DNA of 64,000 bases, from contig CAISYC010000045.1 of assembly GCA_903889565.1 (NCBI GenBank), positions 67,192 through 131,191 of the forward strand. Reading direction: 5' to 3'. This document shows, piece by piece, positions 1-64,000 of this stretch. The notes beneath the pieces were generated by a model. It ran no database searches. It had not been told where the DNA came from and saw only the letters and a list, made by a program, of their open reading frames with translations. Each line of letters starts with the position of its first letter. Position 1 is the first letter of the stretch. The translations under genes were made by a program, and so were the position numbers. This DNA is from an uncultured beta proteobacterium (GTDB lineage: Bacteria; Pseudomonadota; Gammaproteobacteria; Burkholderiales; SG8-41).

Positions 1-590
1 TGTTCGGCGACACCGTCAATGTCGCCGCGCGCATGTCGGGTCTCGCGGTGCCCGGCCAGATCCTGATGACCGCCGCCACCGCCGGCCTGCTCTCGCCCGA
101 ACTCAAGGCGAAGACGCGACGCCTCGATGCGCTTGCGGTCAAAGGCAAGGCGCAGGCGATCGACATTCACGAACTGCAATGGCAGGACAGCGATGCCGCC
201 ACGCTGGTGCCGGGACGCATGCCGGGCTTTTCGCAACTGACCGAGCCGCGGCTGCGCCTCACGCATCAGGGCCGCGAAATCGAATTCCGCATGACGATCA
301 CGATCGGCCGCGAGCCGAATCACGATCTCGTGATTCTCGACAAGATGGCTTCGCGCAATCACGCGCGCATCGAGAAGCGGCTCGACAAATTCGCGCTGGT
401 CGATCAGAGCGCCAACGGCACCTATGTCACCATCAGCGGCCGCGATGAAATCATGCTGCGGCGCGAGGAGTTCATTCTCTACGGCAGCGGCCGCATCGCC
501 TTCGGCGAATCGCCCAAGCGCCAGCCCAATCTCACGATCGTCGAGTTTCACTACGAATCTCCGGAAGAGCGGCTCGCCGCCGGCAAATAG
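1..590 (+). CDS. class III adenylate/guanylate cyclase (C-terminal part) fused to an FHA domain; 5' end lies outside the window
   Basis: Frame 3 from nt 3 reads FGDTVNVAARM, the class III cyclase catalytic-loop motif, and is continuous with ORF 33..590. The distal half has FHA hallmarks (TIGREPNHDLVI...SRNHARI...DQSANGTYV). Confidence 0.8.
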   Translation, partial: FGDTVNVAARMSGLAVPGQILMTAATAGLLSPELKAKTRRLDALAVKGKAQAIDIHELQWQDSDAATLVPGRMPGFSQLTEPRLRLTHQGREIEFRMTITIGREPNHDLVILDKMASRNHARIEKRLDKFALVDQSANGTYVTISGRDEIMLRREEFILYGSGRIAFGESPKRQPNLTIVEFHYESPEERLAAGK

Positions 591-733
591 CGCCGCGCAG
601 TTCAACGGCGGGATTGTGCGAGTCTGCCAGGTCGCGTGGCGAAAACCGGCCGGCCAGAAAACTGCGGGCCTTCGCCGAGGAAATCCAAAAACAAACCGCC
701 GCGCGGCGCAGAAATAACGAAGAGGAGCATGCA

Positions 734-1504
734 ATGGCTACACAAGGCAGGCTCGCAGGGGAAACCGCCATCGTCACCGCCGCCGGTCAGGGGCTGGGCG
801 AAGAAATTTCCAAACGCTTCGCGCGCGAAGGCGCCAATATCGCCGTCGTCGATATCAACCTTGCCGAGGCGCAGCGTGTTACCGGCGAAATCACCGCGGC
901 CGGCGGCTCGGCGATCGCCCTCGCCTGCGACGCGACCAAAAAAATCGATGTCACGGCCATGGTCGACACCGTTCTGAAGAAATGGGGCACCGTCGATATC
1001 CTCGTCAACGCGGCCGGCGGTTTTCACCAATTCGCGCCGATTACCGAGATTGCCGAGGATGCGTGGGACCGCGTCATCAACGTCAATCTGAAAAGCGCCT
1101 TCCTCTGCGCGCAGGCGGTCGCCAAGACCATGATGGAAAAGCGCAAGGGCCGCATCATCAGCATTTCCTCGGGCGCCGGCGTCGGTCCCAATCCCTACGC
1201 GCCGTCCTATCTGCCCTACGGCGCGGGCAAGGCCGGCCTGATCGGCTTTTCGAAACTGCTCGCGCGCGACATCGGCGAGTATGGCGTCACCGTCAACACC
1301 ATTGCGCCGGGCACCACGCTGACGCCGCGCGTACGCAAAGTGCGCGACGCCGCCAGCATCGAACGCATCAAGTCGCAGAATCCGATGAAAACGCTGGTCG
1401 AACCCGAAGACACCGCGGCCGCTGCGCTGTTCCTCGCATCAAGCGACGCGCGTTATATCACCGGCGTCAATTTGAACGTCAACGCGGGCAATATCATCGT
1501 TTAG
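734..1504 (+). CDS. short-chain dehydrogenase/reductase (FabG-like SDR)
   Basis: Contains IVTAAGQGLG (Rossmann fold), NAAG and YGAGK (YxxxK). ATG at 734 has a GAGGAG 7 nt upstream. The ORF-track start at 614 looks like an upstream extension. Confidence 0.85.
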   Translation: MATQGRLAGETAIVTAAGQGLGEEISKRFAREGANIAVVDINLAEAQRVTGEITAAGGSAIALACDATKKIDVTAMVDTVLKKWGTVDILVNAAGGFHQFAPITEIAEDAWDRVINVNLKSAFLCAQAVAKTMMEKRKGRIISISSGAGVGPNPYAPSYLPYGAGKAGLIGFSKLLARDIGEYGVTVNTIAPGTTLTPRVRKVRDAASIERIKSQNPMKTLVEPEDTAAAALFLASSDARYITGVNLNVNAGNIIV

Positions 1505-1535
1505 GCGCATTACCGGGAAACATCTGGGAGCAACC

Positions 1536-2360
1536 ATGTTCTACCGCTTTGAAGGCATGCAGGCGCACCACTTCAATCCGCACCTGTCGAGCGCCACCGG
1601 GCCCATTCTCGAGGGCGAGACCATGTACTTCCGGCTGGTCAGCAAACGCGCCGGCACCGGCGCCGAACTGCATTACCACCCGAACGAACTGTTCGCGTTT
1701 CCGCTGAAAGGCAAGGTCGACAGCATTGTCGGCCGCGACCGCCGCATCGTGCAGCCGGGAACGCTGGTGCATTTCCCGCCATATGCGCGCCACGGCTTCA
1801 AGGCGACCGAAGACGGCGATCTCGTCTACCTCTACATCAAGGACCGCACCTGGACACTAATCGGCGCGGCAGCCGACGAGGCCTTGCCCGACGCGGCGCC
1901 CTCCGCCGTCGAAGTCGCGCGCGCGCTCGCCGCCGGCAAATATCCGGGGCAGAAAAAAGACCAGGCAAAATCAAAAGCCATCATCAACGGCCTCGGCAAT
2001 TGTTATTACCCGCTGATCGATTCGCTGCGTGCGCCTGCAGCGTCGGCGCATTGCGAGCGCTCGATCGAAGGCAGCAACATTGAATTCCGCTTCGTCGAAT
2101 CGCCGGCCGGCCATGTCACGGGCGAGAAAAAAGCCGCGCACGAGCATTTCATCTATGTGCTTGACGGCGAACTCGACGCCCGCGTCGGCACGAAAAAGAA
2201 ACGCGTGAAGAAAGGCGACGTGATTCACGTGCCGCGCGGCAAACGCTGGCAACTCGCCGTCACCAGCCGCGGCCCGGTGCGCTATGCCGGTGTCGCCTCA
2301 ACCGCGCGGCTCGAAGCCCATATCGACCGCCACGGCGCTGCCGACAACTGGCGCGGCTGA
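1536..2360 (+). CDS. cupin-domain protein with two cupin barrels
   Basis: N-terminal barrel: ELHYHPNE...PPYARHGF. Second barrel: HEHFIYVLDGEL...GDVIHVPRG. ATG is preceded by GGGAG. Confidence 0.7.
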   Translation: MFYRFEGMQAHHFNPHLSSATGPILEGETMYFRLVSKRAGTGAELHYHPNELFAFPLKGKVDSIVGRDRRIVQPGTLVHFPPYARHGFKATEDGDLVYLYIKDRTWTLIGAAADEALPDAAPSAVEVARALAAGKYPGQKKDQAKSKAIINGLGNCYYPLIDSLRAPAASAHCERSIEGSNIEFRFVESPAGHVTGEKKAAHEHFIYVLDGELDARVGTKKKRVKKGDVIHVPRGKRWQLAVTSRGPVRYAGVASTARLEAHIDRHGAADNWRG

Positions 2361-2374
2361 TTACGCGGCCCTGC

Positions 2375-3136
2375 TCACGGCCGCACCAGCGTCATCACGT
2401 TGCCGTTGGTCGTCATGTTGACTCGGCGCAGAAAAGACATGCCGATCAGCACCGGCATGTCGGTTTGACCGACCGCGCCCTCGACGCGGCTCAATGTAAT
2501 GCCGCCGACGGTAACCCTGTCGAGCATGATCGCATTGTTGGTGGTCGTGCCGTTGGCGGTATTCATTTTCATCTGCTTGCCGCCCTCGTAACCGAGGCCC
2601 AGTTCGCCTGCGGTCTTGGCGCTCATGGTGACGAACGTGGCGCCGGTGTCGATGATGGCCGGCACGGTTTTGCCGTTGATCGTCACCATGGTCTTGAAGG
2701 CGCCGGCGCCAACGGCCTGCACAAATGCCACTTGCGGACCGTCGCCGCCGGCGGCGCCGCAGCGATCGGCAAAACATTCCGGACCACCGCGCAGACGGGC
2801 CAGCGCGGCCTGGCGCGCCACCCAGGCACGGGCGACCTCGTCGCCGTGGGCCGCTGCTTTTTCGTACCACAGCGCCGCCTTGTCCGGGCAACGGTCGACC
2901 ATGTATCCGGTTTCGTAATAAACCGCGAGATTGCGCTCCTCGACCACATTGGCGCGCGCCGCAAGGCGTTGTGTTTTTGCGAAATCCGGATGGGCCGCCG
3001 TCAACGGCGTGCGGTTGTCCGGATCGTCCGGGCCAAAGAAGCGGTCGGCGCCGCAATCAGCCATCGCTGATGAAACACCACCGATCAGCAGCACGCATAT
3101 CAGCCGGCCGACCTGCGAAGACTTTGCGTTTTCCAT
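2375..3136 (-). CDS. secreted retropepsin-like (clan AA) aspartic protease with a Sel1-like repeat
   Basis: Single DTGAT active-site motif in the C-terminal half and a hydrophobic N-terminal signal-like segment (RLICVLLIGGVSSAMA). Sel1-like AALWYEKAAAHGD. Start taken at ATG 3136 (MENAKSS); the track start at 3172 is a TTG extension. Confidence 0.65.
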   Translation of the reverse strand: MENAKSSQVGRLICVLLIGGVSSAMADCGADRFFGPDDPDNRTPLTAAHPDFAKTQRLAARANVVEERNLAVYYETGYMVDRCPDKAALWYEKAAAHGDEVARAWVARQAALARLRGGPECFADRCGAAGGDGPQVAFVQAVGAGAFKTMVTINGKTVPAIIDTGATFVTMSAKTAGELGLGYEGGKQMKMNTANGTTTNNAIMLDRVTVGGITLSRVEGAVGQTDMPVLIGMSFLRRVNMTTNGNVMTLVRP

Positions 3137-3212
3137 GGCACCCCCCCCCTTCGACCCGCGAAGTGATGACAACGGGATTCAGCCTACTCGCGCCGCAGGC
3201 GCCGCGCAAGAT

Positions 3213-3992
3213 TCAGCAGGCGGTCAGACCGCCGTCGAGCATCAGCGACTGCCCGGTGATGTAGGACGCCTGCCCGCCCGCCAGGTAGGACACGGCTGCA
3301 GCGACATCCTCTACGGTGCACAGGCGATGCAGCGGAATTTTGCTGATCATCGCGGTCAGATAGTCGGGCTCGCGCCCGACCGTCGATTTGCGCGACGGCG
3401 ATTCGGTGTCGAGCCGGCCCGGTGCCACGGTATTCACGCGGATGCCGTGTTCGGCCCACTCGATCGCCAGCATGCGCGACATTTGCATGACGCCGGCCTT
3501 GCCGATACCGTAGGCCGAGCGCTGGTCGGCGCCGATCACGCCCTGCACCGAAGTAATGCTGATGATGGATCCGGGCCGCTTTGCGGCGATCAACTGGCGC
3601 CCCATCTGCTGGGTCAGAAAAAAAGTACCGGTCAGATTGACGCGCAGGCAGGCATCCCATTCGTCGGGCGTGATGTCGAGCGCCTTCTTGCGCAGATTTG
3701 CCGCCGCGTTGTTGACCAGCACATCGGCACGACCGAAGGCGGCGATTACCGCAGCCATCGCCAGTTCGATACTGGGCTGCTGATTGAGATCGAGCGCAAC
3801 CGGCAACACGCGCCGTCCGCTGGTTTTGAGCCGGGCGATGGTGTTGGCGAGATTTTCGACGCGCGTCGCCGAGATCGCGATGTCGTAGCCGTCGCGCGCC
3901 AGCGCCAGCGCGCAGGCGGCGCCGATGCCGTAGGACGCACCGGTGACGAAAGCCACCGGTCGTACGCCGTCAATCTGTTGTGTTGCCTGCAT
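3213..3992 (-). CDS. short-chain dehydrogenase/reductase (SDR)
   Basis: Contains VTGASYGIG, NNAA and YGIGK (YxxxK). ATG verified at 3990-3992. Confidence 0.85.
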   Translation of the reverse strand: MQATQQIDGVRPVAFVTGASYGIGAACALALARDGYDIAISATRVENLANTIARLKTSGRRVLPVALDLNQQPSIELAMAAVIAAFGRADVLVNNAAANLRKKALDITPDEWDACLRVNLTGTFFLTQQMGRQLIAAKRPGSIISITSVQGVIGADQRSAYGIGKAGVMQMSRMLAIEWAEHGIRVNTVAPGRLDTESPSRKSTVGREPDYLTAMISKIPLHRLCTVEDVAAAVSYLAGGQASYITGQSLMLDGGLTAC

Positions 3993-4092
3993 CTTCGATC
4001 ACCCTGTCCATTTCATGCGTGTCGGATTTCTGTAAGCGCCGCATTCGCGCGGCTGCCGTAATTTTCGCCGCAAACAAATTTCGGCGCGCCGC

Positions 4093-5007
4093 TTACCAAC
4101 CGCGCGGCTCGGCCTGCAGGAATTTCATCGCCTGCAGATCGGCAGCGAGCGCGGTCTGTTCGGCCTCGCTCAGCGCGCGCGCCGGCGGCCGCGGATGCCC
4201 GCAGTCGCGACCCAATGCGCGCAGCGCGCCCTTGAGCCCGGCTAGCCCGGCGATTTTCAGGCGATGCGCGAGTTCCGCGAGGTCTTCCTGCCCGGCGCGC
4301 GCCTGCGTGAACTGTTGTTTGGCGCACAACTCGTAGACCTGCTTCACCAGCCCCGGCGCGACGGCAGACAGCGGCGAACACACGCCGATGCCGCCGATCA
4401 CGCCGGCCGGCACCATATAGTCGGTGCCCGCAATCAACTGGAAGTCCGGTCGCTTCGCGCGCCCGAGCGAGACGGTATCGACCATGATGACAAAATCCAT
4501 CGTCGCATCGATCACGCCCTGCAGGGTCGGCACGCGGTCGATGACCTCGAGCGTGATTTCGGCGGTCAGCGGCGTGCCGACGTCCTCCACGGGCGGGCTG
4601 CATAAAAAATACGGCAGCCTCGTCGCGTTGCCGATCTGCGCGAGATGCTCGACCACCATAGCGGCCTTCGGATGCCAGAAATACGGCGGATGCGAAACGA
4701 TCGCCGCGGCGCCGGCTTGCGCGGCGTGTCTGGCGCGCTCGACAGCGATGGTGGTGCCGGCATCGCTGACATGCGCAAGGACCGGCACGCGGCCCTTGAC
4801 CTGTTTGATCACGAAGTCGAGCAGCACGCCCTGTTCGTCGTCTTTGAGGCTCATGTCTTCGCCGGCCGGCATCGGCACGGCCAGCGCTTCGGCACCGTTG
4901 TTCAGATGAAACTCGATCAATTTCGCGCAGGTCGCGTAATCGATACTGTGGTCGGCCTTGAACGGCGTGACCGGCGCGTGAATGAGGCCGGGTTTGAATG
5001 TCGTCAT
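4093..5007 (-). CDS. DapA/DHDPS-family (class I aldolase fold) protein lacking the Schiff-base lysine
   Basis: Family-typical layout (APVTPF...; C-terminal LQAEPRGW shared with the neighbouring paralog). The position equivalent to GIKEAT reads GVIDAT, with Ile codon atc at 4510-4512. Start at ATG 5007 (MTTFKPG). Confidence 0.7.
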   Translation of the reverse strand: MTTFKPGLIHAPVTPFKADHSIDYATCAKLIEFHLNNGAEALAVPMPAGEDMSLKDDEQGVLLDFVIKQVKGRVPVLAHVSDAGTTIAVERARHAAQAGAAAIVSHPPYFWHPKAAMVVEHLAQIGNATRLPYFLCSPPVEDVGTPLTAEITLEVIDRVPTLQGVIDATMDFVIMVDTVSLGRAKRPDFQLIAGTDYMVPAGVIGGIGVCSPLSAVAPGLVKQVYELCAKQQFTQARAGQEDLAELAHRLKIAGLAGLKGALRALGRDCGHPRPPARALSEAEQTALAADLQAMKFLQAEPRGW

Positions 5008-5027
5008 GATATTTTCTCTTGAATGCG

Positions 5028-5945
5028 TTACCAGCCGTGCGGCTCGGTTTGCAGGATGTTGAGTTCTTCGAGCTGCCGGTGCAGGAAGGCGATGCGTTCC
5101 TTCGACGCGGTCGGCAGCGGCGAGCGCGTCGGCCCGACCGGGCGGCCCATCATGATCATGGCGCCCTTCAGCGACGACGGGTACTGGTCTTTGAACACGC
5201 GCCACAGGCGCGAAATCCTGTACTGGCACTCGCGCGCCAGCGGCCAGTCGTTGGCGACCAGCGCGGCGAAATATTTGTTGCACAGATTAGGCGCGATTGC
5301 GCCGGACGATGAAAACGATCCGCAGGCGCCGAGCGGATACGACGCGAGCAGGTGTTCTACGCCCATGATGATGGCGAAGCCTGGTCGCATTTTCAGCGCG
5401 ACGCGCGAGATCTCCATGAACTTCTCGCTGTGAAAACTCGCATCCTTCATGCCGATGTAGTTGGGCAGACGGTCGATCAGGCGCCAGGTCAGGTCGGCCG
5501 TAAACTCGACGCCCTCGCCGTTGCGCCACGGCGAGTTATAAGTCAGCATCGGCAGATCGGTGTGGGTGGCAATGCGCACGATCGAATCGAAGATCTCCTG
5601 CTGCGACGGCCGCCGGCAGTAGGGCGAGATGGTCAATATGAGGTCGGCGCCGATTTTCTGCGCGTGCTGCGCAATATCGAGTGAATCCTCCTCGGACAGC
5701 GTGCCGGTGAAAATCGACACCGGCACGCGGCCGGCGACGGTTTTCACCGCGATCTCGGCGCCGAGCTTGCGCTCGGCGATCGTCAGATTGAGCGACTCGG
5801 CCTTGTGATGCGGCCAGGCGATCGCCGGCGCGCCGTGACGGACGTGAAAGTCCACCATCTTGGCGAAACCGTCGCCATCGAAACTGAAATCGTCTTTCAG
5901 CGGGGTAACCGGGGCCTGCATGACCCCCTTCAGTGCAATTGCCAT
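5028..5945 (-). CDS. DapA/DHDPS-family aldolase/dehydratase-type enzyme
   Basis: Contains APVTPL..., TYNSP and IGMKDAS (catalytic Lys retained). Start at ATG 5945 (MAIALKG). Confidence 0.8.
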   Translation of the reverse strand: MAIALKGVMQAPVTPLKDDFSFDGDGFAKMVDFHVRHGAPAIAWPHHKAESLNLTIAERKLGAEIAVKTVAGRVPVSIFTGTLSEEDSLDIAQHAQKIGADLILTISPYCRRPSQQEIFDSIVRIATHTDLPMLTYNSPWRNGEGVEFTADLTWRLIDRLPNYIGMKDASFHSEKFMEISRVALKMRPGFAIIMGVEHLLASYPLGACGSFSSSGAIAPNLCNKYFAALVANDWPLARECQYRISRLWRVFKDQYPSSLKGAMIMMGRPVGPTRSPLPTASKERIAFLHRQLEELNILQTEPHGW

Positions 5946-6018
5946 CGTTGCTTCCTCTCCTTGAACCGATGTCCGGCCGTGCCGGTGTAACCTGTCTCGA
6001 AAATACCTGCGCCGGCGT

Positions 6019-6987
6019 TCAGCGCACGCGCAGAAAATCCGCCTTGCCGGGCAAATCGCTGCGCGCACCGAGCAGTTCGTAATATCGTCCCGCCAGCGCC
6101 ACGTCCTGCAATGCCGTGCCGACCGATTTGAAGGCAATCATGCCCTTGGCCGGCACTGCCGCCCGGCCGGCGACGATCTGGGCGAGCGTGGTCAGTTTGT
6201 CCGCCGGCAGCGCGCCCGCCTGCGCCGCCTGAATCAGATCACCGGCTTCGTGCTGCGCATGCGGCGAATCGGCCACTACCAGCGCGGCACGGCGAAAACA
6301 TTCGATATCCGCCTCGGCAAACTGCTTGCGCGTATTACCGACCGCGCACAGCAACCGGCAATCGGTCAGCCAGGCGCCCTGCAGCACCGGCTCTTTGCCG
6401 CGTGCGCTGCTCGCCGCGGCCACCACCTTGTGGCCGCGCGCGGCCGCCTCTGCCGTCGCTACCGGCGTCACAGGGATGCCGAGCTTCTGCGTCATCGCGC
6501 GCGCACAGGCCTCGCGATTGGCGGGCGTCGGACTGTATACAGTCGCGGCTCTGACGTCGTAAACGGCGGCGAGGCTTTCGAGCTGCATGCGCGCCTGATT
6601 GCCGGAACCGATGATGCCGACCGTCACCGGTCCTGCGATCGGCACCCTGCGCGCGATCACGCCGCTGGCGCCGCCGGTTCTGAGATCCGTGATCAACTGG
6701 CCGTCGAGCCAGGCCAGCAACGCGCCGTCCCGCAAACGATAGAGCGTGACGACATAGCGCACACCGGCACCGTCGATCGAATGATAAGCCTTGGTCGCGA
6801 GATAACCGGCTGCGTGATCGGCGGCGACCAGCATGCGCATCGCGCCGCCGGTGAACTCGGTGATGTACTTGGGCGAGACATCGGTGCGGCCGGCCGCCTC
6901 ATGCGTCAGCGCGCGTTCGAGCAAATCGATCACCTCGCGCATCGACAATGCGCCGTCCATGGTTGCGTAATCCAGAATCACCGCCAC
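6019..6987 (-). CDS. ornithine cyclodeaminase / mu-crystallin family protein
   Basis: Rossmann motif GIIGSGNQA and family-like N-terminus ILDYATMDGALSMREVIDLLE. Start is uncertain: GTG 6987 or ATG 6960. The longer track ORF would overlap the upstream Bug gene. Confidence 0.75.
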   Translation of the reverse strand: MAVILDYATMDGALSMREVIDLLERALTHEAAGRTDVSPKYITEFTGGAMRMLVAADHAAGYLATKAYHSIDGAGVRYVVTLYRLRDGALLAWLDGQLITDLRTGGASGVIARRVPIAGPVTVGIIGSGNQARMQLESLAAVYDVRAATVYSPTPANREACARAMTQKLGIPVTPVATAEAAARGHKVVAAASSARGKEPVLQGAWLTDCRLLCAVGNTRKQFAEADIECFRRAALVVADSPHAQHEAGDLIQAAQAGALPADKLTTLAQIVAGRAAVPAKGMIAFKSVGTALQDVALAGRYYELLGARSDLPGKADFLRVR

Positions 6988-7007
6988 TGCCTGCCCCCGC
7001 CCGCCGA

Positions 7008-7982
7008 TTATTCCGCCTGAATGCGCGCTTCCCTGACCACGCGCGCCCATTTCGCCACTTCGCTGCGCACCATGCTGCCGAATTCCTCGGGCGTCGCACT
7101 CGGCGTGATCTCGGCGCCGTCGTCCATAAAACGTTTTCTGATTTCCGGATCTTGCAGCGTGCGGGTTACTGCGGCATGCAGTTTCATGACGATTTCGCGC
7201 GAAGTTCCGGCCGGCGCGAGTATGCCGAACCACTGCACCGCCTCGTAGCCTTCGACACCCTGCTCGGCGATGGTCGGGATATCGGGTGCAATCGACATGC
7301 GTTTGGCGCTGGTAATGCCGTAGCCGCGCAAACGGCCGCTGCGGACATGCGGCAAACCGGTCAGGCTCGCCACCACCGTGATCGGCACCTGTCCGGCGAG
7401 GGCATCGATCAGCGCCGGATGCGTCGCCTTGTACGGCACATGCATCATCTTCGTGCCGGTGGTCAGCAGAAATAACTCCATGCCCATGTGCTGGATGGAA
7501 CCGATGCCACCGGTGGAATACTGCAACTGGCCCGGATGCGCTTTCGCCAATGCAATCAGTTCGCGCACGTTTTTCGCCGGCAACGAAGGATGCGACAGGA
7601 TCATCTCCGGCACCGTCACCATCAGCGAGACCGGCGCAAAGTCGCGCACCAGATCAAACGGTACTTTTTTCATCAAAGCGACGTTGCTGGCATTCGAAGC
7701 GATCGCGGTCAAAAAGGTGTAGCCGTCGGGCGCGGCGCGCGCAACGAATTCCGCGCCGATGTTGCCGCTGGCGCCGCCCTTGTTTTCGATGACGACGTTC
7801 TGCCCGAGGGCTTCGCCGAGTTTGGGCGCGATGATGCGCGTGGTGGTATCGGTGGCGCCGCCGGCGACCGAGGGCACCACCCAGCGCAACGGCTTGTCCG
7901 GATAAGCGGCTCCGGATACCGTTACCGCGTACAGCAGCAAGCCGGTCGCCGCCGACATTGCCATGCCGTTACCAGTTTTCAT
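7008..7982 (-). CDS. Bug-family (TctC-like) tripartite tricarboxylate transporter substrate-binding protein
   Basis: Signal peptide followed by the YPDKPLRWVVPSVAGGATD signature. ATG 7982 has a GGAGGGG RBS. The track start at 8099 would run through the tRNA gene. Confidence 0.85.
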   Translation of the reverse strand: MKTGNGMAMSAATGLLLYAVTVSGAAYPDKPLRWVVPSVAGGATDTTTRIIAPKLGEALGQNVVIENKGGASGNIGAEFVARAAPDGYTFLTAIASNASNVALMKKVPFDLVRDFAPVSLMVTVPEMILSHPSLPAKNVRELIALAKAHPGQLQYSTGGIGSIQHMGMELFLLTTGTKMMHVPYKATHPALIDALAGQVPITVVASLTGLPHVRSGRLRGYGITSAKRMSIAPDIPTIAEQGVEGYEAVQWFGILAPAGTSREIVMKLHAAVTRTLQDPEIRKRFMDDGAEITPSATPEEFGSMVRSEVAKWARVVREARIQAE

Positions 7983-8065
7983 TGCCCCTCCTGCTACAAC
8001 GCTGCGGATGGCACCGCCGGCACGCCCGGTCAAATCACCGACGGGCAGCTCATCTACTGTACGGG

Positions 8066-8142
<77 letters not shown>

Positions 8143-8207
8143 GCGGTTCTTATTATAACGGTGTGGCGTGGAGCACAGCCGCCGCGCCTGAGACTTTCGC
8201 GCGGCAC

Positions 8208-9929
8208 TTATGCGATCCGTATGGCCTGCGGCAAACTGCTGCTGCGGTGAATGCGCCACATTTCCTGATAGACCGCTTCGAGCCCTGCGACAACACGGTG
8301 GCCGTCGAAAAACAGCGCATGCGCCCGATTGACGGACAGGCGCTGTTTGAGCGCCGCGCATTGCGCGCGATCGTTGCCGAGATTTATCGCGATGTTGACG
8401 TAATCGCGCGTATCGCGCGCAACCAGTTCCGGCAGACCCGCCGCCGTCACCAGGCTGGCACCGACGCGCGATGCGAACGTGCGACCCGGTGCCGTCAGCA
8501 CCGGCAGGCCGGCCCACAACAGGTCGTTGGTCGTGCTGTGACCGTTGTGCCAGCCGATGGTGTCGAGCGCCAGATTCGCGAGCGCAAGTCGCGCTATGTG
8601 CCCCGCCTTGTCGGCTAGGCGCTGCGCAAAATGCAGGCGCTCGGGCGCGATGCCCGCGTCGCGTGCCGCCGTAAGCAGGTTTTGCGTCGTCAAGGCATTG
8701 GCCTGCTTCAACCACAACACGCTGTCGGGCACCGCGCGTAATATTTCGAGCCACAAACCAAATACATCGCGGGTGATGCGTGATGCGTTGGTGAAGGCGG
8801 CGAACACGGTGACATTATCGGGCAGCCCTGCTGCTGCGCGCGACGGCGCCACCGCAACCGGCGGCGGCGCGCCGCCGCTCAGCATGAAGCAACCCGGCAC
8901 ACAGGCCAGTTGTTCGGTAAACGCAGACCCCAGTTCCGGCGGCGTGGCGATGGCGTCGCTGATGAAGTAATCGATGTAAGCGGCACCGGTGGTAGCGGCA
9001 TAACCGAGATAGTGCGCCTGCAACGGTGCCGGCCGCCGTGCGAATATGCCAAGACGCCCGCCGGTGGTGTGGCCGGCGAGATCGATCAGAATGTGCACTC
9101 CATCCGCCGCGATCGCTGCCGCCGCATCGACATCGCTCAAACCGGCCACATCGACGAACCGATCCGCGCCCTGTGCAACGTCCCGGCGGTAAGTGCTGCC
9201 GTCGTCGGCGCCATAGGAATAAACGCAGACCTCAAAGTGCGCGCGATCATGCAAGGGCAAGGCCGCGCTGATCAACTGACCCACCGGATGATCGCGAAAA
9301 TCCGGCGAGCAATAACCGATGCGCAGGCGTGTGTCACCGTTTGACAGCGCTGCACGCCGGATTGGCGTGGCGCCGCGCGCGGCCTCGGTCGCGTGCCAGG
9401 CCGCCACCTGTTTGCAGGCGTCCGCGTCGAGTTCGAGATAGGTTGCCGTGAGCGGCGCAATGGCGCGTTCCCAGCCAGGGGATTGTTGGCGGCAATGCGC
9501 GCGCAGTCGTTCGGCTTGGGACTGCGCTCGCGTCCAGTCGCAGACCTCGAGCAGCGCGAACATCAGTTCCTGCCTTGCCTGCACCACCGGCAGCTGCGCC
9601 TCTGCCGCCCGCGTGTAATGGTCGATGGCGTCGTCATGGCGGCCTGACGCGCGCAGCAGATTGGCGAGGTTGTAATGGGCCGCGCCGTTGGCGGGGTCGA
9701 GTTGCAGCGCGCGTTCGAGTTCGGCGGCGCCGGCAGTTACTTGATGCTGTTCGAGCAGGACCAGTGCGAGATTCACGGCAGCAACGGCATCGCGTGGAAA
9801 AAGCGCGGCGGCCTCGCGCAACACGCGCTCGGCCTCAGGCAATTCGCCGCGCTGCCGCAGCGCGAGCCCGCGCGCGATCAGGCGCGTCGCCGCCGGCTTG
9901 AACAGGGAACGCAGCAGTTCGCGTAGCAC
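8208..9929 (-). CDS. TPR-repeat protein fused to a GT41-type (SPINDLY/OGT-like) glycosyltransferase domain
   Basis: N-terminal TPR-like helices (AHYNLANLLRASGRHDDAIDHY). The C-terminal region is typical of the bacterial SPINDLY-family OGT-like proteins (IGYCSPDFRDHPVG, HILIDLAGHT, GHSTTNDLLWAGLPVLT). The GTG start is supported by N-terminal similarity (MLRELLRSLF vs MLKRLLGNLF) to the paralog at 30524..32584. Confidence 0.75.
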   Translation of the reverse strand: MLRELLRSLFKPAATRLIARGLALRQRGELPEAERVLREAAALFPRDAVAAVNLALVLLEQHQVTAGAAELERALQLDPANGAAHYNLANLLRASGRHDDAIDHYTRAAEAQLPVVQARQELMFALLEVCDWTRAQSQAERLRAHCRQQSPGWERAIAPLTATYLELDADACKQVAAWHATEAARGATPIRRAALSNGDTRLRIGYCSPDFRDHPVGQLISAALPLHDRAHFEVCVYSYGADDGSTYRRDVAQGADRFVDVAGLSDVDAAAAIAADGVHILIDLAGHTTGGRLGIFARRPAPLQAHYLGYAATTGAAYIDYFISDAIATPPELGSAFTEQLACVPGCFMLSGGAPPPVAVAPSRAAAGLPDNVTVFAAFTNASRITRDVFGLWLEILRAVPDSVLWLKQANALTTQNLLTAARDAGIAPERLHFAQRLADKAGHIARLALANLALDTIGWHNGHSTTNDLLWAGLPVLTAPGRTFASRVGASLVTAAGLPELVARDTRDYVNIAINLGNDRAQCAALKQRLSVNRAHALFFDGHRVVAGLEAVYQEMWRIHRSSSLPQAIRIA

Positions 9930-9954
9930 GATCGCGCGCGTACGCTGCCAGCGG

Positions 9955-12180
9955 TCAGCCCTCGGTATCGAGGAAGCTGCGCAGACGCTCCGAACGCGAC
10001 GGATGGCGCAGCTTGCGCAGCGCCTTCGCCTCGATCTGGCGGATGCGTTCGCGCGTGACGTCGAACTGCTTGCCGACCTCTTCGAGCGTGTGATCCGTGT
10101 TCATCTCGATGCCGAAGCGCATGCGCAGCACCTTGGCTTCGCGCGGCGTCAGCGTGTCGAGCACGTCCTTGGTGGCATCGCGCAGGCTCGCATACACCGC
10201 CGAGTCCGACGGCGCCATGGTGGTCTGATCCTCGATGAAATCGCCGAGATGCGAATCGTCGTCGTCACCGATCGGCGTCTCCATCGAGATCGGTTCCTTC
10301 GAGATCTTGAGGATCTTCCGGATCTTCTCTTCCGGCATTTCCATCTTCTCGGCGAGCAATGCAGGATCCGGCTCCGAGCCGGTTTCCTGCAGAATCTGCC
10401 GCGAGATGCGGTTCATCTTGTTGATCGTTTCGATCATGTGCACCGGAATGCGGATCGTGCGCGCCTGGTCGGCGATCGAACGCGTGATGGCCTGGCGGAT
10501 CCACCACGTCGCATAGGTCGAAAATTTGTAACCACGGCGGTATTCGAATTTGTCCACCGCCTTCATCAGGCCGATGTTGCCTTCCTGAATGAGATCGAGG
10601 AACTGCAGGCCGCGGTTGGTGTATTTCTTCGCGATCGAAATCACCAGACGCAGGTTGGCTTCGGTCATCTCGCGTTTGGCGCGACGGGCCTTGGCCTCGC
10701 CGGTCGACATCTGGCGGTTGATTTCCTTGAGGTCCTTGATCGGAATGCCAACCGACTTCTGCAGGTCGATCAGTTTCTGTTGCTGCTCGACGATGCCGGG
10801 CACGAAACGCTCGAGCGTGGCACTCCACGGCTTGCCCGCCGCCACTTCATTGGCTGCCCAGCGCAGGTTGCTCTCCTTGCCCGGGAACTCCTTGATGAAG
10901 TGCTGGCGCGGCATTTTCGCCTTGTTGATCGAAAGATCCATGATCGCGCGCTCGTGCGCACGCACGCGCTCGACCAGCTTGCGCAGACTGTCGCACAGCG
11001 CCTCGACCTGCTTGGCGCCGAAACGGATGTTGGTCAGCTCGTTCGAAATCTGGTCGCGCGACTGCAGATAGGCCTTGCTGCGCGGGCCGTCCTTGGCCAG
11101 CGCGCGCAACATCTTGGTGTAGAGGTTGCGGATCACGGCGAAGCGCTTGAGCGATTCTTCCTTCAGGCGCAAGAGGTCGGCGGTCTGCACCGCGGCCTGC
11201 TCTTCCTCGCTCATTTCCTCTTCTTCGATCGCCTCGTCGTCGGCTTCTTCTTCTTCCTCGTCGTCGTCTTCGGCGGCGAGTTCATCGGCAGTCGGGTCGA
11301 CCAGGCCGTCCACCACGTCATCGACGCGGATTTCATCCTTCTCGATGCGGTCGGCGAGCGAAAGAATTTCGGCGATCGTCGTCGGGCAGGCGGATATCGC
11401 CTGGATCATGTGCTTCAGGCCGTCTTCGATGCGCTTGGCGATTTCGATTTCGCCCTCGCGCGTCAGCAATTCGACCGAGCCCATCTCGCGCATGTACATG
11501 CGCACCGGGTCGGTGGTGCGGCCGAATTCGGAATCAACGGTGGTCAGCGCGCGTTCGGCTTCTTCGACGACGTCCTCGTCGGTCGCCGCCGGCGTCGCAT
11601 CCGACATCAGCAGGGTTTCGGCATCGGGCGCCTCGTCATAGACGTTCAGGCCCATGTCGTTGATCATGCCGATGATGTTTTCGATCTGCTCGGCGTCCAT
11701 CATGTCGTCGGGCAGGTGGTCGTTGACCTCGGCATAGGTCAGGTAACCGCGTTCCTTGCCGAGCATGATCAGGTTCTTCAGGCGCGAACGGCGCGCCTCG
11801 GCTTCGAGCGGCGAGAGTTCCTTGCGTTCGAATTCGCGCACCAGCGCCTTTTCCTTGGCGGTCAGCCGCTGACGGGTTTTGCCCTTGGCATCGACGGCGG
11901 GTGCGGCTGCTGCAGCGGCGGCCTGCTGCTGTTGCTTGTCGGCTTTTTCGCGGGCTTTGGCGTCTTTCTTGTCGGCGCGCAGCTTGGCCGCAAATTGCTT
12001 GGGTGTCAGGGTTTTCGGCTGCTTTAGCTTTTCAGCCGCACGCGCGGCTTTGGCCGCTGCTTTTTTGGGCGCGGGCTTTTTGACCTTGGCCGGTTTGCGC
12101 TTGGCTGCGAGCGGTTTTTTCGCGGCCGGCTTTTTACGCGCGGGTGCTTTCGGTTTTGCCGCCTTTTTCTGTTTCGCCAT
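9955..12180 (-). CDS. rpoD: RNA polymerase primary sigma factor RpoD with a long basic N-terminal extension
   Basis: Near-identical conserved regions to E. coli sigma-70 ([86 protein letters not shown]). Confidence 0.98.
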
Positions 12181-12246
12181 AACCGGTCTCGCCTATCAGG
12201 TGAAGTGAGCTGAAAAACCCGCAATTTTATCAAATATCACGGGGTC

Positions 12247-14046
12247 TTACCCGTTTACTTTGGGCCCGCCAACGCCTTTCGCGACCCGCAGGCGATCCAA
12301 ATCCTCGCCGGTAAGTCCATGTTTCTGAATGCTTTCAGACTGCCGCGCCAATTCGATGCGCTGATTCAACTGACGCCAGCCATCGCTGAATTCGGCGCGC
12401 AATTCGGCTTCGCTCCAGTCCGCGTCCTGACGCTTGAGCAGGGCGGGCTCGATTTGCAGCAAGAGGTCGGCATGTTCGGTATCGCGAAAATACTCGGGCC
12501 AATTGACCACCGTGTTGCCGGAGGCCGCGGCATCAAGCAACGCTGCCAGTGTTTTCAGTGCGACGGCATCTTCAGCCGCGTCGTCCACCGCATGCAAGGC
12601 GGCGGGATTAACGTCGCGCGCGAATTCCGGATGCAGCATCACGAGTTCGATCAATTTGCGCGCCAGCGATTGCCGCACCGGCGGACTCTTGCGCGGCGGC
12701 GGCGGTTTCGGCGCCGTCGATTTGATCTGGAACTGTCCGTCAAGTTCCTGCTGCGAAATTCCCGCGAGCAGGGCCAGCTGCTTGCGCAGCATCAGCGACA
12801 GCAAAGGCGCGGCGACCTGCTTGATACGCGGCGCCGCCTCCTGCAGCAGTTTCGCGCGGCCTTCGGGCGTTTGCATATCGACCTGCGACTTCAAATGTTC
12901 AAGCAGAAAATGTGACAACGGCTTCGCCTCGCCGAGCATTTTTTCGAATTTTTCCTTGCCTTCCTTGCGCACGAAGGTATCCGGGTCTTCGCCCTGCGGC
13001 AGGAACAAAAAGGACAGCTGTTTGCCGTCAACCAGATGCTCGAGACTGTTTTCAAGCGCGCGCCAGGCGGCGCGCCGGCCGGCGCTGTCGCCGTCGAAAC
13101 AGAACACGATTTCCTCGGTCTGGCGCAGCAGCTTCTGCACATGCGTCGGCGTGGTCGCGGTGCCGAGCGTGGCCACCGCATAGCCGACGCCGTGCTGCGC
13201 GAGTGCCACCACATCCATATAACCCTCGACCACAATGACGCGCCCCGCTTCGCGAATGGCGCGTCGGCCCTGATACAAGCCGTAGAGTTCGCGGCCCTTC
13301 TCGAACAGCGCGGTCTCCGGCGAATTCAGATATTTCGGCTCGCCCTGATCGAGCACGCGGCCGCCGAAGCCGATGATGTGGCCGCGCGGATCGACGATCG
13401 GAAACATGATGCGGTCGCGAAAACGGTCGTAACGTTTGCCTTCGTCGCTCTGGATGACGAGGCCTGCGGCCACCAGCGCTTTGGCGTTGTAGTCGGTAAA
13501 CGCGGCCTGCAGATTCTGCCAGCCGCCGGGCGCATAACCGACGCCAAATTCCTTCGCCACCTCGCCCGACATGCCGCGCTTCTTGAGATATTCAATTGCG
13601 CGCGGTGTCTCCTTGAGTTGCTGGCGGTAATACTGCGCAGCTTTCAGCAACACAGTGTAGAGATCGTCGCCTTCTTCCGTTTTATTGCGCGGCTTTTCGA
13701 ATTTGGTTTCCGGCACCTGCATGCCGGCCGTCTGTGCCAGATCCTTGACTGCCTCGACAAAGCCGACGCCGGTGTATTCGATCAGAAAGCCGACCGCGGT
13801 ACCGTGTGCGCCGCAACCGAAGCAATAGTAGAACTGTTTGGTCTGGCTGACCGTAAACGACGGCGATTTTTCGCTGTGAAACGGACAGCAGGCGACGTAA
13901 TTCGCACCCGCGCGCTTGAGCGGCACATAGCGCTCGACCACATCGACAATATCGACGCGGTTGAGCAGGTCCTGGATGAAGGATTGGGGTATCAAGGCGC
14001 GAGGATAGGGACGATTGGGGACCGAGGATGGCGGATCGGGCAACAC
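12247..14046 (-). CDS. dnaG: DNA primase
   Basis: Zinc-finger CPFHSEKSPSFTV...YYCFGCGAHG, TOPRIM EGYMDV..., and position between yqeY/rpsU and rpoD. Start is GTG 14046; TTG 13995 is an alternative. Confidence 0.95.
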   Translation of the reverse strand: MLPDPPSSVPNRPYPRALIPQSFIQDLLNRVDIVDVVERYVPLKRAGANYVACCPFHSEKSPSFTVSQTKQFYYCFGCGAHGTAVGFLIEYTGVGFVEAVKDLAQTAGMQVPETKFEKPRNKTEEGDDLYTVLLKAAQYYRQQLKETPRAIEYLKKRGMSGEVAKEFGVGYAPGGWQNLQAAFTDYNAKALVAAGLVIQSDEGKRYDRFRDRIMFPIVDPRGHIIGFGGRVLDQGEPKYLNSPETALFEKGRELYGLYQGRRAIREAGRVIVVEGYMDVVALAQHGVGYAVATLGTATTPTHVQKLLRQTEEIVFCFDGDSAGRRAAWRALENSLEHLVDGKQLSFLFLPQGEDPDTFVRKEGKEKFEKMLGEAKPLSHFLLEHLKSQVDMQTPEGRAKLLQEAAPRIKQVAAPLLSLMLRKQLALLAGISQQELDGQFQIKSTAPKPPPPRKSPPVRQSLARKLIELVMLHPEFARDVNPAALHAVDDAAEDAVALKTLAALLDAAASGNTVVNWPEYFRDTEHADLLLQIEPALLKRQDADWSEAELRAEFSDGWRQLNQRIELARQSESIQKHGLTGEDLDRLRVAKGVGGPKVNG

Positions 14047-14120
14047 TCCATCCGCAGCGCCTCCACAATCTCAATAATAGTCGATTACCGCGCCGCCACC
14101 GGCGCGGGCGAAAACTGCGT

Positions 14121-14567
14121 CTAGCCGGCGAGCTTGGCCTTGATCTGCGCCGAGACCTTGCCCATATCAGCTTTGCCGGCCAGCTTGGGTTTCAACGCTG
14201 CCATCACCTTGCCCATGTCGGCCATTGCCTTCGCGCCGGTAGACTGGATAGCGGCTGCGATTTCGGCATCGATCTCGGCCGCCGACAGCGCCTGCGGCAT
14301 GTACGCCTGCAAAATGCCAACCTCGAATTTTTCCTGATCGGCGAGATCCTGGCGGCCGCCCTTTTCGAACTGTGCGATCGAATCGCGGCGCTGCTTGATC
14401 ATCTTGTCGATGATTGAAATGACATCGGCGTCGGCGAGTTCGACGCGCTCATCGACTTCCTTCTGCTTGATCGCGGCCTGCAAGAGGCGGATCGCGCCGA
14501 GACGCGCCGCATCCTTGGCGCGCATGGCGGTTTTCATATCGTCGGTGATGCGGACTTTAAGCGACAT
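14121..14567 (-). CDS. GatB/YqeY domain protein
   Basis: Typical YqeY sequence (MSLKVRITDDMKTAMRAKD...RRDSIAQFEKGGRQDLA). Confidence 0.85.
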   Translation of the reverse strand: MSLKVRITDDMKTAMRAKDAARLGAIRLLQAAIKQKEVDERVELADADVISIIDKMIKQRRDSIAQFEKGGRQDLADQEKFEVGILQAYMPQALSAAEIDAEIAAAIQSTGAKAMADMGKVMAALKPKLAGKADMGKVSAQIKAKLAG

Positions 14568-14610
14568 GGCGGCGATACTCCGGATTCAGCGTTGAAAACG
14601 CCGGGGCCCA

Positions 14611-14638
14611 GAAAGCAAAATGCGGGCAATGCCCGCAT
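14611..14638 (-). terminator. candidate intrinsic terminator/attenuator between rpsU and yqeY-dnaG-rpoD
   Basis: Minus strand reads ATGCGGGCATTGCCCGCAT (8-bp stem) followed by TTTGCTTTC. Its position matches the known internal terminator after rpsU in the E. coli operon. Confidence 0.5.
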
Positions 14639-14666
14639 CCGCTGAAAACTGTGTCCCGAAAAACTC

Positions 14667-14879
14667 TTAATACATCTTCGGCGGCAGCATGTGCGCGCGC
14701 AGGCGCTTGTAGTGACGCTTCACCGCCGCAGCGTGCTTGCGCTTACGCTCCGAGGTCGGCTTCTCGTAGAATTCGCGCGCGCGCAATTCCGTCAGCAGCC
14801 CGGTTTTTTCAATGGTGCGCTTGAAGCGGCGCATCGCCACTTCGAACGGCTCGTTTTCCTTGACGCGTACGGTCGGCAT
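14667..14879 (-). CDS. rpsU: 30S ribosomal protein S21
   Basis: [21 protein letters not shown]... is the canonical S21 sequence. Confidence 0.97.
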
Positions 14880-14916
14880 AAAGCGGTTACCCAGTCGGAA
14901 ATTCGGAAAGGCGCGT

Positions 14917-14944
14917 ATTATAGCAGCGGCTTTTGCCTTGTCAA
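14917..14944 (-). promoter_or_regulatory. sigma-70-type promoter of the rpsU operon
   Basis: Minus strand has TTGACA (14939-14944), a 16-nt spacer and TATAAT (14917-14922), about 38 nt upstream of the rpsU ATG. Confidence 0.6.
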
Positions 14945-14977
14945 AGCACTGATTCAGGCGACATTTTCACCGCTCCC

Positions 14978-16012
14978 ATGCTCATCCTCGGCATCGAAAC
15001 CTCCTGCGACGAGACCGGTATCGCGCTCTACGACGATGTCCGGGGTCTGCGCGCCCACGCCCTGCATACCCAGGCGGCGCTGCACGCCGAATACGGCGGC
15101 GTGGTGCCGGAACTCGCTTCCCGCGACCATATACGGCGGGTGCTGCCGCTGACCCGCACCGTGCTGGCCGAGGCCTGCGCCACCTTGGACGACCTCGACG
15201 CTGTAGCTTATACGGCCGGGCCCGGTCTGGCCGGCGCCTTGTTAGTGGGCGCCAGCATCGCGCAGGGGCTGGCCTGGTCGCTCGGCATCCCGGCCGTCGG
15301 CATTCATCATCTCGAAGGCCATCTGCTCGCGCCGCTGATGGAACGGCCGGCGCCGGCCTTTCCGTTTATCGCCCTGCTGGTGTCCGGCGGACACACCCAG
15401 CTCATGCGCGTCGGCGGTGTCGGCCTCTACGAACTGATGGGCGAAACGCTCGATGATGCAGCCGGCGAGGCCTTCGACAAGACCGCCCAGTTGCTCGGGA
15501 TCGGTTATCCGGGCGGACCGCAGATCGCGCGGCTGGCCGAACAGGGGCGCGCCGGACACATCAAGCTGCCGCGGCCTATGCTGCACAGCAATGACCTCGA
15601 TTTCAGTTTCAGCGGATTAAAAACCGCGGTGATGCTGCAAGTGAAAAACCGTGCGTTGGATGCCCAGGCACGCGCTGACGTGGCGGCGGAATTTCAGGCT
15701 GCGATCGTCGATGTGCTGGTGGCCAAATCGATCGCTGCGCTCGCGCGCGGCGGACTCACGCGCCTGGTTGTCGCCGGCGGCGTCGGTGCCAACCGCGAGT
15801 TGCGCGCAAAACTGACCGCCGCCGCAGCTCCCGCGGGCTGCGAGGTGTTTTATCCGGCGCCGGAATTCTGCACCGACAACGGCGCCATGATTGCATTCGC
15901 CGCGGCAATGCGGCTGCGCAATGCGCCGTTGCAACGCCAGGCAACTGACGCGCAGGGTTTCTCGGTCAGGCCGCGCTGGGACCTGTCGGCGCTCGAACCG
16001 GTCAGCGCGTAA
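14978..16012 (+). CDS. tsaD: tRNA N6-adenosine threonylcarbamoyltransferase
   Basis: [14 protein letters not shown]...GHLLAP...[13 protein letters not shown] at 14978. Divergent from rpsU, as in many bacteria. Confidence 0.95.
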
Positions 16013-16018
16013 AGCCGG

Positions 16019-17281
16019 TCAACGCGAAAAGCGATAGGGCGCGGGATCGACCTCGGTCGCGCGAGCGGACACAAGATCGGCGAGCAACCGTCCCGATCCG
16101 CAGGCCAGGGTCCAGCCAAGCGTGCCGTGCCCGGTATTCAAAAACAAATTGCGGTAGTGGGTGCCGCCCACATACGGCAGGTTCGACGGGGTCGCCGGCC
16201 GCAAGCCGCACCAGCGTGTCGCGTGCCGGAAATCACCGGCCAGCGGAAACAGATCCCGTGCGCGCTCGAGTATCGCGTCACAGCGCGCCGCGTTGAGCGT
16301 GTTGTCATAGCCATTGAGTTCGGCAGTGCCGGCGACGCGCAAGCGCTGCCCCAGCCGCGAAAACACGATCTTGTACTCGTCGTCGGTCAGGCTGGTGTAT
16401 GGCGCCGCATCCGAATCGGCAACCGGGATGGTCAATGAATAACCCTTGACCGGATAAATCGGCAACGACAGGCCGAGCGGCCGCAGCAGCTTCGCGCTGC
16501 AACTGGCGAGCGCCACCACATACGCGTCGCCGCGAACAGTGGTCTCGACACCGTCGCCATTCCGCGCACGCACGCCGGTGATCGCCCCGCCAGCCGCATC
16601 AATGGCGCTGATCGTGAGCGCGTGACGGAATTCAACGCCGCGTTCGAAGCAACGCGCGGCCAGACGCTGCGTAAACGCGCTGGCGTCCCCGGATTCGTCG
16701 TCGGCCGCATGATCGCCGCCAACGATGCGCGGCGCCGCATGCGCCAGCGCCGGTTCGAGCGCGACCATTTCCTGCGGGGTCTTCAGCGTACGTTCGCAAC
16801 CGAACTCATTCATCAGGCCGACCACCTGTCGCGCCGCCTCGAATTGCGCGGCGTCGGTATAAAAATGCAGGATGCCGCGCTCGGCATGGTCATATTCAAG
16901 AGCGGCACCAGCGCGCAACGCTTTGAGCGCCGCGCGGCTGTACAACGCCAGTTTGATGATGGCGGCGATGTTATGGCGCGTGCGCCACGGCAAACACTCA
17001 AACAGAAAACGCGCGCCCCAGCGCCATTGCAAGGGATCGGCGCGAAGGCGAAACAACAGCGGCGCATCTTCGCGCCCGAGCCATTTGATAATCTGACCGA
17101 GCGCGCGCGGATTGGCCCACGGTTCGGCATGACTGACCGAGATCTGGCCGCCGTTGGCAAAACTGGTTTCCAGACCCGGCGCGAATTGCCGGTCGATCAC
17201 CGTGACCTCGTGGCCGCACTGGCAGAGATACCATGCGCTGGCGATGCCGACGACGCCGGCGCCGAGGACGATCACTTTCAT
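16019..17281 (-). CDS. dadA: D-amino acid dehydrogenase small subunit-like FAD oxidoreductase
   Basis: MKVIVLGAGVVGIASAWYL dinucleotide fold. Length and C-terminal GHGTLGW motif are typical of DadA. Confidence 0.85.
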   Translation of the reverse strand: MKVIVLGAGVVGIASAWYLCQCGHEVTVIDRQFAPGLETSFANGGQISVSHAEPWANPRALGQIIKWLGREDAPLLFRLRADPLQWRWGARFLFECLPWRTRHNIAAIIKLALYSRAALKALRAGAALEYDHAERGILHFYTDAAQFEAARQVVGLMNEFGCERTLKTPQEMVALEPALAHAAPRIVGGDHAADDESGDASAFTQRLAARCFERGVEFRHALTISAIDAAGGAITGVRARNGDGVETTVRGDAYVVALASCSAKLLRPLGLSLPIYPVKGYSLTIPVADSDAAPYTSLTDDEYKIVFSRLGQRLRVAGTAELNGYDNTLNAARCDAILERARDLFPLAGDFRHATRWCGLRPATPSNLPYVGGTHYRNLFLNTGHGTLGWTLACGSGRLLADLVSARATEVDPAPYRFSR

Positions 17282-17300
17282 GCGCGATGAACCGGCAGCG

Positions 17301-17903
17301 TCAGGCGCGTTTGGCGCCGATGCGCGGCTCGCTGCCGGCGAGCAGATTCTTGATGTTCGTCTTGTGCCGCCACAGCAGCAGCAACGCCATCACCGAGCAC
17401 GCCGCGGTAAACGGGTGCGGGCCGTAGAGCAGAAAACAATACGCCGGCGCCGACACTGCGGCGATCAACGCGGCGAGCGAAGAGATGCGGAAGAAGAACG
17501 CGATGATCACCCACGTCGCCAGCACGCCGCCGCCCAGCCACAGGTTGAGCCCGAGCAGCACGCCAAGCGCGGTCGCGACCCCCTTGCCGCCCTGAAAACG
17601 GTAGAACAGCGGATACATATGCCCGATGATCACCGCTACCGCGGCCGCAGCCATCGCTTCAATCGGCGGCGCGGCACCGGCCAGCCACTGCGCGGCTACA
17701 AACACCGCGAACCAGCCTTTGGCGCAATCGCCGAGCAGCGTCAGCGCGGCAGCGAACTTGCGACCGGTGCGCAGCACATTGGTGGCGCCCGGATTGTTCG
17801 AACCGTAGGTACGCGGGTCCGGCAGTTTCATCACGCGACTGACCACCACCGCGAACGAAACCGAGCCGATCAGATACGCGATCACGACCGCTGCTATTGC
17901 CAT
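17301..17903 (-). CDS. plsY: glycerol-3-phosphate acyltransferase PlsY
   Basis: [14 protein letters not shown]...[12 protein letters not shown]...KGGKGVAT are the canonical PlsY motifs. Confidence 0.95.
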
Positions 17904-17984
17904 CGGAGGAATTCACTTAAAATAAGCGTCAATTGTAGCAGGCCGTCGCGCCGCGGCCGCCCCCAACCCCGCCCCTCTTCCCGC

Positions 17985-18341
17985 ATGGACACCATTTTCA
18001 TTTCCGAATTCAGGATCGAAACGCGCATCGGCATTTACGCGTGGGAGCAGACGGTGGCACAAACCATCCAGCTCGATATCGAGGTCGGCCTGCCCGGCGA
18101 ACACGCGGCGAAAAGCGGCAAGATCAAGGACACGATCGATTACAGCAAGATCGTCGGCCGCATCGAACAGCTGTTTCGCGATGAGCATTTCCAGCTGCTC
18201 GAAAAAGCCGGCGAGACCATCGCCGACATCATCCTCGGCGAATTCAGGGCGCCGTGGGTCAGGCTCAGCATCGCCAAGCTCGGCGCGCTGCGCAACGTCA
18301 AGAAACTCGGCATCACGATCGAACGCGGCAAACGCGACTGA
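17985..18341 (+). CDS. folB: dihydroneopterin aldolase
   Basis: MDTIFISEFRIETRIGIYAWEQ...IDYSKIV is a typical FolB. Only the last 357 nt of track ORF 17154..18341 are taken. Confidence 0.9.
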   Translation: MDTIFISEFRIETRIGIYAWEQTVAQTIQLDIEVGLPGEHAAKSGKIKDTIDYSKIVGRIEQLFRDEHFQLLEKAGETIADIILGEFRAPWVRLSIAKLGALRNVKKLGITIERGKRD

Positions 18342-18351
18342 AGCCGAACGA

Positions 18352-19242
18352 TTACCCGCGCGGATGATGTTTGGCGTGCAGTTGCTTCAGGCGTTCGCGC
18401 GCAACGTGCGTATAAATCTGCGTGGTTGAAATATCCGAATGCCCGAGCAGCATCTGCACCACGCGCAGATCGGCGCCGTGATTAAGCAGATGGGTGGCGA
18501 AGGCGTGGCGCAGCGTGTGCGGAGAAATTGCCTTCCTCAATCCGGCAAGCAGCGCATAGCGTTTGAGCAGATGCCAGAACGACTGGCGCGTCATTGCCGC
18601 CGCGCGCGCGGTGACGAACAAGGCGTCCGCGCTGCGCCCGCCCAAAATCAACGGGCGCGCGTCTTTGAGATAACGCCGCACCCACGCCAGCGCCTCTTCG
18701 CCAAGCGGCACCAGACGCTCTTTCGAGCCCTTGCCGAGGATGCGCACCACACCCATGTCCTGGCTGACCTGCGCGGCTTTCAGCGTTACCAGTTCGGACA
18801 CGCGCAGACCGCTGGCATAAAGCACTTCAAGCATCGCGCGGTCGCGCAGGCCAAGCGGGTCTTCGACCGCCGGCGCGGCCAGCAGTTTTTCGACGTCGTC
18901 CTCGGTCAGACTCTTCGGCAGGCCGCGCGGCAGCTTGGGCGCGTCGATATCGAGACTGGGATCGGCTGTTATTTTGTTCTGGCGCAGCGCGTATTGGTAA
19001 AAGCGTTTCAGGCTCGACAACAGGCGGCTAGTGCTGGTGGCCTTGGCGCGGGCGGCAACCTTGTGCGCCAGATAAGCAAGCAGATCGCTGTGTGCTGCTT
19101 CAAGCAAGCTGCGGCCATGCGACCTCGCAAGCCAGGCCTGAAACTGCGTCAGGTCGCGCCGATAGCTGTCGAGCGTGTTGCGCGAAAGACCGTCCTCCAG
19201 CCACAGCGCGTCGCAGAATTCGTCGAGCAGATCATCCGGCAT
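18352..19242 (-). CDS. xerD: site-specific tyrosine recombinase XerD
   Basis: FCDALWLEDGLSRNTLDSYRRDL N-terminus and catalytic RHAFATHLL...LLGHSDISTTQIYTHV. ATG at 19242 overlaps the ogt stop. Confidence 0.9.
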   Translation of the reverse strand: MPDDLLDEFCDALWLEDGLSRNTLDSYRRDLTQFQAWLARSHGRSLLEAAHSDLLAYLAHKVAARAKATSTSRLLSSLKRFYQYALRQNKITADPSLDIDAPKLPRGLPKSLTEDDVEKLLAAPAVEDPLGLRDRAMLEVLYASGLRVSELVTLKAAQVSQDMGVVRILGKGSKERLVPLGEEALAWVRRYLKDARPLILGGRSADALFVTARAAAMTRQSFWHLLKRYALLAGLRKAISPHTLRHAFATHLLNHGADLRVVQMLLGHSDISTTQIYTHVARERLKQLHAKHHPRG

Positions 19243-19774
19243 GTTCGTGCGCGAGCAGCCATTGTTTGATCGCGATCGGCGCGCCGCCGCGCGCATGCAT
19301 GAAACCGCCGATACCGCCGGCCGCCACCACGCGGTGGCATGGAATCACCAGCGGAATGCGATTGGCGCCGCAGGCGCCGCCGACCGCGCGCGGCGCGCTG
19401 CCGATGCTGCGCGCAATCTCGCCATAGGTCAGCGTGCGGCCCCCCGGAATTTTGCAGATGGCCTGCCACACCCGCCGGCGGAACGCTGTGCCGTTAATTT
19501 GCAACGGCAAATCAAATGCAAATTCCGGATCATCGAGATAACGCCCGATCTGGCGACAGGCCTCTTCGGCCACTCGATTGAGCGGCGCCAGCGTCGCCGC
19601 GCCGCGCGGCAGGTACTCGATGTCCGTCAGCAGGTTGCCCGCAGTGCGTATACCGAGCACGGCGAACGGCGTCGCCACGCGCGCCTGGAATGACGGCAGC
19701 CGGGGCAGCGCAGGTTCGGCGATACCGCGCCGGCCGGAAAACGGATAAACAGCGTCGCGGTCACGCCGCAGCAT
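19232..19774 (-). CDS. ogt: methylated-DNA--protein-cysteine methyltransferase
   Basis: PCHRVV active site and TYGEIA helix. The start is uncertain: track start 19774, or GTG 19678 giving VATPFAVLGI. Confidence 0.85.
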   Translation of the reverse strand: MLRRDRDAVYPFSGRRGIAEPALPRLPSFQARVATPFAVLGIRTAGNLLTDIEYLPRGAATLAPLNRVAEEACRQIGRYLDDPEFAFDLPLQINGTAFRRRVWQAICKIPGGRTLTYGEIARSIGSAPRAVGGACGANRIPLVIPCHRVVAAGGIGGFMHARGGAPIAIKQWLLAHEHAG

Positions 19775-21875
19775 GGCCCGCAGGCTTGTGCATTTTCTGG
19801 ATGGCGATGGCGACCGCGATCAGCGCGATGCCGACGTAATCCAGAAACTCCGTCGGGTACATCAAGGCGAGCCCCGCAATGATCAACAGCCAGCGCACCG
19901 GCGCCGAAGTCTTGCGGAACAACCAGTTCTGCACGCCGGCGGCCAGCGCAGCGATGCCGATCATTGCGGTGATGCTGACCAGCGCGATCTGGCCCCAGGG
20001 CGCCTGCGCAAGATTCTTGAATGAGCCCATCAGCAGCAGTCCGAGGCCCGACGGATCGAGCACGAACATGAACGGCACCAGGAACGCCGGCATGGTGTAC
20101 TTCCACGACTGCAGCGTGGTCTTGTACGGGTCGCCGCCGGTGATCGCCGCCGCCGCAAACGGCGACAGCGCGGTCGGCGGCGATACTTCCGACAGCACCG
20201 CGTAATAGAAGATGAACATGTGCGCCGCGTAATCGGCGACGCCGAGCTGGATCAACGCCGGCGCCGCGATCACCGCGCAAATGATATAGCTGGCGGTGAC
20301 CGGCACGGCGAGGCCGACGATCCACACGATCAGCGACGTGAAAAGCGCCGTCATCAGCAACTGCACCTGATGCACCAGGCTCGCGCTCTGGTCGAACCCC
20401 ATCGTCACCATCAGGCCGACGATCGCGTGCGTACACGACTCCGCGTACTGCAGGACGATCGAGCTGAATTTCAGACCGAGCCCGGTCAGCGTCACCACAC
20501 CGACGATGATGCCGGCGGCAGCGCAGGTCGCGCCAACGCTCAGCATGCCGACCGAGCCGGCTTCGAGCGCCTTGATCAGGCCGGAATTGCGGAAAAGTTC
20601 GGTGCGTCGACCCGCACCGGCGGCACGGAATGCGTCGTAGGGAATCAGCGCGCATTCGACATGCAGGAAACTGCACAGGAAGGACACCGCGGTGGCCCAG
20701 AACACCGACACCGCCGGCGAAAAGCCGATCACCATGAAGAATATGATCGCGATCAGCGACAGGAAATGAAACCAGTAATTGCGCGTGAGCACGCCGATCG
20801 TCGCGTGCTTTTCGATAATGACATTCGGCATGCCGAACTTGCGTGCGTCGATCTCGACCATCAGGAACAGCGCGAAGTAGTAGAGCAAGGTCGGTATCGT
20901 CGCCATTAATATGACGTCGAGATAGGAGATGTTGAGAAACTGCGCAATCAGGAACGCCGCGGCGCCCAGCACCGGCGGCGAAATAATCGCGCCGAGGCCG
21001 CCGGCGGCGAGCAGTCCACCCGCGGCCTCCTTGCCGTAGCCGGCTTTCATCAGCATCGGATAGGCGACCGTGCCCAGCGTCACGGTGGTCGCCACGCCGC
21101 TGCCGGAAGGGCCGCCCAGCAGGAAGGAGGCCAGCACGATGGTGCGCCCCGCGCCGGTCGGCTTGCCGCCCATCGCTGCAAACGAAAAATCGATGAAAAA
21201 TTTGCCGGCGCCCGAATACTGCAGGAAGGCGCCGTAAATCGTGAACAGGATGATCAGCGAGGATGAAACGTCGATGGCAACGCCGAAAATACCCTCCAGC
21301 GTCATGTACATGTGGCCGACGATGCGGCCGATATCCTGGCCGAAATGCGTCCACGGCGGCGGCAGATACTGGCCGGTCAGCGCGTAGACGAGAAAGATCA
21401 CGCAGATAAACGGCATGATCCAGCCCGAAGTGCGGCGCGCCGCTTCGAGCACCAGCAGGATCAGGGCGACGCCGAGTATCTTGTCCCACAGCGTCGGCTC
21501 GATCGCACGCTCGAGAAAGGCGTCGCCGCCGAACAGCATGTTGCCGACAATGACGAGGGACAATGCCGCCGCCAGCCAGTCCCACCAGCACACGCGGTGA
21601 CGAAAACGCTTGGCAATCGGGAATAGCAGAAAGCCGAGAAAAAGCACGAAAGCGACGTGGATGCCGCGCAACACATGCGTCGGCATGGTGGCATAGGCGG
21701 CGTAGAGGTGAAACAGCGACATGATCACCGCGAGCGCGGTGGTGATGGTGCCGAGCGCGCCGGGCAGCTTGTTGATCGCGCCTTCTTCTTCTTCGATGTA
21801 CTCTTCGGCTTTTTTCAGCGCCTCCTCGGATATGACCGCTTCATCCGGGTACTGCGGTTTCGAGTTGTCGCTCAT
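19761..21875 (-). CDS. TRAP transporter fused permease (TAXI-type 4TM/12TM fusion)
   Basis: About 700 aa and highly hydrophobic, directly downstream of a TAXI binding-protein gene. Start taken at ATG 21875 (MSDNSKPQ) with GGGGAAGCAGG upstream. Confidence 0.85.
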   Translation of the reverse strand: MSDNSKPQYPDEAVISEEALKKAEEYIEEEEGAINKLPGALGTITTALAVIMSLFHLYAAYATMPTHVLRGIHVAFVLFLGFLLFPIAKRFRHRVCWWDWLAAALSLVIVGNMLFGGDAFLERAIEPTLWDKILGVALILLVLEAARRTSGWIMPFICVIFLVYALTGQYLPPPWTHFGQDIGRIVGHMYMTLEGIFGVAIDVSSSLIILFTIYGAFLQYSGAGKFFIDFSFAAMGGKPTGAGRTIVLASFLLGGPSGSGVATTVTLGTVAYPMLMKAGYGKEAAGGLLAAGGLGAIISPPVLGAAAFLIAQFLNISYLDVILMATIPTLLYYFALFLMVEIDARKFGMPNVIIEKHATIGVLTRNYWFHFLSLIAIIFFMVIGFSPAVSVFWATAVSFLCSFLHVECALIPYDAFRAAGAGRRTELFRNSGLIKALEAGSVGMLSVGATCAAAGIIVGVVTLTGLGLKFSSIVLQYAESCTHAIVGLMVTMGFDQSASLVHQVQLLMTALFTSLIVWIVGLAVPVTASYIICAVIAAPALIQLGVADYAAHMFIFYYAVLSEVSPPTALSPFAAAAITGGDPYKTTLQSWKYTMPAFLVPFMFVLDPSGLGLLLMGSFKNLAQAPWGQIALVSITAMIGIAALAAGVQNWLFRKTSAPVRWLLIIAGLALMYPTEFLDYVGIALIAVAIAIQKMHKPAGHAAA

Positions 21876-21899
21876 CGTGGCCTGCTTCCCCGCTAAACT

Positions 21900-21923
21900 G
21901 GGCGGCATCATAGCATGCCGCCC
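21900..21923 (-). promoter_or_regulatory. intercistronic stem-loop between the TAXI binding-protein gene and the permease gene
   Basis: GGGCGGCAT-(6 nt)-ATGCCGCCC forms a perfect 9-bp stem in the 114-nt spacer. There is no strong U-tract, so it is more likely an mRNA-stability or attenuation element than a full terminator. Confidence 0.35.
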
Positions 21924-21989
21924 CCATCACACCGTCTGCCACGGCAGCCCGTTCCGCGCGTAGCGGAGGCTTGCTCGCTGCCGTAACCG

Positions 21990-22955
21990 CTAGGGAAGCT
22001 TGACGCCTTTCTCGGCGAAATACTTTTTCGCGCCGGGATGAAACGGCACCACCGCCGCGCCCGGCGTCTGGTAGCGGAAATCGAAATTCTTCGCCTCGGC
22101 ATGCACGCGAACCAGATCGTCCTTGTGCTCGAAGACGGTCTTGACGATATCGTAGGCAAGCTGATCGCTCATCTTCGAGTCGGTGACCAGCACGTTCCAC
22201 ACCGTCGCAATCTGGTTCGGCGCGTCCTGGCCGGGATAGGCTTTTGCCGGTATCACGTCCTTCACGTAAAGCGGCCCGTACTTCTTCACCATCGCCTCGA
22301 TCGCGTCGGCATGATCGATCAGCTTGAGTTTCACGCCGGGCGTCGCGCCCAGATCGGTCACCGCCGGCGTCGGAATACCGCCGACCCAGAAAAATGCGTC
22401 GAGTTTGCCGTCCTTGATCGCGTCGGCCGATTTGCCCGGATCAAGCCGTTCGCGCACGATGTCTTTTTCCGGATCGATGCCGTACGCTTCAAGCACACGG
22501 TAGGCCATGATCTGCGTCGCGCTGTTGGGCGCGCCGGTGGACACGCGCTTGCCCTTGAGGTCCGCCATCTTGCTGATGCCCGTGCCCTCGACCGTCACCA
22601 CATGCATGCGATTGGGATACAGCACCATCAGCGCGCGCAGATCGACCGGCTTGCCCTGGAATTTCTGCTGCCCCTTGTAGGCGTCCCAGCCGGCGTCCGC
22701 CATGGTAAAACCGACCTGCGCCTTGCCCTGGTTGATCAGCAGCAGATTGGCCATCGAACCGTCGGTGGTGCCGGCGGTTGCGTTGAGGTTCGGCAAAAAT
22801 TTGGTCAGCACGTCGGCGAGCCCGCCGCCCAGCGGGTAATAGACGCCGGTTGTGGGGCCTGACGCGATAAAGATGTTGGTCTTTACCTGCGCCTGTGCGC
22901 CCAGCGCGCAAACCGCGGCAGCGGCCAGCGCGAGCAGTTTCATCACTGTTTTCAT
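21990..22955 (-). CDS. TAXI-family TRAP transporter solute-binding subunit
   Basis: Signal peptide MKTVMKLLALAAAAVCALGAQA followed by the TGVYYPLGGGLA motif. ATG 22955 has an AGGAGG RBS. Confidence 0.9.
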   Translation of the reverse strand: MKTVMKLLALAAAAVCALGAQAQVKTNIFIASGPTTGVYYPLGGGLADVLTKFLPNLNATAGTTDGSMANLLLINQGKAQVGFTMADAGWDAYKGQQKFQGKPVDLRALMVLYPNRMHVVTVEGTGISKMADLKGKRVSTGAPNSATQIMAYRVLEAYGIDPEKDIVRERLDPGKSADAIKDGKLDAFFWVGGIPTPAVTDLGATPGVKLKLIDHADAIEAMVKKYGPLYVKDVIPAKAYPGQDAPNQIATVWNVLVTDSKMSDQLAYDIVKTVFEHKDDLVRVHAEAKNFDFRYQTPGAAVVPFHPGAKKYFAEKGVKLP

Positions 22956-23037
22956 GAATCCTCCTTGGCTATTCTTTTTGCTGCGGTCATGCATGATACG
23001 GCGCTGCGGGAACGCCGCCAACCGCCATGTGAAGCGG

Positions 23038-23457
23038 CTATTTAGCGAACAGGCTGGCCATGTTCTTGAAGGCCTTGAATTCGAGCGCATTGCCGCAGGG
23101 ATCGAGGAAAAACATGGTCGCCTGCTCGCCGACCTGGCCCTTGAAACGAACATGCGGCTCGATCACGAATTTCGTGCCGGCGCGGCGCAATTTGTCGGCC
23201 AGCACATCCCACTGTTCCATCGTCAGCACGACGCCGAAATGCCGCACCGGCACATTGTCGCCGTCAACCGCGCTGGTATTGCGGTGACCAGCCTCGTCAG
23301 GGCACAGATGGGCGACGATCTGGTGACCGTAAAAATCGAAATCGACCCATTCGGGCGAGGAGCGCCCCTCGGGGCAGCCCATCAGGCCGCCGTAAAAGGC
23401 GCGCGCCTTGGCCAGATCATCGACCGGAAATGCCAGATGAAAGGGTTGCAGGGCCAT
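23038..23457 (-). CDS. VOC (glyoxalase/bleomycin-resistance/dioxygenase) family protein
   Basis: HLAFPVDDLAKARAFY...HFGVVL...DPCGNALEF are typical of the VOC fold. ATG at 23457. Confidence 0.8.
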   Translation of the reverse strand: MALQPFHLAFPVDDLAKARAFYGGLMGCPEGRSSPEWVDFDFYGHQIVAHLCPDEAGHRNTSAVDGDNVPVRHFGVVLTMEQWDVLADKLRRAGTKFVIEPHVRFKGQVGEQATMFFLDPCGNALEFKAFKNMASLFAK

Positions 23458-23611
23458 ATTGAAAATTCCATGTGAACGCAAAACCGGGCGCAAGTTTACC
23501 GCGTTCACCGCGACGCTGCGCGCCCGCCGGCCATTGCACGCGCCGCACGCGTGATAACATTCGCCCCTTTCGCTGCGCCCCGCGCGCGCGGTTTCCAGTC
23601 ACGGAGTTCGC

Positions 23612-24670
23612 ATGAAAATCCTCGTTCTGCCCGGCGACGGCATCGGCCCCGAAATCTCGCAAGCCACACTCACCGTGCTCGACCGCGCCAATGCGCTGTA
23701 CAGACTCGGCCTTGAATGGCAACGCGACGAAATCGGCTTCGTCACACTGAAAAAGGAGGGCACGACGCTGCCGCCGCGCGTGATGACCGCCGCGCGCGCC
23801 GCCGCCGGTGTATTGCTGGGTCCGGTATCGCACCTCGATTACCCGGACCGCGAACAGGGCGGCATCAACCCGTCGGGGGAGATGCGCACCAAGCTCGATC
23901 TCTATGCCAACATCCGCCCGGCACGCTCGCGGCTCGGCAACGGTCTCACCGGCAAGCCGGTTGATCTGATCATTTTCCGCGAATGTACCGAGGGCTTCTA
24001 CGCCGACCGCAACATGCACATGGGCATCGGCGAATTCATGCCGACCGAGGACATGGCAATGGCGGTGCGCCGAGTCACCGCCAAATGCTGCGAGCGCATC
24101 GCGCGCCGCGCCTTCGAATGCGCAATGACGCGCGGCAAAAAAATCACCGCCGTGCACAAGGCCAACGTGCTGCGCATTTCCGACGGCCTGTTTCTGCGCG
24201 AATTCCGCAAGGTGGCGAAGGATTTTCCGGAAGTTGCGGTCGATGAAAAGATTGTCGATGCGATGGCTGCACTGCTGGTGCGCGACCCGTCGAAGTTCGA
24301 CGTCATCGTCACCACCAACATGTTTGGCGACATTCTGTCGGATGAAGCCTCCGAGATTTCCGGCAGCCTCGGCCTTGCCGGTTCGGTGATGGCGGGCGAC
24401 GACCTGTGCGTAGCGCAGGCCCAGCACGGCTCCGCACCCGACATCGCCGGCCGCGATATCGCCAATCCGACCTCGCTGATCCTGTCAGCGGCGATGCTGC
24501 TCGAGTGGCTGGCGCGCCGCCACAACAACCCGGCGTTTGCCCAGGCCGCGCAGAAAATCGACGCCGCCATCGACGCCGCGATCAAGGATCCGGCCACCCG
24601 CACGCGCGACTTAGGCGGTACGCTGGGCACACAGGCCTTCGCCCAGAACGTCGCCGCGCGCCTCGGCTGA
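23612..24670 (+). CDS. isocitrate/isopropylmalate dehydrogenase-family oxidative decarboxylase (tartrate/D-malate dehydrogenase-like)
   Basis: MKILVLPGDGIGPEI, RECTEGFY and NMFGDILSD motifs. Confidence 0.85.
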   Translation: MKILVLPGDGIGPEISQATLTVLDRANALYRLGLEWQRDEIGFVTLKKEGTTLPPRVMTAARAAAGVLLGPVSHLDYPDREQGGINPSGEMRTKLDLYANIRPARSRLGNGLTGKPVDLIIFRECTEGFYADRNMHMGIGEFMPTEDMAMAVRRVTAKCCERIARRAFECAMTRGKKITAVHKANVLRISDGLFLREFRKVAKDFPEVAVDEKIVDAMAALLVRDPSKFDVIVTTNMFGDILSDEASEISGSLGLAGSVMAGDDLCVAQAQHGSAPDIAGRDIANPTSLILSAAMLLEWLARRHNNPAFAQAAQKIDAAIDAAIKDPATRTRDLGGTLGTQAFAQNVAARLG

Positions 24671-24738
24671 GCCGCAGTTACCGTTAAAATCCCCAATCCG
24701 CGCGGATTACCCCGCGCGCCAACGACACAGGAACCGTC

Positions 24739-25878
24739 ATGCCGAAAATCCAGTCCGTCTCCGTCAGCGTCGCGCGGGTTGCGCTCGACAACGTCACGTC
24801 CTTCGCCACGCGCACCGTCAGCGCGCGCGATTACTGCCTGGTCAAGGTGCGCTCGACCGCCGGCGTCGAAGGCATCGGCTTCTGCTACGTCGGCTCCGCC
24901 GGCGGCAATATCGCCAAGGTTGCCATCGAAGAACTGCTGGCGAAAAAGCTGATCGGCCAGGAATCGCTGCGGGTCGAAGGCCTGTGGCAGGAGATGTATT
25001 CCGAATCCATCCTGCAGGGGCGCGCGGGCAGCGTGATGCGCGCGATCTCGATACTCGACACCGCGATCTGGGACCTCAACGCGCGCAGCGCCAAGCTGCC
25101 GCTGTATCAGTACCTGGGCGCGAGCGCGAAGGACCGCGTGCCGGCCTACGCCAGCGGCGGTTATTACCTCGACGGCAAGACGCCGAAGAAACTCGGTCAG
25201 GAAATGGCCGGCTACGTCAAAGAAGGTTTCAAGGCGGTGAAGATGAAAGTCGGCCGCCTGACGCCGAAGGAAGAAGAAGCGCGCGTGCGCGCCGCGCGCG
25301 AAGCAATCGGTCCCGAGGTGCACCTGATGCTCGACGCCAACAACGCGTGGAGCGACCTGCCGACCGCGATGCGTTACATGGACCGCTACGACAAATACGA
25401 TCCGTACTGGATGGAAGAACCGTTCGGTCCGGATGAAATCGATCTGCACTCGCGCATGGCAGCGCTGACGCCGACCACCATCGCGACCGGCGAAATCGCC
25501 TGCGGCCGCTGGTACCACAAAGAGCTACTGGACAAGGGCGGCGCCGAGATTCTGCAGACGGATGCGGTGGTCTGCGGCGGCATCACCGAATGGAAACGCA
25601 TCGCGGCGACGGCAGCCAGCTATGGCGTGACCATGTGCCCGCACTGGTTCCACGATCTGCACGTGCATCTGGTGGCGGCAACACCGAACGCGCGCTATGT
25701 CGAGTTTTTCATCGACGACCAGGTGCTGAATTTCCGCCGCCTGATCGACACGCAATTGAAATACAAGGACGGCGACCTGCTGCTGCCGCAGACGCCGGGC
25801 CTCGGTTTCAATTTCGACGAAAAAGCCGTGAAGAAATACGCGCTCGACAAACAGCACGTCTGGACCACGATCAAGTAG
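24739..25878 (+). CDS. enolase-superfamily enzyme, mandelate racemase subgroup (acid-sugar/hydroxy-acid dehydratase type)
   Basis: KxK motif (VKMKVG) and metal-ligand contexts LDAN / MEEP / TGE. Confidence 0.85.
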   Translation: MPKIQSVSVSVARVALDNVTSFATRTVSARDYCLVKVRSTAGVEGIGFCYVGSAGGNIAKVAIEELLAKKLIGQESLRVEGLWQEMYSESILQGRAGSVMRAISILDTAIWDLNARSAKLPLYQYLGASAKDRVPAYASGGYYLDGKTPKKLGQEMAGYVKEGFKAVKMKVGRLTPKEEEARVRAAREAIGPEVHLMLDANNAWSDLPTAMRYMDRYDKYDPYWMEEPFGPDEIDLHSRMAALTPTTIATGEIACGRWYHKELLDKGGAEILQTDAVVCGGITEWKRIAATAASYGVTMCPHWFHDLHVHLVAATPNARYVEFFIDDQVLNFRRLIDTQLKYKDGDLLLPQTPGLGFNFDEKAVKKYALDKQHVWTTIK

Positions 25879-25980
25879 TTGTCGCAGCCTAGCCGGAAGG
25901 CGTGAAAAAATTCCGGGTTTGCTGCAGAGGGCAGTCCCGGAATACGCTGGGGTGATTCCGGGCTGCCGAACTCGCGCTTT

Positions 25981-26991
25981 TCAATTCGCCGCACCCGCCA
26001 ACTCACGCAACTGGCGCAGCGTCGCCTCCGGCACCGCGATACCGCTTTCTTCTGCGTCTGCTACCAGCTTGCGGCGCCGGGCGCCGGGCAACCTCACACC
26101 GTCGTCAGCAAGCATTGCCGCGAGCAGGGTTTCGATGCGCTCGTAATAAATATCCGCGCCGCCCAGCGCCGCCGGATCAATCGCGACGATGGCGTGGCCG
26201 AGCGAAGCGGGTTGACCGGGTTCGAAAAACGAATCGTTTTCAAAGCCGAAACGCGCGCCACTCAGCGCAACGCACAGGAGTTCAACCAGCAAGGCCAGCA
26301 TCACGCCTTTGACGCCGCCGATCGCGGCCATGCTGCCGGTCAGCGCGGCCTTGGCATCGGTGGTCGGGTTACCTGCCGCGTCGAACGCCCAACCCGGCGG
26401 AATCGGCTTGCCTTCTTTGGCCGCCAGCATGATCTTGCCCCGCGCCACTTCAGTCAGCGACAGATCGATCACCAGCGGCGCATCCGTTTTGCGCGGAAAT
26501 GCCGCCGCAACCGGATTGGTGCCGAACAACGGTCGCCGGCCGCCCCAGGCATTGATCGCCGCCGGCGAGTTGGTGAAACCCAGCGCAACCAGCCCCGCTT
26601 CAGCGAGCGGCGTGAGGTGATAATCCATCGCGCCGCAATGATGGCTGTTGGTAACGCCGCAGAAGGCGGCGCCCTGAACACGCGCGCGTTGTTTCGCTTC
26701 GCGCACCGCGAGTTCCATCGCGAGGTAAGCCAGTCCGCCCTGCGCGTCGATCAGGCAGGCCGCGGGCTTCTCATGCGCGATGCGCGGCGCGGCACGGCCA
26801 TTGGCGCGGCCGCTTTTCACATGTCCGGCGTACATCGCCACCCGCGACAAGCCGTGCCCGCCCTGCCCGGCCGCTTCCGCCGCCACCAGCGCACGCGCCG
26901 TTGCCGCGGCCATCGCCGGGGACGCGCCGGCATTTTCAAGCGCGCGCGCGACCAGCGCGATCAGTTCAGTCCGGGAAATGTTCAAATTCAA
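25981..26991 (-). CDS. Ldh2-family (malate/L-lactate/ureidoglycolate dehydrogenase type 2) oxidoreductase
   Basis: GHGLSRV..Y and NSHHCGA motifs. TTG start at 26991. Confidence 0.85.
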   Translation of the reverse strand: MNLNISRTELIALVARALENAGASPAMAAATARALVAAEAAGQGGHGLSRVAMYAGHVKSGRANGRAAPRIAHEKPAACLIDAQGGLAYLAMELAVREAKQRARVQGAAFCGVTNSHHCGAMDYHLTPLAEAGLVALGFTNSPAAINAWGGRRPLFGTNPVAAAFPRKTDAPLVIDLSLTEVARGKIMLAAKEGKPIPPGWAFDAAGNPTTDAKAALTGSMAAIGGVKGVMLALLVELLCVALSGARFGFENDSFFEPGQPASLGHAIVAIDPAALGGADIYYERIETLLAAMLADDGVRLPGARRRKLVADAEESGIAVPEATLRQLRELAGAAN

Positions 26992-27004
26992 ACAAGAAGC
27001 TTGT

Positions 27005-27110
27005 CAACCACAGCGGACGCAGAGATCTCCGAGAAAAGCAAAAAGAATTCAAAAGCAATGCTGTCATTGGCTTTCCATCTCCGTGAACTCTGTGTCCTCT
27101 GTGGCTGTTG
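27005..27110. repeat. REP/MITE-like imperfect palindromic element (copy A)
   Basis: Inverted pair of a 28-nt unit. The right arm (27078-27105) reads TCTCCGTGAACTCTGTGTCCTCTGTGGC; the left arm (27009-27035) is its imperfect reverse complement (22/27 matches). The A-rich loop lies between them. The element fills the Bug-to-Ldh2 intergenic spacer. Confidence 0.75.
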
Positions 27111-27114
27111 GTTC

Positions 27115-28077
27115 TCAATCCAGCTTCGTTCCGGAGCGCCTGGCGACATCGCCCCACTTCGCCGCTTCGCTGCGGAAGAACGCGGCGAATTCCGCCGGGC
27201 TGCTGCCGACCGCTTCGGCGCCCTCGTCGGCGAGGCGCTGCTTGACTTCGCCGTTGGCGAGTGCGGCGACCGTCTCGCGATGCAGCTTGTCGATGATGGC
27301 ACGCGGCGTCGCCGCCGGCGCAAACAGGCCGTTCCATTGCAGCGCGATGTGGCCCTGCACGCCGGCCTCTTCCATCGTCGGCACCTGCGGAATCACCGGC
27401 GCGCGCGTTTTCGCGGCGACGCCGAGTCCGCGCAAACGGTTGACGCGGATCTGCGCCTGCGCGACCGGCATTACCAGAAACGACACATGCGCCTCGCCCG
27501 ACATCACCGCGATGCCGGCGGGTGCCGCGCCCTTGTACGGCAAGTGCGTCAGTTTGGTTTGGGTCAGCAACTGAAACAGTTCCATCGCGAAATGCGACAT
27601 GGTGCCGGCGCCGGCGGTCGAGAAGGTCAGGACGCCGGGTCTCGCCTTGGCCATCGCGATCAGATCGCGCACGTTTTTTACCGGCAGCGAGGGGTGCGCC
27701 ACCAGCACAAACGGATACGACGAAACCATCGAAACTGGCACGAGGTCCCTGACCGGATCGAAACTGAGTTTGGTGTAAACGGCGGGGCTGATCGACAGCG
27801 ACGAATTGCCGAACAGCAGCGTGTAGCCGTCGGCCGGCGCCTTGGCAACGATCTCGGCGGCAATGTTGCCGCTGGCGCCGGCCCGGTTGTCGGCGACCAT
27901 CGTTTGCCCGAGGGATACGGACAGGCGCTGCGCCAGCACGCGCGCGACAGTGTCGCTGCCACCGCCGGCCGGAAACGGCACCACCATGCGGATCGATTTC
28001 ACCGGGTAGTCCTGCGCATACAGCAGAGACACCGCGCACAGGCATGCGGAGGCAGTGAGGGCGGTGCGAATGTTCAT
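27115..28077 (-). CDS. Bug-family (TctC-like) substrate-binding protein
   Basis: Signal peptide followed by DYPVKSIRMVVPFPAGGGSD. Its start overlaps the flavoprotein stop by 4 nt. Confidence 0.85.
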   Translation of the reverse strand: MNIRTALTASACLCAVSLLYAQDYPVKSIRMVVPFPAGGGSDTVARVLAQRLSVSLGQTMVADNRAGASGNIAAEIVAKAPADGYTLLFGNSSLSISPAVYTKLSFDPVRDLVPVSMVSSYPFVLVAHPSLPVKNVRDLIAMAKARPGVLTFSTAGAGTMSHFAMELFQLLTQTKLTHLPYKGAAPAGIAVMSGEAHVSFLVMPVAQAQIRVNRLRGLGVAAKTRAPVIPQVPTMEEAGVQGHIALQWNGLFAPAATPRAIIDKLHRETVAALANGEVKQRLADEGAEAVGSSPAEFAAFFRSEAAKWGDVARRSGTKLD

Positions 28078-29795
28078 GCGGTTTCCCGGTCGAGCAGCGA
28101 CTGGCCCGGCTTCACGCGCGTAAACGCAACCGGGCGTGTGGTGACCTCGAAGCGCTCGCCGCGCGCCCGCACGCAGGTGTAATGCGAGCGGTCGATATCG
28201 CGCGCCTCCGGAAAATCACTGCGAAAATGCGCGCCGCGCGAATCCTCGCGCGCGATCGCGGCCGCGCGGATCGAGCGGCTGACCAGGATCAGATTCTTCA
28301 GGTTGAGCCAGTCGTGCCAGGTCATGTTGAAGGCGCGGTTGCCGCCGTCGACGCCGATGCTGTCGATGCGCGCGGCAAGTTCTTCGAGTTTGCCGTCGGC
28401 GCGCGTGAGGCTCGCCGCATCGCGCACGATACCGACGTCGTCCCACATCAGATTGAAGAGTTCCTCGCGCACGGCATTCAGATCACCGGCCGGCTTGCCA
28501 AAGGGCGCGGTGCAGCGCGCCGCCGCCTCGGCCAGCGCCGCCGCATCGGGTTCGTTGAATGCGCCATGCCCGACGACCCAGCCCGGCATGACATCGCCGG
28601 CGATGCCGCCGAACACCGTCGAATTCGCTACACCGTTGCCGCCGAGGCGATTGGCGCCGTGCACGCCACCCGAATCCTCGCCGGCAACGAACAGACCCGC
28701 AAGTTCACTGCTGCAATCGGTCTTGAAAACGACCCCGCCCATCATGTAGTGCGCGGTCGGCACCACATCGACCAGCCCGGTGACCAGATCAAAGCCGCAA
28801 TCGGCGCAGCGCTCGACCATGCCCTTGAATTCCTTCCTCACCATCACCGGGTCGAGATGACGCATGGTGATGTAAAGGCCGCCGCCGGGCCCGACGCGAC
28901 CCGCGCGCATTTCCTCGTACATGCCGCGGCTGACGATATCGCGCGTGGCACGCTCGCCGCGCGGATCGTATTTGTGCATGAAACGCTCGCCGGCGCCATT
29001 GAGCAGGTAGCCCCCGGCCCCGCGCAGGCCCTCTTCGATGATAGTCCCGGTGATGCGCGTGTGCGCGCCGGCGATCAGTCCGGTCGGATGAAACTGCACC
29101 ATCTCCATGTCGCGCAGCGTGAGCCCGGCGCGCAGCGCCATCGCCATGCCGTCGCAGGTTTTGTCCCCCGATGGCGTGTGGAACTTGTACATGGTCGGCC
29201 CGCCGCCGGTGGCGAGCAGCACGGCCTGCGCCTGCACGAAGACGAATTCGCCGTCGCGCATATTGATCATCAGCACACCGGCGATCGCATCACCGGCTTT
29301 GTTCCGGATGAACTCGACCGCGCGGTGCTCTTCGAGCCGGTCGATGCCGCGCGCCCACACCTGTTCGGCAAGGCGATTGATGATCTCGATGCCGGTGAGG
29401 TCACCCTTGTGCACGGTGCGGTCGAAGGTCTGGCCGGCGAATGCCTTCTGGTGCACGGTGCCGTCGGGGTTGCGGTCGAAAAAACAGCCGAGTTCGTTTT
29501 CGAGTTCGTGAATGCACTTCACCGCACCGTTGACCAGCAGCCATGCCAGATCCTGATCGGGCAGCCACTTGCCGCCTTCGATCGTATCCATGAAATGGCG
29601 CTCGACCGAATCAGCCTCGGCGAGCGCCACGTTGTAGCCGCCCTGGACCATGCGCGTGCAGCCGCATTTGCCGAGCAGCCCTTTTACCGCCACCGTGATC
29701 GACAGCTTCGGGTTGGCCTGGTGCGCATGCAGCGCGGCAAACAGGCCGGCGCCGCCGGAACCGAGAATCAGGATATCGGTCTTGATGGTTCGCAC
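28074..29795 (-). CDS. succinate dehydrogenase/fumarate reductase-type flavoprotein subunit (atypical FAD site)
   Basis: DILILGSGGAGL, FHPTG, LRGAGG, AHYMMGG and GANRLGGN motifs. GTG start at 29795, 7 nt after the upstream stop. Confidence 0.85.
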   Translation of the reverse strand: MRTIKTDILILGSGGAGLFAALHAHQANPKLSITVAVKGLLGKCGCTRMVQGGYNVALAEADSVERHFMDTIEGGKWLPDQDLAWLLVNGAVKCIHELENELGCFFDRNPDGTVHQKAFAGQTFDRTVHKGDLTGIEIINRLAEQVWARGIDRLEEHRAVEFIRNKAGDAIAGVLMINMRDGEFVFVQAQAVLLATGGGPTMYKFHTPSGDKTCDGMAMALRAGLTLRDMEMVQFHPTGLIAGAHTRITGTIIEEGLRGAGGYLLNGAGERFMHKYDPRGERATRDIVSRGMYEEMRAGRVGPGGGLYITMRHLDPVMVRKEFKGMVERCADCGFDLVTGLVDVVPTAHYMMGGVVFKTDCSSELAGLFVAGEDSGGVHGANRLGGNGVANSTVFGGIAGDVMPGWVVGHGAFNEPDAAALAEAAARCTAPFGKPAGDLNAVREELFNLMWDDVGIVRDAASLTRADGKLEELAARIDSIGVDGGNRAFNMTWHDWLNLKNLILVSRSIRAAAIAREDSRGAHFRSDFPEARDIDRSHYTCVRARGERFEVTTRPVAFTRVKPGQSLLDRETA

Positions 29796-29802
29796 GCGGC
29801 GC

Positions 29803-30414
29803 CTAGGCCTTGACGCCCAGAGACGCCAGCACGCCGGCACGTTTGTCGCGCGCCGCCTTGTTCACGTCGGTATAAAGATTGCCACCGTGGCTGTCCATGG
29901 CCACCAGCAGCGGGCCGAAACCTTTGACGCGGAACTTCCACAGCGACTCGGGATTCAGATCGTCGAGATCGACGTCTTCGATCTGCTCGATCCAGGTCGT
30001 CTCCAGCGCGGCGGCGCCGCCGATGATGGCGAGGTAGGCGCCGCCCAAATCGCGAAACGCCGCCTGCGAAGCTGCGAACAATCCACCCTTGCCGATGGTG
30101 ATGCGCACGCCGTACTGCTCCATCAGCGGCCGCGTGAAGCGCTCCATGCGCGCGCTCGTCGTCGTGCCGACGCAAACCGGCGCATAGCCGCAGGGATTGG
30201 CCGCGGTTTCTCCAGTCCACTTCACGTTAGGCGCGGTATGAATCACGGCGTGGCCGCGCAGGTCGAAACGCGTCTTGCGCCCGCGGTCGAACATGTGAAT
30301 ATAGGTGGCATCGCGAATGCCGAACAAGATACCGTTCAGCGTGACGGTGTCATTGACCCGCAACGCGCGCACCTCGGCTTCGCTGACGGGCATATTGAAA
30401 TCGTAATGGGTCAT
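29803..30414 (-). CDS. class I Fe-S hydro-lyase beta subunit (fumarate hydratase C-terminal / tartrate dehydratase TtdB type)
   Basis: About 200 aa with RITIGKGG and GGAAAL motifs typical of the beta/C-terminal domain. GAGGA RBS upstream. Confidence 0.85.
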   Translation of the reverse strand: MTHYDFNMPVSEAEVRALRVNDTVTLNGILFGIRDATYIHMFDRGRKTRFDLRGHAVIHTAPNVKWTGETAANPCGYAPVCVGTTTSARMERFTRPLMEQYGVRITIGKGGLFAASQAAFRDLGGAYLAIIGGAAALETTWIEQIEDVDLDDLNPESLWKFRVKGFGPLLVAMDSHGGNLYTDVNKAARDKRAGVLASLGVKA

Positions 30415-30523
30415 CGTCCTCGGGTCCGTCTGCTGCGGAACTGGAATCCGGCCGCCTGAGCGGAATCGTCGTCACCGATTATAAAGGATTGCGTCGCCGG
30501 CACCGCGCGCGCCGCGCCCTGTC

Positions 30524-32584
30524 TCAACCCGAGCCCGCGGCGGCTGTCGCGTGATCGAAGAAATCCTCGAACTGGCGGACGGCGCTGCCGTCCTCATAGA
30601 GTGCTGCCGCGCGCGTCTGCTGCGTTTCGCGCAGATGCTGCGCCAGCGCACGGTCGTTTGCAATGCGCACAGCAAGAGCTGCGTATTCGTCAGCCGATTG
30701 CACCACCGTCTCGGTGAACCGCATCTTGCGGAAAAAGCCATAGGTATGCCGGCCGCGCTGCAAGGCCGAGGGCAGCGTCACCACCGGCGCGCCGGCGGTG
30801 ATCGCCTCGAGGCTGGTGTTGCCGCCGCAATAATGCAGCGTGTCGAGCACCACGTTGCAGCCGCGCAGCCGCTGCAGGTAGCCTTCCGCAGTCGGCGTGC
30901 GCGGCAGAAAAACGAAACGGTCGTAGACGTCAGGCGCGGTTCTTTGCAGCCGCGCCTGCAGCGTGCGCAGACGGTGCGTGTCGTAAGCGCCGCGGTGCGC
31001 GATGACGATTTCGCCGCCACCATCGCGGCGCAGGATGTCGGCGAGTATCGCGTCGAAATCCGGGTGCAGCTTGAACAACATCTGCGGGCAGAAATAAACG
31101 CGGCGGCCGCGGTCGAAGCCGGGTGCCGGCTGCACTGCCGCGACACTGTCCGGGCGGCGCTCGTAATAGCCGGGGAACGCGACATCCTTCAGCCGCAGCA
31201 GGCGCTCGCTGTATTGATGGTCGCTGTCCGCGGTCTCGAAACTGTCGGTGGAAATAAAATAATCCAGCGTCGGCACGCCGGAGGTGACCGGATGCCCCCA
31301 GGTCGTGCATTGAACGGGGGCGAGCCGCGCAAACGACAGAAAATAAGTCAGCGGATCCATGCCGATGTCGGGATACAACAGCACGTCGAGTCGGGCATTG
31401 GCGATGGCTTCACGCGCTTTGCCATAATCGCGCGTCAGCACGGTCCACGCATCGGCCGCGTTCTGCATGGCGCGGTAGACCGCATCTTCGCGTGCGCCGA
31501 AGACGAAACCATGCACGGAGACCCGCGTGCGATCGAACTGCGTAAACAGGCCGCGCATCACACGGCCGATGCTGTGATCATGCAGAAAGGTCGATGCGAT
31601 GCCGACGCGCAGCGGACCCGGCGTGCGCCCGTGCCAGCCGCCGCAATGCGGCGCAACAAAGCGCAGCCCCGGACAGGCCCGCACATGCAGCGCCGCGATG
31701 CGCTCGTGCAGATCGCGATCGTCCTCGCCCTGATAAGCCAGATTGAAGCTGGTGACACCGACCTCCGCCGCCGGATCGGCAACCGCCAGCGGACGACGGG
31801 AAAGCGCCTCGATTTCCTCGCGCAGGCGCGTGCGTACACGGCCGATTTGGTCGCGCGAGTCGAGCATGGACGGCAACGCCAGCGCGCGCACGATTGCGGC
31901 GCCATCGGCGGATTGCGCCGCACCGGCGTGGTCGGCAAGAGTTTTGCGCAGGGCCTCTTCGTCGCCCAGTTTGTACTGCACTGCGCACAGGTTTTGAAAC
32001 GCGCCACCGTTGGCCGGGTCAAGCTGCAATGCCCGCTGCAAATGCCCGATTGCGTCGTATGGCCGGTCGAGATTCAGCAGCGCGAGTCCGGCGCCGGCGT
32101 GCGCCGCGGACGAAGCGGGCGCCAGGGCGAGCGCGCCCTCGAACAACGCGAGCGCGCCGGCGTTGTCACCACGACGCTGCACCGAGAAGCCGGCATTCAC
32201 GCGCGGCTCCACCCACTCCGGCCGCTGATCGATGAGGCCGCGATAGACTCGTTCGGCCGCCGCATGGGCGTCGATACGCGCCAGCACGATCGCATAGTTG
32301 AAACGGACTTCGGGCGGCTGCGCCGCGAGCGCCAGCGCGCTTTCATAACAGCTTCGCGCTTCGGCATCGCGGCCGGCCTTGCGCAGCAATTCCGCCAGCA
32401 TTACCGGCAGCACCGGCGCAGCGGGGTCGGCCGCCATGCCTTCGCGCAACAGGCGTTCCGCGGCGGCGGTATCGCCCGAGTTTTGCGCAGCGAGCGCCGC
32501 CTGCAAACAGCGGCCGGCGCCGTGCGCCGGGGCAGCGCGTACAGGCGAAGCTGCGAAGAGATTGCCGAGCAGGCGCTTGAGCAT
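30524..32584 (-). CDS. TPR-repeat protein fused to a GT41-type (SPINDLY/OGT-like) glycosyltransferase domain
   Basis: Several TPR-like repeats (YDAIGHLQRALQLDPANGGAFQNL). C-terminal region includes VGIASTFLHDHSIG, LLYPDIGMD and HYCGGNTSLEAITAGAPVVTLP. Its ATG directly abuts the upstream methyltransferase stop. Confidence 0.75.
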   Translation of the reverse strand: MLKRLLGNLFAASPVRAAPAHGAGRCLQAALAAQNSGDTAAAERLLREGMAADPAAPVLPVMLAELLRKAGRDAEARSCYESALALAAQPPEVRFNYAIVLARIDAHAAAERVYRGLIDQRPEWVEPRVNAGFSVQRRGDNAGALALFEGALALAPASSAAHAGAGLALLNLDRPYDAIGHLQRALQLDPANGGAFQNLCAVQYKLGDEEALRKTLADHAGAAQSADGAAIVRALALPSMLDSRDQIGRVRTRLREEIEALSRRPLAVADPAAEVGVTSFNLAYQGEDDRDLHERIAALHVRACPGLRFVAPHCGGWHGRTPGPLRVGIASTFLHDHSIGRVMRGLFTQFDRTRVSVHGFVFGAREDAVYRAMQNAADAWTVLTRDYGKAREAIANARLDVLLYPDIGMDPLTYFLSFARLAPVQCTTWGHPVTSGVPTLDYFISTDSFETADSDHQYSERLLRLKDVAFPGYYERRPDSVAAVQPAPGFDRGRRVYFCPQMLFKLHPDFDAILADILRRDGGGEIVIAHRGAYDTHRLRTLQARLQRTAPDVYDRFVFLPRTPTAEGYLQRLRGCNVVLDTLHYCGGNTSLEAITAGAPVVTLPSALQRGRHTYGFFRKMRFTETVVQSADEYAALAVRIANDRALAQHLRETQQTRAAALYEDGSAVRQFEDFFDHATAAAGSG

Positions 32585-33178
32585 CTAGCTGCCGGCGGAG
32601 CCGCGCCGCCGCGCGAGCACGTTGAGACTGATCGGAATGCCGCCGCTGACGAGCGAGCTGTAATCGTCGAACAGCCCGAACTGATCGACGCGTTGGATAT
32701 CGATAAATCCGGCCTCGCCGAGATAGTGTTCAAGAATTTCGAAATCGAAGCCGGCCTTGTGATAGTCATAGGCGTCGCGATGGGCGCCGAACAGCATCTT
32801 GACCACCGTAAAGCGGTCGTCGACGGTCAGCGCCGGATGCAGAATCAGGCGCGCCAGCGCGCCGAGATCCGGCACGCTGAGATAGATGCGCCCGCCCGGC
32901 GCCAGCACGCGGTGCCATTCGGCCAGCGCACGCGCGACTTCTTCGCGAAAGTCGAAGTGCTCGAGGCAATGCGAGGCATAGACCTCGATGAAGCTGCCGT
33001 CGGCAAAGCGGCGCAGATCCTGCGCGTCGCCGAGGTGATCGACCGCCGGGCCCGGCAGCGCATTGAACACCTCCCAGCCTTCTTTGCGCACCTGCCCGCC
33101 GATATGCAGGCGGCGCTCGGCGCCGGCGGCGCGGGCGGGTGCTTGCACACGCAATCCTTTCAGCATTGACCACAGCAT
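32585..33178 (-). CDS. class I SAM-dependent methyltransferase (Methyltransf_11-like)
   Basis: FADGSFIEVYASHCLEHF...EWHRVLAPGGRIYLSVPD is typical of this family. The glycine-rich motif I is degenerate (LHIGGQVRKEGW). ATG at 33178. Confidence 0.65.
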   Translation of the reverse strand: MLWSMLKGLRVQAPARAAGAERRLHIGGQVRKEGWEVFNALPGPAVDHLGDAQDLRRFADGSFIEVYASHCLEHFDFREEVARALAEWHRVLAPGGRIYLSVPDLGALARLILHPALTVDDRFTVVKMLFGAHRDAYDYHKAGFDFEILEHYLGEAGFIDIQRVDQFGLFDDYSSLVSGGIPISLNVLARRRGSAGS

Positions 33179-33240
33179 GGCGGGATTATGCCGTTTTCGA
33201 TTTTGTGCAGTGGCCGGCCGATGCCATGGCCGGCGCCGGT

Positions 33241-34116
33241 TCAATAGCCGTAGCTGACGCCCTGCGGCGTAAATGTGGCGCGGGCGCGCCGCGCGGAATG
33301 GCATTGCATGTTGACCGCGACCGGGTTGAGCGTAATGTGCGTCGCGGCGGTTTCGACATGCACTGCAAAGGCGGTCGAATCGCCGCCCAGACCCTGGGCG
33401 CCGACGCCGAGCTGGTTGACCACCGCGGACAGTTCGACCTCCAGTTTTGCCCCTTCAGGGTCGTCGCATTGCGTGCCGAGCGCGCGTGTCGCCGCCACCT
33501 TCGACAAATGCACGCAAAGATCGGCGGTGCCCCCGACGCCGACGCCGACAATGGTCGGCGGACAGGTCTTGCCGCCGGCATCGAGCACGCAGTCGATGAC
33601 AAAGGTCTTGATCGCGTCGATGCCGTCGGCGGGGATCGCCATCTTCAGCCACGAATTGTTTTCGGAACCGCTGCCCTTTGGAATCATTTCGATCGACAGC
33701 GTATCGGGCGCCGCGCTGAACTCGACGTTGATCACCGGTATCTGGCGGCCACAGGAGGTCTGCGCATTCTCACGCGTCACCGGATGCACCACCGACGAAC
33801 GGAACGGGTGCTCTTTGGTCGCCCGCTCGCAGCCCTTGATGATGGCCTGCTTGAGCGCATAACCGTCGAACTCGACGCCGCGGCCGATCACCACGTTGTA
33901 AATCGGGATGCCGGTATCCTGGCACAGCAGGTTGTCGGTATCTTCGGCGACCCTGATGTTGCGGATCATCGTGCCGAGCACCGACTTGCCGGTCGCATCC
34001 GTCTCTGCCTTGTCGAGGCGGCTGAAGCCCTGCTTGATGTCGGGCGGCAGCCGCTTCAAGGCGCGGATGTAGATTTCCTTGCTCGCATCTTCGACCTGTT
34101 TCAAATCAATTTTCAT
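33241..34116 (-). CDS. class I Fe-S hydro-lyase alpha subunit (fumarate hydratase N-terminal / tartrate dehydratase TtdA type)
   Basis: LLCQDTGIP motif and about 290 aa. Partner of the beta-subunit gene at 29803..30414. Confidence 0.85.
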   Translation of the reverse strand: MKIDLKQVEDASKEIYIRALKRLPPDIKQGFSRLDKAETDATGKSVLGTMIRNIRVAEDTDNLLCQDTGIPIYNVVIGRGVEFDGYALKQAIIKGCERATKEHPFRSSVVHPVTRENAQTSCGRQIPVINVEFSAAPDTLSIEMIPKGSGSENNSWLKMAIPADGIDAIKTFVIDCVLDAGGKTCPPTIVGVGVGGTADLCVHLSKVAATRALGTQCDDPEGAKLEVELSAVVNQLGVGAQGLGGDSTAFAVHVETAATHITLNPVAVNMQCHSARRARATFTPQGVSYGY

Positions 34117-34128
34117 GCTCGGCTGCCG

Positions 34129-35088
34129 TTATTCCACCACAAGTTTGCGTTCACGCACGATCACTGCCCAGCGCGCGGTCTCGTCGCGTATCGCCTTCGC
34201 AAAATCGGCCGGGCTGTTGCCCACCGGCGCCATGCCAAGCCCATCAAAGCGGCTCCTGATATCGGGCGCCTCGAGTGCCTTCACCGTATCGCGATAGATT
34301 TTTTCGACAATTTCGCGCGGCGTGCCGGTCGCCACCATCAGTCCGAACCAGCCGATGTTTTCGAAACCGGGGTAGGTCTCGGCGATCGCCGGCACGTCGG
34401 GCAATTGCGCTGAGCGCTGTTTGCTGGTGACGCCGAGCGCGCGCAACCTGCCCTGTTTGATGAAGTTGATCGCCGCAGCCATGTTCGCGGTGGCGAACTG
34501 CACCTGACCGGCCATCACATCGGCAATTGCCGGCGCTTCGCCCTTGTAGGGAATATGAACGACATCGATACCCGTCAAGGCAATGAAGTTTTCCGCCGCC
34601 AGATGCGTCTGCGTGCTGAAGCCGGCCGAGCCGTAGGTGATCTCGCGCGGTCGCGCCTTGGCCAGCGCGACGAACTCCCTGACCGTCTTCGGCGGAAAAC
34701 TCGGCGTCACCACCAGCACCTGCGGACCGCTGGCGACATTGGTAATGGCGGCCAGATCCTTCGCCGGATCGAAGGGCATCTTGCGGTAGATATGCTGGTT
34801 CGCCGTAACGATCGATCCGGTGGTCATGAACAACGTGTAACCATCCGGGGTCGCCTTTGCCGCCAGTTCGCCGCCGATATTGCCGCCGGCGCCGGCGCGA
34901 TTGTCGACAACCACCTGCTGCCCCCAGGCTTCGCCGAGCTTCTGGCTGACCACGCGCGTGACGATATCGGCCGCGCCGCCGGCCACGAACGGCACAATGA
35001 TGCGCACCGGCCTCGCCGGATAAGCCTGCGCAAACGCCATTGACGGCAGAACCGCCAACGCAAACGCCAGCCGGATCGATCGGTTCAT
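34129..35088 (-). CDS. Bug-family (TctC-like) substrate-binding protein
   Basis: Signal peptide followed by AYPARPVRIIVPFVAGGAAD. GGGAGG RBS upstream. Confidence 0.85.
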   Translation of the reverse strand: MNRSIRLAFALAVLPSMAFAQAYPARPVRIIVPFVAGGAADIVTRVVSQKLGEAWGQQVVVDNRAGAGGNIGGELAAKATPDGYTLFMTTGSIVTANQHIYRKMPFDPAKDLAAITNVASGPQVLVVTPSFPPKTVREFVALAKARPREITYGSAGFSTQTHLAAENFIALTGIDVVHIPYKGEAPAIADVMAGQVQFATANMAAAINFIKQGRLRALGVTSKQRSAQLPDVPAIAETYPGFENIGWFGLMVATGTPREIVEKIYRDTVKALEAPDIRSRFDGLGMAPVGNSPADFAKAIRDETARWAVIVRERKLVVE

Positions 35089-35127
35089 GCGGCCTCCCGG
35101 AATGTCATGCGAAGCAGTGTAACAGCG

Positions 35128-35475
35128 TCAAACCACGTTGAGCGCGAAGGCCAGACCGATGACGACGCTGGCGCCGCCGGCGATGGCCAGCAACGATTTC
35201 TGATGGTCATGCCACGGCAGAAACTCGATGAGCAGCAAACGCAAGCCGCCGCAAAGATGCGCGCCCAGCAGCAGCACGAGGCCGCATTCGGCAAACTTTA
35301 CCAGCGGCTGCTCGGTCCAGCGCAGGAAGCCGTCGAGCGATTCGGCGCCCTGCAGGGCCTGCGCCAGCGCCCAGAAATGCAGCGGCAGAAAGAACGCCAA
35401 TAAAATTCCGCTTGCGCGGTGCACCGCGAATGCCCACCAGGCCGGATGATTGCGTGCGCGATAATCGTTTTTCAT
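35128..35475 (-). CDS. succinate dehydrogenase/fumarate reductase membrane anchor (cytochrome b-type, SdhC-like)
   Basis: Three hydrophobic helices and an AVHRASGILL motif resembling the SdhC HRxxG. Sits in a run with the Fe-S subunit gene. Confidence 0.65.
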   Translation of the reverse strand: MKNDYRARNHPAWWAFAVHRASGILLAFFLPLHFWALAQALQGAESLDGFLRWTEQPLVKFAECGLVLLLGAHLCGGLRLLLIEFLPWHDHQKSLLAIAGGASVVIGLAFALNVV

Positions 35476-35485
35476 CGCCGGCTGC

Positions 35486-35824
35486 TCAAGCGAATACCGC
35501 CAGCACCGCGCGCAGACCCCACAGCGCAAGCGCCATGCCGATGGCCAGCATGCCGGCGTTCACCGGCGCGCCGCGCCAGCCGAGGGTTTCATGAATCACG
35601 CTGCGCAGGCCGATCGGTGCGTGCACCGCAACGGCCGCCACAAACAATGCGTAAAACGCGAACCAGCCGTAACTGCCGCGCGTGCGCGAGAGGATTTCCG
35701 CCGCGCTCAAGCCACCGCGCACGGCGTATACCATGGTCGCCAGATGCACGATCACGCACAGCGCGAGCACTGCGGCGCTGGCGCGCTGCGCCAGCCACAG
35801 CAGGGTCTGCGCACGCGCGCTCAC
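35486..35824 (-). CDS. succinate dehydrogenase/fumarate reductase small membrane subunit
   Basis: 112 aa with three hydrophobic helices and conserved His residues. Its GTG start abuts the Fe-S subunit stop (TGAGTG). Confidence 0.6.
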   Translation of the reverse strand: MSARAQTLLWLAQRASAAVLALCVIVHLATMVYAVRGGLSAAEILSRTRGSYGWFAFYALFVAAVAVHAPIGLRSVIHETLGWRGAPVNAGMLAIGMALALWGLRAVLAVFA

Positions 35825-36538
35825 TCAGAGCTCCCCGTCGAGCGCGGCGGCAGCGGCAGCGCGTTTAAGGCCGGCGATGCCGATGGTCGGCGCAATCTGT
35901 TTGGGGCAGCGTTCACTGCAACTCATGTGTGTGTGACAGGCGTGACAACCGGCGTCGCCGGCAACCGCCACCAGCCGTTCGACGCGCCGCGTATCGCGCA
36001 CGTCGTTGTGCAGGGTCCACGCGCGGTTGAGCGCGGCGGGCCCGAGATAGTCGGGCTTCCACTGCACGACATCGCAGGCGCTGTAGCAGACGCCGCAGCC
36101 GATGCATTCGATGCCGGCATCGACATGGCGCCGCTGCGGCGAATCGGGCATTACGCGCGCGAAATCGTCGTCGCGCGTGCGCGCGCCGGTGAAACGCCCG
36201 CGGGCCTTCGCCCATTTGTCGAAGAACTGTTCCATGTTGGTGACCAGATCCTTGATCACCGGCAGGTTCGACAGCGGCGCAATTTCAAGCTGTCCGTCGG
36301 CGGCGACTTTTTCGACATGGGTGCGACAGGTCCAGCGCGCGCGGCCGTTGACGTTCATCGCGCAGGAACCGCAGACGCCGACGCGGCAGGCAAAGCGGTA
36401 GGCCAGCGAAGGATCGATCGCGCGTTGTATGTGCGTGACGACATCGAGCACCGTCTGGCTGGCCAGTCGCGGCACTTCGTACGTTTGAAAGCCGCCCTTC
36501 TCGGCACCGCGCCAGACCGCGACTTTCAGCATGGCCAT
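35825..36538 (-). CDS. succinate dehydrogenase/fumarate reductase iron-sulfur subunit
   Basis: Cys clusters CRVGVCGSCAMNVNG, CIGCGVCYSAC and CHACHTHMSCSERCP. Confidence 0.9.
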   Translation of the reverse strand: MAMLKVAVWRGAEKGGFQTYEVPRLASQTVLDVVTHIQRAIDPSLAYRFACRVGVCGSCAMNVNGRARWTCRTHVEKVAADGQLEIAPLSNLPVIKDLVTNMEQFFDKWAKARGRFTGARTRDDDFARVMPDSPQRRHVDAGIECIGCGVCYSACDVVQWKPDYLGPAALNRAWTLHNDVRDTRRVERLVAVAGDAGCHACHTHMSCSERCPKQIAPTIGIAGLKRAAAAAALDGEL

Positions 36539-36561
36539 CGTTAGCCGAAGAAACAGATTAA

Positions 36562-36632
36562 GCGACAGAGGACACCGAGTTCACCGAGAGAGTTTGTAAG
36601 TGTCACTCTGTTTTCTCCATGAACTCTGTGGC
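36562..36632. repeat. REP/MITE-like imperfect palindromic element (copy B)
   Basis: The reverse complement of 36562-36589 is TCTCGGTGAACTCGGTGTCCTCTGTCGC, matching the copy A unit at 25/28. Positions 36614-36632 read TCTCCATGAACTCTGTGGC, the same unit with a 9-nt deletion. The two arms can pair. The element fills the UxaA-to-SdhB spacer. Confidence 0.75.
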
Positions 36633-36645
36633 AGGGCCGTTTGAT

Positions 36646-37815
36646 TTACGCGCTTTCGTAGAGACGGGTCAGCACGAATTCACGGTGCCCCAGCGCCTCG
36701 GCAGCAGTCAGGCGGCCGTTGCAGGTGCGCAGCATCACCTCGAGCAGTTCTTCGCCGGTCTCGTCGAGATTTTTCTGGCGCTGCAACAGTCCCGAGCAAT
36801 CGTGATCGATATGTTCGGACATCGTGCGCACGGTGCGCGGATTGGCGCACAGCTTGATCACCGGCACGATCGGATTGCCGATGACATTGCCCTGCCCGGT
36901 CGGGAAGAAATGCACCACGTAGCCGGCGGCCGCGCACAGGGTCACCATTTCCGCCGCGGCGGACGACGAATCCATGAACCAGAGTCCGGGTTTGGTCGGC
37001 GTTTCCGCCTTGTCGAGACAACCGATCACCTTGCACTTCTTGCCGATCTTCTGGATATTGCCGAGCGCCTTTTCCTCGATCGTGGTCAGGCCGCCGGCGA
37101 TATTGCCCTTGGTCGGCTGCGAATCCGACAGATCGCTGGTTTTGTGCCGCTCGACCACTTCCTGATAACGGTTGAACATCGCCATGAAATGATCGCGCAC
37201 CTGCGGCGTCGCGCAGCGCGCGGCGACGATATGCTCGCCACCGGTGATCTCGGTGGTTTCACCGAACACCATGGTGACGCCGAGCGGTTCGAGTTTGTCG
37301 AAGGCATTGCCGACGGTCGGATTGGCGCCGCAGCCCGAGGTGGTGTCGGACTCGCCGCACTTGGTCGACACCCACAGATCGCTGATCGGGCACTCGACGC
37401 GCTGCAGTTCCGAAGCCCACTGCACGTATTCCTTCGCCACCTTGGACGCGCGCATGATGGTGTCGTGATCGCCGTGCAGCTCGATGCCGAAGCCGGTTAC
37501 CGGTTTGCCGGTCCTGGCGATGCCATCGACGACTTTTTTTGTCCACTCGGACTCGATGCCGATGACGACCACCGCGGCGACATTCGGGTTGGCGCCGGTG
37601 CCGATGATAGTGCGGAAATGCAGATCGAGATCGGCGCCAAACTGCAGACGACCGTAGGGATGGGGGATCGCCAGCGTGCCCTTGATATTGTTGGCGACGC
37701 CTTCGCAGGCCGCATTGGCCAGATCGTCGACCGGCAGGATGATGACGTGATTGCGCACGCCGACGCGGCCGTTTTCGCGGCGATAGCCCCAGAATGTCGT
37801 ATTGCTGGAAATCAT
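36646..37815 (-). CDS. UxaA-family (altronate/galactarate dehydratase-type) large subunit
   Basis: [21 protein letters not shown]... is typical of the UxaA C-terminal catalytic domain. GGAGA RBS upstream. Confidence 0.85.
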
Positions 37816-37855
37816 GATTTCTCCAAATTGTTATCGTCGCGACTGCGGCGCACGT

Positions 37856-38137
37856 TTACCAGCGTTTGGTTTTTATATTGTGCACATGCGCGTGCGCGCC
37901 GGCCTTGATATCGGCGATCGATTTGCCGATGTCGATGCCGTACTTGATGATGGTTTCACCGCTCTTGATGTCCTTGAGGGCGAGCTTGTGGCCGATCGGA
38001 ATGTCCTGCTCCGCCTTGAGCGCGATCGTGCGATCTTCGTCCATAATCCAGCCGGTCAGCTCCTGCCCGGCCTTGACGCCCTCGACCACCACCACGGCGA
38101 CGGTGTCCTTCGGGTCATGCAATACGAAATGAATCAT
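37856..38137 (-). CDS. UxaA-family small subunit (SAF domain)
   Basis: 93 aa with DTVAVVV...IPIGHKLALKDIKSGETIIKYG, the N-terminal SAF module of altronate dehydratases. AGGAG RBS upstream. Confidence 0.85.
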   Translation of the reverse strand: MIHFVLHDPKDTVAVVVVEGVKAGQELTGWIMDEDRTIALKAEQDIPIGHKLALKDIKSGETIIKYGIDIGKSIADIKAGAHAHVHNIKTKRW

Positions 38138-38246
38138 GCCTGCTCCTGATCGATACCTTTGAATTCCCCACGCGGGGCGGATTGCGGAATATGACTGCGG
38201 CCGATACTACACGCCTGCTGAAATAAGCGTCAACCGCTCGCGGCGT

Positions 38247-39941
38247 CTAGAGTTTCTGTATTTCGCGACGGATCGCGTCGAGCTTCTCCGGATCCTTGAT
38301 GTTTTTAAGCAGCCAGTTGAATTGCGTGCGCGCGTCGTCCTTCATGCCGGCACGACCGAGATTGGCCGCCGCGGCGATACGCGCGTTGATCGACAGGAGG
38401 TCTGGCGGGCGCGCATCCATCATCAGCGCCGCCTCGAGAAACTGGTCGGCAGCGCGCGGAAAATCGTAATTCGCCTCGGCAATCCGCGCAATGCCATAAA
38501 GAATGTCGCGGCGTTCGCGCAGGGCTGCCAGCGGCAGCAATGCGCGGTAGAGTTCATCGGCTGTCTTGTAATGCCCGGCGTCCTGCATCTCGACAATCAC
38601 TGCAATGGCGCGCCGCATCAATTCCGCCGGCAGGGATTTTTTGTCACCGACGAGCGCGCGCAATGCTTCGCTGCCGGCGCTGACGGCGCCCGCGCGCACC
38701 AGGGACTGGGCGAGCCGCAGATTCCAGTCATCGGCATCCAGATCAGGCGGCGCATTTAAGCCGATCCACCAGCGCGCCGCCGGCTCCTGCAGGTTGTTGT
38801 CGGCCGCCATGCCGCCAAGCAGAAAGCGCGCCTGCGGATCGAGTTGGGTCGATGGAAACCGTGCGGCATCGCCGAACAGGCGCACCGCCGTCAGCGGCAG
38901 CCTCGAACCCTGCAGCGAATAAACGAGCTGCAATTGCGCGCTCAGACGCGTCGCGCGCACCTTGCTGTTGATCGCCAAATAAGCAAAAAACGCGCGGCTG
39001 GCCGTCGCGCTGGTAGCGGCGCGCCGCGCGCCGAAATCGGCCCAGTTGCTCTCGTCACCGACCAGCAGCTGCTCCTGGTTGGCGATTTCCTGCGCCGCCG
39101 CCGCATACGCCTTCCAGAGTTCGGCAGCCATCGCGGCAGTGCGTTCGGGCACCTTGTCCGCGGCCAGCTGCAACAGGTTTTCCATCGCCTCGACATTGAG
39201 GATGGTGTTGCGCTGCGCGGCGGCCGCATATTGCAGCACAATCCAGTACGGTACCGCCGCGGCATTTTTCGCGAGCCCCGCGCGCGCCTGCGTGATCGCG
39301 GCTTCCGGCGTAACGAGATTGGTCTGCAGACGCAGCAACAACTTCACCGGACTGGCTTCGTCGAGCTGGGCGAACCAGTTGATCGCCTCCTTCTCCATGC
39401 CGCTGGCAAGCAGCGCATCGACAAACCGTGCAGCGGTGTCGCGATCGACCGGTTTGTAGTCCTGCTGATAACGCAACATCAGGGCGTACGCCTCGCGCGG
39501 CTTGTTTTCAGCGAGGTAGCTTTCGATCACCAGCAAACGCGCCTGGCGCAATTCTTCGGCAGAGGTTTCGTTCTGCCACAAAAGACGCGCCAGCAGATCG
39601 CGGCCGGCCGCGCCCTGGCCGACGGCAATCGCCGCGCGCGCGCCCTGCATGAGGCAAAAGCGCGCGACGTTTTGCGGCACGGTGTTCGGCAAGGTGGCGA
39701 TGCGTTTCGCCAGTTCCTGATGGCGGTTGAGGCGGTACATCAGCGTGCAGCGCAATTGCTCCCAATCGCCCCAGCGCGGCGCCGACACCGCAGCGGGTTG
39801 CTGCTGATCGACTCGGGCAAGCGCGGCCTGCCATGCGCCGGCATCGGCAAAACGCTGCGCGATGTCGAGCGGATCGGACACGCCCTGCGCAGGCGCGGCG
39901 AGAGACAGCATAAGAAGCAGGAACAGGTACAGGAGGCGCAT
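38247..39941 (-). CDS. hypothetical secreted, predominantly helical protein (564 aa)
   Basis: Clear signal peptide MRLLYLFLLLMLSLAAPAQG. Ala/Leu-rich helical-repeat-like sequence with no motif I can assign. The track start at 40214 is rejected because it crosses a terminator and rplS. Confidence 0.6.
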   Translation of the reverse strand: MRLLYLFLLLMLSLAAPAQGVSDPLDIAQRFADAGAWQAALARVDQQQPAAVSAPRWGDWEQLRCTLMYRLNRHQELAKRIATLPNTVPQNVARFCLMQGARAAIAVGQGAAGRDLLARLLWQNETSAEELRQARLLVIESYLAENKPREAYALMLRYQQDYKPVDRDTAARFVDALLASGMEKEAINWFAQLDEASPVKLLLRLQTNLVTPEAAITQARAGLAKNAAAVPYWIVLQYAAAAQRNTILNVEAMENLLQLAADKVPERTAAMAAELWKAYAAAAQEIANQEQLLVGDESNWADFGARRAATSATASRAFFAYLAINSKVRATRLSAQLQLVYSLQGSRLPLTAVRLFGDAARFPSTQLDPQARFLLGGMAADNNLQEPAARWWIGLNAPPDLDADDWNLRLAQSLVRAGAVSAGSEALRALVGDKKSLPAELMRRAIAVIVEMQDAGHYKTADELYRALLPLAALRERRDILYGIARIAEANYDFPRAADQFLEAALMMDARPPDLLSINARIAAAANLGRAGMKDDARTQFNWLLKNIKDPEKLDAIRREIQKL

Positions 39942-39995
39942 CGCGCTATTGTAGTTTTGTTGGTCGCGAATACCCAAGCGCCGCGGCACGCGGAC

Positions 39996-40028
39996 AATAA
40001 AAAAGGCGGCCTGCGCCGCCTTTTTTAT
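39996..40028 (-). terminator. intrinsic terminator after rplS (bidirectional shape)
   Basis: AAAAAAGGCGGC-CTGC-GCCGCCTTTTTT forms a perfect GC stem flanked by A and T runs, 14 nt downstream of the rplS stop. Confidence 0.85.
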
Positions 40029-40041
40029 TGCGATGGAAATA

Positions 40042-40461
40042 TTACTTGGCTTCCGCCGCTGCCTGCTGAGGCTGCTCTTCCACCGGCGGCAGAATCTCGC
40101 GCTCGACGGTTTCAAGACGCTCCTTGATACGCGCGGCCTTGCCCGAACGCTGGCGCAGGTAATAGAGCTTGGAGCGGCGCACATCGCCCTTGCGCTTGAC
40201 CTCGATCGAGGCAATCAGCGGCGAATAGGTCTGGAAGGTGCGTTCGACGCCTTCGCCCGACGAAACCTTGCGCACCGTGAACGCGGAATTGAGACCGCGA
40301 TTGCGCCGAGCGATGACGACGCCCTCGAAAGCCTGCACGCGCTTGCGGTCGCCTTCGACCACGTTGACGTTTACGATCACAGTGTCGCCCGCCTTGAATA
40401 CCGGCACCTTCTTGGCCAGACGCGCGACTTCTTCGTTTTCCAGTGTTTGTATCAGGTCCAT
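40042..40461 (-). CDS. rplS: 50S ribosomal protein L19
   Basis: [11 protein letters not shown]...[44 protein letters not shown] is the canonical L19 sequence. Confidence 0.97.
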
Positions 40462-40463
40462 GC

Positions 40464-41222
40464 TCACGCTCCACTCAATTCCTGCTTGAATTCTTCGAGC
40501 AATTTCTGCTCGTCCACACTCATCGTTCGCCGTTCCAGCAACTCGGGCCGGCGTTGCCACGTCCGTCCCAGCGCCTGCTTCAACCGCCAGCGGCCGATAT
40601 CGGCATGGTTGCCCGACATCAACACCGGCGGCACCGCCAGTCCTTCATACAGTTCGGGCCGCGTGTACTGCGGGCAATCCAGCAACCCGTCCACAAACGA
40701 CTCCTGGTGCGCCGATTCGGCATCACCCAAAGCCCCGGGCAGCTGCCGCACAATGCAATCGATCAACACCATTGCTGCCAGTTCGCCGCCGGACAACACG
40801 TAGTCGCCGATCGACACTTCATCATCAACGTTGCGCGCAATCACGCGCTCATCGACGCCTTCGTAACGCCCCGCCAGCAGAACCAGTCCCTGCTCCGCCG
40901 ACAATTCCATCACCAGCGCATGGTTCAGCACACGGCCTTGCGGCGACAGGTAGATGACGCGCGGTTTCTGCACGCCTGCACTCGCCTGCCGCTGCCGCGC
41001 CGCGGAAACTGCACGTTCCAGCGGCTCTGCCATCATCACCATGCCCGGACCACCGCCATACGGCCGGTCGTCCACAGTTCGGTAGGCGTTGCGCGCAAAA
41101 TCGCGCGGATTCCACGCCACCAACCCGTACAACCCGCGGTCACGCGCCCGGCCGGTGATTCCGGCCTCGGTCACCGCCTCGTACATCGGCGGAAACAGCG
41201 TCACCACATCGAACTGAAGCAT
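40464..41222 (-). CDS. trmD: tRNA (guanine37-N1)-methyltransferase
   Basis: [11 protein letters not shown]...YGGGPGMVM...[20 protein letters not shown] motifs. Confidence 0.97.
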
Positions 41223-41710
41223 CAGTAATCCTCGCCCCAGTCCACTTCAATCTCGCCCGCCGCCACCCGCACGGCTTTGATGACGCCGGCGATAAACGGA
41301 ATCAGCGTTTCGCGCTCCCCGCCTTTCACAACCAATACGTCGTTGGCGCCGGTCTGCAGAATCCGTTCAACCCGACCGAAATCGTAACGCGCCGCATTCA
41401 CCACTTTCAGGCCGATCAAATCAGCCCAGTAAAACTCGCCTTCTTCGGCTGCCGGCAATTCGCTGCGCGGCACCGCCACATCAGAACCCCTGAGCGCCGC
41501 CGCCGCCTCGCGGTCGACAACGCCATCCAGCTGCGCGACCAGCACATTGCCCTGCAGCCTGCTGGAGAGAACGCGCACCTCGCGCCAGCTGCCGTTGCGT
41601 CCCAAACGCCAAACCGGGTAATCGCACAGGCTTTCCGGGTCCGCGGCGAGGGTGTGAATCTTGACCCAGCCCCTGACGCCGAATGGAACGGTCACCCGCC
41701 CCATCACCAC
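41222..41710 (-). CDS. rimM: 16S rRNA processing protein RimM
   Basis: [18 protein letters not shown] motif. Start placed at GTG 41710, just after the rpsP stop. The track start at 41782 would overlap rpsP by 65 nt. Stop overlaps the trmD ATG (ATGA). Confidence 0.85.
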
Positions 41711-41717
41711 CAGATCG

Positions 41718-41972
41718 TCAGGCAGCTTGCTTGGCGCCGAATTGCTTGACGAGACGCGCTGCGGTGTCGCTGATTTGCGCACCCTTGCCCTGCCAGTAAG
41801 TCAGCCGATCGGCCTGATAGCGGAACGATTCCTGACCTTCCGGCGCTTTCGGATTGTAAAAACCGATGCGCTCGATGAAACGGCCGTCGCGGGCGCGTTT
41901 GGAATCGGCTACCACCAGATTAAAAAACGGCCGCTTTTTGGCGCCGCCGCGTGCCAGTCTAATCACAACCAT
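41718..41972 (-). CDS. rpsP: 30S ribosomal protein S16
   Basis: [41 protein letters not shown] is the canonical S16 sequence. Confidence 0.97.
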
Positions 41973-42004
41973 GTTACCGACCCCGAAAATGCGGAAAGGG
42001 CGTG

Positions 42005-42034
42005 ATTTTACGCTAGTTTTTGCCGTCGGCGCAA
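42005..42034 (-). promoter_or_regulatory. candidate sigma-70 promoter for rpsP-rimM-trmD-rplS
   Basis: Minus strand has TTGCGC (42029-42034), an 18-nt spacer and TAAAAT (42005-42010), about 33 nt upstream of the rpsP ATG. Confidence 0.4.
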
Positions 42035-42142
42035 GAACAAACCAACGCCTGCGCCGGCGCGTTGCCGGTGCAGGCTTTTGCGGCCAAGCTATTGACCATA
42101 AAGACCTAAGCGGCTTGCGACGGGATATTCAGGCCGCCGCCA

Positions 42143-43492
42143 TCAGCGCATGCCGGGCAGCATGCCCTTCATTGATCGCATCATTTTGGCCATTCCGCCC
42201 TTGGCCATCATTTTCATCATCTTCTGCGTTTGTTCGAATTGCGCCAGCAGGCGATTGACCTCCTGCACGCTGACGCCCGAGCCGGCAGCAATGCGACGCT
42301 TGCGCGAGGCCTTGAGCAATTCCGGTTTGCTGCGCTCCTGCGGCGTCATCGAATTGATGATGCCTTCGATACGACGCAACTGCCGGTCATCCACCTGGGC
42401 ATTGCCCGCAGCCTGCGCAAGTTGTCCCGGCAGTTTGTCGACCAGCGCGGCGACGCCGCCCATTTTCTTCATCTGGGCGATCTGCTGCTTGAAGTCCTCG
42501 AGATCAAAGCCCTTGCCGGATTTGAGCTTGCGCGCGAATTTCTCCGCCTCGTCGCGATCGACCGAACGCTGCGCGTCCTCGATCAGCGACAGCACGTCGC
42601 CCATGCCGAGAATGCGCGAAGCCATGCGCTCGGGGTGAAAGGTTTCAAGGCCGTCGAGTTTTTCGCCGACGCCGGCGAATTTGATCGGCGCGCCGGTGAC
42701 CTGACGCACCGACAGCGCGGCGCCGCCGCGGGCATCGCCGTCAAGTTTGGTCAGCACCACCCCGGTCAACGGCAACGCGTCGGCAAACGCCTTAGCCACA
42801 TTGACTGCGTCCTGCCCCTGCATCGCGTCGACCACGAACAGCGTTTCGACCGGATGCAATGCAGCGTGCAACGCACGAATCTCCTGCATCATCGCCTCGT
42901 CGATGGCGAGCCGACCCGCCGTGTCGACAATCAACACGTCGTGATAATGCTTGCGCGCGTAGTCGACGGCGGCGAGCGCGATTTTTTCGGGTTGCTCGCC
43001 GACTTGAGACGGAAAAAAATCGACCTCGACCTGCGCCGCAAGCGTTTTCAACTGCTCGATTGCCGCCGGGCGATAAACGTCGCAACTGACCAGCAAAACT
43101 TTTTTCTTGTGCTGCTCGTGCAGCATTTTCGCAAGCTTGCCGCTGGTGGTCGTTTTGCCCGAGCCCTGCAAACCGGCCATCAGGATCACCGCCGGCGGCG
43201 TGGTGGCGAGATTGAGCCCGCTCGCGGCCTCGCCCATCAGCATCACCAGTTCGCGGTGCACCACGCCGACCAGCGCCTGACCGGGCGTGAGGCTGCCGGC
43301 GACTTCCTGTCCCAATGCACGTTCGCGCACGCGGGCGACAAAGTCGCGCACCACCGGCAGCGCGACGTCGGCCTCGAGCAGCGCCACGCGCACTTCGCGC
43401 AAGGCGTCCTGAATGTTGGATTCGGTCAGCCGCGCTTCGCCGCGCAGCGTCTTGACCACCTGCGACAGGCGGCCGGTCAGATTTTCGAACAT
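42143..43492 (-). CDS. ffh: signal recognition particle protein Ffh
   Basis: MFENLTGRL..., GLQGSGKTTT, DTAGR and a Met-rich C-terminal M domain. ATG at 43492. Confidence 0.97.
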   Translation of the reverse strand: MFENLTGRLSQVVKTLRGEARLTESNIQDALREVRVALLEADVALPVVRDFVARVRERALGQEVAGSLTPGQALVGVVHRELVMLMGEAASGLNLATTPPAVILMAGLQGSGKTTTSGKLAKMLHEQHKKKVLLVSCDVYRPAAIEQLKTLAAQVEVDFFPSQVGEQPEKIALAAVDYARKHYHDVLIVDTAGRLAIDEAMMQEIRALHAALHPVETLFVVDAMQGQDAVNVAKAFADALPLTGVVLTKLDGDARGGAALSVRQVTGAPIKFAGVGEKLDGLETFHPERMASRILGMGDVLSLIEDAQRSVDRDEAEKFARKLKSGKGFDLEDFKQQIAQMKKMGGVAALVDKLPGQLAQAAGNAQVDDRQLRRIEGIINSMTPQERSKPELLKASRKRRIAAGSGVSVQEVNRLLAQFEQTQKMMKMMAKGGMAKMMRSMKGMLPGMR

Positions 43493-43553
43493 GCGGAGAC
43501 TCCGGTTTGCACGGCGGGTGCGCGGCGAATCCACTGGTGTAAACTGCCGCAGG

Positions 43554-44384
43554 ATGAACGCATCCAGTCCGACATTTTATCTGATCGCCTCCCTGCTGTA
43601 TGCGGCGCTCGCTGTCTACTTCTGGCGCACGCGCTGGCACGCGCAGGCACCGGTGGCCGCCGACGGGCGCTCGATCATCGAACACACAGTGGTGCTGGTG
43701 CCGCTGTGCCTGCACGGCCTGCTGCTGTTTACGACGGTGTTTGCCGTCGATGGCATCCATCTCGGCGTCGGCGATGCGGTTTCCGCTATCGTCTGGCTGA
43801 CCGTCGCGATTTACTGGTTCGGCAGTTTTTTCTACCGTATCGAAGGGCTGCAGGCGCTGGTGCTGCCGGTGGCTGCGGTCTGCGCATTCCTGCCGGCACT
43901 GCTGCCGCCGTCACATGCGCTGCCGAACACGCAGCTGCCTGCATTTCAGGTGCACTTGACCATTGCGCTCCTCGCCTACAGCCTGTTTACCATCGCTTCG
44001 TTGCATGTGCTGTTGATGGCGGTGATCGAAAACCGGTTGCACAGCGGCGGCCTGCCGGCGGCCTTGCAGCGCCTGCCCGCCCTGCTGACGATGGAAACGC
44101 TGCTGTTTCGCATCATCCTCGCCGGCTTTGTGTTGCTGACGCTGACGCTCGCCACCGGCATCGTGTATTCGGAAGAGCTTTTCGGCAAGGCGCTGCGCTT
44201 CAATCACAAGACCATATTCGGCATTCTGTCCTGGCTGATCTTCGCCGCCCTGCTTGGCGGCAGACAGCTCTACGGCTGGCGCGGGCGCGTCGCCGTGCGC
44301 TGGACGCTGACCGGCTTTCTGATGCTGGTGCTCGCCTATGTCGGCAGCAAATTCGTGCTTGAAGTGATATTGGGCAGAGGCTGA
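43554..44384 (+). CDS. cytochrome c assembly family (CcsA/YpjD-like) membrane protein
   Basis: Polytopic membrane protein divergent from ffh, as ypjD is in E. coli. ATG at 43554. Confidence 0.75.
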   Translation: MNASSPTFYLIASLLYAALAVYFWRTRWHAQAPVAADGRSIIEHTVVLVPLCLHGLLLFTTVFAVDGIHLGVGDAVSAIVWLTVAIYWFGSFFYRIEGLQALVLPVAAVCAFLPALLPPSHALPNTQLPAFQVHLTIALLAYSLFTIASLHVLLMAVIENRLHSGGLPAALQRLPALLTMETLLFRIILAGFVLLTLTLATGIVYSEELFGKALRFNHKTIFGILSWLIFAALLGGRQLYGWRGRVAVRWTLTGFLMLVLAYVGSKFVLEVILGRG

Positions 44385-44483
44385 CCCGCGGGTTTGAACA
44401 GCGGGGATTCGGGATCGGGTCATCAAATCCTGAACAGCCTGTTGCGTCGATCTTCAATCTCCGACCCTCAACGCTGACCGCGC

Positions 44484-45770
44484 ATGGACGACTTCCCTTT
44501 ATCCGCACAATTCGCTCTCCTCGGCCTGCTGCTGCTGTTGTCGGGATTTTTCTCGATCGCCGAAACGAGCATGATGGCGATCAACCGCTATCGCCTGAAG
44601 GCGCTGGTGCGCGCCGGCCATCGCGGCGCGCGCATCGCCACCGAACTGCTCGCCAAGACGGACCGCCTGCTCGGCGTGATTCTGCTGGGCAACAATCTGG
44701 TCAACGCGGCGGCGGCGGTCCTGGTCAGCGTCATCACGGTTCGTCTGTTTGGCGACGACGAGATTTTTCTCGCCTTGGGCACGCTGGCCGTGACATTTCT
44801 CATTCTGGTTTTTTCCGAGATCACGCCCAAAGTCATCGGCGCCGCGTATGCCGAATCGATTGCGCCGCCGCTTGCCTTTGTACTCAAACCGCTGCTCGGC
44901 GTGCTCTATCCGGTGGTCTGGTTCGTCAATTTGTTCGTGCAGTCGCTGCTGTGGCTGCTGCGCCTCAAACCCAGCCACGCCGCCGAAACCAAATTGACCC
45001 CGGAAGAATTGCGCACACTGGTGCTCGAAGCCGGCAATTACATCCCGAAAAAACACCAGAGCATCCTGCTCAACCTGTTTGACCTTGAGCAGATCACGGT
45101 TGACGACGTGATGACGCCGCGCAGCCAGATCGAGGCGATCGACATCGATGCGCCGCCGGCGACCCTGCGCACGCAGATTGCCACCGCCTATCACCGTCGG
45201 CTCGCCATCTACCAGGAGCAGCCCGACAACATCATCGGCGTCATTCTGGTGCGCAAGGCGCTGAGCCTCAGCCAGGACGATGAAATCAGCCCCGAACAGC
45301 TGCGCGCGCTGATGCGCGAACCGTACTTCGCGCCCTCGGGCACGCCGCTGTTCACCCAGCTCCAGCAGTTTCAGGAACATCAGGACCGGCTGTGTTTTGT
45401 TGTCGATGAATACGGCGAGCTGATGGGCCTGTTGACCCTCGAAGATATCGTCGAGGAACTGATCGGCGAATTCGCCACCCATTCGCCGTTGCAGCCCGGC
45501 GGTTTTTACCCGCAGGCCGACGGCAGCTATCTGGTCGAGGGCGGCAGCCTGCTACGCGAACTGAACCGCAAGCTGGGCTACCGTTTTCCACTCGACGGCC
45601 CGAAAACCCTCAACGGTCTCGTCCTCGAGCATCTGCGCGAGATTCCGGAGCCCGGAACCCGCCTTGAAATCAACGGCCACCACATGCAGGTGGTGCAGAC
45701 CCAGGATCGCATCATCAAGGCGATCAGCCTGGCCCCGCCCGGCGCCGTTGCCAGCGGCCTTCCCGTCTGA
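44484..45770 (+). CDS. HlyC/CorC-family transporter (DUF21/CNNM + CBS pair + CorC_HlyC)
   Basis: N-terminal four-helix membrane domain, VDDVMTPRS CBS entry and a C-terminal FVVDEYGELMGLLTLEDIVEELIGE motif. Confidence 0.85.
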   Translation: MDDFPLSAQFALLGLLLLLSGFFSIAETSMMAINRYRLKALVRAGHRGARIATELLAKTDRLLGVILLGNNLVNAAAAVLVSVITVRLFGDDEIFLALGTLAVTFLILVFSEITPKVIGAAYAESIAPPLAFVLKPLLGVLYPVVWFVNLFVQSLLWLLRLKPSHAAETKLTPEELRTLVLEAGNYIPKKHQSILLNLFDLEQITVDDVMTPRSQIEAIDIDAPPATLRTQIATAYHRRLAIYQEQPDNIIGVILVRKALSLSQDDEISPEQLRALMREPYFAPSGTPLFTQLQQFQEHQDRLCFVVDEYGELMGLLTLEDIVEELIGEFATHSPLQPGGFYPQADGSYLVEGGSLLRELNRKLGYRFPLDGPKTLNGLVLEHLREIPEPGTRLEINGHHMQVVQTQDRIIKAISLAPPGAVASGLPV

Positions 45771-45879
45771 AGGTGACGAACTGCGCTTTACAAAGCGGTT
45801 CCGCGCGGGCATGATTAGCCTAACTCTAATTTAACCAATAAGTTAGCGAGCTATTTGAAAACGCTACCGGAGAACCGCC

Positions 45880-47100
45880 ATGGCAACCGCTACCGCTAAA
45901 AAAGACGTCAAGGAATTCGTCTACGCGTGGACCGGCACCGACAAGGCCGGTAAAACGATGCGCGGCGAGATGAAGGCGGGCGGCGAAGCCGTCGTCAACG
46001 CGCAGTTGCGTCGCCAGGGCATCAAGGTCGTCAAACTCAAAAAGGTTTCGACCGGCGGCGGCAAATCCATTTCCGACAAAGACATCACGCTGTTCACGCG
46101 CCAGCTCGCAACGATGCTCAAATCCGGCGTGCCGCTGCTGCAGGCCTTCGATATCGTCGGCAAAGGCCACAGCAACGCGTCGGTGCAAAAACTGCTGATG
46201 TCGATCAAGACCGATGTCGAAACCGGCTCCAGCCTGAAACAGGCGTTCGAAAAATTCCCGCTCTATTTCGATGCCCTGTTCTGCAACCTTGTCGGCGCCG
46301 GCGAACAGGCTGGTATTCTCGACAGCCTGCTCGACCGCCTTGCCACCTACAAGGAAAAAACGCAGGCGATCAAGGGCAAAATCAAATCGGCGTTGTTCTA
46401 TCCGATCGCGATTATCGCGGTCGCCTTTATCATCACCGCCGTGATCATGATCTTCGTGATCCCGGCGTTCAAAACGGTGTTCGCCAGTTTCGGCGCCGAC
46501 CTGCCGGGACCGACGCTGGTGGTGATGGCGATCTCGGATTTCTTCGTCAAATTCTGGTACCTGATATTCAGCATTATCGGCGGCGCGGTCTACGGTTTTC
46601 TCTATTCGTGGAAACGCTCGAAGGCGGTGCAGATCGTGATGGACAAGATCATGCTGCGCATGCCGATTTTCGGCGACCTCGTGCGCAAAGCGACCATCGC
46701 GCGCTGGACGCGCACGCTGGCCACGATGTTTGCCGCCGGCGTGCCGCTGGTCGAGGCGCTCGATTCGGTAGCCGGCGCGGCGGGCAACCACGAATACTGG
46801 GTCGGCACCAAGAAGATCCAGAGCGAAGTCGCAACCGGCTCCAGCCTGACGGTATCGATGCAGAACGTCGAACTCTTCCCCAATATGGTTTTGCAGATGG
46901 TCGCGATCGGCGAGGAAGCCGGCTCGCTTGACGGCATGCTCTCCAAGGTCGCCGACTTCTTCGAGGCCGAGGTGGATGACGCGGTCGAAGCGCTGTCGAG
47001 CCTGATGGAACCGATCATCATGGTGGTGCTCGGCACACTGATCGGCGGCATGGTCGTCGCCATGTACCTGCCGATCTTCAAGATGGGTTCGGCAGTCTGA
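45880..47100 (+). CDS. pilC: type IV pilus assembly platform protein PilC (T2SS protein F family)
   Basis: Duplicated GspF domains (FTRQLATMLKSGVPLLQAF / WTRTLATMFAAGVPLVEAL), followed by pilD. Confidence 0.9.
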   Translation: MATATAKKDVKEFVYAWTGTDKAGKTMRGEMKAGGEAVVNAQLRRQGIKVVKLKKVSTGGGKSISDKDITLFTRQLATMLKSGVPLLQAFDIVGKGHSNASVQKLLMSIKTDVETGSSLKQAFEKFPLYFDALFCNLVGAGEQAGILDSLLDRLATYKEKTQAIKGKIKSALFYPIAIIAVAFIITAVIMIFVIPAFKTVFASFGADLPGPTLVVMAISDFFVKFWYLIFSIIGGAVYGFLYSWKRSKAVQIVMDKIMLRMPIFGDLVRKATIARWTRTLATMFAAGVPLVEALDSVAGAAGNHEYWVGTKKIQSEVATGSSLTVSMQNVELFPNMVLQMVAIGEEAGSLDGMLSKVADFFEAEVDDAVEALSSLMEPIIMVVLGTLIGGMVVAMYLPIFKMGSAV

Positions 47101-47188
47101 AAAAAGTCAACGCGCGGAACACGTCGCAAGGCGGGGCGCCGCGCGACTTGCCGGCTCCGGCATACACCCACCTAGGGCGCAAACACCA

Positions 47189-48049
47189 ATGTCATTGCTG
47201 CAAGCGTTGCAAATCAATCCAGCGCTGTTCGTTGCGTTCGTCGCGCTCGCCTCGCTCGCCATCGGCAGTTTTCTGAACGTCGTGATTCACCGCATGCCGA
47301 AAATCATCGAGCGGCAGTGGCGCGCCGAAATGGCCGACGCCAACGGCCAGACGCTGCCCGAAGAGCCGCGCTACAACCTGATGGTGCCGCGCTCGCAATG
47401 CCCGGCCTGCGGCCACGCCATCAGCGCGCTGGAAAACATTCCGGTCATCAGTTATCTGGTGCTGCGCGGCAAGTGCGCCGGCTGCAAGGCGCCGATATCG
47501 CCGCGCTATCCGCTGGTCGAAGCAGCGACCGCCGTCATTTCGGGATTCATCGCCTGGCATTTCGGGTTCAACTGGACCACTGCCGCGGCGTTGTTGTTTG
47601 TGTGGTCGATGATCGCGCTCGCACTGATCGATCTTGATACTTTTTTCCTGCCGGACGACATCACGCTGCCGCTGCTGTGGGCCGGCTTGCTCATCAACAT
47701 GGGCGGCGTATTTGTCGATCTGCAATCGGCGGTCATCGGCGCCGTCGCCGGCTACCTGTCGTTATGGCTGGTTTACTGGGGCTTCAAGCTTGCCACCGGC
47801 AAGGAAGGCATGGGCTACGGCGATTTCAAGCTGCTTGCCGCAATCGGTGCCTGGCTGGGCTGGAAAATGCTGCCGCTCGTGATCCTGCTGTCGTCGTTCG
47901 TCGGCGCGCTCATCGGCGTCGGTCTGATCGTATTCGCCCGTCATGAACGCAACAATCCGATTCCTTTCGGCCCCTACCTGGTGATTGCCGGCGTGATCGC
48001 ATTGCTGTGGGGCGAGGCGATGACCCGCTATTACCTGCAAAGTCTGTAA
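47189..48049 (+). CDS. pilD: prepilin peptidase / N-methyltransferase (A24 family)
   Basis: CPACGH...CAGC zinc motif. Catalytic Asp contexts LIDLDT and GMGYGDFKL. Confidence 0.93.
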   Translation: MSLLQALQINPALFVAFVALASLAIGSFLNVVIHRMPKIIERQWRAEMADANGQTLPEEPRYNLMVPRSQCPACGHAISALENIPVISYLVLRGKCAGCKAPISPRYPLVEAATAVISGFIAWHFGFNWTTAAALLFVWSMIALALIDLDTFFLPDDITLPLLWAGLLINMGGVFVDLQSAVIGAVAGYLSLWLVYWGFKLATGKEGMGYGDFKLLAAIGAWLGWKMLPLVILLSSFVGALIGVGLIVFARHERNNPIPFGPYLVIAGVIALLWGEAMTRYYLQSL

Positions 48050-48051
48050 AC

Positions 48052-48666
48052 GTGCCGTTCGTGATTGCGCTCACCGGCGGCATCGGCAGCGGCAAGAGCA
48101 GTGTGGCCGATGTCTTTGCCGAGCTGGGCGCGACAGTCATTGACACCGATGCGATCGCCCACCGCCTGACCGCGCCGGGAAACCCGGGCGCGCGCGTCAT
48201 TGCCGAGCAATTCGGTGCGGCCTACCTGCGCGCCGACGGCGCACTCGACCGCGACCGCATGCGGGAACTCGTTTTTAACGACGCTGCTGCGAAAAAAAAG
48301 CTCGAAGGCCTGCTGCACCCTTTGATCCGCGCCGAAGTCGAAGTTGCAGTGCGCGCCGCGCAGGCGGCCTATGTGGTCATCGTCGTGCCGCTGCTCGTTG
48401 AAACCGGCGCCTATCGCGAACTCGCGCAACGCACCCTGGTGGTCGATTGCGACGAACAACAACAAATCGCGCGCGTCCGCCGGCGCAGCGGCCTCACCGA
48501 GGAAAGCATCCGGAAAATCATGGCCGCCCAAGCGAGCCGCGCCGAGCGTGTGGCCCGCGCCGACGATGTCATCGTCAATGATGCCGACCTCGCCACGCTG
48601 CGGCAGCGCAGCAACGCCCTTCACCAGCGCTATCTGGAACTCGCAGCGAACGCCCGAAAAAGCTGA
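48052..48666 (+). CDS. coaE: dephospho-CoA kinase
   Basis: ALTGGIGSGKS P-loop. GTG at 48052 is 2 nt after the pilD stop. Confidence 0.9.
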   Translation: MPFVIALTGGIGSGKSSVADVFAELGATVIDTDAIAHRLTAPGNPGARVIAEQFGAAYLRADGALDRDRMRELVFNDAAAKKKLEGLLHPLIRAEVEVAVRAAQAAYVVIVVPLLVETGAYRELAQRTLVVDCDEQQQIARVRRRSGLTEESIRKIMAAQASRAERVARADDVIVNDADLATLRQRSNALHQRYLELAANARKS

Positions 48667-48761
48667 GGCCGGGTTAAAAAACCCCACTGAAGTCTTTATT
48701 TTTGGGCGGTTTTGTAGAACAATTGGCCGCATTAATCACTTTCCGATAGTCCGCACTCGCC

Positions 48762-49517
48762 GTGATCAGTTACGAATACCCGTTGAGCGAGCGGATACGC
48801 ACCCTGTTGCGGCTCGAGGACTTGTACGAGCGGGTCCAATACTTCGCCGCCAAAGCGGACGCGCAGGAGCACCACGTCGCGCTACTATGCATTTTCGAAA
48901 TTCTCGAGGTTGCTGGCCGCGCCGATTTGAAATCCGATCTGCTACAGGAACTCGAACGCCAGAAGCACACGCTCGAAGCGCTGCGCGACAACCCGGAAAT
49001 TTCGCAGGAGGCGCTCGATGGCATTTTGTGGGAAATCGATCGCGTGTCCTCGCGACTGTTCCAGATGTCGGGCAAGATCGGTCAGGAACTTCGCGAAAAC
49101 GAATGGCTTATGAGCATCAAGCAGCGCACCAATATTCCGGGCGGCGTGTGTGAGTTCGACGTGCCCTCGTATCACTACTGGCTGCATCAAAGCGCCGAAC
49201 AACACCGCCACGATCTCGACGGCTGGCTGGCGCCCTTTCTGCCGATTCGCGACGGCATTGCAATCATGCTGCGGCTGTTGCGCGAAAGCGGCAAACTTTC
49301 CAACCAGACCGCAGTGCAGGGCGTCTACCAGCAAATGATGGCCGGCCGCGTCGCGCAGATGCTGCGCATCCGGTTGAGCCGCGATTACCCCTGCGTGCCC
49401 GAGATCAGCGCGAACAAGTACGCGCTGAACATCCGCTTTACCCTGCACGAAGGCGGCCAGCGCCCGCGGGTCATCGAATCGGATGTCGATTTCGAATTGA
49501 CCTTCTGCAACCTCTGA
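48762..49517 (+). CDS. zapD: cell division protein ZapD
   Basis: [20 protein letters not shown]... is typical of ZapD (DUF1342). Sits in the conserved coaE-zapD-yacG order. Confidence 0.85.
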
Positions 49518-49530
49518 AGCGGCGGCGCGG

Positions 49531-49734
49531 ATGACGGTGCGCGTGGTCAATTGTCCGCAATGCGGCAAACCCGCGCGCTGGGATCCGACCAATTCTTTCC
49601 GCCCGTTTTGCTCGGAACGCTGCCGGCTGATCGATCTCGGTGCATGGGCGAACGAAAACTACCGCATACCGGTTTCAGACCCGGTCGAGGAAAGCGAACA
49701 GGACATTCCGGCGGATGATCGACCGCTGAACTAG
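49531..49734 (+). CDS. yacG: DNA gyrase inhibitor YacG (zinc finger)
   Basis: CPQCGK...[15 protein letters not shown] motif. Confidence 0.9.
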
Positions 49735-49744
49735 GCGGCTGCCT

Positions 49745-50698
49745 TCAGATTGTCGCTGCGCCCCAGGCGCCGCGCATCATCGCAATGCCATGCGCGCCAT
49801 GGCGCCGGGCGGCGTCAACATCGGCGGGCCGCATTCCGCCCAATGCAAATACCGGCAACGGGTAATCGCGGATCAAATCGGCAAATCGGTTCCAGCCCAA
49901 GGTCGCCGCCCCCGGATGACTCGGCGTCGGCGCAAGCGGACCCAGCACCACGAAATCCATGCCGAGTTCGCGTGCGCGCTGAAGTTCTGCGGCGTTGTGA
50001 CAAGAGGCGGCGCACCAGGCCAGCGCAGGTCGTTCGACCGATGACATCAACTGCGCAGCAGTCAGATGCACGCCGTCCGCGCCAACCGCTGTCGCGACAT
50101 TGGCGTTGCCATTGACCAGCACCTTCGCAGCGTGACGGTGGGCTATCGCGACCACTAATCCGGCAAATTCAAGAAGTGCATCGTCCGTCATCGTTTTTTT
50201 GCGAATCTGGATCAACCGCAGACCGCCCTGCAATGCCGATTCAAGGCGCGGCAGAAAGTTGTCGGTGCCGACTTCCGCCGCATTGGTAATGCCATAGACC
50301 CCGGGCAATTCGAGCCCGCGCAGAATCGGACCGTTTGCCGGCAACACCGGCGCGACATTGATGCGGGCGACGGTCTGCCATGCGAATTGCTGCTGCTCGC
50401 GCCCCTGCGGCTCGCCGCGCCATTGATAGACGCGAAAAAATCGAAGGCGCACCGAGGCGTGTTCGTAATCGTGATCGCGGGTGATCCATGGATACACCGT
50501 ATCGACCTCTAGACCGAGTTCCTCGTGCAATTCGCGCTTGAGGGCATCGGCGGCCGATTCGCCGGGCTCGACCTTGCCGCCGGGAAATTCCCAATAGCCG
50601 GCATAGACCTTGCCGGCGGGGCGTTGTGCGAGCAGAAACTCGCCGTTGGCGTTGAAGATGACCGCCGCAGCCACTTCGACGCGCTTGACCGACGTCAT
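49745..50698 (-). CDS. Nudix hydrolase (MutT-like) fused to a thiamine-phosphate-synthase-like (ThiE fold) domain
   Basis: Nudix box GGKVEPGESAADALKRELHEELG at the N-terminus. The C-terminal half has a TIM-like ThiE pattern (IQIRKK...HLT...ASCH...DFVVLGP). Confidence 0.8.
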   Translation of the reverse strand: MTSVKRVEVAAAVIFNANGEFLLAQRPAGKVYAGYWEFPGGKVEPGESAADALKRELHEELGLEVDTVYPWITRDHDYEHASVRLRFFRVYQWRGEPQGREQQQFAWQTVARINVAPVLPANGPILRGLELPGVYGITNAAEVGTDNFLPRLESALQGGLRLIQIRKKTMTDDALLEFAGLVVAIAHRHAAKVLVNGNANVATAVGADGVHLTAAQLMSSVERPALAWCAASCHNAAELQRARELGMDFVVLGPLAPTPSHPGAATLGWNRFADLIRDYPLPVFALGGMRPADVDAARRHGAHGIAMMRGAWGAATI

Positions 50699-50716
50699 GC
50701 CGCGCGTCGGATGTCG

Positions 50717-51592
50717 TTACTTGCCGCGCGCGGCGTGGGCGCGACCCGCCCAATCGCGCGCGAACTGCCACGCGACGCGACCGCTGCGCGACCCGCGCTG
50801 CAAGGCCCATTGCAATGCGGCGTGCCGCACCGGCTCGCTGGTGGCGCCGGTGATTTTGAAATAACCGAGCCACTGCGCGACGATCTCGAGATATTCGTCC
50901 TGATCGAACGGGTAGAACGACACCCACACGCCGAAGCGCTCCGACAGGGAAATCTTTTCTTCCACCGTCTCGCCGGGATGAATATCGTCGCCGACCGGCT
51001 TCGCCTCCAGATTGTCCGACATGTAGTCGGGCATCAGGTGGCGCCGGTTGGAGGTTGCATAGATCAGGCAGTTTTCGGAGGCCGCAGCCACCGAGCCGTC
51101 GAGCACGACTTTCAAAGCCTTGTAACCGGGTTCGTCGGCCTCAAAAGAAAGATCATCGCAATACAGGATGAAGCGTTCGGGCCGCGCCGCGATCTGTTCG
51201 ACGATTTCCGGCAGATCGACCAGATCCGCCTTCTCGACTTCGATTACGCGCAATCCGCGCGCGGCGAATTTATTCAGCAGCGCCTTGATCAGCGACGACT
51301 TGCCGGTGCCGCGCGAACCGGTCAGCAGCACGTTGTTGGCCGGGTAGCCCTCAACGAACTGGCGCGTGTTCTGCTCAACGATTTTTTTCTGGCGATCGAT
51401 GCCGCGCAGATCGGCAAGGCTGATCTTGTGCACATGATTGACCGCCTGAATGGCGCCCTGGCCGTTGCGCTTGCGCCAGCGAAAGGCGATCGATTTTTTC
51501 CAGTCGGTCGGCGCCGCTTCACCGGGCAGCAACTTTTCAAGGCGCGCAAGCACGCCCTCGGCGCGTTCGAATAATTTGTCGGTTGGGTTCAT
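50717..51592 (-). CDS. DUF815-type AAA ATPase
   Basis: Walker A LTGSRGTGKSS and Walker B ILYCDDLSF. Overall layout matches DUF815 proteins. Confidence 0.75.
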   Translation of the reverse strand: MNPTDKLFERAEGVLARLEKLLPGEAAPTDWKKSIAFRWRKRNGQGAIQAVNHVHKISLADLRGIDRQKKIVEQNTRQFVEGYPANNVLLTGSRGTGKSSLIKALLNKFAARGLRVIEVEKADLVDLPEIVEQIAARPERFILYCDDLSFEADEPGYKALKVVLDGSVAAASENCLIYATSNRRHLMPDYMSDNLEAKPVGDDIHPGETVEEKISLSERFGVWVSFYPFDQDEYLEIVAQWLGYFKITGATSEPVRHAALQWALQRGSRSGRVAWQFARDWAGRAHAARGK

Positions 51593-51617
51593 GGCCGGGA
51601 TTTTAACCGTCCCGGAC

Positions 51618-52853
51618 TCAGGACCGGTAGTCGGCGTTGATGCTGACGTAATCGTGCGACAGGTCGCAGGTCCACATTGTCACCGCATGGGCACCGCGGT
51701 TTAGCACGACGCGCACTGTGATTTCGCTTTGCTTCATTACGCGCTGCCCGTCCGCCTCCTGATACGCAGGATTGCGACCGCCGCCGCGCGCGACCAGCAC
51801 GTCATCGAGATAGAGATCAAGCCTGGAAACATCGAGGTCATCGATTCCGGCATAGCCGATGGCAGCAAGTATGCGGCCCAGATTCGGGTCGGATGCAAAA
51901 AACGCGGTCTTCACAAGCGGCGAGTGGCCGATCGCGAAGCCGACCTTGCGGCATTCGCCTTCGCTGGCGCCGCCGTCGATTTGCAGCGTGATGAATTTGG
52001 TTGCGCCCTCGCCGTCGCGCACGATGGCGCACGCGAGTTCACCGGCCACCTCGGCAACCGCATCGCGCAGGGCAGTGTATTGGGGACTTCCGCCATCGAC
52101 GATTTCGGGCATCGGCGCAGCACCGCTGGCGATCAACATGAAGCTGTCGTTGGTCGAAGTGTCGCCATCGACGGTGATCGCATTGAACGATTTATTGGCT
52201 GCGTGGGCGACCATTGTCTGCAGCAGGGGCAGGCTGACCACCGCATCGGTGGCGATATAGCCGAGCATGGTCGCCATGTTGGGATGTATCATTCCCGCGC
52301 CCTTGGCGATGCCGGTGATAGTGATTTTGTGCGTGCCGATCATGACCTGACGCGAAGCGGCTTTCGGCAGCGTATCGGTGGTCATGATGGCAAGCGCCGC
52401 GTTCAACCAGTTGTTGGCGCGCAGATCGGCGAGACAGGCGGGCAGGCCGGCACTGATGCGTTCGACCGGCAGCGGCTCCATGATGACACCGGTCGAGAAC
52501 GGCAGGATCTGCGCCGGATCGCATTTAAGCAAAGTCGCCAGATCGGCGCAGGTACGGCGGGCATCGGCCATGCCGGCGTCGCCGGTGCCGGCGTTGGCAT
52601 TGCCCGTATTCACCACCAGAGCGCGCACCTTGCCGTCTGCCGACAGTGCGAGGTGTTCGCGGGTGACGATGACCGGGGCCGCGCACATGCGGTTTTGCGT
52701 GAAAACGCCGGCGACGCGCCCGCCCGCCCGCAGCCTGATGACCAGCAGATCCTTGCGCTGCGATTTACGGATGCCGGCCTCGGCGATGCCGAGTTCAACG
52801 CCGGCCACCGGCGCCAGTGCGCCGGCTTCGGGTACTGTGAGATTTACCGCCAT
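51618..52853 (-). CDS. argJ: bifunctional glutamate N-acetyltransferase/amino-acid acetyltransferase
   Basis: NANAGTG, autoproteolysis site ATMLGYI and C-terminal INADYRS. Confidence 0.95.
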
Positions 52854-52895
52854 GCCGCGTCCTCAGCGGGTCGAGAGTGCCGGTTCACCGCCGGC

Positions 52896-55622
52896 TCAAA
52901 CCAGTTTACCGTGGCAATACTTGTATTTCTTGCCGGAACCGCAGGGACAGGCATCATTGCGGCCGACTTTCTGGCCGCGCCGCACGAAGGTCTGCGCCGC
53001 GTCGGGCGCGGTTTCGCCCTCGGCATTCGCCTGTTCCAGCGCGACATCGTGATCGGCATGATGGAACTGCACGTTGGTCGGCGCCTGCGGTTCCTCGACC
53101 TTCTGCAACTCGGCCTCGCTGCGGAACTGCACCGTCATCAGCAGCCGCGTCACCTCGGTGTTGATCATTTCCAGCATCAGGCCGAACAGTTCGAAGGCTT
53201 CCTTCTTGTATTCCTGGGACGGGGTCTTCTGCGCATAGCTGCGCAGGTGGATGCCCTGGCGCAGATGATCGAGCGCAGCGAGATGCTCGCGCCAGTGCGA
53301 GTCGATACTCTGCAGCATGAGTGCGCGCTCGAACTGGCGGATTGCCGCGGCGTCGAGCCCGCCGACCTTGTCGGCGTACTTGCGGTCGGCGAATTCGACA
53401 ATGCGTTCGCGCAGTTTTTCCTCGTCGAGATTGCTGTCGTCGGCGAGCCACTGTTTGATCGGCAGTTCGAGCTGCAATTCCGCAACGAGCGTTTTCTCAA
53501 GACCGGGGATGTCCCACTGCTCTTCGAGGCTTTCGGGCACCACATGCTGCGAAATGAATGAATTGAGCACCTCGTGCCGGATCGAGGTAATGCGCTCCGA
53601 GATGTCGGTCGATTCGAGCAACTGATTGCGCGATTCGTAGATCGCCTTGCGCTGGTCGTTGGCGACGTCGTCGTATTCTAGGAGGTGCTTGCGCATGTCG
53701 AAGTTGCGCGCTTCGACCTTGCGCTGCGCGTTTTCGATTGCGCGCGTTACCCAAGGATGCTCGATCGCCTCGCCCTCGGGCATCTTCAGCCGCTGCATGA
53801 TCGACGCCACGCGGTCAGAGGCAAAAATGCGCAGCAGCGGATCTTCGAGCGACAAATAAAAGCGCGAGGAACCCGGATCGCCCTGGCGACCGGAGCGGCC
53901 GCGCAGCTGATTGTCGATACGGCGTGATTCGTGGCGTTCGGTCGCGATGATGTGCAGTCCGCCGGCAGCCACCACCTGATTGTGCAGCGCCTGCCAGTCA
54001 TGCCGGATCTGCTCGACGCGCTTCTGTTTCGCCGCCTCGTCAAGGCCCGCGTCCGCCAGCACCTTGGTGATTTCGGGCTCCGGATTACCGCCCAGCACGA
54101 TGTCGGTGCCGCGACCCGCCATGTTGGTGGCGATGGTGATCGTCTTCGGCCGCCCGGCCTGCACCACGATCTCCGCCTCGCGCGCGTGCTGCTTGGCGTT
54201 CAAGACGTTGTGCGGCAGTTTTTCTTTCTCCAGCATTTTCGAGACCAGCTCGGAATTTTCGATCGAGGTGGTACCGACCAGCACCGGCTGGTTGCGCGCA
54301 TAGCAATCCTTGATGTCCTTGATCACCGCAGTGTATTTCTCCTGCGCGGTCTGGTAGACCTGATCCATGCGGTCGTCGCGCACCATCGGATGGTGGGTCG
54401 GTATCACCACCGTCTCGAGGTTGTAAATCTGCTGGAATTCGTAAGCCTCGGTATCCGCGGTACCGGTCATACCGGCCAGCTTGTTGTACATGCGGAAATA
54501 GTTCTGGAACGTGATCGACGCGAGCGTCTGGTTTTCGCGCTGGATCGATACCCCCTCTTTCGCCTCGACCGCCTGGTGCAAGCCGTCGGACCAGCGCCGC
54601 CCCGGCATCAGTCGTCCGGTGAATTCGTCGACAATGATGACTTCGTCATCCTGCACCACGTAATTCTGGTCGCGGTGATAGAGCGAGGTTGCGCGCAATG
54701 CAGCGTAGAGGTGATGCATCAGGTTGATGTTGGACGGATCGTAGAGACTGCCGCCGTGGGGCAGCAATCCGGCCTCCGCGAGCAGCGCCTCGGCCCGCTC
54801 GTGTCCGGCCTCCGACAGCAGAACCTGGTGCTGCTTTTCGTCGACGCTGTAATCGCCGGGGCTTTCCTCATCCTTCTGGCGCGTCAGACGCGGCGCGATT
54901 TCATTCATGCGGTAATACAGTTCGGTCGTGTCTTCGGCCTGACCGGAGATGATCAGCGGTGTGCGCGCCTCGTCGATCAGGATCGAATCGACTTCGTCGA
55001 CGATGGCGTAATTGAGGGCGCGCTGGAACCGCTCGGAAGCCGCTGCCGCCATGTTGTCGCGCAGATAATCGAAGCCGAATTCGTTGTTGGTGCCGTAGGT
55101 GATATCGGCCGCGTAGGCGCCTTGTTTGTCGGCGTGGTCCATTTGCGAAAGAATCACGCCGACGGTCAACCCCAGAAACCCGTAGACACGCCCCATCCAC
55201 TCGGAGTCGCGTTTAGCCAGATAGTCGTTGACGGTGACGACATGCACGCCCTTGCCGGACAGCGCGTTAAGATAAGCCGGCAGCGTTGCCACCAGCGTCT
55301 TGCCCTCGCCTGTGCGCATTTCGCCGATCTTGCCTTCGTGCAGCGCGATCCCGCCGATCATCTGCACGTCGAAATGGCGCATCTTCAGCACACGCTTGCC
55401 GGCTTCGCGGACCACCGCAAAGGCTTCCGGCAGCATGCTGTCTAGCGTTTCGCCGTTGCCGTAACGCTGCTTGAACTCGGCGGTTTTGGCTTTCAACTCA
55501 TCGTCCGTGAGCTTCGAAATTTCCGGCTCCAGGGCGTTGATCGCACGCACCGATTGCGAGTACTGCCGCAGCAGCCTGTCATTGCGGCTGCCGAAAAGCT
55601 TTTTAAGCAAACCTGTAACCAT
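52896..55622 (-). CDS. secA: preprotein translocase ATPase SecA
   Basis: MRTGEGKTL Walker A, the [19 protein letters not shown] motif and a C-terminal zinc motif [14 protein letters not shown]. Confidence 0.98.
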
Positions 55623-55680
55623 CGTTATTCAGTCAAATTAGGCGCAGCCGCCACGCCGCGAATCGAAGCCAGCAAACCCT

Positions 55681-55714
55681 CAAACAAAAAGGGGTGGGGA
55701 AACACCCCACCCCC
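55681..55714 (-). terminator. intrinsic terminator after the M23 peptidase gene
   Basis: GGGGTGGGG-AAACA-CCCCACCCC forms a 9-bp GC stem. On the minus strand it is followed by TTTTTGTTTG, 23 nt downstream of the stop. Confidence 0.85.
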
Positions 55715-55736
55715 TTCTGCGTCGTGTTCGAATTCG

Positions 55737-56654
55737 TCAGCCGGGCAACCGCAGGAATCGCACCGGGTTGAGCGGAGCCCCGTTTTCCCTTACTTCAAAA
55801 TGCAGATGGGGCCCGGTCGAGCGCCCGGTAGAGCCAACCGCCCCGACCACGCCGCCGCTCAATACCACGTCGCCGTTCTTGACCAAGCGTTTGGACAGAT
55901 GCGCATAGCGCGTTATCAGTCCGTTGCCGTGATCAATCTCGACCATATTACCATATTGGGAGTGCAAATCAGAGTAGATGACCATGCCGCCCGCAGCCGC
56001 GTGCGCCGGCGTACCCGTCTCGGCCATGAAATCCATGCCTTCATGAAATGCGCGCACGCCGGTGATCGGATCAATGCGCCAGCCGAAGTTCGACGAATAC
56101 CAACCGCCCTCGATCGGCAGGACCGAAGGCAGCAGTTTTTTCTTGGCGCTGTCGACAATCATCAACGAATCGAGAATGCCGAGCTTCTCGGTGCGGTCAT
56201 CCATCTGCTTGGTCAGCAGATTGATCTGCTGGGTCAGTTCACCCATCGACAAATCGTAGGTGGGCAGACTTGAAACGGCACCGCCGCGGCCCGGCGCCTG
56301 GTCAAACATGAATTCCTGCGGCTTGAACCCGGCGGTCTTCGCCAGTCGCTCGCCCAAGGTGTCGAGGCGCAGAAGTTGCGCCTGCATCTGGCCGAGTTTG
56401 GCAGCCATCGCATTGAGGTTCTCTCGCAGATAGCTCTGTACTTTTTCGTTCTGCTCGTGCTGAACGCTTAGAATAAGCGAGTTGAGCAACGGGCTGTTCA
56501 GGTTGGGCGCATAGCGCAAAACGACCCACTGGATACAGAATGCCACCACCAGCACGGACACTGCTGCGGCCAGCACGCCTGCCACCAAATGGTGCACGGT
56601 AAGCGTAATGGTGCGCGCCTTCGAGAGTTTTCCGGAAACTAGAATAATGTTCAT
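55737..56654 (-). CDS. M23-family metallopeptidase (membrane-anchored, coiled-coil linker)
   Basis: HEGMDF...GTP, HSQYGNMVEIDHG and GSTGRSTGPHLHFEV motifs. N-terminal TM helix. ATG at 56654. Confidence 0.9.
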   Translation of the reverse strand: MNIILVSGKLSKARTITLTVHHLVAGVLAAAVSVLVVAFCIQWVVLRYAPNLNSPLLNSLILSVQHEQNEKVQSYLRENLNAMAAKLGQMQAQLLRLDTLGERLAKTAGFKPQEFMFDQAPGRGGAVSSLPTYDLSMGELTQQINLLTKQMDDRTEKLGILDSLMIVDSAKKKLLPSVLPIEGGWYSSNFGWRIDPITGVRAFHEGMDFMAETGTPAHAAAGGMVIYSDLHSQYGNMVEIDHGNGLITRYAHLSKRLVKNGDVVLSGGVVGAVGSTGRSTGPHLHFEVRENGAPLNPVRFLRLPG

Positions 56655-56677
56655 GGTTGCACCACAATCCCCATCCA

Positions 56678-57118
56678 ATGCCGGCGCGTAAACTCGACTT
56701 CTATTTCAGCTCAACTGAACCGTTGCGCAATCTCGCTCAAGCGGCGCGACAACTCGATGATTTGCAGAAGATTTTCGCAAACATCGCGCCGTCAGCGCTG
56801 GCGCAAGCCTGTTGCGTCAAACAATTCAGTGCCGGAGTCCTCTGCCTGTTGGCGAACAATGCGGCCGTAGCCACCCAACTCAAGCAACTTTCCCCCAGGC
56901 TGCTCGCCGGCTACCAGAAACAGGGGAGGCAGGTTACTTCAATACGAATTGAAGTGCAAGTTACGAACCCCGCCCCCCGAGCTGCGACCCAAGCCGAAAA
57001 AAAGGCCTTAAGCCTTGATTCTATTAAAAATATAAAAGATCTTGCCGAACAACTCGAGGCGTCGCCGCTGAAGGAGGCCCTGCTCCGGCTGGCCGGCCGG
57101 CGTGATGCCGGCCCTTAA
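56678..57118 (+). CDS. dciA: DUF721/DciA-like protein
   Basis: Sequence pattern CCVKQFSAGVLCLLANNAAVATQLKQL is typical of DUF721. Position between secA and lpxC is conserved in proteobacteria. ATG at 56678 is preferred over the track TTG at 56657. Confidence 0.6.
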   Translation: MPARKLDFYFSSTEPLRNLAQAARQLDDLQKIFANIAPSALAQACCVKQFSAGVLCLLANNAAVATQLKQLSPRLLAGYQKQGRQVTSIRIEVQVTNPAPRAATQAEKKALSLDSIKNIKDLAEQLEASPLKEALLRLAGRRDAGP

Positions 57119-57132
57119 ATCCGCTCAGCCGA

Positions 57133-57318
57133 TCAGACTGCCATCATGAGGCGTTCGAGCAACATGAAGGCAAGCACGATACATGCCATTACCAGCCCGT
57201 ATTTGAGAACCTGCCAGGCGAAGGTAAGGTAGCGACGATTGCGCGTGAGGAGGTAGGTCACCAGGGAACCGCCGATGGTGATCAAGAGCAGGAAACCTAC
57301 AATGCGCATTACCAGCAT
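57133..57318 (-). CDS. hypothetical small membrane protein (61 aa, two predicted TM helices)
   Basis: ORF immediately downstream of lpxC on the same strand with two hydrophobic helices. No recognisable motif. Confidence 0.35.
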   Translation of the reverse strand: MLVMRIVGFLLLITIGGSLVTYLLTRNRRYLTFAWQVLKYGLVMACIVLAFMLLERLMMAV

Positions 57319-57366
57319 GGCATCCCCGTATTCAATGCCCCCGGCGCCGGCGGTGGCGCCGCGTCA

Positions 57367-58281
57367 TCAGGCCAGCGCGGGTTGAATTGTGGCGACGCAG
57401 GCCGGCGCGTCTTCGGCGCGGTCGAAGGTGACAAACTCCCATGCGCCTTCCGTCTCAAGCAGCCGGCGCAGCAGCGCGTTGTTGAGCGCGTGGCCGGACT
57501 TGTGCGCGACAAATGTGCCGACCACCGGATGCCCCAGCAGATAAAGGTCGCCGATGGCGTCGAGCACCTTATGCTTGACGAACTCGTCGTCGTAGCGCAA
57601 CCCGTCGCTGTTGAGCACGCGATATTCATCCAGCACGATCGCATTGTCGAGCGAGCCGCCGAGCGCCAGGCCACGACCGCGCATCCACTCGACTTCGTGC
57701 ATGAAGCCGAAGGTGCGGGCGCGGCTGACTTCCTTGATATAGGAGGTGGTCGCAAAATCGACTGCCACGGTGTTGGCGGAACTCTCGAACACGGGGTGAT
57801 TGAAATCGATGCTGAATTCGACGCGAAAGCCGTTGTGCGGCACGAAACGCGCCGACTTGTCACCGTCGCTGACCTCGACTTTTTTCAGGATGCGGATGAA
57901 TTTCTTCGCCACCGGCTGGTCTTCGACGCCGGCCGACTGCAGCAAAAACACAAATGGTCCCGCGCTGCCGTCCATGATCGGCACCTCAGGCGCCGACACA
58001 TCGACATAGAGATTGTCGATGCCGAGTCCCGCCAGCGCCGACATCAGGTGCTCGACGGTTGATACCCGCGCGCCGTTCTGCTCAAGACAGGTCGACAGCC
58101 GGGTGTCGCCGACATGATAGGCATCGGCTTTGATCTCGACCGGTTGCGGCAGATCCACGCGCGTGAACACAATACCGGTGTTCGGCGCAGCCGGACGCAG
58201 GGTCAAATAGACCTTTTCGCCGGTGTGCAGACCAACGCCGGTCGCGCGGATCACATTTTTCAGGGTGCGCTGATGAATCAC
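57367..58281 (-). CDS. lpxC: UDP-3-O-acyl-N-acetylglucosamine deacetylase
   Basis: [15 protein letters not shown]...TVEHLMSAL...HKxLD motifs. GTG start. Confidence 0.97.
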
Positions 58282-58416
58282 TTGATTTGTCTTCGTTTTT
58301 ACCGCGGGTTTGGCGCGATTTTAGCATGGCGTCGGTCGTGCGCACGGTGACCGGCGCCCTCACCGCCGGTCTGCCCACGCCACCCTGACCATTGCCCGCC
58401 CGTTTTGTCGGTCGCT

Positions 58417-59577
58417 CTAATCGGCCTGTTTGCGCAAAAAAGCCGGAATATCGAGCGTTTCGACGCCGGATTTTTGCATCGCTTCCACCGTCTGACTGCG
58501 ATTGCGACGCATCACAGCCGGCGAATCGAGTTCCTCGTAATTGACATTGCCCGGCGCCATCGGACCGTCGGTGCCGGTCGCCTGCACCACTTGCAGCGGT
58601 TTCGGTTGCACGCGGCCAGTGGTCTTGCCGAGTCCCGTGGCGACGATGGTTACGCGCAACTCGTCTTCCAGCGCATCGTCGTAAACAGTGCCAATAATAT
58701 TGGTCGCCGTGTCGGACGCGAACGCCTTGATGACATCCATGACATCGTACATTTCCTGCAACTGGAACAACGATTTGCTGGCCGAAATATTTACCAGCAC
58801 GCCGCGCGCGTCGGCAATATCGATGTCTTCGAGCAGCGGACAGGCCACCGCCTGTTCGGCCGCCATCCGCGCGCGGTCGGTGCCGGCAGCCTTGGCCGAG
58901 CCCATCATTGCCATGCCGGACTCCGACATCACGGTTTTGACGTCGGCAAAGTCAACATTGATCATGCCCGGGCTGGAGATGATTTCAGCGATCCCCGCGA
59001 CTGCGCCGTGCAACACGTCATTGGCGGCACGGAAGGCTTCATCCAGCGTGACCTGGTTGCCGAGCACCTGCATCAGTTTGTCGTTCGGAATGATGATCAG
59101 CGAATTGACGTGCTGGGCGAGCGCATCGAGCCCCTCCTGCGCGGTGCGCTGGCGCTTGCCTTCGAACGCGAACGGTTTGGTCACCACCGCGACGGTGAGG
59201 ATACCGAGTTCACGCGCGATCTCCGCCACCACCGGCGCCGCGCCGGTGCCGGTGCCGCCGCCCATGCCGGCGGTGATGAACAGCATGTCGGTGCCGCGGA
59301 TCAGATCGATGATGCGATCGCGATCTTCGAGCGCGGCCTGCCGGCCCATCTCCGGATTCGCGCCCGCGCCCAGACCCTTGGTAATGTTGGTGCCGAGTTG
59401 CAGCTGCGTGCGCGCCTGGGTGCGACGCAAAGCCTGCACGTCGGTGTTTGCGCACACAAACTCGACGCCCTTCACCCCGTTGGCGATCATGTGGTCGACT
59501 GCGTTGCCGCCGCAGCCGCCGACGCCGATGACCTTGATGACCGCTTCCTGCGACGGAACTTCCATGATTTCAAACAT
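58417..59577 (-). CDS. ftsZ: cell division GTPase FtsZ
   Basis: Contains the GGGTGTGAAP tubulin signature and NTDVQAL. C-terminal DIPAFLRKQAD peptide. Confidence 0.98.
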   Translation of the reverse strand: MFEIMEVPSQEAVIKVIGVGGCGGNAVDHMIANGVKGVEFVCANTDVQALRRTQARTQLQLGTNITKGLGAGANPEMGRQAALEDRDRIIDLIRGTDMLFITAGMGGGTGTGAAPVVAEIARELGILTVAVVTKPFAFEGKRQRTAQEGLDALAQHVNSLIIIPNDKLMQVLGNQVTLDEAFRAANDVLHGAVAGIAEIISSPGMINVDFADVKTVMSESGMAMMGSAKAAGTDRARMAAEQAVACPLLEDIDIADARGVLVNISASKSLFQLQEMYDVMDVIKAFASDTATNIIGTVYDDALEDELRVTIVATGLGKTTGRVQPKPLQVVQATGTDGPMAPGNVNYEELDSPAVMRRNRSQTVEAMQKSGVETLDIPAFLRKQAD

Positions 59578-59670
59578 AGTTGCCTCCTGTGACTAAAGTT
59601 AAAACCAAAACCCGCAAATTGACCGATAGACCGATGACGCCGCGCCCTGCTGCCGGCGCCCTGCCGACTC

Positions 59671-60906
59671 CTAAAAATTTCCCTTGAACCAGTTCTTCAT
59701 GCGTTCGAGCAGACCGCCGAATGAGGTGATCTGCGCCTGCGTAATATCGTGCTGACGGCGCTCCTGCAGACCCAGCAGGAGCAGACCGACCGCGGTGGCG
59801 TGGCGCGGGTTGCGCACTACTTCGGACAAGCCGCCGTGGTACTGCGGCTGGCCGATGCGCACCGGCATATGAAAAATTTCTTCGCCGAGTTCGACCATGC
59901 CTTCCATCGAGCTCGAGCCGCCGGTAATGACGATGCCGGACGACAGCAGGTCCTCGTAACCGGAGCGGCGCAGTTCCGACTGCACCAGCGAATACAGCTC
60001 TTCGATGCGCGGTTCGATCACCTCGGCCAGCGTCTGCCGCGACAGCTGGCGCGCGCCGCGCTCGCCGATGCCCGGAACCTCAACCATCTGCTGCGGATCG
60101 GCGAGCTGCCTTAACGCGCAGCCGTAGCGCTGCTTGATATCCTCGGCATCCTTGGTCGGCGTGCGCAGCGCCATCGCGATGTCGTTGGTGATCTGGTCGC
60201 CGGCGATCGGGATCACGCCGGTGTGCCGGATTGCGCCTTGGGTAAAGATCGCAATGTCGGTGGTGCCGCCGCCGATATCGACCAGACAAACGCCGAGTTC
60301 CTTTTCGTCCTCCGACAGCACCGCGGTGGCCGACGCCAGCGGCTGCAGAATCAGGTCGCGCACCTCGAGTCCGCAGCGCCGCACGCACTTGATGATGTTC
60401 TGCGCCGCCGACACCGCGCCGGTGACGATATGCACATTGACCTCAAGCCGTACCCCGCTCATGCCGAGCGGCTCGCGCACATCGCCCTGGCCGTCGACGA
60501 TAAATTCCTGATTCAGGATGTGCAGCACCTGCTGGTCGGTCGGAATCGGAATCGCCTTCGCCGTTTCGATCACGCGCTCGACATCCTGCTGCGTGACTTC
60601 GCGGTCCTTGATCGGCACCATGCCGCGCGAGTTGAGGCTCTTGATATGGCTGCCGGCGATCCCCGTGTAAACCTCGGTGATCTTGCAGTCCGCCATCAAT
60701 TCGGCCTCTTCGAGCGCGCGCTGAATCGCGCTGACGGTCGCCTCGATGTTGACCACCACTCCCTTTTTGAGACCCTTCGAGGGATGGGTGCCCATGCCGA
60801 TCACCTCATAACCGCCGGGTCTCGCCTCGGCGACAATGGCGACGATCTTCGACGTGCCGATGTCGAGCCCGATGATCAGATTGCGTTCTTCCTTGGCCTT
60901 GCTCAT
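59671..60906 (-). CDS. ftsA: cell division protein FtsA
   Basis: Actin-fold motifs GLDIGTSKI and VDIGGGTTD. C-terminal amphipathic helix. Confidence 0.97.
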   Translation of the reverse strand: MSKAKEERNLIIGLDIGTSKIVAIVAEARPGGYEVIGMGTHPSKGLKKGVVVNIEATVSAIQRALEEAELMADCKITEVYTGIAGSHIKSLNSRGMVPIKDREVTQQDVERVIETAKAIPIPTDQQVLHILNQEFIVDGQGDVREPLGMSGVRLEVNVHIVTGAVSAAQNIIKCVRRCGLEVRDLILQPLASATAVLSEDEKELGVCLVDIGGGTTDIAIFTQGAIRHTGVIPIAGDQITNDIAMALRTPTKDAEDIKQRYGCALRQLADPQQMVEVPGIGERGARQLSRQTLAEVIEPRIEELYSLVQSELRRSGYEDLLSSGIVITGGSSSMEGMVELGEEIFHMPVRIGQPQYHGGLSEVVRNPRHATAVGLLLLGLQERRQHDITQAQITSFGGLLERMKNWFKGNF

Positions 60907-61667
60907 CCTTTTTTCTCCAGCTTCGCCGCACCACGCGGCGCACGGCCGCCCGTATCGCGCGTCTCGGCGTGTAATTCCGCAATACGCACCGCAAATCCGT
61001 TCGGATAGCGCAGGTCCGCGCGCTCGATGCGGCGCTGCAGCTTGCCGATCGTGCGCGGATAGGCGCCGATAAACCGTTCCAGGCGCGGCTCGATGTCCTC
61101 GCGCCCGAGGTCGATGGTCAGCCCGCTGTCCGCACGCACCTGCCAGGCGCGGCGCGGCGACAACTGAATCTGTACCGGCACGAGCCCCACCTGCGCCAGA
61201 TTGCGGCGAAAGAACTCGTACTGGATGGTGATTTCCTTGACGCTCTCGCGCGCGCCGACAAAGGTCATCAGCTTGCCGTCATAGGCCGCGGTGAACACTT
61301 CGCCATGCGTATTGACGAGAGCATCGGAGCCCCAGCGCGCCAGCGGCAGGTGTTCCTCAAGCACGATTTCAAGCCGGTCCGGCCACTGCCGGCGCACCTC
61401 GACCTTGCGCACCCACGGCAGGCGCTCGAACGCCGAACGCACGCGCGGCAGATTGACGGTGAAAAAATTGCCGTCGATTTCGCCGCGCACAATCGCTTCG
61501 ATCTGCTCGGGCGTCACGTGTTGCAGCGATTCGCTGACCCGCACTTCGCGCAAAGGAAACACCGGCAGGCGGACTGCAAAATGAATCGTCATATAAACGG
61601 CCATCATCAGCGCAGCGGCAAACAACGCATTGGCGACGCCGTTAAGCATGTCCGGTCTATCCCACAT
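60903..61667 (-). CDS. ftsQ: cell division protein FtsQ
   Basis: TM helix followed by POTRA (FPLREVRV...). ATG at 61667 (MWDRPDML) overlaps the ddl stop region. Confidence 0.85.
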   Translation of the reverse strand: MWDRPDMLNGVANALFAAALMMAVYMTIHFAVRLPVFPLREVRVSESLQHVTPEQIEAIVRGEIDGNFFTVNLPRVRSAFERLPWVRKVEVRRQWPDRLEIVLEEHLPLARWGSDALVNTHGEVFTAAYDGKLMTFVGARESVKEITIQYEFFRRNLAQVGLVPVQIQLSPRRAWQVRADSGLTIDLGREDIEPRLERFIGAYPRTIGKLQRRIERADLRYPNGFAVRIAELHAETRDTGGRAPRGAAKLEKKG

Positions 61668-62568
61668 GGGCGAGCTCCAGAATGCGCAGCGCCAGGTCGT
61701 CGAACGCAATGCCGGCGGCACGCGCGGCCATCGGCACCAGCGAATGCCCGGTCATGCCGGGAATTGTGTTCATCTCGAGCAGAAAGGGACTGCCGTCATC
61801 GCGCAAAATCAGATCGGCACGCCCCCATCCGCTGCAACCAAGCGCAGCGACGGCGCGCATCACCAGCGCCTGTATTGCGGCTTCCTGCGCAGCCGGCAAT
61901 CCGCTCGGGCAGTGATATTTGGTGTCATCGTTGAAATACTTGTTCTGGTAATCGTAGTTGCCCGCCGGCGCCTCGATGCGCACCAGCGGCAGCGCGCGAT
62001 CGCCCAGAAACGCCGCCGTCAATTCGCGGCCGGCGATGAACTCTTCGGCGATCACCAGGCTGTCGTGTTCGGCCGCGAGCGCATAGGCCGGCGCGATCTT
62101 TTCAACCGAGGTCACCTTGGTAATACCAATGCTGGACCCCTCGCGCGCGGGTTTGACGACCAGCGGCAGTCCGAGCCGCTGCGCCAGGGCCGTCCAGTCC
62201 GTCGCCGCCGTAATCGTTTCGCCGCGCGGCGTCGGTATTCCGCTCGCCTGCCAGACGAGTTTGGTGCGCAGCTTGTCGAGACAGAGGGCCGAGGCCATCA
62301 CACCGCTGCCGGTATACGGAATCTCCATCAACTCGAGTGCGCCCTGCACCGTGCCGTCCTCGCCGTAACGACCATGCAAGGCGATAAAGGCGCGACCGAC
62401 GCCGTCGCGCACGAGTTCGAATATTGAGCGCTCGGCGGGGTCGAAGCGCTGCGCGTCGATGCCTTTGCGGTGCAATGCCTCAAGTACGTTGCTGCCAGTC
62501 ATCAGCGAAATTTCGCGCTCGCCACTGCGGCCGCCCATGAGCACAGCGACTTTGCCGAAGTCAGCCAT
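61657..62568 (-). CDS. ddl: D-alanine--D-alanine ligase
   Basis: [17 protein letters not shown], the HGRYGEDGTVQG motif and EMNTIPGMT. ATG 62568 has a GGAGGG RBS. Confidence 0.95.
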   Translation of the reverse strand: MADFGKVAVLMGGRSGEREISLMTGSNVLEALHRKGIDAQRFDPAERSIFELVRDGVGRAFIALHGRYGEDGTVQGALELMEIPYTGSGVMASALCLDKLRTKLVWQASGIPTPRGETITAATDWTALAQRLGLPLVVKPAREGSSIGITKVTSVEKIAPAYALAAEHDSLVIAEEFIAGRELTAAFLGDRALPLVRIEAPAGNYDYQNKYFNDDTKYHCPSGLPAAQEAAIQALVMRAVAALGCSGWGRADLILRDDGSPFLLEMNTIPGMTGHSLVPMAARAAGIAFDDLALRILELAHVG

Positions 62569-62722
62569 GTGCAGCCCTCCTGCACGCACCGGTTAGGCGG
62601 CCCTGAACGCCTTCGCGGTCGCATCCCCGCACGGCGCGGCCCCTGCTCAACGCTACGGCGCACCCGCCCATTAGTACGGCCACTTTGCCGAAGTCAGCCA
62701 TGCGCGGCCTCCTTCGCGACCG
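62531..62722. repeat. diverged tandem duplication (period 133 nt) of the murB 3' end / ddl 5' end junction
   Basis: 62531-62569 matches 62664-62702 at 35/39. The flanking 20 nt (62570-62590 vs 62703-62722) are also similar, with one indel. Confidence 0.85.
62561..62701 (-). CDS. 46-codon relay ORF formed by the duplicated murB-ddl junction (translation not established)
   Basis: It starts at the ATG inside ATGGCTGA, where murB stops, and encodes [13 protein letters not shown], the same first 13 residues as Ddl. It ends in a second ATGGCTGA that contains the real ddl ATG. Confidence 0.3.
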
Positions 62723-63647
62723 GCGCGTCGCCGATAATGCGCACTTCGCGCTCGAGTTCGATGCCGTATTTTTCGCGCACGCGCAGCGCCGCAAGATCGA
62801 TCAGCGCCTCGATATCGGCCGCGCTGGCGTTGCGCCGGTTAACGATGAAATTGGCGTGCTTGTCGGAAATCATCGCGCCGCCGATCGCATGGCCCTTGAG
62901 GCCGCAGGCCTCGATCAGGCGCGCCGCGTGATCGCCGGGCGGATTGCGGAACACCGATCCGGCGTTGGGTTGGCCAAGAGGTTGCGCGGCGATGCGCTGC
63001 TCGAGCAGCTGGCGGATAATCGAACGCGATTTGCCGCCGTCGGCCTTCGCCAGCTTGAAGCGCGCCGCGAGAAACCATTCTTCGCCGTCATCCTGCAATA
63101 CGACATGACGGTAGCCGATCTCGTAATTCGCGCGCGTGCGCTGGCGCAGTTGCCCCTTGCGATCGACCGTGGTCACGCTCTCGACGATGTTCCACGTTTC
63201 GCCGCCGTAGCAGCCGGCGTTCATCGCCAATGCGCCGCCGATGGTGCCGGGAATGCCGGCCATGAATTCGGCACCGGCGCGCGCTTGATTGGCGGCAAAG
63301 CGCGCGAGCTTGGGGCTCGGCACGCCGGCCTCGGCATAGATCGCGCGCCCCTCGAGCCGGATCTGTTTGAGCGCGCCGTGCGTGAATATCACGGTGCCGC
63401 GCAATCCGCCGTCGCGCACCAGCAAATTGCTGCCGAGACCGACCAATATCAGCGGCTCGCTCGCCGGCCCCGCCGCGATGAAGGCGCACAAATCGTCAAA
63501 ATCCACGGGGAAATAAGCACGCGCGACGCTGCCGCCGGCACGCCAGCTGACGTGGCGCGCCATCGGCTCGTCGCAGCGCAATTCGCCGCGCCAGGCACCG
63601 GCGGCGGGATTGCGGGCGCCGGCTTTGGTCGGTTCGCTCATGTCCAT
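62694..63647 (-). CDS. murB: UDP-N-acetylenolpyruvoylglucosamine reductase
   Basis: [24 protein letters not shown] and AGSVFRNP motifs. Confidence 0.95.
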
Positions 63648-63678
63648 GACGATTCCGTAAACCGTTGCATCAAGCTGC

Positions 63679-64000
63679 TCATGCCGCCCCCCTGGCGAGC
63701 GCTGCCGCCAGCGTCCCGATCGAACCGGCGCCCATGGTCAGCACGACGTCGCCGTCTTTGACTACAGCCTGCAGCGCCGCCGGAAAATCCGTCGTCTGCT
63801 CGACGAAGATTGGTTCCACCCTGCCGCTCACGCGCACTGCGCGGACCAGTGCACGACCGTCGGCGGCAACGATCGGCGCCTCGCCCGCCGCATAGACTTC
63901 CGTCAACAGCAATGCATCGACGGTCGACAACACTTTGACGAAGTCCTCGAAACAGTCGCGCGTGCGCGTGTAACGGTGCGGCTGAAACGCCAGCACCACG
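63679..64000 (-). CDS. murC: UDP-N-acetylmuramate--L-alanine ligase, C-terminal part (5' end outside the window)
   Basis: FQPHRYTRT...[11 protein letters not shown]... is the MurC C-terminal domain. The ORF is open to the window edge. Confidence 0.9.

Follow-up and report, generated by a model that had tools for sequence, protein, structure and literature searches.

We show that positions 30415-33240 of the window, the 64-kb stretch of DNA analysed here, are a self-contained two-gene module, encoding a methyltransferase and a TPR-containing GT41 glycosyltransferase, that was inserted into a two-subunit Fe-S hydro-lyase operon and parted its once coupled alpha and beta genes (Table 1). With a probability that we put at roughly 60%, the pair is a decoration module of the flagellin or pilin type that arrived by chance insertion and is functionally unconnected with the hydro-lyase/Sdh island, rather than a regulator of the pathway. 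The gene coordinates, the minus strand, the 2.8-kb split and the two genes in the gap are as an earlier sequence-only reading of this DNA had described them, as is the immediate abutment of the methyltransferase TAG (32587-32585) on the glycosyltransferase ATG (32584-32582).

Table 1. Features of the split hydro-lyase locus in the window
Feature	Positions	Strand	Remarks
Alpha subunit, two-subunit Fe-S hydro-lyase (FumA/TtdA type)	33241..34116	-	291 aa; upstream flank of insertion
Module 5' spacer	33179..33240	-	upstream of methyltransferase ATG
Methyltransferase	32585-33178	-	197 aa; PF08241 (Methyltransf_11)
TPR + GT41 glycosyltransferase	30524-32584	-	686 aa; PF13844 (Glyco_transf_41)
Module 3' spacer	30415..30523	-	109 nt, before beta gene
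Beta subunit of hydro-lyase (FumA C-terminus/TtdB type)	29803..30414	-	203 aa; intact downstream flank

Profile searches identify the alpha subunit (PF05681, 283 bits; NF004885, 294.6 bits against a cut-off of 276), which has the CQDTG Cys motif and 80 orthologues at 77-92% identity, and the beta subunit (PF05683, 105.6 bits), which stays just under the TIGR00723 cut-off (138.7 against 145.15) and aligns end to end with the FumB of the related locus L012 at 91% identity. With Fumerase (alpha) and Fumerase_C (beta) on separate polypeptides, the enzyme has the make-up of a two-subunit class I fumarase/tartrate dehydratase, and it shares both domains and the CQDTG motif with the TtdAB-type class I fumarase/L(+)-tartrate dehydratase. 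Unlike TtdAB, the window hydro-lyase lies within a conserved island that also encodes a complete SdhABCD paralogue, an Ldh_2 dehydrogenase, TctC binding proteins and a split UxaA-type dehydratase.

The alpha and beta genes of such enzymes had been said to be normally adjacent, and the comparison of orthologous loci that the sequence-only reading recommended bears this out. Among 79 related loci from uncultured Burkholderiales, FumA and FumB are spaced by 2-262 nt in 60; in the window they are 2826 nt apart, and no locus other than the window and L005 has the pair between them. The junction in L012, whose alpha subunit is 92% identical, reads TGA-AC-ATG, with the FumB start 5 nt after FumA, and alpha and beta genes ~5 nt apart, as in L012 and 59 other loci, are the ancestral state. 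The insertion would date to a recent ancestor that the window lineage shared with those of L005 and L003. The earlier proposal of a selfish two-gene cassette that had landed in the operon is therefore right about the landing and wrong about the selfishness, since the insert carries no mobility genes: its 2826 nt hold only the two genes, with no transposase, integrase or recombinase. We rejected a selfish cassette also in view of its ends and composition, as the boundaries have no terminal inverted repeats or target-site duplication above the G+C-rich background, and the GC3 of the pair (0.77-0.79) is like that of neighbouring genes (0.75-0.83). An Rfam search of the insert gave no match, and it contains no attC site of the integron-cassette kind.

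The glycosyltransferase scores far above threshold for its family (61.9 bits for PF13844, cut-off 25; CAZy GT41), several TPR families match its residues 28-208, and its layout is an N-terminal array of TPR repeats (~28-215) followed by a catalytic domain (~320-676). The catalytic domain aligns over ~350 residues with those of XcOGT, Thermobaculum TtOGT, Arabidopsis SPINDLY, human OGT and Actinobacillus NGT, with E = 1e-13 to 1e-26 (phmmer: TtOGT 2.7e-26, SPINDLY 2.2e-18, XcOGT 9e-17, NGT 1e-13). It shares with these characterised enzymes the catalytic His, the diphosphate-binding Lys and the T-S/T loop, although it is only ~25-30% identical to them and has a shorter TPR array of ~5-6 repeats. 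His337 aligns with His218 of XcOGT, Lys505 (LFKLHP) with the Lys of the XcOGT SYKLNP and SPY LAKITP motifs, and T590/S591 of GGNTS with the TT of other GT41 enzymes, and all of these residues are conserved in five orthologues. We take His218 and Lys388 of XcOGT to be the counterparts of His498 and Lys842 of human OGT; to our knowledge, no cellular targets have been identified for XcOGT. Donors used within GT41 include UDP-GlcNAc, GDP-fucose and UDP-glucose, so that family membership does not reveal which sugar the window enzyme would transfer.

Methyltransferases of the family to which the window protein belongs regularly accompany TPR-GT41 enzymes and are often fused to them. A GT41 catalytic-domain gene is adjacent in 29 of the 43 informative loci of this family, including 8 in-frame fusions. 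Among the 150 best cluster representatives taken for the family, half (75) are at least 550 aa long, and five of the ten that were Pfam-scanned contain GT41 domains, arranged either as MT-TPR-GT41 (P0297, P0303) or as TPR-GT41-MT (P0260, P0263, P0267). Tight junctions between separate genes are also found elsewhere (ATGA in L172, TGA-CC-ATG in L141, TGA-G-ATG in L100). The window pair is one instance of this broadly distributed family, in which the methyltransferase and a TPR-GT41 enzyme are either paired or fused.

The recurrent home of the family is the flagellin locus. Flagellin genes lie no more than 2 kb from the methyltransferase in 9 of 80 loci (7 of the 34 that include 6 kb or more of flank), and 1.25 Mb of control loci contain none; the order in L172 is fliT-fliS-fliD-fliC-fliC followed by MT-GT41, and flagellin-linked members, which include L172, L141, L105, L129 and L159, occur in scattered branches of the family tree. 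Neither the 64-kb window nor any of the nine contexts of its GT41 orthologue group contains a flagellin-like ORF, and the target of this GT41 subfamily may therefore have changed. A type IV pilin gene is found near two of the orthologue contexts, ~50 nt downstream in L174 and ~4 kb off in L176, and the window contains none. We speak of a pair that would work like a flagellin glycosylation module, not of one that is part of such a module.

Three described systems bear some parallels with the window pair. In enterobacterial flagellin glycosylation islands, nearly all GT41 enzymes come with AdoMet-methyltransferase domains (De Maayer & Cowan 2016, PMC4875605). As in these islands, a SPINDLY-type GT41 enzyme and a SAM-methyltransferase are combined in one module, and homologues of the window methyltransferase adjoin flagellin genes and form GT41 fusions in both orders; the likeness is drawn at the level of domain types, not of the RxLHIGG family to which the window methyltransferase belongs, and the enterobacterial functions are themselves predictions. 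In contrast to the islands, the window activities are encoded by separate genes, predicted to be translationally coupled, in a catabolic operon and not a flagellin locus. The mechanistic model for how the window enzyme would work is FlmG of Caulobacter crescentus, likened here by its architecture, a soluble protein with an N-terminal TPR and a C-terminal GT-B catalytic domain; its TPR domain is proposed to set flagellin specificity, and its GT domain alone is unable to restore flagellin modification (PMC7591256). FlmG differs in being the founder of its own class rather than a GT41 member, in transferring pseudaminic acid and in having no methyltransferase partner. Lastly, Ogt of Synechococcus elongatus, also a bacterial GT41 homologue, is required for glycosylation of a pilus subunit according to a preprint abstract (bioRxiv 10.1101/2021.07.06.449578), which recalls the two members of the window group, L174 and L176, near a type IV pilin gene. 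The abstract reports no methyltransferase partner for Ogt, unlike the window pair, and the pilin association in the window group is one of two loci only.

Combining these observations, we infer a module in which the TPR domain would capture a filament subunit in the cytoplasm, namely flagellin or possibly type IV pilin, whose gene would lie in another part of the genome, the GT41 domain would move a sugar from a nucleotide-sugar to Ser/Thr residues, and the partner methyltransferase would methylate either the sugar or the same protein. The acceptor of the methyl group need not be the GT41 product, since fusions of this methyltransferase domain to sulfotransferase, FkbM-type methyltransferase and HPAT-like glycosyltransferase domains occur as well. 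Proteins of these three kinds are also found in glycan-tailoring clusters, and the pair might instead act on a polysaccharide, a lipid or a small molecule, for example by building an O-methylated sugar cap. Locus L006 has additional GT41 genes and a gene for a TylF methyltransferase close to the pair, and no target gene adjoins the pair in the window, both of which would fit such a non-protein acceptor. However, the characterised GT41 members all act on proteins (OGT, SPY, NGT/HMW1C and, reportedly, Synechococcus Ogt, which modifies a pilus subunit), TPR domains serve to bind proteins, and sugar-biosynthesis or export genes lie beside the pair in none of the nine contexts. We regard this alternative as unlikely, if worth keeping in mind.

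The methyltransferase itself is an unusual member of its fold. It scores above the Pfam gathering threshold for PF08241 (39.2 bits, cut-off 21.2), with profile columns 47-94 alone being matched, and its AlphaFold2 model (pLDDT 88.5) has a Rossmann-like fold for which all top Foldseek matches are SAM methyltransferases (probability 1.0, E = 1e-8, TM ~0.5). Residues R22/L24/H25/G27/G28 and the motifs GWE, SHxLEH and SVPD are invariant across the family. The sequence-only reading had made its proposal depend on intact catalytic and cofactor residues in both enzymes, and these are in place on the GT41 side (His337, Lys505, GGNTS); on the methyltransferase side, the canonical glycine-rich motif I (GxGxG) was not found after strand 1 and an invariant R-x-L-H-I-G-G runs straight into strand 2; helix A after strand 1 and the helix after strand 2 are missing from the model. 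Together with the modest TM-scores to solved methyltransferases and the many invariant His and Asp residues, this could mean that the protein is a subunit of the GT41 enzyme that acts as an adaptor or chaperone and has no catalytic role, or that it performs other chemistry. We give this possibility a slim chance, in view of the profile score, the uniform structural matches and the strong conservation (dN/dS 0.07). D54-L55 and SHxLEH also agree with what we take to be the usual motifs of the methyltransferase family. We class the protein as having a class I methyltransferase fold and as a putative SAM binder.

A coupling of the pair to the pathway had been raised by the sequence-only reading, as post-translational control in an island without a regulator. 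In such a case the pair would be co-transcribed with the operon and would add sugar or methyl groups to the hydro-lyase, to the Sdh-like complex or to the TctC binding proteins. No transcription regulator is indeed called from ffh/rpsP/rplS to the downstream DctM transporter gene in annotated equivalents of the locus. In addition, the pair is co-oriented with the operon, a sequence scan detects no terminator-like site in the 3' spacer or on either side of the pair, and L005 keeps the window arrangement with a glycosyltransferase identity of 72%. A second, non-orthologous TPR-GT41 and methyltransferase cassette is present at the same alpha/beta junction in L025, a coincidence that pure chance explains only moderately well, but this cassette lies on the opposite strand. 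The pathway-acting reading finds no support: the sequence-only reading had itself named the occurrence of both genes elsewhere in related genomes as grounds against it, and this is what the relatives show. Orthologues of the GT41 enzyme (52-66% identity) occur in six unrelated contexts, with both genes in L006, L010 and L175 and the glycosyltransferase alone in L008, L174 and L176. Moreover, the island comes with no GT41 gene in ~75 of the 79 species, and the recurrent neighbour of the family is flagellin. In L003, the closest relative, where the flanking genes are 97-98% identical to those of the window, the pair is found at the same chromosomal site between UxaA-large and TctC, with SdhBDC-TctC-FumA missing to one side of it and FumB-SdhA to the other, and purifying selection persists without the Fum and Sdh genes (dN/dS between window and L003 0.073 for the methyltransferase and 0.145 for the glycosyltransferase). 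We consider a coupling to the pathway very unlikely.

The absence of any Sdh or Fum remnant around UxaA-MT-GT-TctC in L003 could also suggest that the pair is the ancestral resident of the site and that the Sdh and hydro-lyase genes inserted around it in two pieces, a reading so unlikely, given the present distribution, that we grant it next to no weight, as two independent insertions would have to rebuild a contiguous island with adjacent alpha and beta genes in 60 other loci, and the L003 state is derived because L005, more distant than L003, has the window arrangement.

If the pair is a chance-inserted decoration module, its insertion would have been tolerated because no terminator is detected, so that read-through transcription is possible, and because the 3' spacer supplies the beta gene with a Shine-Dalgarno sequence (GAGGA, 30421-30417) and perhaps a promoter. 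The perfect TATAAT reported earlier for this spacer is present on the minus strand (30483-30478) and is not expected by chance within 109 nt of 63% G+C DNA; it has no acceptable -35 hexamer, and a consensus promoter scan made no call there. The TATAAT ends a block, TTGCCGGCG..AATC(A/C)TTTATAAT, that is conserved in the window and its two closest relatives, L005 and L003, ahead of FumB, Chalcone_3 and TctC, respectively, whereas L006 and L010 lack it after the pair. On the 5' side, no Shine-Dalgarno sequence precedes the methyltransferase ATG in the spacer, and the promoter scan made no call at a GCATAAT box (CATAAT, 33190-33185) located 6 nt ahead of this ATG. The box recurs with identical spacing in the window, L003, L005 and L006/L007 despite different upstream genes (FumA, UxaA-large, soxY), and may be the module's own putative promoter, which would give rise to a leaderless or near-leaderless mRNA.

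The genes that separate the two subunits of the Fe-S hydro-lyase in the window probably form a member of the GT41-plus-methyltransferase filament-decoration systems, a kind already known, and the split operon is a lineage-specific insertion that brings no new form of pathway control. We confirm that an RxLHIGG-type methyltransferase (MT) gene and a TPR-GT41 glycosyltransferase gene lie between the alpha (FumA) and beta (FumB) genes on the minus strand, and the sequence-only reading described exactly the TAG/ATG junction of the pair, the spacer of 109 nt and, within it, the perfect TATAAT (30483-30478). All belong to a single long minus-strand gene array at 23.6-38.2 kb of the window, from which an MR_MLE gene and an Iso_dh gene diverge on the opposite strand. 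Our literature search found no report of a fumarase operon split by inserted GT41 genes. Seen as the sequence-only reading framed it, the arrangement is of little importance; its value lies mainly in the MT-GT41 partnership, as a lead to the targets of bacterial GT41 enzymes, and in the uncharacterised Sdh/hydro-lyase island around it.

Gene array of the island in the window, in order along the minus strand
Feature	Position	Strand	Remark
UxaA-small	37856-38137	-	93 aa
UxaA-large	36646-37815	-	389 aa
SdhB	35825-36538	-	
SdhD	35486-35824	-	
SdhC		-	after SdhD in array order
TctC-type binding protein	34129-35088	-	
Hydro-lyase alpha (FumA)	33241-34116	-	
Methyltransf_11 protein (MT)	32585-33178	-	197 aa
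TPR + GT41 protein	30524-32584	-	686 aa
Hydro-lyase beta (FumB)	29803-30414	-	
SdhA-like flavoprotein	28074-29795	-	
Second TctC	27115-28077	-	
Ldh_2 dehydrogenase	25981-26991	-	

The GT41 domain aligns with TtOGT, SPINDLY, XcOGT and NGT, and His337 (His218 of XcOGT), Lys505 within LFKLHP and the GGNTS loop are all intact in the window protein and conserved in its orthologues. The TPR repeats occupy the N-terminal ~215 residues and diverge faster than the catalytic core. The MT protein belongs to a distinct family in which invariant R-x-L-H-I-G-G, GWE, SHxLEH and SVPD motifs are found and the canonical GxGxG motif is absent; a literature search through COG4627 found no description of this family. 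Its AlphaFold2 model, a confident one (pLDDT 88.5), shows a class I methyltransferase fold in trimmed form, the helix that normally follows strand 1 being absent. Every top Foldseek match is a SAM methyltransferase, yet the TM-scores are only ~0.5, and the predicted methyltransferase activity is thus no more than likely. A sequence search of the PDB gave marginal matches only (E at least 0.03).

Association of the two enzymes extends across the MT family. We fetched 80 metagenomic loci with MT homologues (41-72% identity); a GT41 catalytic-domain gene adjoins the MT in 29 of the 43 that have enough flank, and 8 of these 29 encode both domains in a single uninterrupted ORF. In the window and in the related loci L003 and L005, MT ends directly against the start of GT41 or overlaps it, and the junction is similarly tight in distant homologues (ATGA in L172, TGA-CC-ATG in L141, TGA-G-ATG in L100). 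With a threshold of E ≤ 1e-30, an exhaustive profile search matched 394 cluster representatives. Among the best 150, half are at least 550 aa long, and the architectures sampled include fusions in both orders, MT-TPR-GT41 (the gene order of the window) and TPR-GT41-MT, together with TPR-sulfotransferase-MT, TPR-FkbM-MT, MT-HPAT-like and MT-MT. This survey shows the RxLHIGG methyltransferase to be a partner that bacterial TPR-GT41 enzymes have conserved. Five representatives (P0252, P0256, P0259, P0261 and P0284) carry the RxLHIGG domain in fusions without GT41, the partners being TPR with an FkbM methyltransferase, TPR with a sulfotransferase, an HPAT-like glycosyltransferase, or a second methyltransferase with a MethyTransf_Reg domain, which suggests that the domain may have a more general tailoring function in modification enzymes guided by TPR domains.

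On the long-standing question of what bacterial SPINDLY/OGT-like proteins modify, the MT-GT41 partnership and its flagellin loci offer a concrete and testable handle: they predict that the targets are filament subunits, modified by glycosylation and methylation. In 9 of the 80 MT loci a flagellin gene is found no more than 2 kb from the MT; among the 34 loci whose flank is 6 kb or longer, the count is 7 (about a fifth). A control search of the window and 1.25 Mb of island loci found none. At L172, whose MT is 58% identical to that of the window, a fliT-fliS-fliD-fliC-fliC cluster is divergent from the MT and TPR-GT41 genes, and at L141 the order is fliC-fliC | MT-GT41. The flagellin-linked members are dispersed across the MT family tree. 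Published systems provide precedents: in the flagellin glycosylation islands of enterobacteria, nearly every GT41 enzyme carries an AdoMet-methyltransferase domain (PMC4875605), a comparable combination to that in the window, and the TPR domain of FlmG, the proposed determinant of flagellin specificity, parallels the capture role we propose for the TPR domain here, the GT domain of FlmG alone failing to restore flagellin modification (PMC7591256). Taken together, the GT41 partnership, the flagellin link and these precedents make the best-supported mechanism one in which the TPR domain would capture a filament subunit, the GT41 domain would O-glycosylate it and the partner MT would methylate the sugar or the same protein.

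Which filament the window pair would decorate is less clear. Its own subclade was not seen beside flagellin, and two members of its GT41 orthologue group have type IV pilin genes nearby (sequence FTLIELMIVVAIIGILAA...), at L174 9106-9531, ~50 nt downstream of GT41, and at L176 2720-3142, ~4 kb away; 1.19 Mb of island loci contain no pilin-like ORF. A preprint on Synechococcus describes a GT41 homologue needed for pilus-subunit glycosylation (bioRxiv 10.1101/2021.07.06.449578). The target of the window pair may therefore be pilin or something else than flagellin. With two loci from the GT41 orthologue group and three from the MT family, the pilin association is too sparse for us to rank pilin above flagellin.

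Comparison of the alpha/beta junction across relatives identifies the pair as an insertion. We scanned one genome per species, obtaining 80 loci with an alpha gene 77-92% identical to that of the window, all from MAGs of uncultured Burkholderiales/Betaproteobacteria, and placed 15 window proteins on them by tblastn; the whole island, UxaA-SdhBDC-TctC-FumA-FumB-SdhA-(TctC)-Ldh_2, is conserved across them. FumA and FumB have nothing between them in 60 of 79 loci (gap 2-262 nt), including the closest alpha relative, L012 (92%), where the junction reads TGA-AC-ATG. A gap of ~550-670 nt holds a secreted Chalcone_3-family gene in 16 loci, and the remaining three loci have an unknown 357-aa gene (L047, 1.2 kb), a different cassette (L025, 5.2 kb), and the MT-GT41 pair plus a Chalcone_3 gene (L005, 3.6 kb). 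Contexts retrieved with the GT41 protein likewise place the pair inside alpha/beta only in the window, its identical contigs L001 and L002, and L005, whose GT is 72% identical. At UxaL/SdhB, 26 of 46 loci have a gap longer than 400 nt, compared with 18 of 77 at FumA/FumB and 4 of 62 at FumB/SdhA; the island is thus a general mosaic in which an insertion at FumA/FumB is not exceptional.

Among these relatives, the chalcone-isomerase-like Chalcone_3 protein (~190 aa) occupies the junction in 16 lineages (L014, L054, L067, L073, L074, L077-L083, L086, L087, L089 and L090). At L005 its gene (10236-10853) lies downstream of the pair, and its ORF opens with a second copy of the FumB N-terminus (MTHHDFSMP...), suggestive of a scar left by recombination. 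At L005 10894-14200 both FumB and SdhA are in fragments, and SdhA is split at L001 3843-5559, a contig otherwise identical to the window; these breaks could be assembly frameshifts or incipient pseudogenes.

The sequence-only reading had proposed a selfish cassette that landed in the operon. The landing is borne out by the uninterrupted junctions, and the selfishness is not: no transposase or integrase ORF is present in the insert, a search for direct or inverted repeats at its boundaries (30380-33300) gave only G+C-rich background matches, and a foreign composition was rejected, GC and GC3 being indistinguishable from those of neighbouring genes. An Rfam scan of 27000-39000 gave no structured-RNA match. 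The MT ATG has no Shine-Dalgarno sequence; 6 nt before it is a GCATAAT box, which is kept in the window, L003, L005 and L006/L007 despite differing upstream genes. This suggests a module with a putative promoter of its own and a leaderless mRNA. Downstream of the pair, the window, L005 and L003 share the conserved block ...TTGCCGGCG..AATCATTTATAAT, which is followed by FumB, Chalcone_3 and TctC, respectively, and is absent after the pair in L006 and L010; the TATAAT therefore belongs to the segment inserted in this lineage, and as a putative promoter it may serve the genes downstream. With 14 nt, its spacing to the -35 is non-canonical, and a consensus promoter scan called neither this box nor the CATAAT before the MT gene, since neither has a usable -35 at 16-18 nt; it is thus conservation that points to a putative promoter function for both.

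A second proposal, that the pair is a protein-modifying module acting on the hydro-lyase pathway, is not supported. The closest relative, L003, has UxaA, MR_MLE and Iso_dh flanks 97-98% identical to those of the window, compared with 79% for GT41, and reads rplS...UxaA-large, MT, GT41, TctC, Ldh_2; around its pair (7278-10271), SdhBDC-TctC-FumA is gone from one side and FumB-SdhA from the other. A blastn-short comparison of the L003 spacers with the window island found no remnants of the deleted genes, matching only the MT and TctC start regions, so the direction of change has to come from phylogenetic distribution: the more distant L005 has the arrangement of the window, making the L003 state derived, and we infer that the L003 lineage dropped the pathway genes and retained the pair. 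Both genes of the pair are under purifying selection between the window and L003 (dN/dS 0.073 for MT and 0.145 for GT41, compared with 0.01-0.04 for core enzymes and 0.16 for Ldh_2). GT41 orthologues (52-66% identity) also occur in six unrelated contexts, a kind of distribution that the sequence-only reading had itself named as counting against a pathway-linked function: with an MT between soxYZ and moaC (L006), between NAD_binding_2 and FAD_binding_4 genes (L010), and beside rhodanese and HTH genes (L175); and without one between glmM and tpiA (L008/L009), after sox genes with the pilin gene just downstream (L174), and after a cho-like gene (L176).

It is very improbable that the alpha/beta junction is a recurrent, selected landing site for TPR-GT41 plus methyltransferase cassettes. 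The idea draws on the presence of the pair there in the window and L005 and on L025, where an independent 5.1-kb insertion (10895-16012) at the same junction carries, opposite to the operon (-), genes for a TPR-GT41 that is not orthologous (35% identity), for a radical-SAM/SPASM protein and for a C-methyltransferase (Methyltransf_23/14), and on the operon strand (+) a YdjM-like membrane protein gene; the 1.25 Mb examined contain just three GT41 genes, two of them within FumA/FumB. Given that every locus was centred on FumA and that insertions are tolerated at the junction, we estimate the chance of a second cassette falling there at roughly 6-20%, and as a sign of selection it is not persuasive. 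Were the idea true, expression of the glycosylation system could be deliberately tied to the dicarboxylate pathway, or the GT41 enzymes could have the Fe-S hydro-lyase or the Sdh-like complex as their target.

The window contains a second TPR-GT41 gene, at 8208-9929 (-; 573 aa, PF13844 at 302 bits), directly downstream of rpoD (9955-12180) and dnaG (12247-14046) and with no adjacent MT gene. The island itself (23612-38137, with counterparts in loci L012-L091) looks catabolic. It contains no regulator gene, and NCBIfam gave its genes no equivalog-level match revealing a substrate, except the generic 'fumarate hydratase' model for alpha. At least 80 species-level uncultured Burkholderiales MAGs share its split UxaA-type dehydratase, one or two TctC binding proteins and Ldh_2, and a complete SdhABCD paralogue (SdhB-D-C...SdhA) is interleaved in it with the two-subunit Fe-S hydro-lyase; an island of this composition, kept in so many species, is a by-product of some value.

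Follow-up and report, generated by a model that had tools for sequence, protein, structure and literature searches.

The junction between murB and ddl in the window (the whole stretch of 64,000 nt that we analysed) is best explained by the insertion of a repeat element, accompanied by a duplicated ddl start and a short relay ORF leading from one gene to the other, and we put the probability of this explanation as a whole at roughly 0.7. The element copy (~75–80 nt) lies directly after ddl codon 13 and is accompanied by ~55–59 nt of duplicated initiation region, the latter comprising the Shine-Dalgarno sequence (SD), the ATGGCTGA overlap of murB stop and ddl start, and the first 13 codons. The host is a betaproteobacterium, judging by the relatives of its Ddl, which come from Betaproteobacteria/Burkholderiales MAGs.

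All genes at the murB–ddl locus lie on the minus strand (Table 1), and Pfam FAD_binding_4 and MurB_C were matched on the identical MurB protein of same-species contigs. The murB stop TGA (62696–62694) sits within the first ATGGCTGA, and the native SD upstream of it has the same position as the ddl SD in relatives with an empty site (L203–L206). The relay ORF reported by the sequence-only reading is present: it opens in this ATGGCTGA and closes with ...AAHG-TGA within the second one. Its ATG is 5 nt 5' of the murB stop, and its TGA (62563–62561) reaches ddl base 8. The ddl gene also has an SD of its own, AGGAGG (62581–62576), 8 nt 5' of its ATG. The GTGCAG/CTGCAC hairpin described there (62585–62580 / 62574–62569, with GAGGG in its loop) does exist and is included in the MFE fold, and L201 carries a compensatory variant of it, GCGCAG/CTGCGC (one compensatory change). 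The predicted fold of this region of the window, taken as a single sequence, is no better than shuffles (z = 0.42).

Table 1. Features of the murB–ddl junction, in window coordinates.
Feature	Position	Strand	Basis or remark
murB	62694..63647	minus	317 aa; ORF list
ddl	61657..62568	minus	303 aa; ORF list and homologues
Native SD AAGGAGG	62708..62714	minus	within murB 3' end; now serving the putative relay ORF
Copy A, duplicated ddl start, 13 codons	62663..62701	minus	head of relay ORF
Copy A', real ddl start, 13 codons	62530..62568	minus	aligns with relatives' Ddl N-termini
Relay ORF, 46 codons + stop	62561..62701	minus	frame and openness kept in relatives
Repeat-element rod, helices P1–P4	62605..62663	minus	consensus fold and covariation; covariance-model match
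Repeat-element conserved core AGCAGGGGCC(N9)GGGGATGCGAC	62618..62647	minus	sole match in window
Repeat-element 3' tail (AGGGCCGCCTAACCGGTGC)	62586..62604	minus	weakly conserved
Second murB 3' end and SD copy, hairpin GTGCAG-GAGGG-CTGCAC	62569..62585	minus	homologous to native GCGAAGGAGGCCGCGC

A repeat search finds the duplication as a 46-nt direct repeat (62531–62576 vs 62664–62709) of 87% identity and spacing 133, and the junction 21-mer CATGGCTGACTTCGGCAAAGT is present twice (62682–62702 and 62549–62569), with 0 occurrences expected by shuffles. Two further claims made from the letters alone also stand: 62664–62702 matches 62531–62569 at 35/39 positions, 133 nt 5' of the real start, and the four mismatches (62548, 62545, 62542 and 62539) are all synonymous third bases of ddl codons 7–10 (GTC/GTG, GCT/GCC, GTG/GTA and CTC/CTA). 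Beyond the range covered there, ddl codon 13 holds a fifth wobble difference, GGC vs GGG (62530/62663). The gap between murB and ddl is 125 nt in all 16 contigs that we read which encode the same Ddl, and two more assemblies from different samples (L207 and L208) contain the same insert, which argues that the duplicated junction is not an assembly artefact. A promoter and terminator scan gave nothing, and a protein database search with the relay peptide of the window returned no candidates. Gene callers treat such ORFs inconsistently: the relay ORF of the window is absent among the called proteins, while a murC relay ORF (see below) was called.

The 94-nt spacer between the repeats had been taken for a decayed copy of the murB 3' end. 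This holds for the ~20 nt that directly precede the ddl ATG (the SD and the AAHG codons), which are murB-derived, but not for the bulk, since 62671–62592 is a repeat element that matches our covariance model with 69.2 bits (E 3.3e-16). The element's core pattern was found on >120 metagenome contigs among the matches listed, in many unrelated contexts and often 2–3 times per contig, and the family's matches are not murB fragments, their flanks being unrelated genes. A homologue occupies the same ddl site in L016 (79.8 bits). To judge from these matches, the bulk of the spacer (~80 nt) represents one copy of a repeat element that is dispersed, strand-specific and structured, and it is for this reason that we read the event as the insertion of an element together with a duplicated ddl initiation region. 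Neither the exact core nor relaxed regular expressions nor the covariance model turned up another copy in the window. Rfam (Rfam 15, E up to 1) has no match in this region of the window; at 10 loci with canonical copies it has none at the element positions and gives unrelated matches only (e.g., a sub-threshold cspA in L128). A literature search with the core motif on both strands retrieved unrelated primer sequences only.

A comparison of murB–ddl junctions in relatives, which the sequence-only reading had proposed as a check, shows that the site is polymorphic and that the relay frame is kept in every variant of the relay architecture. The ddl site is empty in L203–L206 and L209–L212, holds a single unit as in the window in L207 and L208, and in L201 holds a window-type unit whose P4 stem has a further element of 135 nt nested in it; L213 and L214 have a remnant with the tail and the SD hairpin only. 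The element is also present at the murG–murC junction (L002, L004, L008, L013, L203, L206, L209, L210, L213 and L214) and at the ftsQ–ftsA junction (L160). The murC site carries 0, 1 or 2 units, and contigs of the same species as the window have two at murG–murC. Polymorphism, nesting, tandem copies and many unrelated junctions are what a mobile repeat shows. Some sites have flanking repeats of 39–71 nt, and in L160 ATGAGCA is the sole duplicated sequence. At ATGA-type copies we found no copy-specific target duplication, their flanks being a shared consensus (9.7 vs 9.0 matches of 20). There are no terminal inverted repeats around the insert, and no transposase or other mobilising function was identified; the element might move through microhomology of its ends with the target sites.

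The wobble-only change in copy A had been called unlike neutral decay, and codon-position tests bear this out more strongly than it was first stated. Across the duplicated starts there are 14 synonymous vs 5 non-synonymous substitutions (P≈9e-6), all 18 differences in the four least-diverged pairs fall at third positions, and in three lineages all copies code for one and the same peptide, with synonymous differences only. Between the window and L201, none of the 20 free non-wobble sites of copy A has changed, with 5.4 changes expected; in the 35 nt from P1 to the ddl ATG (62604–62570, including the tail) 8/35 sites differ, which is near the neutral rate. By codon position, the differences number 6, 0 and 34 in copy A vs 6, 3 and 30 in the real start. 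Older A copies do decay (L016, and A1 of L004). By these counts copy A appears to be under purifying selection and to evolve like coding DNA. Chance or neutral decay as the source of the wobble pattern is rejected (P between 4e-6 and 9e-6), as is frequent conversion between A and A' (the wobble sites are too diverged) and a recent origin of the copies (at wobble sites, A and A' have diverged no less than the lineages have). Such selection is not predicted by a model of pure ribosome delivery, and neutral decay, gene conversion and recent origin leave it unaccounted for.

The wobble-only pattern could instead come from homologous recombination, either because copy A was repeatedly overwritten by functional ddl starts of empty-site strains or because A and A' are two diverged functional alleles that met when the insert passed from one lineage to another. 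Lineages that are polymorphic for the insert differ at 22–29% of third codon positions, and only 1 nt separates the murC copy A of L203 from the one functional start present in its sister lineage L201. L016 fits as well, its upstream copy being like the native start of its relative L017 and its downstream copy two codons shorter. However, the murC A copies share a derived GGT GGG that is absent from every real start, and every sampled real start is further from copy A of L209 than the other A copies are, both of which indicate that A is an old, separately inherited copy. Within a genome, up to 10/15 wobble sites differ between A and A', so the two are not being homogenised, and the L213 remnant, in which a homologue of the element tail is still present, dates the ddl insert to before the lineages of the window, L201 and L213 separated. 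We regard recombination as a doubtful source of the pattern. Exchange between lineages may still have played a part in the insertion event, given the two copies of L016.

The consensus structure of the element is a 59-nt rod of four helices, with P1 (GTGCGCC/GGCGTTC) followed inward by P2, P3 (GCA/UGC) and P4. Across 37 copies, 97% of cells are paired vs 25–49% when the partners are slid, and 65 cells show double changes vs 15.9 in shuffles, a number that 0 of 500 shuffles reach. G.U pairs number ~23 and C.A pairs 3, which assigns the fold to the mRNA-sense strand. The internal loop occurs as GTAG, GAAG, GGAG or GAAA, and in ~37/82 metagenomic copies a long sense ORF stops at a fixed position in the 5' arm of the element. 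In the window, the P4 stem has one broken pair (62637 is G, vs C in L207/L208 and the family consensus), P1 has one mismatch, and the rod folded as a single sequence is no more stable than shuffles (z = 0.78). The rod becomes visible through comparison only, and the window copy is slightly degenerate.

Such a rod might be a domesticated cis-acting RNA (a processing, stability or protein-binding site) whose function, and not mobility, explains both its spread and its conservation. The invariant unpaired GGAGCAGGGG and GGGGAUGCGACC, flanked by covarying helices, would suit this reading, as would the strand-specific G.U pairs and the sense-strand position inside operons. Against it are the lack of any match in the Rfam searches above, the pair-breaking change in the window copy, and the insertion polymorphism, nesting, tandem copies and many unrelated junctions, which are how mobile repeats behave. 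We consider it unlikely as the explanation of spread and conservation, but it is compatible with our preferred explanation, the insertion of an element with a duplicated start and a relay ORF.

The evidence for a relay lies mainly in the reading frame. In all 11 units that duplicate a start, the ORF ends on the real start codon. These units are found at ddl (the window, L207/L208, L201 and L016) and at murC (L002, two units in L004, L008, L013, L203 and L206), and they represent eight structurally distinct units with six periods (77, 133, 143, 155, 158 and 268 nt). At ddl, the relay ORF has 46 aa in L207/L208, 48 aa in L016 and 91 aa in L201, where the nested 135-nt insert is a multiple of three and has no stop. 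At murC, its length is 48 aa without exception in the 11 protein clusters found, despite a variable tail. Among 35 ATGA-type copies, 26 have a 36–38-codon ORF that closes with an ATGA, in overlap with an ORF of ≥80 codons downstream, vs 1 and 6 when the same copies are read in the shifted frames. The element core is read in differing frames (as SRGR, EQGP or GAGAP), so it is openness that is conserved and not the peptide. Openness alone is weak evidence because GC-rich DNA is poor in stop codons. The argument consequently rests on frame, where chance gives 1/3 per distinct length, and there are fewer independent cases than loci because many units are related by descent.

The element might, on the other hand, be purely selfish and the relay ORF incidental, with ddl translated from its own SD and the open frames a by-product of GC content and descent. 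Independent initiation could indeed suffice given that SD, many units are homologous by descent, and constraint on the window's rod is relaxed (2/9 differences from L208 in the 133-nt insert). This account nevertheless sits poorly with a frame that is correct in every start-duplicating unit despite six period lengths, with the stop-free nested insert of L201, with the excess of coupled ATGA-type copies in the true frame and with the fixed length of the murC relay ORF, and we judge it improbable.

Of the two accounts offered by the sequence-only reading, a recombination scar or a translational relay, comparison favours the relay; the scar fails as the sole account, and the element insertion had been overlooked. 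The comparison supports the view that a short bridging frame can pass ribosomes from murB to ddl, and it is from conservation that we infer translation of the relay ORF and coupling of the two genes. On this view copy A retains the native geometry of murB/ddl coupling but opens the relay ORF, and ribosomes finishing murB would re-initiate on copy A. Their passage through the element would melt both the rod and the small hairpin in which the ddl SD lies; termination would follow 5 nt into ddl, and the true ddl ATG would be the site of re-initiation. The element could in this way reside in an essential operon at little cost, as has been proposed for mycobacterial MIRUs.

Two further readings fare much worse. 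A plain tandem duplication that has since decayed, or the scar of recombination with a diverged dcw cluster, with no mobile element in either case, would give the direct repeat, the murB-like last ~20 nt before ddl and, by import of the downstream part from another lineage, the L016 copies (L017-like upstream, shorter downstream), but most of the spacer matches a family found on >120 unrelated contigs among those listed, the element recurs elsewhere at the starts of murC and ftsA, Tandem Repeats Finder reports nothing in 62300–63000 (no period-133 array), and the codon-position tests reject neutral decay. The sequence evidence has already refuted it as the whole explanation, and we give it very little credence. 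Most improbable of all is that copy A serves as the true N-terminus of some Ddl molecules, by ribosome bypass or by precise removal of one period from RNA or DNA: this would place both copies under protein-level selection, and A and the real start are under equally strong selection, but the matching GGC GGN codons in which both copies end are there only because of the duplication, and older A copies decay. Joining by a frameshift from the relay frame into ddl is rejected, since the ddl frame contains a TAA 24 nt 5' of the ATG. Bypass of the T4 gene 60 type does not fit either, as the putative take-off codon at the end of copy A is followed by TGC and not by a stop. The T4 gene 60 bypass is 50 nt, and the 133–143 nt needed here far exceed any ribosome bypass known to us.

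A wider reading is tentative, and we give it slightly less than an even chance. It holds that these units belong to a hitherto undescribed family of intercistronic elements that are mobile, structured and translated, occur in Betaproteobacteria of soil and groundwater, target stop/start overlaps, carry a relay ORF and keep a selected spare start. If it is true, the targets include the initiation regions of essential cell-wall and division genes, operon expression is preserved by the relay ORF, and the spare first 13–15 codons at ddl and murC are kept under protein-level purifying selection. A selected spare start would in turn mean that the N-terminal peptide of the relay ORF, or its codons, matter (e.g., for re-initiation, the fate of the peptide or the persistence of the element), and long-held purifying selection on an apparently redundant gene start is a puzzle. 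Close strains with empty, single, nested and remnant alleles allow termination-reinitiation coupling to be compared in similar backgrounds. On the practical side, the direct repeats of such units can confuse assembly and start-codon annotation.

Several known systems resemble these units in part. REPs and BIMEs are likewise dispersed, strand-specific, hairpin-forming repeats between genes of operons, often clustered. REPs, however, are single imperfect palindromes of ~20–40 nt with a conserved 5' GTAG head, and we know of none that carry coupled ORFs; the element described here is a 59-nt four-helix rod in which the GNAG loop is variable and GTAG one variant only, so we do not assign it to this class. 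MITEs such as the Correia elements of Neisseria, and the Rickettsia palindromic elements (RPEs), are also small non-autonomous repeats that land in or beside genes. Apart from the 7-bp P1 helix, the element here lacks terminal inverted repeats, and it shows no target duplication of a short, fixed length, which sets it apart from MITEs. RPEs are tolerated within coding regions but join the host protein in frame, whereas the relay ORF here stands apart and leaves the host protein unchanged. Short uORFs whose sole proposed role is to hand the ribosome to the next gene do so by termination-reinitiation at an overlapping stop/start, according to a review (PMC12548453); in the present case, the short ORF lies on a mobile, repeated, structured element and not in a locus-specific leader.

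The closest analogue is the mycobacterial MIRU. According to the MIRU passage of the same review, MIRUs integrate at start codons and carry a coupled ORF with a spacing of –4 nt, the ends of this ORF overlap the stop and start of the flanking genes, and the arrangement is thought to preserve expression by translational coupling (PMC12548453). Both are short sense-strand repeat units inside operons (here murB–ddl, murG–murC and ftsQ–ftsA), and both vary in copy number between strains (here 0, 1 or a nested pair at ddl, and 0, 1 or 2 at murC). Intercistronic position, an ORF with overlapping ends and presence polymorphism are all found here, which would place the element in a MIRU-like functional class. 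The likeness proposed is one of functional class, and since the host is a betaproteobacterium we do not claim membership in the mycobacterial MIRU family. Besides host phylum, the differences are the strongly covarying four-helix rod with invariant loops and, at ddl and murC, the 39–57-nt duplicate gene start that heads the relay ORF under apparent purifying selection; neither this duplicate nor selection on it is mentioned in the review's MIRU passage. If our reading is correct, the MIRU strategy, in which a mobile repeat is made harmless by a ribosome-passing ORF of its own, would not be a mycobacterial oddity: the same strategy would exist in Betaproteobacteria, inside the essential dcw cluster, without a demonstrated sequence relationship to MIRU.

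On the minus strand, the window carries murC (3' end), murB, ddl, ftsQ and ftsA in that order, and the junction between murB and ddl is duplicated. The coordinates and counts in the sequence-only reading of this junction were right: the 21-mer CATGGCTGACTTCGGCAAAGT occurs exactly twice in the window (0 occurrences expected by chance), 62664-62702 matches 62531-62569 at 35/39 positions, and the four mismatches are third bases of ddl codons 7-10, each synonymous. The direct repeat reaches 46 nt (87% identity, spacing 133), and just beyond the range first compared there is a fifth wobble difference, in ddl codon 13. As had also been noted, the upstream copy of the ddl start opens a 46-codon ORF; its ATG lies within the ATGGCTGA holding the murB stop, and its TGA within a second ATGGCTGA holding the ddl ATG. 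The duplication is not an assembly artefact, since the murB-ddl gap is 125 nt in all 16 contigs read with identical Ddl, and two assemblies from other samples (L207 and L208, Ddl 99% identical) have the window's insert with two bases different.

Coordinates of features in the window and in comparison loci (L-numbers: relatives or metagenome contigs)
Feature	Sequence	Position	Strand
murB	window	63647-62694	minus
ddl	window	62568-61657	minus
46-codon ORF	window	62701-62561	
Element, covariance-model copy	window	62592-62671	
ftsQ/ftsA junction	window	60901-60906	minus
Nested 135-nt element	L201	3771-3962	
42-nt murB-ddl spacer	L213, L214	3959-4000	
Element with 71-nt flanking repeat	L157	3300-3560	
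44-aa ORF after ftsW	L211	381-515	
Sub-threshold cspA match	L128	873-1248	

Relatives with an empty site (L203-L206, Ddl 93% identical) provide a baseline: they read ...GCAAAGGAGGTCGCGC-ATGGCTGATTTTGGAAAAGTTGCTGTGTTAATGGGGGG-CCGCAGC... The window instead has, in order, the native Shine-Dalgarno site (SD) and murB end, a 13-codon copy of the ddl start ("copy A"), an element of about 75-80 nt consisting of a rod and a tail, a second diverged murB end with SD (GTGCAGGAGGGCTGCAC), and then the real start ("A'") with the remainder of ddl. Comparison with the baseline therefore puts the limits of the duplicated segment, some 55-59 nt long, at the SD and at codon 13. The spacer had been taken for a decayed murB 3' end, which applies to its last ~20 nt only; the rest is a mobile repeat with a defined structure. 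The second SD segment is now a 6-bp hairpin with GAGGG in the loop (L201 has the compensatory variant GCGCAG/CTGCGC), and ddl keeps its own SD.

Across 80 genomes with Ddl relatives, the murB-ddl junction is single in all except L016, a Burkholderiales MAG (Ddl identity 69%) whose ddl has a homologous insert at the same codon; over 171 nt this insert is 70% identical to the window's (E 9e-13). Both contain the blocks GAGCAGGGGCC and GGGGATGCGACCG, and a 1-nt indel between these causes them to be read in different frames, which pointed to conservation at the nucleotide level. A metagenome scan for the core (AGCAGGGGCC-N(8-13)-GGGATGCGAC) gave, among the matches listed, at least 133 matches on more than 120 contigs, often two or three per contig and between unrelated genes. 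When 37 copies of the window-like subfamily are aligned, they show a common fold, a rod of four helices (P1-P4). Covariation is seen at each of the seven base pairs of P1, the outer helix, and a pair in P2 occurs as G-C (17 copies), A-U (13) or G-U (7). Paired cells amount to 97%, versus 25-49% with partners slid, and there are 65 double-change cells versus 15.9 in shuffles, a value reached by none of 500 shuffles. G.U pairs (~23) outnumber C.A pairs (3), so the fold belongs to the window's minus strand, i.e., the mRNA sense strand. The unpaired GGAGCAGGGG and GGGGAUGCGACC do not vary among the copies. Searched with a covariance model of this alignment, the 64-kb window yields a single copy (69.2 bits, E 3.3e-16). 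No Rfam 15 family matches the element at E up to 1, and its motif is absent from the searchable literature; the family is large and apparently undescribed.

In many window-like copies (L086, L093, L098, L107, L112, L122, L126, L171, L176) the core is followed some 55 nt further on by CCGGGGTCGCATCC, which is the reverse complement of GGATGCGACCCC in the core. This motif could pair with the rod's 3' strand to give an alternative structure, or mark the end of a longer composite element as an inverted terminal motif. One element-bearing contig, L128, has a cspA thermoregulator match (48.7 bits, gathering score 78), unrelated to the element.

The short ORF has the layout of a putative relay in every start-duplicating unit examined: in 11/11, the ORF from the duplicated start ends in a stop overlapping the real start, as ATGA, TAATG or ATGGCTGA. 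Unit periods are 77, 133, 143, 155, 158 and 268 nt, and each follows the frame rule for its own stop geometry. In L201, a nested insert of 135 nt (a multiple of three, with no stop) leaves one 91-aa bridging ORF. Of 35 metagenomic copies whose 5' arm contains ATGA, 26 have a 36-38-codon ORF ending in a second ATGA; this one comes just after GGAGGCGGCGGC and overlaps the ATG that opens a further ORF, 80 codons or longer. The two shifted frames of the same copies give 1 and 6. The core reads as SRGR/SRGP at ddl, as EQGP/KQGP at murC and as GAGAP elsewhere, and the murC relay ORF forms 11 protein clusters, each exactly 48 aa. What the units keep is the openness and frame of the relay ORF, not a peptide. 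The sequence-only interpretation is partly supported: its putative relay holds up, and its "decayed murB copy" fails.

The contrast of wobble-only change in the ddl copy is real, general and stronger than originally stated. Seven 39-nt ddl copies (A and A' of the window, L207 and L201, plus L203's single copy) all encode one identical 13-residue peptide, with only synonymous differences in 21/21 pairwise comparisons. Between the window and L201, third-position divergence is 0.27 over four genes. Copy A differs at 3/13 wobble sites and at 0/20 unconstrained non-wobble sites (5.4 expected, P≈0.002), and the 35 nt from rod to ddl ATG differ at 8. At murC, differences at first, second and third codon positions number 6, 0 and 34 for A versus A between lineages; 6, 3 and 30 for A' versus A' between lineages; and 2, 1 and 27 for A versus A' within a genome, where up to 10/15 wobble sites have changed. 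Parsimony assigns the A copies 14 synonymous and 5 non-synonymous changes (neutrality expects about 75% non-synonymous, P≈9e-6); some older copies (L016 A, L004 A1) do have non-synonymous changes. We conclude that, in most lineages, purifying selection acts on the coding capacity of copy A.

Refreshment of copy A by recombination from empty-site alleles is possible at ddl, where the sample is small. At murC, A copies have common derived states found in no real start, and the nearest relatives of L209's A are other A copies, so A has long been inherited as a separate copy, neither recently imported nor undergoing homogenisation with A'. The window differs from L208 at 9 sites in 5,050 nt, two of them inside the 133-nt insert: C-to-G at 62637 breaks a P4 base pair, and CTC-to-CTA at 62672, one of the window's four mismatches, is a recent change at a wobble site of copy A, where L207 and L208 keep CTC.

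The ddl site is empty in L203-L206 and L209-L212, and holds one unit in the window, L207 and L208, a window-type unit with a further element nested in the P4 stem in L201, a diverged unit in L016, and a deletion remnant (tail and SD hairpin only) in L213 and L214. This spread indicates an old insertion, repeatedly lost or remodelled since. The nested element of L201 belongs to a second subfamily (rod plus a GGGCGCGC...GGTCAGATCCC module) and directly follows AGCAGGGG; the arrangement recurs in metagenome copies L097, L110, L114 and L115 and may therefore represent a composite family, not a single insertion event. The L213/L214 spacer is without the rod, copy A and the last eight murB codons (murB terminates early, in a GCATGAGC motif), and seems to derive from a filled site by deletion.

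Other junctions carry units too. Between murG and murC, many relatives (L002, L004 with two units, L008, L013, L203, L206, L209, L210, L213, L214) have a murC-start copy (MKHKVKKVHFVGIGG...), the element and the real murC start. Same-species contigs (identical Ddl; ERZ1426842, ERZ1426847) have two chained 48-aa ORFs there, each overlapping its neighbours by 4 nt; these are two relay units of the window's organism, at a junction just past the window's high-coordinate end. In the related dcw cluster of L160, whose FtsA is 85% identical, an ATGA-type copy lies exactly at the ftsQ-ftsA stop/start overlap, bounded by ATGAGCA on either side; the window's own junction (GGATGAGCAAGG) is empty, with ftsQ stop and ftsA start overlapping at an ATGAGC site. 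L002 (CALQCM020000032.1) is titled a Chitinophaga pinensis MAG, yet has a betaproteobacterial dcw cluster (Ddl 81% identical to the window's), so its bin label is probably wrong. In L211, the ftsW stop overlaps (as ATGA) the start of a 44-aa ORF whose end lies 11 nt short of murG. This ORF has no recognisable element core and could be a different type of relay ORF or a product of chance.

Integration of the element may be guided by short homology at two sites; a reversed order of these sites would then duplicate the stretch between them. Matches between ends and targets fit this. At murC, the element's 3' end (GGAGGCGGCGGC-ATGA) matches the native GGCGGCATGA at the murG/murC junction, and its 5' end (GGCGGCATGAGC) matches the native GGCATGAGC in codons 17-19; at ddl, element 3' ends like GGAGGCCGCG match the murB end AAGGAGGCCGCGC. 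It also fits that 11/26 ATGA-type copies are followed by a gene that, like the element, opens with ATGAGC. Elsewhere, the element in L157 is flanked by a direct repeat of 71 nt from the 3' end of a gene on the opposite strand, and L125, L140 and L117 have flanking direct repeats of host sequence of 23-26 nt, so long flank duplications occur beyond gene starts too.

According to a 2025 review (PMC12548453), mycobacterial interspersed repetitive units (MIRUs) insert at start codons; their ORF is thereby coupled to the gene at a spacing of -4 nt, which presumably keeps the cost of insertion low. The putative relay behaviour of our element is that described there, and the murB-ddl feature is a member of a family that would work like MIRUs. 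Unlike MIRUs, this element has a conserved RNA or single-stranded-DNA rod, and it duplicates host gene starts, the duplicates being held under purifying selection.
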